The translations under genes and the position numbers were made by a program. This document shows, piece after piece, positions 1 through 25,234 of a stretch of DNA of 25,234 nucleotides (the stretch's first letter is position 1; every line of letters begins with the position of its first letter). Below the pieces are notes generated by a model. It made no database searches, was not told where the DNA came from, and saw nothing but the letters and a program-made list of their open reading frames with translations. The DNA is from Verrucomicrobiia bacterium (GTDB lineage Bacteria > Verrucomicrobiota > Verrucomicrobiia > Limisphaerales > UBA11358): assembly GCA_035945915.1 (NCBI GenBank), contig DASYZW010000541.1, positions 1 through 25,234 on the forward strand, given 5' to 3'.

Positions 1-1330
1 AGGGAGGCAATTCGATGATCAGCGGCTTGCTTACACCGGGCAAAATGGTCCGGCGAAAGACCAACGCCGCGCAGAGAGCGACGACGATCCCGGACGCGTA
101 GGCCCCGGTGAAGACCAGCGCAGCCGTCCACGGTGAATTCGGAAAGACGAGCGCGGTGACCATCGCGTAGACGGGAATTCGAGCCGGACAGGTCATCAGG
201 GGGGTAATCAGGATAGTGAGAAGGCGATCGCGCGAATTTTCGATAATCCGGGCGGACATGATGGCCGGAATGGCGCAGGCATGCGCCGAGAGCATGGGGA
301 CGAAGGCCTTGCCGGGCAACCCGAAGCGCCGCATGATTTTATCCATCACAAATGCCGCGCGCGCCAGATAGCCGGTATCTTCGAGCAGGGACATGGTGAA
401 AAAGAGGATGCAAATCTGGGGCAGGAACACCAGGATACCGCCCACGCCGCCGATGACGCCGTTGACGAGCAGGCTTTGGAGGTCCCCGGCAGGCACGTTT
501 GCCACGACGACGCTGCCGATCGCCGTAAACAAATGGTCGATGAGGTCCATGGGGATCTTCGCGGCCCAAAAGATCAACGCGAATACTGAGAGCATGACCG
601 AGACGAAAACCGCGACGCCGGCAAATGGATGCGTAAAAATTCCGTCCAACTTGTCAGTCCAGACCAGACGTTTGGCGGCCCGGGAGTCCGTGACTTTGGT
701 GCAGATACTTTCGGTCCACTCGTAGCGGGCCTGGAAAGCGCAGCCGGAGCATCCGGCGCACGCGGGTTTGAAATGGCCGACGGCCTCGACCGGGGCGATG
801 CCGGCTAATTTCGTGATTTCCCGTTTCAATTCACAAATTCCGGCGCCGTCCCGCGCGGAAATGGGCACCACCGGGCAGCCTAATTCTTCCCGCAATTTTG
901 CGACATCAATCCGAATGCCGTCGCGACGGGCCATATCCATCATGTTTAACGCCACGACTACCGGGCGATCCAATTCGAGCACCTGGCTGACGAGGAATAA
1001 ATTGCGCTCAAGATTGGTCGCATCCACCACCACAAGGGCGGCGTCGGGCGCCGGACATCCATCGATTCGTCCGCACAAAGCGTCGCCGGCCAATTTCTCA
1101 TCGGGAGAACTGCTGTTGAGGCTGTAAAGCCCGGGCAAATCCAGCACCTGGACACGTTCGGTTCCGAGGCGGAGAGAGCCCATTTTGCGCTCGACGGTAG
1201 TGCCCGGAAAATTCGCGGTCTTCGCCCGCAACCCGGTCAAGACATTGAACAGGGTCGTTTTTCCGGCGTTGGGATTGCCCACGAGGGCCAGCACGAATGG
1301 CGATGACGGCGCGCGACTCGCGCCGTTCAT
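1..1330 (-). CDS. feoB: Ferrous iron transporter FeoB (5' ~443 codons; 3' end runs off the left edge)
   Basis: Absent from the ORF track because it has no stop in the window; translated by hand from ATG at 1330. It reads MNGASRAPSSPFVLALVGNPNAGKTTLFNVLTG..NFPGTTVE..DLPGLYSL..VVDATNLERNL..ALNMMD (GTPase G1-G4), then the membrane part LPQICILFF..LEDTGYLARAAFVMD..HACAIPAIM..LMTCPARIPVY..LIIELPP. Confidence 0.97.
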   Translation of the reverse strand, partial: MNGASRAPSSPFVLALVGNPNAGKTTLFNVLTGLRAKTANFPGTTVERKMGSLRLGTERVQVLDLPGLYSLNSSSPDEKLAGDALCGRIDGCPAPDAALVVVDATNLERNLFLVSQVLELDRPVVVALNMMDMARRDGIRIDVAKLREELGCPVVPISARDGAGICELKREITKLAGIAPVEAVGHFKPACAGCSGCAFQARYEWTESICTKVTDSRAAKRLVWTDKLDGIFTHPFAGVAVFVSVMLSVFALIFWAAKIPMDLIDHLFTAIGSVVVANVPAGDLQSLLVNGVIGGVGGILVFLPQICILFFTMSLLEDTGYLARAAFVMDKIMRRFGLPGKAFVPMLSAHACAIPAIMSARIIENSRDRLLTILITPLMTCPARIPVYAMVTALVFPNSPWTAALVFTGAYASGIVVALCAALVFRRTILPGVSKPLIIELPP

Positions 1331-1353
1331 ACTTGGAAATTCCAGGAGCCGAG

Positions 1354-1638
1354 TCACAGAGTTTCGCGCAGTTCGCAAGTATCCGGTTCGCAGATTTCCA
1401 CCTGGACGCGCGCGGCAAGGGCGCCGGCGAGGCCGAGGCGGGTTCCAAAGATTTTGACGATCAGCGGGTCGCCGGGATGGACCAGTTCGACGCGCCGGCC
1501 CGGGCAAATACCCAGGGTTTTCAAACGGCGGGTTTCTTCGTCGTCGTTCTCGATTCTCCGGACAATGCCGCACCGTTGCGGTGGCAGTTCGTTGAGCCGC
1601 AATAGCTGCCTGGAATCCGGTTTCGTGGTCGTCGTCAC
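1354..1638 (-). CDS. feoA: FeoA family SH3-like ferrous iron transport protein
   Basis: 94 aa, GTG start. RRLKTLGICPGRRVELVHPGDPLIVKIFGTRLGL is the FeoA pattern. It lies 23 bp upstream of feoB. Confidence 0.93.
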   Translation of the reverse strand: MTTTTKPDSRQLLRLNELPPQRCGIVRRIENDDEETRRLKTLGICPGRRVELVHPGDPLIVKIFGTRLGLAGALAARVQVEICEPDTCELRETL

Positions 1639-1682
1639 TGTGAGAATAATCTAACGACCCTGATAAAAACCGTCTGACGATT

Positions 1683-1711
1683 AATTGCTAAAGGCTAACC
1701 CTAAATTGCTA
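1683..1711. promoter_or_regulatory. Possible metal-regulator (DtxR/MntR-like) operator upstream of feoA
   Basis: AATTGCTA occurs at 1683 and 1704 (21-bp spacing), flanking AGGCTAACC. 1685-1703 matches 12/19 of the DtxR/IdeR consensus TTAGGTTAGGCTAACCTAA. Confidence 0.3.
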
Positions 1712-1870
1712 TTTCGAGGATAAAATCGGTCTGCAGCGGGTGAGGCAGGCAAAAAACGAGATTAGTCGGCCAAAAGATGGTGAGCCAAACAGCGCGTCAT
1801 TGGCGCATGGTAGAGCAGTATGAAACAACGGATGCAACGAGTACCGTGGTTTAACTAAAGACGCGACACC

Positions 1871-2473
1871 ATGAAAACCAAAAAGAACACTCTTTCAACC
1901 GCCGGCGCCCATCAATCCGAATGCGAAACCAAGCCAGTCGAAACGCGGTCGCACCTGGAAAAGATCCTGGTGCCCATCGATTTTTCATGCCGGTCCAAAA
2001 AAGCGCTGCAATACGCGATCCACTTTGCCAAGCAAGGCAAGGCGCTGCTATTTCTGTTGCACGTCCTGCCGGCGGCCGGCCTGGACGCGGGGGGCGAAGT
2101 CGAATTGCGCATGAAGCTGAAGGCCTGGGCGCATGAATTCGTGCCCGGGGAAATCCCGGTGCAAATCGAAGTAAGAAGCGGCGCCGAAGTGATTGAAATA
2201 TTGGACGAAGCGAAGAGATTGGCCGTGGACCTAATGGTCGTCGCCACCCATGGGCGGGTAGGACGCGCCCATGCGCTGGCGGGCAGCCTGGCGGAACGGC
2301 TGGTGCAGCAGGCGCCTTGTCCGGTCCTGGTGATTCATGAACACGAGCATGATTTCGTCGAAGCCGCCGAACCGGAAGCCGCCGAACCTCAAGCGGCCGC
2401 GAGGCAGGAAAAGGACTGGGGCCATGCGATCCAGAAAGAAATATCGCCCAAATTTGTTGCGGGAGATATTTGA
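1871..2473 (+). CDS. Universal stress protein (UspA family) with low-complexity C-terminal tail
   Basis: KILVPIDFS..ALQYA..LFLLHV..DLMVVATHGRVG..LAGSLAERLVQQAPCPVLVI is the USP ATP-binding signature. Confidence 0.92.
   Translation: MKTKKNTLSTAGAHQSECETKPVETRSHLEKILVPIDFSCRSKKALQYAIHFAKQGKALLFLLHVLPAAGLDAGGEVELRMKLKAWAHEFVPGEIPVQIEVRSGAEVIEILDEAKRLAVDLMVVATHGRVGRAHALAGSLAERLVQQAPCPVLVIHEHEHDFVEAAEPEAAEPQAAARQEKDWGHAIQKEISPKFVAGDI
2360..2389 (+). repeat. 15-nt tandem duplication encoding EAAEP twice in the USP tail
   Basis: GAAGCCGCCGAACCG followed by GAAGCCGCCGAACCT. Confidence 0.8.
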
Positions 2474-2482
2474 GGATTCAAT

Positions 2483-3508
2483 CTATTTTTCGCCGGAATT
2501 CAGAAACGCCCGCGCCATTTTTTCCAGCGCGGAAATCCATTGAGGATGTTCGTTGAGGCAGGGGATTTGGGTAAATTCCTTGCCGCCGGCTTCCATGAAG
2601 GTTTCCTTGCCGCGCAACCCGATCTCTTCAATCGTCTCGAGGCAGTCCGAGACAAATGCCGGGCACATCACCAACAACTTTTTAATACCGCGGGCGGGAA
2701 GCTCGGCAAGCACGTAATCGGTGTAGGGCTTCAGCCATGGGTCCTTGCCCAGGCGTGATTGAAATGAAACGGAATATTTACCGGCGGGAACGCCGGCCCG
2801 AGCGACAAAGGCCGCGACCGTTTTGAAACATTGCGCCCGATAACACGTCGCGTGGACGGGGCTGGCGCCTTCGCAGCAATTCCCATTTGCGAGGCAATGG
2901 CTGCCGGTTGGATCGGACTTCTTCAAGTGCCTTTCCGGGATTCCATGAAAACTGAAGAGCAAATGGTCATAACCGGCCCGCAGGTACGGTTCCGCGCTCG
3001 CCGAAAGGGCGTCAAGATAGTCCGGCCTATCAAAATAAGGCGGCTGAACCGACACCTTCATTTGCGGGGCGAGCCGGGCCGCGACCTCTTTAACCCGAAC
3101 AACGGCGGTTTCAAAGCTCGACATGGCGTAGTGCGGAAACAGCGGGACCAACAATAAATCGTCAACGCCGGCGTCTTTCAATTTACGAAGGGCAGTATCG
3201 ATGGAAGGATTTTGATAACGCATCGCCAATTCGACCGGAACGGGAAGAAGCGCCTTCAATTTAGCCTGGACATGTTTGCTCGTGACGACGAGCGGCGAGC
3301 CTTCGGGGGTCCAGATCTTTTCGTAGGCGTGAGCCGATTCCTTTGGCCGGGACGGCAGAATGGCGAAATGAACCACGCAAAAGCGAATGGGCCAGGGCGC
3401 GTCCAGAACGCGGCCGTCCATGAGAAACTCGCGCAGATATTTCCGGACGTCGCCGACGGCGGTTGAATCGGGCGAACCGAGGTTGACCAGCAAAATGGCT
3501 TTGCTCAT
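2483..3508 (-). CDS. hemH: Ferrochelatase with internal Cys-rich insertion
   Basis: AILLVNLGSPDS, AMRYQNPSI, PLFPHYAMSS, LLFSFHGIP, FQSRLGKDPWLKPYT, FVSDCLETIEEI. It has an ATGA overlap with the hemY stop. Confidence 0.97.
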   Translation of the reverse strand: MSKAILLVNLGSPDSTAVGDVRKYLREFLMDGRVLDAPWPIRFCVVHFAILPSRPKESAHAYEKIWTPEGSPLVVTSKHVQAKLKALLPVPVELAMRYQNPSIDTALRKLKDAGVDDLLLVPLFPHYAMSSFETAVVRVKEVAARLAPQMKVSVQPPYFDRPDYLDALSASAEPYLRAGYDHLLFSFHGIPERHLKKSDPTGSHCLANGNCCEGASPVHATCYRAQCFKTVAAFVARAGVPAGKYSVSFQSRLGKDPWLKPYTDYVLAELPARGIKKLLVMCPAFVSDCLETIEEIGLRGKETFMEAGGKEFTQIPCLNEHPQWISALEKMARAFLNSGEK

Positions 3509-4866
3509 TTTAAAAAGTTTTCGACGCGCCCGGCGGCGTTGCGGCCTGATACGATGGAGTCGGCCAGCGAAACCCCGTCCCGATAATGGCCGGCAAAGTA
3601 CAAGCCGCGCGCATTTGATTCGATTTGATCCAGCAGGTTCTTGAACTTTCCGTAGCCAAGATTGTATTGCGGGATGGCCCGGGGATAAAGCACCGTCTGC
3701 CGGAAGACGGGCGCGCCTTTCACACCCAGCAAAAGGCCGAGGTCATCGCAGGTCAATCGAACCAATTCATCGGGTTTGAGGCCGGCGAGCTCGGGATTCC
3801 GCTCGCCGCCGACATAACTGGTGAGCAACACATGGCCGGCAGGCACGCGATTTGGAAAAAGCGACGATGAAAAAATTGTGCCCAGGATTTTAAAACCTTC
3901 CACTTTAGGGATGAGCATTCCAAAGCCCTGGCATGGATGGGCGACGTCCTCGCGCCGGAAACCCAGGACGACGCTGGCAACCCGCGCGTAGTGGATTTGG
4001 GAGAAGATCGACACATCAACGGGCGCGGGCGCCGCGATTTCCAATTCCGCCAGCCGGTAGGAAGTCCCGCAATAAACCACCGCCGCAAATTCGGACTGAT
4101 CATTTCCGGCGGTTACCCGCCATCCATCCCCGGCGCGGACCAGGCTTTCGACCGGCGCATTCAATTTCAGCGCTATTCCCAGCCGTGCCGCCAGCGTATC
4201 CGGCAAAACTTGCAGGCCTTCGTCGAAAGAAAATCCGGGAGCGCGGTCCCGGGCGATTTCGCCGGTTTTCTTTCGATCACGCGCGCCGAGGAACTGGCCT
4301 TTGATGAGCGAGCCATACTTTGCCTCGACCTGGGCCAGACGCGGGAGCGCGTGCTGCAACGAAAGCCGCTCCGGATTTCCCGCGTAGATGCCCCCGACCA
4401 ATGCATCCACGAGCCGTTCCAAAAACTCGCGGTTGAGCCGCCGGGTCACGAACCCGGCGACGGTTTCTTCCTGACCGTCCCGCCTGGGGGGAACAAACGG
4501 CTCACGCAAGAGGGCGAGTTTGGACTTCAAGCTTAACAACGGTGAGATAAAAATCCCCGGGGGCGACGGGGGCATGGCCAGGGGCTTCCCGCCACGGACG
4601 ACGAACCGCGATTTTGCCTCCGGATTCGTGTAGAGCCTCCGTGATTCCAGATTCAATTCGCCGATGAGCCGGGGAATTTCCCGCGACGTTTCCAAAATCG
4701 TGTTTGGGCCTGATTCGGCGAGAAAGCCATCAGTTCGCGCGGATTGGATCACGCCGCCCGCGCGAGCGCCGGCTTCAAAGACGGTGACATTCACACCTTT
4801 GCGTTGCAGGGAAAATGCCGCAACCAACCCCGTAATGCCGGCGCCGATAATTGCGACGGATTTCAT
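3505..4866 (-). CDS. hemY: FAD-dependent protoporphyrinogen oxidase (HemY/HemG-type), 453 aa
   Basis: The true start is probably MKSVAIIGAGITGL (Rossmann GxGxxG) at 4866, not the 5247 start in the ORF track. Further motifs: FEAGARAGG, ESGPNT, GGIYAG, GFGMLIP, RAIPQY. Confidence 0.93.
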   Translation of the reverse strand: MKSVAIIGAGITGLVAAFSLQRKGVNVTVFEAGARAGGVIQSARTDGFLAESGPNTILETSREIPRLIGELNLESRRLYTNPEAKSRFVVRGGKPLAMPPSPPGIFISPLLSLKSKLALLREPFVPPRRDGQEETVAGFVTRRLNREFLERLVDALVGGIYAGNPERLSLQHALPRLAQVEAKYGSLIKGQFLGARDRKKTGEIARDRAPGFSFDEGLQVLPDTLAARLGIALKLNAPVESLVRAGDGWRVTAGNDQSEFAAVVYCGTSYRLAELEIAAPAPVDVSIFSQIHYARVASVVLGFRREDVAHPCQGFGMLIPKVEGFKILGTIFSSSLFPNRVPAGHVLLTSYVGGERNPELAGLKPDELVRLTCDDLGLLLGVKGAPVFRQTVLYPRAIPQYNLGYGKFKNLLDQIESNARGLYFAGHYRDGVSLADSIVSGRNAAGRVENFLK

Positions 4867-4876
4867 TTGAGCTGGT

Positions 4877-6253
4877 TCAAACTGTCCTTGAAAACCGCCG
4901 TTCGCCGGCCGGCACGAGGGTGTTGTCGAAGCACATCGCAATGTTCCTGATGAACAATCGACCGGTGTTGGTGACGGCGAGTCCGTCCGCCGTAAAGCGC
5001 ACGAGTCCATCGGCTTCAAACGGCGCGAGCGCGGCAAGTTCGCCGGCGAAGTGCTCCGGGAAGTTGACGCCGAGTTTGTTCGACATCGCCGAATAATCCA
5101 GGGAGAGATCGCACATGACCCGCATGATCGTTTCGCGGCGGATTTTGTCCTCATCGGCCAGGACGTAACCGCGGGCATACGGTCCTTCGCCGCGGTCCAG
5201 CGCCGCGTAATAGCCGGGCAATTCCTTTTCGTTTTGCCAGTAGGCATCGGGAATTTGCGAGATCGCGCTCATCCCGAACGCAAAAATATCGGCGTCGCCC
5301 CGGGTGCTGTAACCTTGAAAATTCCGCTGGAGGGTTTTGTTTTGCTGGGCCACGACCAATTCGTCGGCGGCCCGGGCGAAATGGTCCATGCCGATATAAA
5401 TGTAACGATTGTTTTCGGTGAGGCGCTCGATGACGTTTTTAAGCAACTGAAGTTTGACCTCGGGCTCGGGCAGAATTTTTTGTTCCAGGATTTTTTGGGC
5501 CGGCTTGATCCATGGCACGTGGGCATAACTGAAGACCGCGAGCCGATCCGGCTCCATTTCCAGGACGGTGTCCAGCGTATGACTGAAGGAGGCGACCGTC
5601 TGGTGAGGCAGGCCATAAATCAGGTCGAAATTGACCGAGCCAAACCCCAGTTCACGCGCCCAATCCAGAACCCGCTGCGTCATGTCACGCGGCTGGATGC
5701 GGTGGATGGCTTCCTGCACTTTGGGTTCAAAATCCTGCACCCCAAGAGAGGCGCGGTTGAAACCGATTTCCCGAAGCGCCAGGATGTGCTCCCGAGAAAG
5801 CCGGCGCGGATCAATTTCGACGCCGGCCTCGACATCAGCGGACAATTTAAAATGTCTGCGGATGATTTCACCCAGCCGGCGGATTTCGTCCGGGTGCAAA
5901 AAGGTAGGCGAACCGCCGCCCCAGTGGAGTTGGACGACTTCGCGCCGGGTGTCCACGAGCGCCGCCATGCGCGCGACTTCTGTTTCGAGATGATCGAGGT
6001 AGGCCCCGGCCTGTCCGTGGTTGGTGGTAATGACCGTGGTACAACCGCAAAACCAGCACAGGGTCTCGCAAAACGGAATGTGAAAATAGAGCGATAACCC
6101 CCGTCCGCTGCGGTTATTCGCCGAAATTTTTTCCACCAGATCCGGCCATTTGAGGTTGTCGGTAAATTTAGTCGCCGGCGGATAACTGGTGTATCGCGGC
6201 CCCGGCACATTGTATTTCTTTACCAGGTCAAGGTTGACGTTAAGTCCGGTCAT
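4877..6253 (-). CDS. hemN: Oxygen-independent coproporphyrinogen III oxidase (radical SAM)
   Basis: KYNVPGPRYTSYPPA, YFHIPFCETLCWFCGC (CxxxCxxC), LHWGGGSP, DLIYGLP, YIGMDHFA and LQRNFQGYS. These are true-HemN rather than HemW features. Confidence 0.96.
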   Translation of the reverse strand: MTGLNVNLDLVKKYNVPGPRYTSYPPATKFTDNLKWPDLVEKISANNRSGRGLSLYFHIPFCETLCWFCGCTTVITTNHGQAGAYLDHLETEVARMAALVDTRREVVQLHWGGGSPTFLHPDEIRRLGEIIRRHFKLSADVEAGVEIDPRRLSREHILALREIGFNRASLGVQDFEPKVQEAIHRIQPRDMTQRVLDWARELGFGSVNFDLIYGLPHQTVASFSHTLDTVLEMEPDRLAVFSYAHVPWIKPAQKILEQKILPEPEVKLQLLKNVIERLTENNRYIYIGMDHFARAADELVVAQQNKTLQRNFQGYSTRGDADIFAFGMSAISQIPDAYWQNEKELPGYYAALDRGEGPYARGYVLADEDKIRRETIMRVMCDLSLDYSAMSNKLGVNFPEHFAGELAALAPFEADGLVRFTADGLAVTNTGRLFIRNIAMCFDNTLVPAGERRFSRTV

Positions 6254-6267
6254 GAAAATTCGCGTTC

Positions 6268-6286
6268 GCTTAACAGGAAATTAAGC
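6268..6286. promoter_or_regulatory. Inverted repeat GCTTAA-N7-TTAAGC, candidate operator in the divergent hemN/cytochrome region
   Basis: Perfect 6-7-6 dyad 15-33 bp upstream of the hemN ATG. It contains T-N11-A (6271/6283). Confidence 0.35.
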
Positions 6287-6466
6287 CAAAGCATTGCCGG
6301 TGGCGAGACGCATTTTTCCCCGAACGGCTCCTCCGCGGCCCTGAGGCCTCACCAAAATATGCCTAGAAATCACCAAAAGGCGGTTGGCCGAGAGCGGCGG
6401 TTTTCGCGAAGTTTTCGGGTGGCGCCCGAATTGCGCCCAAATCAACAGGAAACGAAAGATTGAATT

Positions 6467-6796
6467 ATGAAAAAGATCATCGTACTTGCCGCTGTGTTTG
6501 GCTTAACGGCGGCCGTGAGCGCTTATGCTGACGACGCCAAAGACACCTGGATGAACGTGTGCGCCAAGTGCCACGGCGCCGACGGCAAAGGCCAGACGAA
6601 AATGGGGCAACGACTTGGCTGCCGCGATTACACGGACGCCAAAGTGCAAGACAGTTTAAAAGACGCGGACGCGTTCAAATCCCTCAAGGAAGGGCTGAAG
6701 AACGACGACGGCAAAACGTTGATGAAGCCGTACGACTCGTTGTCCGATGACCAGATCAAGGCGCTGGTCGCCTATCTTCGAACCTTTAAGAAGTGA
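6467..6796 (+). CDS. Periplasmic monoheme class I cytochrome c (copy 1)
   Basis: Sec signal MKKIIVLAAVFGLTAAVSAYA, CAKCHGADGKG, and a candidate distal Met in KTLMKP. Confidence 0.93.
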   Translation: MKKIIVLAAVFGLTAAVSAYADDAKDTWMNVCAKCHGADGKGQTKMGQRLGCRDYTDAKVQDSLKDADAFKSLKEGLKNDDGKTLMKPYDSLSDDQIKALVAYLRTFKK

Positions 6797-6932
6797 ACTG
6801 CGAGCATTTAAGGCAGCAACCAAAAAATGCGCAACATTGGCCAACTGGCGGTTAGTCGTTTACCGGGACATAACCGAAAATTTCACCAACGGACGCAATC
6901 GATGCGCCGGAACCTGAAAAGAATATAAGACC

Positions 6933-7262
6933 ATGAAAAAAATAATGATACTAACGGCCGTGATGGGCCTGGCCGCGGCGATCAGCGCCCGCGGTGATGA
7001 CGCCAAGGACCTGTGGACCGCCAACTGCGCGAAATGCCACGGGGCCGACGGCAAAGGCCAAACGAAAATAGGCCAACGGCTTGGCATACGGGATTTTACC
7101 GATGCGAAAGTCCAGGCTGACATCAAAGACGACGCCGCGTTCAAGGCGCTTCGCGAGGGATTCAAGAACGACGACGGCAAAACGCTGATGAAGCCATTCG
7201 ATGCCTTGTCGGATGACCAATTGAAATCGCTGGTCGCCTATATCCGTACCCTGAAGAAATAA
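6933..7262 (+). CDS. Periplasmic monoheme class I cytochrome c (copy 2)
   Basis: Signal peptide, CAKCHGADGKG, KTLMKP. 80/109 residues are identical to copy 1 in an ungapped hand alignment. Confidence 0.93.
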   Translation: MKKIMILTAVMGLAAAISARGDDAKDLWTANCAKCHGADGKGQTKIGQRLGIRDFTDAKVQADIKDDAAFKALREGFKNDDGKTLMKPFDALSDDQLKSLVAYIRTLKK

Positions 7263-7331
7263 CGTTGCCCGGGCAAACAGCGCCAGTGCAACCGGCATCT
7301 CGGGATGCCCGCGCAAAATCCACGTCCACGC

Positions 7332-8813
7332 ATGAACATTGAAAATAAAAACGAACCAACGCACCCCCCCTCGGTCTTCCGCAACTGGCTGAGCTGGGCT
7401 GGATTTATCGTCGGGCTGGGCGCACTCTTCTCGTTCCTGCTTTTGTTCATGCTGGACGCGGTTGCGCATTTTTCGAGCCCTTATATTGGAATCCTTACGT
7501 TTTGCATCGTGCCGGCATTTTTGATTTCCGGGATTGGGCTGGCAATCGCCGGGGCCTGGCTCGAGCGGCGAAAGCGGCAGCGGGGCAATATTTCCGTGCC
7601 GCGAATGCAAATTGACCTTTCCGACGCGCGTGACCGGAAACGACTGGGCATCTTTGTGATCGGGAGCTTCGTATTCATTATGCTTTCGGCGGTAGGCAGT
7701 TACAACGCCTTTGAAATCACGGAATCGGTCCCGTTTTGCGGCGAAACGTGTCATACAGTCATGAAGCCGGAATTGACCACCCACGATCACGGGCCGCACG
7801 CGCGGGTGGCGTGCGTGGCCTGTCACGTGGGGCCGGGCGCGTCGTGGTTTGTGCGATCAAAGATTACCGGCTCGTACCAGCTTTACGCCGTAGCATTTCA
7901 TAAATATCCAACTCCGATTCCAACCCCCATTAAGAATTTGCGCCCGGCGCGCGAGACGTGCGAGCAATGCCATTGGCCCAAGTCCTTTGTCGGGAACCTG
8001 GACCGCACGTACGATTACTTCCAGGACGACGTTTCAAACACGCCGTATTCCATTCGGCTGCTTTTGAAAGTTGGCGCGGGCGACCCGGAGGAAGCCGGCA
8101 CCGCGCCTCCCGGCGGCATCCACTGGCATATCCTCAGCGGCAATACCGTGGAATACATCGCAACGGACGCGGCACGGCAAAACATCCCGTGGGTGCGGCT
8201 GACCGATGCGCAGGGCACCGTGACGGTCTTCCGCGCCCCGCGATTTACCAACGACATCAGCCATTATGAAATCCGCAAAATGGACTGCATGGATTGCCAT
8301 AACCGTCCCGCTCACCGCTATCAGCCGCCTGAATTTGCCGTCAACCATGCCCTTGCGGAAAGACGGATAGACCCGACGCTGCCCTGGATCAAGACCAACG
8401 CCGTGTATGTGCTGACCCGCCCGTACACAACTGAAGAAGAGGCCCGCACGGGCATCGCGACCGGCTTGTCCGAGCGTTATCCGAATGACGCCCGGATCAA
8501 ACCTGCGATCGCGGTCGTGCAACAGATTTACTCCGACAATTTCTTCCCGGAAATGAAGGCCGACTGGAGCAAATATCCCGACAACATCGGCCACATGATT
8601 TGGCCGGGTTGTTTTCGGTGCCACGACGGCCTGCACAAAACGGACGACGGCCGGCGCACGATCAAGGCCGATGACTGCAACTCGTGCCACACGATCCTCG
8701 CACAGGGGAGCGGCGCGGACCTCCTGAAAATGACGACCGGAGGGCAGCAATTTAATCACACGGGTGGCGATTATGACCTTGGATGTTCAGCCTGCCATAC
8801 CGGCGGACCATAG
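7332..8813 (+). CDS. Membrane-anchored NapC/NirT-family heptaheme cytochrome c (ImcH-like quinol oxidase)
   Basis: Three N-terminal hydrophobic segments, then CGETCH, CVACH, CEQCH, CMDCH, CFRCH, CNSCH and CSACH. The start is 7332 (MNIENK) or 7305. Confidence 0.85.
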   Translation: MNIENKNEPTHPPSVFRNWLSWAGFIVGLGALFSFLLLFMLDAVAHFSSPYIGILTFCIVPAFLISGIGLAIAGAWLERRKRQRGNISVPRMQIDLSDARDRKRLGIFVIGSFVFIMLSAVGSYNAFEITESVPFCGETCHTVMKPELTTHDHGPHARVACVACHVGPGASWFVRSKITGSYQLYAVAFHKYPTPIPTPIKNLRPARETCEQCHWPKSFVGNLDRTYDYFQDDVSNTPYSIRLLLKVGAGDPEEAGTAPPGGIHWHILSGNTVEYIATDAARQNIPWVRLTDAQGTVTVFRAPRFTNDISHYEIRKMDCMDCHNRPAHRYQPPEFAVNHALAERRIDPTLPWIKTNAVYVLTRPYTTEEEARTGIATGLSERYPNDARIKPAIAVVQQIYSDNFFPEMKADWSKYPDNIGHMIWPGCFRCHDGLHKTDDGRRTIKADDCNSCHTILAQGSGADLLKMTTGGQQFNHTGGDYDLGCSACHTGGP

Positions 8814-8850
8814 CCGTTTTTCATGGGTCTGCCGTTCGCCCGGCGCCAGA

Positions 8851-10965
8851 TTGACCTGGCGCCGATGGCTCATCGTTATTTTATTCTTGATCGGGAGCTT
8901 CGTTGGCCGAGCGGCCGATACCAACGGACTTGCCAACTCAGATTGCCTTGATTGCCATACCGACCCGACAACCGCCCGGGTCGTCAATGGCAAAAATGTC
9001 CCGCTCGCCGTTTTTCCCACCAATAGTTTTAATTTCTCCGTCCACGCCAAACTGAGCTGCACGGATTGTCATACGGGCGTGAAAGAATTGGTGCATGACC
9101 CGGGACTGCCGCCGCCGGATTGCGGACATTGCCATCAGAAAGAAGCCGCCCAATACGCCACCAGCATTCACGGCATCAGCCATGCCCTGGGCGCCTCGGG
9201 CGCCGCCAACTGCTGGGATTGCCACGGCTCGCACGATATCCTGCCCGTGAGCGACAGTCGCTCGCCGGTGTTCAAGCTGAATCTTCCGCAGACCTGCGCG
9301 AAATGCCATAGCAATCCCAATCTCACCCAGGAATACGAAATCAAACATCCGGAAGCGGCGTCCCAATACATGGAAAGCATCCATGGCCGCGCCTTGCTGA
9401 AGATGGGCCTGATTGTGGCGCCTTCCTGCAATGACTGTCACGGTGTCCATGATATCAAGCGCCCGGTGGACAGGGATTCGCCCGTCAACCATGCCAACAT
9501 CGCGCGGACCTGCGGCAAATGTCACTTCGGAATCGAGCAAACCTACGAGCACAGCATTCACGGCAAGCTGCTCGCGCAGGGCGACCCGCGGGCGCCGGTC
9601 TGCACCGATTGCCATACCGCGCACGATATCGTGGATCCTGACAACAAGAATTTCAAAGCCGTCAGCGACGCTCGTTGCGGCACGTGCCATGAGGACCGGC
9701 TCAAATACTACGGGGAAACCTATCACGGCAAGGCCATGGCGCTGGGCCAACCCAACGTCGCCCCCGAAGTAGCCGCCTGTTACGACTGCCACGGCTATCA
9801 CGACGTGCTGCCCGCCTCCGACCCGGCCTCACACTTGTCCCGCACAAACATCCTGGCGACCTGCCAAAAATGTCATGCGGGCGCGACCATCGGATTCACG
9901 GAATATCGCCCGCACGCCAACCCGATGGACGCGAAAAACTATCCCTTGTTTCACCTGGTATTCATGTGCATGACGGGTTTGCTCATCGGGACATTCGCCT
10001 TTTTCGGGCTTCACACGGTCGCGTGGCTTGTGCGGGCGACGTACCTTTATATGCATGACTCCAAGGCGTTCCGCGAATCCAAGATCGCGACGCAAACAGA
10101 TGGAGAATGGTTTACGCGTTTTATCCCGTTCGAACGGTTGCTGCACATCATGGTGGTGTCCAGCTTCCTGTTGTTGGTGATTACCGGCATGCCCCTGAAG
10201 TTTTACTACACCGGCTGGGCCAAGGCCATTTTCGCAATCATCGGCGGCCCGGAAACCGCGCGGACGCTTCACCGTTTTGGCGCGATCATTACCTTCATCT
10301 ATTTCAGCCTTCACCTGAGCTCGCTGGCCGGCAAGGCCTGGAAAGGCCGTAAAACGTTGCGCGCCGAAGACGGCAAGCTCCGGCTAAAACGGCTTTGGGG
10401 GGTCTTGTTCGGTCCTGATTCGATGATGCCTTCGTTGCAGGATTGGCGCGACTTCGTGGCGCACAATAAATGGTTCTTCGGCAAAGGCCCAAAGCCGCAA
10501 TTCGATCGCTGGACCTATTGGGAGAAATTCGATTACTTCGCCGTGTTTTGGGGCGTCGCGGTGATTGGCGCGTCGGGATTGTTCATGTGGTTTCCGACGT
10601 TTTTCACCCGGTATCTGCCCGGATGGATCATCAATGTCGCGCTGATCGTGCATTCCGATGAAGCGCTGCTCGCGGCGGGATTCATTTTTTCCATCCATTT
10701 TTTCAACACCCATTTCCGGATTGAAAAGTTCCCCATGGACACGGTCATTTTCTCCGGGCGCGTTTCCAAAACGGAAATGCTCCATGAGCGGAAGCGCTGG
10801 TACGACCGCCTGGTCGCCAGCGGAAAGCTCGATGAACACCGAGTCCGTGATGAATGGTTCCGATGGAAAAACATCGCGCGCTTTTTCGGCTACTTCTTCT
10901 TTGGCCTGGGCATGGTGCTCCTTGGGCTCATCATTTACGCAATGATCACGCGGCTTGAGCATTAA
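8851..10965 (+). CDS. 11-heme cytochrome c fused to a cytochrome b (FdnI/HydC-like) membrane domain; CbcL-like, copy 1
   Basis: Signal-like MTWRRWLIVILFLIGSFVGRAA from TTG 8851 (the track start at 8764 overlaps the upstream gene). It has 11 CxxCH, then TM helices with His in ERLLHIM, RTLHRF, IVHSDE and SIHFFNTH. Confidence 0.87.
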   Translation: MTWRRWLIVILFLIGSFVGRAADTNGLANSDCLDCHTDPTTARVVNGKNVPLAVFPTNSFNFSVHAKLSCTDCHTGVKELVHDPGLPPPDCGHCHQKEAAQYATSIHGISHALGASGAANCWDCHGSHDILPVSDSRSPVFKLNLPQTCAKCHSNPNLTQEYEIKHPEAASQYMESIHGRALLKMGLIVAPSCNDCHGVHDIKRPVDRDSPVNHANIARTCGKCHFGIEQTYEHSIHGKLLAQGDPRAPVCTDCHTAHDIVDPDNKNFKAVSDARCGTCHEDRLKYYGETYHGKAMALGQPNVAPEVAACYDCHGYHDVLPASDPASHLSRTNILATCQKCHAGATIGFTEYRPHANPMDAKNYPLFHLVFMCMTGLLIGTFAFFGLHTVAWLVRATYLYMHDSKAFRESKIATQTDGEWFTRFIPFERLLHIMVVSSFLLLVITGMPLKFYYTGWAKAIFAIIGGPETARTLHRFGAIITFIYFSLHLSSLAGKAWKGRKTLRAEDGKLRLKRLWGVLFGPDSMMPSLQDWRDFVAHNKWFFGKGPKPQFDRWTYWEKFDYFAVFWGVAVIGASGLFMWFPTFFTRYLPGWIINVALIVHSDEALLAAGFIFSIHFFNTHFRIEKFPMDTVIFSGRVSKTEMLHERKRWYDRLVASGKLDEHRVRDEWFRWKNIARFFGYFFFGLGMVLLGLIIYAMITRLEH

Positions 10966-11034
10966 CGCAATTGCTGTCCATATAAAAGCAACCTAAGCAC
11001 AGCTTTTAAATGCCTCGGCACCGATAGTTAATTG

Positions 11035-12762
11035 ATGTGCCGCGGACCTTTCATTATCGCCGTGGTGTTGCTGACGTCCCGGCTGTTTGCCGCCGCGCCG
11101 AGCGACAGCGATTGCCTCGATTGCCACGGCGATAACACGCTTACCAAAACCAATGCTGACGGGCGGGTTTTGTCGATGTTTGTCGATGCGGCCCGTCTGG
11201 CCGCCTCCGTTCACCGGACCAATTCCTGCGTGAGTTGCCACACGGACGCGACAGCGCGGCATCCCGACGATAATATCCAGCTTAAGCCGGTCAATTGCGC
11301 CGACTGCCATCTGCGCCAGACCCAGAGTTATGACGCCAGCGTGCATGGCGTGGCGCTTCGAGCCGGCCACCCTGATGCGGCGACGTGCCAGGACTGCCAT
11401 GATTCTCACGATATTCTTTCGGGCGAATCAGCGCTCTCGCCGATGTTTTTCTCGCGGCAGCCGCAGACCTGCGGCCGTTGCCATCCCAACGAAGCCGCCG
11501 ACTGGGCCGCGAGCGTCCATGGCAAGGCAGTTGTCGCGGGAAATCGAGACGCGCCCGTTTGCACGGACTGTCATTCTGAGCATAAAATCCAATCGCTCAA
11601 AAGCAGCCTCCAAATTTCCGAGGAAGTATGCGGGCGCTGCCATGCGTCGGAGCAACTAAACACGAAATACAATTTGCCGGATGACCGGGTAAAGACGTTT
11701 TTTGAAAGCTACCATGGCTTGGCGTCAGAATACGGCTCGACCGTTGCGGCGAACTGCGCCAGTTGCCACGGCTACCACAAAATTCTCCCTTCATCCGATC
11801 CCAATTCCACGATCAATCGCGCGCACCTGGTCGCGACGTGCGGAAAATGCCATCCGGGCGATACTTCGAACTTCGCGTTTGGCCGCATCCATGTGGCGCC
11901 GGACGGGCAGGCGGCCGGTTCTGAAATCAGCGTTCGGGTGAATCGCTGGGTGCGTGAAGCCTATCTCACGCTCATTTTTGGCGTGGTCGGGGCGATGTTC
12001 GCGCACAATTTCCTGCTGTTTCTGAAAAAGACCATGGCGCGCCTGCGCGCCAGCGCGCGACCCGTCCTGCGGATGAGCCTGGCGCAACGCTGGCAACATT
12101 TTGTGCTGGCGGGCAGTTTCATTGTCCTCGCAATCACCGGTTTTGCCCTCAAATTCCCGGATTCATTGCTTGCCAAACTGCTTGGCGCAAGCGAACCCGT
12201 TCGCAGATGGATGCATCGCATCGCCGGGGTTGTCCTGCTGCTGGCCGGCCTGTGGCATTTGATCTATCTGTTTTCGACCAAAGAGGGCCGCCGGCTTGTG
12301 CGCGATTTGTTCCCGGTCAAAAAAGACCTTTTCGATGCCGGGCGCGCCGTGCGGTACCTATGCGGTTTCACAAATGAAAAACCGCAGATCGGACGGTTCG
12401 GCTATGCCGAAAAGATGGAGTATTGGGCCGTGGTTTGGGGGACGGTGATCATGGGCGTGACCGGTTTGATGGTTTGGTTTAAGATCAGCGTGACCGACTG
12501 GGCGCCGCGCTGGGTCGTGGATGTAGCGCTGACCATCCACTATTACGAAGCCCTGCTTGCATGCCTGGCGATCATCGTCTGGCATTTCTACCACGTTATC
12601 TTTGATCCTGATGTTTATCCCATCAATCCGGCCTGCCTCGACGGGCGCGTCACCGAAGAATGGCATGAGCACGAACATCCGATGGCAGTCGAGCGGATGA
12701 TTAAGGCGCCGACAAAACGGCAAGCGAGAGAACCCGTCGAAAGCGGATCCCATCCACAATAA
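11035..12762 (+). CDS. 9-heme cytochrome c fused to a cytochrome b domain; CbcL-like, copy 2
   Basis: Signal peptide, 9 CxxCH, and TM His in RWQHFV, WMHRIA, TIHYYE and VWHFYH. Nine hemes plus a b-type domain is the architecture described for Geobacter CbcL. Confidence 0.87.
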   Translation: MCRGPFIIAVVLLTSRLFAAAPSDSDCLDCHGDNTLTKTNADGRVLSMFVDAARLAASVHRTNSCVSCHTDATARHPDDNIQLKPVNCADCHLRQTQSYDASVHGVALRAGHPDAATCQDCHDSHDILSGESALSPMFFSRQPQTCGRCHPNEAADWAASVHGKAVVAGNRDAPVCTDCHSEHKIQSLKSSLQISEEVCGRCHASEQLNTKYNLPDDRVKTFFESYHGLASEYGSTVAANCASCHGYHKILPSSDPNSTINRAHLVATCGKCHPGDTSNFAFGRIHVAPDGQAAGSEISVRVNRWVREAYLTLIFGVVGAMFAHNFLLFLKKTMARLRASARPVLRMSLAQRWQHFVLAGSFIVLAITGFALKFPDSLLAKLLGASEPVRRWMHRIAGVVLLLAGLWHLIYLFSTKEGRRLVRDLFPVKKDLFDAGRAVRYLCGFTNEKPQIGRFGYAEKMEYWAVVWGTVIMGVTGLMVWFKISVTDWAPRWVVDVALTIHYYEALLACLAIIVWHFYHVIFDPDVYPINPACLDGRVTEEWHEHEHPMAVERMIKAPTKRQAREPVESGSHPQ

Positions 12763-12813
12763 ATCCGGGATCCTCCCATACAAAAGCCGAAAGGGCGGTG
12801 TCTATCCAATGGC

Positions 12814-13305
12814 ATGAAACACTCGATTCGTTGGATGGTTGCTCTTGTGGCATCCTGCGCCATTTGTTCGACCATTTCTTATCAAAGCGCTTATCACTCC
12901 GGGTATTGCAACGGTTACCGCCAGGGTTCGGTAACCGGACTTACTTGCGGCGCTTTCGCCGAAAGTCTTACCCTGCTTGTATCATTGGAAAAACTTCGAC
13001 ACGGTGACATTCCGGCAGCCACCCGATGGATTGAGACGACTTGCTTTGGACGGGCAAACTCCCTTTTTAAATACCCGCCTCCGATGACTGGAACGGCCGG
13101 GCACTGGATAAAAGCGAACGAGTTGCTGCAGAGTCCCGACCCGGAAATGGCCCGGGCATTGGCGAAAGGATTGTCAGTTTATCGCGCGGCTTATCGAACA
13201 AATAGCGCCGACTGGGATACTACCGAGAAAAACCTTGATGCCGAGATCGCTAAGATAAAATCAGATAATTCCAAAGCGTGGGCGGGCATCGTTATCACAA
13301 ATTAG
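12814..13305 (+). CDS. Hypothetical protein with N-terminal signal/TM segment (orphan-like)
   Basis: 163-aa ORF that fills the gap between the convergent operons. No recognisable motif; lower GC than its neighbours. Confidence 0.6.
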   Translation: MKHSIRWMVALVASCAICSTISYQSAYHSGYCNGYRQGSVTGLTCGAFAESLTLLVSLEKLRHGDIPAATRWIETTCFGRANSLFKYPPPMTGTAGHWIKANELLQSPDPEMARALAKGLSVYRAAYRTNSADWDTTEKNLDAEIAKIKSDNSKAWAGIVITN

Positions 13306-13345
13306 GCTCATCCGGATCCTTCCAAAAAAGAATTTCAATGAATCA

Positions 13346-13371
13346 GGCGAGCATTGCCAATTACCTCGCCC
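13346..13371 (-). terminator. Possible hairpin/terminator downstream of pntB
   Basis: GGCGAG (13346-13351) and CTCGCC (13365-13370) form a stem between convergent genes. The minus-strand U-tract (13324-13329) is offset by about 16 nt, so the signal is atypical. Confidence 0.25.
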
Positions 13372-13397
13372 GTAAAGATGCCCATTGACGCCGTTGA

Positions 13398-14809
<1,412 letters not shown>

Positions 14810-14813
<4 letters not shown>

Positions 14814-15091
14814 TGTGATTTTTTCTTCTTAAACATTTGCAGCATACGGTCCGTGACCATAAATCCGCCAAAAACATTGGCAGAGCCGAATACCACCGCG
14901 ACAAATCCCAGGCCCTGCGCCAGCGGAGTGGACGCATCCGCCAGGACGAGGATGCCGCCAAACAGGATGATTCCGTGGATGGCGTTGGTTCCTGACATCA
15001 ACGGCGTATGCAACATCGATGGCACCTTGGAGATGACTTCAAAGCCCACAAAGACCGACAGAATGAAGATAAAAAGAATATTGGTATCCAT
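14810..15091 (-). CDS. pntA: NAD(P) transhydrogenase subunit alpha part 2 (membrane)
   Basis: VPSMLHTPLMSGTNAIHGI and NVFGGFMVTDRMLQMF. It has a 4-bp overlap with pntB. Confidence 0.96.
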
Positions 15092-15095
15092 AAAA

Positions 15096-16229
15096 TTAAC
15101 CGGCCTTGCCGTTGAGTTTGGGATTCACGATTTTGCCGCCGTGCGTGATCAGGCAGCCATTGATGATTTCATCGTCCAGTTTGAGCACGAAAGACTTTGA
15201 ATTTTTGTCCCAAAATTCGCTGACAAGATTTACGAGATTCTCGGAATAAACCTGGCTGGCATGCAATGGAGCGCGTCCGGGCATGTTCGCAATGCCGACG
15301 ATTTTCACGCCGTTGCGATCAATGATTTTGTCGTACGCCACGCCTTCGACATTGCCGCCGGTTTCCACCGCCAAATCGACGACGACGCTGCCCGGTTTCA
15401 TGGCGTTGAGCATTTCGCCGGTGACGAGAATCGGCGCCTTGCGCCCGAAAACCTGCGCGGCGGTGATAACGACGTCCGATTCGCCGCACGTCTTCTTCAT
15501 GGCCTCGCGCTGTTTCTGGATTTGTTCGTCCGTCAACGCCTTGGCATATCCGTCCTTCGTCTGGCCGGTTTCGCCCAGGTCAATTTTCAGGAATTGCGCG
15601 CCCAGGGACTTCACCTGCTCTTCCACAACCGGGCGCGTGTCATAAGCGGTGACCTTTGCGCCGAGGCGCTTGGCGGTCGCGATCGCCTGCAACCCGGCCA
15701 CGCCGACCCCGATGATGAAAACCCTGGCCGGCAGAATGGTTCCCGCGGCCGTGGTCATCATGGGAAAAATCTTATTGGAATGCCGGGCGGCAAGGATGAC
15801 CGCCTCATAACCGCCCAGGTTTGCCTGCGACGACAGAACGTCCATCTTTTGCGCGCGGGTTGTGCGCGGGATAAATTCCATGCTGATGGCGCTGATATTT
15901 CGAGCGGCGAATTCCTGGATCAATTCCTTTTCGTTGAACGGGTCGAGCAGGCTCGCATGAATCGCCGCGGGTTTGAGCCAGCTCACTTCTTCGATGGGCG
16001 GTTTGCGGAGCCGCAGAACCAGATCGGCCGAGCCGACGAGATTCCGGCGGTCAGCGGTGACGGTCGCGCCGTTGCGCGCGTATTCATCGTCGGAAAAGCC
16101 CGCGGCGGCGCCAATACCCGCCTCAACCTCGACCTGCGCGCCGAGCTTGATGAGCTTGGAAACGCAGGCGGGCGTCAACGGCGCGCGCGTTTCACCGGGA
16201 TGAACTTCCTTAGGCGCAGAAATTTTCAT
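15096..16229 (-). CDS. pntA: NAD(P) transhydrogenase subunit alpha part 1 (NAD-binding dI)
   Basis: PKEVHPGETR, PRTTRAQKMDVLSSQANLGGY, IIGVGVAGLQAIATAKRLGA, DLAVETGGNV. Confidence 0.97.
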   Translation of the reverse strand: MKISAPKEVHPGETRAPLTPACVSKLIKLGAQVEVEAGIGAAAGFSDDEYARNGATVTADRRNLVGSADLVLRLRKPPIEEVSWLKPAAIHASLLDPFNEKELIQEFAARNISAISMEFIPRTTRAQKMDVLSSQANLGGYEAVILAARHSNKIFPMMTTAAGTILPARVFIIGVGVAGLQAIATAKRLGAKVTAYDTRPVVEEQVKSLGAQFLKIDLGETGQTKDGYAKALTDEQIQKQREAMKKTCGESDVVITAAQVFGRKAPILVTGEMLNAMKPGSVVVDLAVETGGNVEGVAYDKIIDRNGVKIVGIANMPGRAPLHASQVYSENLVNLVSEFWDKNSKSFVLKLDDEIINGCLITHGGKIVNPKLNGKAG

Positions 16230-16441
16230 CGATTGATTGGGTTTCGATTAATCATATGGTAAAGCAAAAACTGAGAAAGTCTAATTCAGGCTTTGGCGAC
16301 AGCGACCCATTTTGGTCTTACGGTTATTCTTGCCTTAGTTATCATCAGGATAATTTCGCGGTTATCATTCCATGACCGGATGAAAGCCGCTATCCGTCAG
16401 TTGCCAATTGTTGGACAAATCTTGGCCATGCACGGCGGCGG

Positions 16442-18289
16442 TCAGCCGGCGGCCGGCTTCTTCCGAAAACTCCGCCAAAGCTCCCGCGGCGCGAGCGCCA
16501 GCAGGATGATCGTGATTTGGCTGGCGACGAAAATCAACAGCCAACGAAACGCCGCCTCGGTAAAACCGTAGCTATGGAGGCCGATGCCGAGCATGTTCAC
16601 GCCGAACCAGGACCAGCTCGTGACGATGTTGCCCATCACGGCCATGATCATGAGGCCGCGCTCGCGGACAAGGCCGCCCCAGCGCGCGTGCAAGATCGCC
16701 GCGTTCCAGAGCACAATCAACAACGCGCCATTTTCCTTGGGGTCCCACCCCCAAAATCGGCCCCACGATTGGTCCGCCCAAATGCCGCCTAGAACCGTGC
16801 CGGTGAAACTAAAGAGCGTTGCAAAACAGACGATTCCGTAAACCATCCGGCTGAGCGATTTGCCGGTTTGCTCGTCCAGTGAAGTGGTCAAAAGGCCGCG
16901 CAGGATATAGATGATGGCCAGGAATCCCGCCACGAACGTGGAGGCATAGCCGAGTGTGACCGTTACGACGTGCGTCGCCAGCCAGAAATTCGTATCGAGG
17001 ACGGCGCGCATCATTTCCATTGTATCCCCGCTCAAGGCGAGGTTATGGGCGATGATCAGCGTGACAAATCCGGCAAATCCCGCAACCACGCAGCCGATGC
17101 CATCGCGATAAATCTTCTCCAGGATCATGCCCAGGATGACCGCTCCCCAGCCGATGAAAATGGCCGAGGAATAGAGGTTGGTCACTGGCGGACGCCCTTC
17201 GAGGTACATGCGAAAAACCAGCCCGAACGTGTGAATTACCCACGCCAGCGCGATCAGATAAAATGCCGACCGCCGAAGCCATTCGGACAGATTGACCCAC
17301 GAACACAGGGCAAGCACGAGCGCGAGCACGTAGATGACCATGGCTTTATAAAAGGGCTCCATCGTGCTGAACAAAAACTCCTGCGCCGCTTTTCGAGCCT
17401 GCGAGGGAAAATGGTCGGCGAGCCAAATCCGATAGTGAGCGACGGCCTGGTTGAAATCCGCGGGACGGCCGGCGCGCCAGGCGCTAACCATTGCGGCATA
17501 ATCCAATGCCGGGATTGAGATCTGGCCGGTAGGCGCCGCCTGCATCAAATTTGTGCCCATATTTTCCCAGGCGTCCTGGCCGCCGGGCGGGTCCGCGGGT
17601 GGAATAATATTCGGCAGCGCATATTCCGCCACAGTCTGGAAACCACTTAGAAAGCCCATGAATTTAACAAACGCAACCTGGTCATACTTTTGGCCGGCGG
17701 CGCGAGCGCTGACGGCGGCGATCCCGGCCGTCATGCTTTGCTGATACTCCGCCAGGTCGGCCGCCAGATCATCCGTGTCCGGAGGTTTGACGCTGAGTTC
17801 CAACCGCTGATAGAGGCTCAGGGCGGCGTAGAGTTTCATCAACTGGTTTTCGAAGACACTTCGTTTGGGGCCGTCGATGCCGTCAATCCGTTCGGCCTGT
17901 TTCTGGATTTCATCCAGCGAAGGACGCAGTTCGTTCAAGGAATAATATTTTTGCGCCTCGGGAAGTTTCAACATGGCGAGAACCTCGCCGTTATCGATTC
18001 GGAAGATGCGTTGAGCTTCGGCTTGCTCCGGCTTCATCATCACGCCGAGCAACCATTCGGTGGCGGAGACAGTTTGATTACTTTCGGCGATCGATAATGT
18101 TTGTTTCGCGCGGATCTGGAGCAGGGAATCGCGGGCAACTGAATCAAAAGGCTGGAAACGTCCGTCCATGAGCACAGGCAGCCGGCCGAATTCCCGGGTG
18201 TGAAAACCGCTTTCCGCCGGCTGATACAGGCTGGAAAAGAACCAGACTGCCATGACAGCAGTAAGAATCGTTGGAATCCATTTTTTCAT
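16442..18289 (-). CDS. ccsA: System II cytochrome c maturation protein CcsA/ResC with a large N-terminal periplasmic domain, 615 aa
   Basis: WWD domain GGIWADQSWGRFWGWDPKENGALL, FWLATHV, GLHSY. The true start is MKKWIPTIL at 18289, with an ATGA overlap with the upstream stop. Confidence 0.93.
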   Translation of the reverse strand: MKKWIPTILTAVMAVWFFSSLYQPAESGFHTREFGRLPVLMDGRFQPFDSVARDSLLQIRAKQTLSIAESNQTVSATEWLLGVMMKPEQAEAQRIFRIDNGEVLAMLKLPEAQKYYSLNELRPSLDEIQKQAERIDGIDGPKRSVFENQLMKLYAALSLYQRLELSVKPPDTDDLAADLAEYQQSMTAGIAAVSARAAGQKYDQVAFVKFMGFLSGFQTVAEYALPNIIPPADPPGGQDAWENMGTNLMQAAPTGQISIPALDYAAMVSAWRAGRPADFNQAVAHYRIWLADHFPSQARKAAQEFLFSTMEPFYKAMVIYVLALVLALCSWVNLSEWLRRSAFYLIALAWVIHTFGLVFRMYLEGRPPVTNLYSSAIFIGWGAVILGMILEKIYRDGIGCVVAGFAGFVTLIIAHNLALSGDTMEMMRAVLDTNFWLATHVVTVTLGYASTFVAGFLAIIYILRGLLTTSLDEQTGKSLSRMVYGIVCFATLFSFTGTVLGGIWADQSWGRFWGWDPKENGALLIVLWNAAILHARWGGLVRERGLMIMAVMGNIVTSWSWFGVNMLGIGLHSYGFTEAAFRWLLIFVASQITIILLALAPRELWRSFRKKPAAG

Positions 18290-19431
18290 TGGGCGAGCCT
18301 CCGTTTCAAAAAGGGAATGAGATGTTGGAGAAATTGAACAATGAGTCCCGCCCCGACCAGGAGGCAAGAAAAATAGGGCGTGAGCCATCCCGGGTTGCGC
18401 ACCACCTGAAGCACGCTGCCGCCATCATCGGGATCATAACTGGCCTGGTAAAACGTAAGTCCCGAATATCGCAGCGGATTGTTCATATAGATGAGGACTT
18501 CGCGGTCTTCTTGCGTTTGCGGGTTTTGCACACGAACCCGGCTCGAAAAATTGCGCGGAATATCCGTGCCCGGATAATTGTCATGGTGAAACTCCAGCAG
18601 CTTCAAACTGAACGGCATGTAATATCGCGCCGGGCGAAGGGCCATTTCGTAGCTGCGGCCGTTGATGCTGAATTCCTGGGGCTGAGAAAGGAAAGCCGAA
18701 ACCAGATAGTCACTTGGAGCATCGCGCGGGGTCGTTATTTCAATAATCGCCGAGGGCATGTCCACACGGTCCATGGCGGTTTCACGGGGCAATTCACGCC
18801 AGTAAAAGTTGTTTCCCAAGCCGGCGGTTTGGGGAACGGGTTGGAGGCCCGATTCCGGCTTGCCCGCGAGGTCAGAGTTCGCGTAAAAAGCTTTCACACG
18901 GACTCCAAACGGCAACATTCCATCGGGCGCCTGGCCGTCCCTAACCAAGAGTCCGGCGGGAATGGCGACAACCTTTTCGGCGTTGCGGTCGGTTGTATCG
19001 GTAATCGCCAGCTCATAATCGCGTTGCGCTTCGGAGAAGTTTTTCGTCTGGCCGATGCGCAAATGGAGCGCGCTTTCCTGCGACAAGGCATCGGTGAGCA
19101 TTTGCCCCACCAGCAACAGCACGATGCCCAGGTGAATGAGCATGATTCCGATTTTTCGTTTGCCCGGCTGATAAAAGCGCAAGTGCGCCGCAAGCAAGTT
19201 AATGAGCAGAACCGTTCCCAGGAGATAGCCTCCGGGAAACACCGGGATCTCCAAACCGCCGCCGGCCGGTTGCCAAAATATCAGAAAGCTCCGAAAGAAT
19301 TCGTTTTGGGCCTTGTACAATCCGAGATGCACCTGCGCGAGAGTGCCCCAAAACACCAGCACGCAGCCCAGGACCAGACAGGCGACCGTCAGTTTGAGCG
19401 AGGAAAATAAGTTGAAAAGCGCTTTGAGCAT
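18286..19431 (-). CDS. ccsB: System II cytochrome c maturation protein CcsB/ResB-like
   Basis: LFSSLKLTV N-terminus, three TMs with conserved-type His (MLIHLGIVLL), IYMNNPLRYSGLTFYQASY, and a C-terminal TM. It is translationally coupled to ccsA. Confidence 0.85.
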   Translation of the reverse strand: MLKALFNLFSSLKLTVACLVLGCVLVFWGTLAQVHLGLYKAQNEFFRSFLIFWQPAGGGLEIPVFPGGYLLGTVLLINLLAAHLRFYQPGKRKIGIMLIHLGIVLLLVGQMLTDALSQESALHLRIGQTKNFSEAQRDYELAITDTTDRNAEKVVAIPAGLLVRDGQAPDGMLPFGVRVKAFYANSDLAGKPESGLQPVPQTAGLGNNFYWRELPRETAMDRVDMPSAIIEITTPRDAPSDYLVSAFLSQPQEFSINGRSYEMALRPARYYMPFSLKLLEFHHDNYPGTDIPRNFSSRVRVQNPQTQEDREVLIYMNNPLRYSGLTFYQASYDPDDGGSVLQVVRNPGWLTPYFSCLLVGAGLIVQFLQHLIPFLKRRLAQ

Positions 19432-19432
19432 T

Positions 19433-20632
19433 TCAGTATTTTACGCCTTTGACAAATTGCGTGAAGGTGTCGCGCTGCCCGGCCACCAGCGCCGGGTCGC
19501 CCATTAATTTGTAAAACCATGTGCGGTCTGACAGAGTTACAACCACGCCAACCAGTTCAGCCGGCTGGCCGGTCTGCACGCTGGCGCCGCTGAAATCCAC
19601 GAGTTGCGCCTGGCCGCCGGGCACGGCAAACGTAACAGTCGAAACCGCGTCAATGGGGGGCAAACCGAGTTGGCCGCGCCAGCGATTAACATTGGGAGCC
19701 AGGCCGCCGCCGTTGCCGGGGGAGGAACTCACATTGACCGATGCCTTCGCGCCGTTTTGGCCGCTGAGCAGGAATTTGGCGATGAGAAATTGACCGGCGG
19801 AAGCGGGTTGCCAACCGGCAGGGACCTGCCAGGCGGGCTGATTTTGGTCGGGAGCAGGAGCGCTCGCGGAAGGCGCGGCCATCTCGCCGATTGAGGGGTG
19901 TCCGGCAGGCAACGACGACGGGTTCTCGATATTTGCCGCGTCCGGATGTCCCGGGGGCAGATTGCCGTCCGCCTGGAGAGAACCAAACTTCAAAGAACGG
20001 AGGAACAGGACGAACGTCTGTTTCTGGTCCTCAACGAGGGTTGCATCGCCAGTCATTTTAAAGAACCACGTAGTGCCGTCGCGATGCTGAATGCCAGCCA
20101 GAATTCGGTTGGTCTCGCCACTGGCGGGATTTGCCCCTGCCACGTCGTAGAGCTGGGCGGTCTGTCCGTCCACTTCCACATTCTCAGCCAGGCTTTGCAA
20201 TTGATCATCGGGAACCGGTTGCAGGCCGACCTGGCCGCGCCATCGGTTCACGTTCGGCGAATCTCCCCCGGCCATGCCGGGAAGCGGAACGATACTGACG
20301 TCCGCTTGTTTGCCATCCGGCCCCGCCACTTCAAATGACCCGACGCGCATTTCGCTGGGCGGCATCTGCGTCCACCCCGACGGAGTGGTCCATGTGACCG
20401 GTGGCGCATTCTGGACATCCGAGGCGACGATGCCGGAGGGCATTTGGCCCGGGGCGGCCACCGGCTGGTCCGTTGAGGCCACGGCGGTTTGTTGGGGTTG
20501 CGCGTCCTGGGTATCGGACAGGCGATACACCTGGACCTGTTCCTTCCGACAACCGCCGGCCGGCAACAGCACCGGCGTCAGGAACAGAAGCCATGCGACG
20601 TTATTACAAATTTTCCTGGAACAATTTTTCAT
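19433..20632 (-). CDS. Uncharacterised predicted lipoprotein with an internal domain duplication and two LPxGHP motifs
   Basis: Lipobox-like LLPAGG-C. Two homologous halves (W..PxGW ... PNVNRWRGQ(V/L)GL ... TWF(F/Y)K(M/L)). Its stop lies 1 bp from the ccsB start. Confidence 0.8.
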   Translation of the reverse strand: MKNCSRKICNNVAWLLFLTPVLLPAGGCRKEQVQVYRLSDTQDAQPQQTAVASTDQPVAAPGQMPSGIVASDVQNAPPVTWTTPSGWTQMPPSEMRVGSFEVAGPDGKQADVSIVPLPGMAGGDSPNVNRWRGQVGLQPVPDDQLQSLAENVEVDGQTAQLYDVAGANPASGETNRILAGIQHRDGTTWFFKMTGDATLVEDQKQTFVLFLRSLKFGSLQADGNLPPGHPDAANIENPSSLPAGHPSIGEMAAPSASAPAPDQNQPAWQVPAGWQPASAGQFLIAKFLLSGQNGAKASVNVSSSPGNGGGLAPNVNRWRGQLGLPPIDAVSTVTFAVPGGQAQLVDFSGASVQTGQPAELVGVVVTLSDRTWFYKLMGDPALVAGQRDTFTQFVKGVKY

Positions 20633-20758
20633 AGTGCAATTCGATATGGGCCGGTCGTTTCAAACGATGTTTACGAGTAAAAGATAGGCGGAAAGGAATC
20701 GGCCGGCTCACCATGTATTGTCTTTCACAACACAATATTTGTTGAGCGGGCGAACGAA

Positions 20759-22987
20759 TTAAAACCGGTACCGGATCGTCGCCATGAAAAGGTTCGCCCG
20801 AAAATTACTGTTCCCGGCGGTCAATGCGTCATTGTAATCGTAATAGCCGTACTGGAGGCTGACCCGCAGCCGGGCATTGATCCGCCGTGTCAGCGTGGCT
20901 GTCACGGCCTGTTCGCGCGAACCGGCCCCGAGCGGCACACCCGCGGCGGAATTGTTCTGGTAATCATCTGCCTGGTAATAAAAATAATCCAGGCTCAAGT
21001 CGGTTTTGTCATCCAGGATAAAGCTCGGGGAAAAATTAAGCGTCCAATAATTGTTCTCCGCCTTGAGGATTGAAGCCACTGTCGGAGTCGGCAATTGGGA
21101 ATCGACGGAGGCCGATTCCGCCGCGGCCGGGGTCTTCGTGGTGCTCAGCACGTACGTAAATCCCGCCTCCAGGCTAAGCCTCGACCATGGAACCCAGCTG
21201 ATGTTTTGGCCAATCACATGGCTATTCATGCGCGAAGTCTGGATCTGGCTCGTGCCAAAAGGCGGGTTCGCGGATGGGGTGGTATCGATGAGTGACACCT
21301 GGTATTCGTACCGGCTGACCAGGCTCAAGCTTTGCAGGAGGTGAAGCGTGACGCGGCAGTTTCCATCGAACGTCTGAAAGTCCTGAATCGTGAAATAGCC
21401 GGGGTACGTTTCACCGTCGGCCGTGCTGTTGACCGGCGCTGAATAGTTATATTCGTCGTGTTTGTAATAGCCGCCAAAGTCCACGGCGAGCTGTCGAAGC
21501 GGGTACCAGCTTGCGCCCGCTGAATATTTCTGCAACAGGCTGGTATCGTCCACATAGTTGGTGACCGCCGGCACGCCAATTCCATCAACCTGGCTAAACC
21601 CGCCGAATTGATTCAGATTTCCATCGCTCTCTTCCCATCGGCCGCCGGCGGACAAAACCCAGTTGGTAAAGCCCGTATAGCGCGCGTCCAGGCTTTCGCA
21701 TACATCAACGACATCGCGGGAACTTTGGCTGTTGAATGATTCCGCGGGATACGTGCCCAAGGTTCCGGTCCCGGCGGAATTAGCGCTCCAGCCTTCCTTT
21801 TCAGCGCGAATGGCCGGAGTGATTTCAAATGTGCTCACGGGAATGGCGAGCAAATTCAAATCCATGACATATTCCTGCAGGTGAGAATCGCCGGTCATAT
21901 TGTAATAACCAAATCCGTTCCCCAGGGCCGGAAAGTAGGGAACGCCAAACCCGCTGCCATAAATCTGGCTGCCGGAAAAATTATTATCGAGATTGGCGAC
22001 CATGCCGCCGGCTGAAACGAACACGTGTTGCTTGATCCATTTCTCACCAGTGGCGTTCGCGCTAAAAAGATTATACGTGTTCTTATCGGCCATGGTGCGA
22101 TCGGTTTGAGATCCGATTTCACCGGGATAAAACGTCGTGTTCAGGCCGTCGTTCAGATCGCCGTGTTCGTAGTGCAGCCCGAGGGCCAAATCGGTATTCC
22201 AAATGTTCTTTTTGGCATTCAAATCAAAGGCATCTACCGTTTCATCCAAGTTATAAATGCTGGGAGCGAGCCCTTGAACTGTCCCGGGAAACGACGGGTT
22301 GGGATGTGTCGGCCCCCAGATAGTTGAGTCCTCGTTGCCGTAACGATAACTGTGGGTGTAGCCAAAAGTAATCGAGGGGAATCCCGCCAAGGTCAATCCG
22401 CCCAGAAATGAATACTCACCGCGATCCAAGGCAAGGGGCGAGCTTCCCTTGGGACCATAGTATTGCGTCCCGGTGGGCGGATAATAGCCGCCAATGTCAT
22501 CTGACCAGGTGCGGAAATTATTGGCGTGAAATTGGAGAAACCACTTGTCCGCATGCTCCATGCGCGCATTGATATCGTAGTTGTGCTGGTCATAGATCGA
22601 ATGCCCGTCCAGGGTCACGGTCGTGTTTGTAAACGGGCCGTTGCCTTGCAGGTGCAGGTCCTGGATGCCGCCGAAACCGCCGTTGTTCCAGTGTTGAACG
22701 GCTTCGGCCTGGGCACGGTCGCCGTGCGTCAGAAAACTACCCGCCGAAAAGTCCACCCAGTTGTTATTTGTGCTCGTGCCTTCAAAAAAATCCTGCGCGC
22801 TCATCGGCGGACTGTTGGTGTCCTCGCCCATGGCCGTCACCCCCATAAGAATGAGCAAAATGAAAAGCGATTGGCACAGACGGGAAGCGGTCAATGTTCG
22901 CTTCGGGTCGAGGCGTGTTCCCCGCCGCCGACGGCCTGGCGCGCCGTCCCTGGCATCTCCGTCCGTATTGCGCATTTTGTTTAACAT
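20759..22987 (-). CDS. MtrB/PioB-like outer-membrane beta-barrel (porin of a porin-cytochrome conduit)
   Basis: 742 aa with a signal-like segment, a Gly/Tyr/Asn/Phe-rich amphipathic strand pattern and C-terminal ..ATIRYRF (BAM-type terminal Phe). It lies 6 bp downstream of the MtrA-like gene. The start codon is uncertain (22987 or 22975). Confidence 0.82.
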   Translation of the reverse strand: MLNKMRNTDGDARDGAPGRRRRGTRLDPKRTLTASRLCQSLFILLILMGVTAMGEDTNSPPMSAQDFFEGTSTNNNWVDFSAGSFLTHGDRAQAEAVQHWNNGGFGGIQDLHLQGNGPFTNTTVTLDGHSIYDQHNYDINARMEHADKWFLQFHANNFRTWSDDIGGYYPPTGTQYYGPKGSSPLALDRGEYSFLGGLTLAGFPSITFGYTHSYRYGNEDSTIWGPTHPNPSFPGTVQGLAPSIYNLDETVDAFDLNAKKNIWNTDLALGLHYEHGDLNDGLNTTFYPGEIGSQTDRTMADKNTYNLFSANATGEKWIKQHVFVSAGGMVANLDNNFSGSQIYGSGFGVPYFPALGNGFGYYNMTGDSHLQEYVMDLNLLAIPVSTFEITPAIRAEKEGWSANSAGTGTLGTYPAESFNSQSSRDVVDVCESLDARYTGFTNWVLSAGGRWEESDGNLNQFGGFSQVDGIGVPAVTNYVDDTSLLQKYSAGASWYPLRQLAVDFGGYYKHDEYNYSAPVNSTADGETYPGYFTIQDFQTFDGNCRVTLHLLQSLSLVSRYEYQVSLIDTTPSANPPFGTSQIQTSRMNSHVIGQNISWVPWSRLSLEAGFTYVLSTTKTPAAAESASVDSQLPTPTVASILKAENNYWTLNFSPSFILDDKTDLSLDYFYYQADDYQNNSAAGVPLGAGSREQAVTATLTRRINARLRVSLQYGYYDYNDALTAGNSNFRANLFMATIRYRF

Positions 22988-22993
22988 GGGCGC

Positions 22994-23836
22994 CTAATAT
23001 CTGAGCGAGGGATTAACCCGCGAACCATGGACAGCTTCATGGCAACCCGCTGTCCAGCACGAGCCCTGTTGCAGGCGGTACGTATGATCGGAACCGCCGA
23101 TGTAAAGGGCGGTGCCCGTGTTCTGCACAAAATGACATCGCAGACAGAGATTGGAATCGCGGTCCACGAGCATTTTGTCGTTGATCGAGCCGTGCGGGTT
23201 GTGACAGGTCACGCAACCCTCACGCAAAGCCTGGTGTTCGAATACGAATGGGCCGCGCTCGGCGGGATGGCAGCGCAGGCACATCTCATTCTCAGAGAGC
23301 AACGCCGTGCCGCCGCCTTTCATAATGGAACCCTTGTGCGGGTCATGGCAATCGCTGCACGCCATCTCGCCCTCCGGCACCGGATGATGAATCGGCAATT
23401 CAAATTGCGCCCGCACGTCGGCGTGGCACTGATAACAAACCGTTTCCTGGGAACGCGCCGGAGCATCCGTCAAGCGCGCGCCATAACTGCTCCGGTTTTG
23501 CCGGCCGGCGGTGAAGCTGTACGGCGGCAGCGTGTCGCCGCCGGAATCCGAGTGCACGCTGCACGGTCCGTGGCACGATTCGCATCCGGCATTTAGCGCA
23601 TTATTGCCACGCGCCATCAGGCGGGCATGGTCGGCGGTCACAAAATCCTTGCAGATGTCATCGTGACAGGTATCGCATTGATCGGACCCTATGTAGGTGG
23701 CGCCGGGATAATTCGGCAGCACGACGACCGTTCGGTAAACGGTGGTGCAGGAAATCGCCGCCAAAAGCAGAGCTGCCGCGCCGGCCGTGATGACGGTCTT
23801 TCTTCCCTTTTTTTGAAATATAGCGCGATTTATCAT
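22994..23836 (-). CDS. MtrA/DmsE/PioA-like multiheme cytochrome c, 8 hemes, predicted lipoprotein
   Basis: LLLAAIS-C lipobox. CDTCH, CESCHGP, CYQCH, (HHPVPEGEMA)CSDCH, CLRCH, (GPFVFEHQALREG)CVTCHNPHGS, CLRCH and CWTAGCHEAVHGS. The C-terminal spacing follows the MtrA/DmsE family. Confidence 0.88.
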   Translation of the reverse strand: MINRAIFQKKGRKTVITAGAAALLLAAISCTTVYRTVVVLPNYPGATYIGSDQCDTCHDDICKDFVTADHARLMARGNNALNAGCESCHGPCSVHSDSGGDTLPPYSFTAGRQNRSSYGARLTDAPARSQETVCYQCHADVRAQFELPIHHPVPEGEMACSDCHDPHKGSIMKGGGTALLSENEMCLRCHPAERGPFVFEHQALREGCVTCHNPHGSINDKMLVDRDSNLCLRCHFVQNTGTALYIGGSDHTYRLQQGSCWTAGCHEAVHGSRVNPSLRY

Positions 23837-23851
23837 GGGACTGTTTGGGGT

Positions 23852-25234
23852 CTATTGATATAACTCGCTTTCAATCCAGGTTTGGGCGGCCTGTAACAAT
23901 TCGATGTCATACGGTCCATTGTGAACACCGAAACTGCCGTCGTAATCAACCAGGTACAAATCAAACCGGGCCATCTTGATGTCGTTGGGAATTAATGCCT
24001 GTTGCGCGGTAGTCGGTCCGGCGGCGCCGGTGGATAGGCTGCCTGGCGTCGTGTATTCCCACGCCAGCGCGCCATATTGTTGGGCCATCGATGCGAGCGC
24101 GGCATTGGTAGACGTCGACGCGACGGTCGTCGCCCAGAGATTCAAATAAGACTTTGTCTGCTGAATTTGGCCGGCGATGCTGTTGGTGACAAATTGGACC
24201 AGCAAAGCCGGATCGCTGTGGCAATTGTAACAAACCTGGTAGCTGGCGACGGCGAACGTGTGGCCGCTGAAATCGTTGGTTGTCTGCATGTGGCATTCGG
24301 CGCACTGCATTTCAAGGCGGGAGTGCGTGGACGGATACCCTGGCGAAGGCCCGGTCGTTAACTGGCCAACCGTTCCCAGGAGCATGTTGTATTGGGGCGA
24401 TTCGTGCGGCGAACGCGACGTGTCCGTCCAGGCTGAGCCCCGATCATTATGGCACTGCGCGCAAAGGTTGATGTTTGCATTATAGACATTGGTGAACGTA
24501 TTGGTGGTGCTCAGGACGAAATCGGTGGTTGATGACAACGCGCAAAGTAACTGGTTCGTATAAACCCGCCCCAGTTGAGTGTTGTCAATCACACTGGCAT
24601 TGCCGGTGAGCGGATTTGTAAACGTCATGACACCGCTCAATTCATTTGTCCAAACATGGACGGCGTGAGGGTCATGACAGACTGCGCAAGTGATCGGCAC
24701 ATCGAAATCGTTCGTCAGCGTGACACCTGGATTTTGACCTGCCATGAGTGCGAGACGCGCCGAACCTGAGTGGCAACGGCCGCAGTTGTTGATATTGGCC
24801 GCGGAAGCGCTCATGACTGATAACACATCCGGAACGACCGATGCATGCGGAGAAGCGGCCCAATCTTCAAAATACGGCAAATGCTCACTGGCCACCGATG
24901 CCGGCACATACTGCGCATTGTGACAGCCGCCACAATCCTGCGCGGCCAATTCGACTTGCGGGATTACCGTAGGATCCGACGGGTTCGCGGCGTGATTGGC
25001 GGCGGGGCCGTGGCAGTTTTCGCATTGAACGCCCTCGAGCTTTGGCGTCTTCAAGGAACTGACAAAGCCGCCCGTTAATCCGGAACCCACCGTATGGCAA
25101 GCCAGGCACGCAGCGTTGGTCTGGCCTCCCTGCGCCACAAATAAAGCATTGGTGAACGCCTGAGAATGCGCGGTGGATATGGCCGTTGTCAAAATGCCGC
25201 CGTGGCAGGTGGCGCAATTGGCCGCCCCGCCATA
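23852..25234 (-). CDS. Large multiheme cytochrome c (at least 9 hemes; 5' end beyond the right edge)
   Basis: The frame stays open to base 25234 (YGGAANCATCHGGIL..). Motifs: CATCH, CLACH, CENCH, CGGCH, CGRCH, CAVCH, CAQCH, CAECH, CYNCH, and a C-terminal helical region ending YDGSFGVHNGPY. Confidence 0.9.
   Translation of the reverse strand, partial: YGGAANCATCHGGILTTAISTAHSQAFTNALFVAQGGQTNAACLACHTVGSGLTGGFVSSLKTPKLEGVQCENCHGPAANHAANPSDPTVIPQVELAAQDCGGCHNAQYVPASVASEHLPYFEDWAASPHASVVPDVLSVMSASAANINNCGRCHSGSARLALMAGQNPGVTLTNDFDVPITCAVCHDPHAVHVWTNELSGVMTFTNPLTGNASVIDNTQLGRVYTNQLLCALSSTTDFVLSTTNTFTNVYNANINLCAQCHNDRGSAWTDTSRSPHESPQYNMLLGTVGQLTTGPSPGYPSTHSRLEMQCAECHMQTTNDFSGHTFAVASYQVCYNCHSDPALLVQFVTNSIAGQIQQTKSYLNLWATTVASTSTNAALASMAQQYGALAWEYTTPGSLSTGAAGPTTAQQALIPNDIKMARFDLYLVDYDGSFGVHNGPYDIELLQAAQTWIESELYQ

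Follow-up and report, generated by a model that had tools for sequence, protein, structure and literature searches.

In Geobacter, ImcH and CbcL act independently of each other, each at its own potential, and expression of both is constitutive (PMC5322298). ImcH reduces periplasmic cytochromes and does not interact with the monohaem cytochrome PccH (preprint 10.1101/2023.05.03.539133). Being needed to reduce acceptors above about -0.1 V is a trait of the ImcH family, which is defined by five to nine CX2CH motifs beyond a CX3CH motif, with six in Geobacter (Levar 2014, PMC4251993; Zhong & Shi 2018, PMC6295460; Pimenta 2023, preprint 10.1101/2023.05.03.539133). The CbcL/MtrH/MtoC family is defined by an N-terminal periplasmic multihaem c domain with 3-23 CX2CH motifs; its members mostly have six transmembrane (TM) helices, and a few published ones have four or five. 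Here we analyse a locus from a soil Verrucomicrobium of the order Limisphaerales in which genes of both types stand next to each other.

The imcH-cbcL1-cbcL2 gene string

The window, that is, the whole stretch of DNA analysed, is 25,234 nucleotides long. An ImcH-type gene and then two CbcL-type genes occupy consecutive open reading frames on the plus strand at 7332-12762, and two monohaem cytochrome c genes lie upstream.

cyc1, 6467..6796, plus strand: monohaem class I cytochrome c with a signal peptide, 109 aa; PF00034 and PF13442; one CAKCH
cyc2, 6933..7262, plus strand: paralogue of cyc1, 109 aa; PF00034 and PF13442
imcH-like, 7332..8813 (alternative start 7305), plus strand: 493/502 aa; three TM helices, CX3CH, six CX2CH
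cbcL1, 8764..10965 (likely start TTG 8851), plus strand: signal peptide, 11 CX2CH, C-terminal multi-TM domain
cbcL2, 11035..12762 (ATG 11035), plus strand: signal peptide, nine CX2CH, C-terminal FdnI-like dihaem-b domain

The database record from the same contig is 493 aa long, which agrees with an imcH start at 7332; ImcH residues are numbered here from the codon at 7305. TTG 8851 yields the signal peptide MTWRRWLIVILF...GRA/AD and is likely the start of CbcL1, over 8764. The imcH/cbcL1 junction measures -50 or +37 bp, depending on this start, and the cbcL1/cbcL2 junction 69 bp. Three other metagenomes show a G at TTG 11032, whereas ATG 11035 has no listed variant, making ATG 11035 the likely start of cbcL2. 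The closest solved relative of cyc2 is the Kuenenia cytochrome c-552 (E 1.4e-9).

The gene string is not an assembly artefact. A 10.5-kb Logan contig from a separate study (run X5) spans 6400-13400 with 68 differences, shorter contigs from three further runs bridge both junctions, and orthologous imcH-cbcL strings are present in congeners. The first-pass annotation had described three consecutive, co-directional multiheme genes with short gaps, a description with which the open reading frames, motifs, and independent contigs agree. The source genome contains no ImcH gene besides this one and no CbcL gene besides these two. A promoter and terminator scan inside the string returned promoter-like sites at chance level and terminator-like matches that fall within genes; matches to FNR/CRP boxes were also at chance level, with none upstream of cyc1. 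imcH, cbcL1, and cbcL2 are probably co-transcribed with cyc1 and cyc2. The following frame, orf163 (12814-13305), was rejected as part of the module, since it matches no Pfam family and lacks homologues in all related loci.

Features of the ImcH-type and CbcL-type proteins

Hydropathy places the TM segments of ImcH at 32-50, 63-81, and 114-132, and the helices of the AF2 model span 28-53, 59-92, and 108-139; the published coordinates for GSU3259 are 13-35, 45-67, and 100-122. The first haem motif, a CX3CH (C145-GET-C149-H150), adjoins the last TM helix and is invariant among 28 diverse homologues. Six CX2CH motifs are found at 170, 219, 328, 436, 458, and 494, compared with 156, 205, 311, 428, 448, and 486 in GSU3259 (published coordinates). 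Like the ImcH family, the protein has about 500 residues, three N-terminal TM helices, a CX3CH right after TM3, six CX2CH motifs with near-identical spacing, and a NapC/NirT/NrfH-like region. The last is recognised by PF03264 (NapC/NirT; 38.9 bits against a cut-off of 24.1) and by the TIGR03153 NrfH profile (E 8e-13). The best solved match of the ImcH model in Foldseek was NrfH 2j7a_C, with a TM score by target of 0.61 and an rmsd of 2.4 Å; ImcH residues about 114-223 match NrfH (PDB 2j7a). Unlike NrfH, ImcH has no NrfA gene near it, and its quinone module is fused to a long haem-c wire. Glu-140, Lys-186, Gln-192, and Tyr-201 lie at -10, +36, +42, and +51 from His-150, and the corresponding offsets of E127, K173, Q179, and Y188 from H137 in G. 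sulfurreducens ImcH are identical (preprint 10.1101/2023.05.03.539133), a match made via published numbers and not by alignment with GSU3259. The haem-1 stretch bearing the Glu, Lys, Gln, and Tyr residues is indel-free across most homologues; a conserved Gln around haem 1 of ImcH is the distal ligand of that haem (preprint 10.1101/2023.05.03.539133).

After their signal peptides, CbcL1 and CbcL2 carry 11 and nine CX2CH motifs, respectively. Like GSU0274 and the CbcL/MtrH/MtoC family, both join a periplasmic multihaem domain to a HydC/FdnI-like dihaem-b domain. Against the PF01292 cut-off of 30.1, CbcL2 scored 57 bits, whereas CbcL1 fell below it at 23.5 bits. CbcL2 matched FdnI with an E-value of 3.5e-12, and its model matched FdnI 1kqf_C with a TM score by target of 0.79 (Foldseek). 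The match to FdnI (PDB 1kqf chain C) covers CbcL2 residues about 342-567 and includes all four haem-b histidines, with H356, H395, H503, and H518 aligned to FdnI H18, H57, H155, and H169. CbcL1 H461, H503, H630, and H645 fall in the same columns as these histidines, and all four columns are invariant in both the CbcL1 and CbcL2 clades. Unlike FdnI, the module is fused to a long haem-c wire, with no formate dehydrogenase catalytic partner encoded nearby. The CbcL2 model shows five TM helices, without a C-terminal sixth. CbcL1 has four TM segments by hydropathy and two further His-bearing helices deduced from the alignment, and its membrane domain probably comprises six TM helices. Taken together, the three TM helices, CX3CH, and six CX2CH motifs of the first protein and the 11 and nine haems and FdnI-like domains of the other two uphold the earlier assignment of one ImcH and two CbcL-like proteins.

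CbcL2 resembles GSU0274 in its nine haems and in its last four motif spacings (30, 23, 42, and 28 versus 29, 28, 43, and 28); it differs in length (575 versus 619 aa), in TM helices (five versus six), and in the spacing of the first haems. The haem spacing of CbcL1 matches that of the 11-haem proteins given for Opitutae and for Opitutus terrae in Zhong & Shi 2018 (Table S2); Oter_2603 of Opitutus terrae and further Verrucomicrobia were already on record with this 11-haem pattern (PMC6295460). PDB 28pb_A was considered as a structure of the CbcL haem domain and ruled out, the motif spacing being different. Over 232 aa, the b domains of CbcL1 and CbcL2 share 29% identity (98.6 bits). The idea that the pair stems from a recent duplication was rejected, given identity of about 29% and two clades separated with 99% SH-aLRT support, each of them multi-phylum. 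The CbcL1 and CbcL2 types are old paralogues, both present in several phyla.

Linkage of imcH with CbcL-type genes

The first-pass annotation had treated the packaging of these genes in one string as special, a claim that does not survive comparison with other genomes. In 25 of 48 verrucomicrobial loci, a CbcL-type gene is found no more than 5.5 kb from imcH, and it is adjacent to and co-directional with imcH in 24 of the 25 acidobacterial loci nearest this ImcH. The pairing of imcH with neighbouring CbcL-type genes is widespread across Verrucomicrobiota, Acidobacteriota, Ignavibacteriota, and Bacteroidota and also occurs in Dadabacteria and Binatia. The linkage recurs in at least six phyla. 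Among the best 80 loci from a scan of genome contigs, none came from Geobacter. The gene order is cyc-imcH-L1-L2 in Limisphaerales and L2-imcH or L1-L2-imcH in Acidobacteriota, and the most conserved imcH neighbour across Verrucomicrobiota is the cyc gene directly upstream.

Published data on Desulfuromonadales point the same way. The ImcH and CbcL homologues of Desulfuromonas acetexigens, both expressed on electrodes, have consecutive accessions (TRO80643.1/TRO80642.1; PMC12133095), and metagenome-assembled genomes carry the locus tags A2X79_01185/01190, A2X96_02395/02390, and A2X92_08560/08565 (PMC6295460 tables). As judged from consecutive tags and accessions alone, imcH and cbcL are probably neighbours in these bacteria; PMC12133095 and PMC6295460 make no remark on imcH/cbcL adjacency. 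These Desulfuromonadales have one CbcL, whereas the string described here has two CbcL paralogues and upstream monohaem cytochromes.

One explanation for such linkage is that ImcH and one or both CbcL types cooperate, in a membrane supercomplex or in a menaquinone redox loop. In the loop form, a CbcL type would reduce menaquinone cytoplasmically from a low-potential periplasmic donor and ImcH would re-oxidise it periplasmically, so that protons are moved. FdnI, the structural relative of the CbcL types, has its quinone site at the cytoplasmic side in the Fdn-N structure, which fits a loop. The adjacency persists across phyla despite changed gene order, with imcH-CbcL gaps that are often 0-4 bp or with overlapping frames; yet when Acidobacteriota were sampled evenly, just 12 of 36 imcH loci had a CbcL-type gene at a distance of 7 kb or less. 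Most genomes of the order retain all three genes (12 of the 15 ImcH-bearing genomes checked), but in two congeners (G212 and G210) each of the three lies apart on a separate contig, in two others (G204 and G211) one of the three lies apart, and a fifth (G220, 95% complete) has imcH and no CbcL type. This mixture of linked, unlinked, and partial sets argues against an obligate ImcH-CbcL complex. The hetero-oligomeric complex suggested in the first-pass annotation finds no support for the same reason, and every one of the proteins has a membrane anchor and quinone-site homology of its own. Binding is supported by no computed result here; a complex prediction for ImcH (24-502) with CbcL2 (60-576) scored 0.00, which is no evidence on binding either way. 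Each of the genes is required separately in Geobacter, at a distinct potential (PMC5322298). Cooperation of the proteins is quite unlikely in our view, and we find it equally improbable that adjacency in at least six phyla reflects a real supercomplex or loop, with the unlinked, independent pair of Geobacter as the exception.

A candidate menaquinol-oxidising set and its context

The string lies within an electron-transfer island. Further along, the window encodes on the minus strand candidate partners of the string and components for cytochrome c maturation, the maturation genes being recognised by PF01578 and/or PF05140.

16442-18388, minus strand: CcsA-like protein of system II cytochrome c maturation
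18286-19431, minus strand: ResB-like protein of system II cytochrome c maturation
19433-20632, minus strand: conserved lipoprotein accompanying the CcsA-like and ResB-like genes
20759-22987, minus strand: 742-aa putative outer-membrane protein (Pfam), probable partner
22994-23836, minus strand: MtrA/DmsE-like 7-8-haem lipoprotein (TIGR03508 DmsE family, E 6e-49, under the cut-off), probable partner
23852-25234, open at the contig end, minus strand: multihaem cytochrome (Pfam), probable downstream partner

The MtrA-like protein has 280 residues with seven CX2CH motifs and one CX4CH. In other Verrucomicrobiota the multihaem cytochrome, MtrA-like, and outer-membrane genes stand directly upstream of cyc-imcH, and the trio of CcsA-like, ResB-like, and lipoprotein genes accompanies imcH in many verrucomicrobial loci. 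Haem synthesis genes are also present in the window. No catalytic subunit gene of a formate dehydrogenase, hydrogenase, or nitrite reductase is found there, in keeping with the ImcH and CbcL assignments of the first-pass annotation, which had named such partners as the alternative.

Gene order, motifs, ligands, homology, and conserved synteny were observed directly; from them we infer quinol oxidation, the choice of partners, which way electrons flow, and any division by potential. The three genes rather likely encode separate, parallel inner-membrane menaquinol:cytochrome c oxidoreductases that serve extracellular electron transfer. At an NrfH-like site on the periplasmic face, beside its CX3CH haem, ImcH would oxidise menaquinol and release protons outside, and in CbcL1 and CbcL2 the FdnI-like dihaem-b bundle would move electrons across the membrane to the periplasmic 11- and nine-haem wires. 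All three would then reduce small periplasmic cytochromes, for which cyc1 and cyc2 are candidates. Class I monohaem cytochromes are mostly high-potential. Their usual potential and the lack of interaction between Geobacter ImcH and PccH make the role of cyc1/cyc2 as acceptor uncertain. From the periplasmic cytochromes, electrons would pass to the MtrA-like cytochrome and the outer-membrane protein encoded on the other strand, and on to Fe(III) or humics. By analogy with Geobacter ImcH, CbcL, and CbcBA, several entry points would probably allow the use of acceptors of differing potential with differing energy yield; the redox-potential "gearbox" of several quinol-oxidising entry points proposed earlier is plausible on the same analogy.

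The direction of flow is less certain, since the CbcL/MtrH/MtoC family is found in Fe(II) oxidisers and Fe(III) reducers alike (PMC6295460). The module could work inward: extracellular Fe(II), reduced humics, or another cell acting as partner would donate electrons, which would enter by way of the MtrA-like conduit and the monohaem cytochromes c, with the CbcL/MtoC type reducing the quinone pool or the cytochromes c feeding oxidases, as in the mtoAB-mtoD-mtoC clusters of Gallionella and Dechloromonas. The MtrA-like cytochrome, large outer-membrane protein, monohaem class I cytochromes, and CbcL types do resemble mto clusters, and the source genome has three COX1-family matches above the Pfam cut-off and a bd oxidase; ImcH homologues, however, have so far been reported only from reducers of extracellular acceptors, and nothing in the sequence sets the direction. 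We consider inward flow unlikely.

With haem-copper oxidases and a bd oxidase present in the genome, the cytochromes c could also serve other ends. The three proteins might form a general quinol:cytochrome c oxidoreductase set that stands in for bc1 and supplies monohaem cytochromes c to haem-copper oxidases or periplasmic reductases, without taking part in extracellular electron transfer. The source genome (89% complete) yielded no bc1-type cytochrome b, but it contains NrfD-family genes, which may be components of an alternative complex III. Among class I domains, those of c-552 and the CcoP type are similar to the upstream cytochromes; the window, on the other hand, has no oxidase gene, and in many Verrucomicrobiota imcH is set directly within the cluster of MtrA-like and outer-membrane protein genes. 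A bc1 stand-in appears very unlikely, and menaquinol oxidation toward extracellular acceptors is the reading we retain.

Soils, rhizospheres, and peat are rich in Limisphaerales and their acidobacterial neighbours. A complete and conserved quinol-oxidising cytochrome set together with an outer-membrane conduit suggests an ability to respire Fe(III) or humics, which bears on carbon and iron cycling in wet soils. Outside Geobacter, ImcH and CbcL-type genes usually travel together, often with two CbcL flavours, so the unlinked, single-CbcL model of Geobacter should not be presumed for metagenomes.

Among known clusters, mtoAB-mtoD-mtoC and mtrAB-cymA-mtrH (compared in Gallionella ES-2, Dechloromonas aromatica, and Rhodoferax ferrireducens) likewise group a CbcL-family gene with MtrA-like, outer-membrane, and monohaem class I genes. 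Unlike the window, these clusters are without ImcH; in the window, about 8 kb separates the string from the outer-membrane genes, which lie on the other strand, and the MtrA-like protein is short and under the DmsE-family cut-off. Compared with Geobacter, where GSU3259 is monocistronic and unlinked to cbcL and the ImcH partner is the trihaem PpcA, the window has a linked imcH and is without a trihaem c7 gene, and two deeply diverged CbcL paralogues take the place of the single CbcL of G. sulfurreducens. All three families are known and their linkage is common outside Geobacter, and the locus is therefore an ordinary further member of these families and not a new system.

Organisation of the gene string

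The first-pass annotation described an ImcH-like gene and two CbcL-like genes as consecutive, co-directional and closely spaced, and this arrangement was confirmed by the open reading frames, motifs, junctions and independent contigs. The island contains the following features.

2483-6253: hemH, hemY and hemN, upstream of the string and adjoining the cytochrome genes
6467-6796, + strand: monohaem class I cytochrome c gene (cyc1)
6933-7262, + strand: monohaem class I cytochrome c gene (cyc2)
7332 or 7305 to 8813, + strand: ImcH-like gene (imcH)
8764-10965, + strand: cbcL1, 733-aa ORF, probable start TTG 8851
11035-12762, + strand: cbcL2, 575-aa ORF
13398-16229: pntAB transhydrogenase genes, downstream of the string
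16442-18388 and 18286-19431, - strand: CcsA-like and ResB-like cytochrome c maturation genes
19433-20632, - strand: 399-aa lipoprotein
20759-22987, - strand: 742-aa putative outer-membrane protein
22994-23836 and 23852-25234, - strand: MtrA/DmsE-like cytochrome and one more multihaem cytochrome

The junctions measure -50 or +37 bp (imcH/cbcL1) and 69 bp (cbcL1/cbcL2). The pntAB genes separate the inner-membrane part of the island from the outer-membrane part. The lipoprotein lacks a Pfam match, and its gene immediately precedes the ResB-like and CcsA-like genes both here and in many verrucomicrobial imcH loci; the protein may assist cytochrome c maturation as an accessory factor.

The window is one entire contig (C541, 25,234 bp). 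The source MAG comprises 4.37 Mb in 861 contigs and is 89% complete; no second ImcH or further CbcL-type gene was found in it beyond the string. One 10.5-kb contig of a different study covers 6400-13400 with 68 differences, and contigs from three additional runs bridge both string junctions, so the gene order is not an assembly artefact. Most sampled words of 6400-13400 are present in soil and rhizosphere metagenomes from several studies, and two peat runs contain 6-7% of them. Seven clustered substitutions, including T>G at TTG 11032, were seen in the cbcL1-cbcL2 spacer (11010-11032) in three other metagenomes; among the variants listed for 10785-12141, only 10785, 10803 and 12141 lie outside this spacer.

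ImcH and two ancient CbcL types

Numbered from the start at 7305, the window ImcH contains three hydrophobic segments, one CX3CH (C145GETCH) and six CX2CH motifs, and thus all three published features of the family. Its haem motifs (145, 170, 219, 328, 436, 458 and 494) track those of GSU3259, the Geobacter sulfurreducens ImcH (132, 156, 205, 311, 428, 448 and 486; PMC6295460). In purified ImcH, haem 1 is ligated by H137 and Q179, with E127, K173 and Y188 as conserved neighbours (10.1101/2023.05.03.539133); compared via these published numbers, E140, H150, K186, Q192 and Y201 of the window protein show equal relative offsets, and the E140-Y201 stretch is indel-free in most homologues. PF03264 exceeds its cut-off, and among solved structures only NrfH matches the AF2 model (mean pLDDT 81) meaningfully (TM by target 0.61). 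The family numbers 710 representatives (50% clustering) at E <= 1e-30, and the closest named relative is from a "Limisphaerales bacterium" bog MAG (76% identity). Eight acidobacterial loci (L128-L130, L132, L134-L136, L143) encode ImcH homologues with 12 CX2CH in frames of ~540-670 aa, indicating a C-terminal haem extension; no CbcL-type gene was found near them.

CbcL1 and CbcL2 carry 11 and 9 CX2CH motifs, respectively; both start with a signal peptide and end in a multi-helix membrane domain. The CbcL2 b domain matches FdnI (E 3.5e-12), whose four haem ligands align with H356, H395, H503 and H518, and modelling of CbcL2 (mean pLDDT 71) gives five TM helices, with FdnI as the best match (TM by target 0.79). 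CbcL1 falls under the Pfam cut-off; over 232 residues its b domain shares 29% identity with the CbcL2 b domain, and it places H461, H503, H630 and H645 in the ligand columns, which, together with a fifth histidine, are invariant across 31 L1-type and 43 L2-type b domains. The original ImcH-like and CbcL-like calls are borne out. CbcL1 has the 11-haem spacing that the published census lists for Opitutus terrae and further Verrucomicrobia (PMC6295460).

A tree of 77 b domains separates L1 and L2 clades with 99% SH-aLRT support; each contains several phyla, and each window protein groups with the Limisphaerales members of its own clade. Judged from their sequences, cbcL1 and cbcL2 are old paralogues. 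The L1 type is a single fused gene in Limisphaerales; Acidobacteriota, Ignavibacteriota and Bacteroidota encode its haem-c and b parts in two genes, and in seven split loci (L071, L084, L085, L092, L099, L102, L117) the b-domain gene is haem-free and encodes 285-357 aa. Two cbcL1 orthologues are seemingly broken, in G222 (L021, 7497-9657; two tblastn pieces in different frames) and G204 (C9, 28397-30473; two frames of 443 and 331 aa), by either frameshift or sequencing error.

Linkage of imcH and cbcL across phyla

Packaging of these genes had been regarded as special, a view that did not survive comparison: linkage is widespread in Verrucomicrobiota, Acidobacteriota, Ignavibacteriota and Bacteroidota, occurs as well in Dadabacteria and Binatia, and is probable in Desulfuromonadales-related MAGs. 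Verrucomicrobiota loci around ImcH homologues were drawn from an even phylum sample, relatives and named genome records. Among 48 with sufficient flank, a co-directional CbcL-type gene directly flanks imcH in 21, a CbcL-type gene lies <=5.5 kb away in 25 and both types occur in 10. In Acidobacteriota nearest the window ImcH, an L2-type gene is directly upstream of imcH in 24/25 loci, often with 0-4 bp between frames. An even acidobacterial sample contained ImcH in 72/151 genomes; a CbcL-type b-domain gene lies <=7 kb from imcH in 12 of the 36 fetched loci, directly adjacent in nine, four of these co-directional. The pairing also occurs in Ignavibacteriota, Bacteroidota, Dadabacteria and Binatia. 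All of these counts come from related, non-independent genomes, and the best-hit sets are skewed to proteins resembling the window ImcH. By locus tags, imcH and cbcL adjoin in three Desulfuromonadales-related MAGs and lie a few genes apart in others (PMC6295460), and Desulfuromonas acetexigens ImcH and CbcL, both expressed on electrodes, have consecutive accession numbers (PMC12133095). The linkage passes without comment in the publications cited here (e.g. PMC6295460, PMC12133095). The string adds a member to known families, and unusual packaging is not supported.

In many Verrucomicrobiota (Opitutales, Chthoniobacter, Luteolibacter and others), imcH ends a co-directional cluster of MtrA-like cytochrome, large outer-membrane protein and monohaem cytochrome c genes (L009, L010, L050, L056, L059, L061-L063, L068, L070, L082). 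The 2018 census did not find mtrAB/mtoAB genes beside imcH (PMC6295460). Three records titled Bifidobacterium or Bifidobacteriaceae MAGs (L042, L047, L050) carry Limisphaerales-type cyc-imcH-cbcL1 or related verrucomicrobial-type imcH loci; probably the labels are mistaken or the bins mixed.

Modularity and a proposed electron route

The modularity of the genes within the source genome's own genus and order argues against an obligate hetero-oligomer. The full string occurs in G222, G203, G214 and G235; imcH-cbcL1 are joined with cbcL2 elsewhere in G211, G224, G240 and G237; G204 has imcH on another contig than cbcL1-cbcL2; all three lie apart in G212 and G210; G228 is without cbcL2; and G220 (95% complete) and G218 have imcH without either CbcL type. 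Separate contigs and imcH-only genomes indicate that ImcH is able to stand alone and that linkage is not obligatory. All three genes are retained in 12 of the 15 ImcH-bearing genomes checked within the order. Complementary functions explain this pattern better than an obligate hetero-oligomer would, and cooperation of ImcH with one or both CbcL types, as a complex or quinone loop, appears quite unlikely. The cbcL1 b domains of G211 (L027) and L041 are almost identical (branch lengths 0 and 0.012), yet cbcL2 follows cbcL1 in L041 and is on a separate contig in G211, indicating recent rearrangement.

By homology, ImcH would oxidise menaquinol at a periplasm-facing NrfH-like site, and the CbcL types would pass electrons via a transmembrane dihaem-b pair to periplasmic haem wires. 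Three parallel entry points would probably feed periplasmic cytochromes, and these in turn the MtrA-like conduit; the most conserved imcH neighbours in Verrucomicrobiota are the upstream cyc genes. Inward flow, as in mto clusters, is an unlikely alternative to this outward route. A general role in passing electrons from quinol via cytochrome c to oxidases would accord with three matches to the COX1 family above the Pfam cut-off, a bd oxidase and the failure to find bc1 cytochrome b in the 89% complete genome, but NrfD-family genes are present and we consider this role very improbable.

For the window string, we infer direction of flow, partners and any division by potential. In Geobacter, expression of ImcH and CbcL is constitutive, with ImcH serving acceptors above about -0.1 V and CbcL those below it (PMC5322298); in one published reading, CbcL draws on membrane potential for lower-potential acceptors and ImcH conserves more energy (10.1101/2023.05.03.539133).
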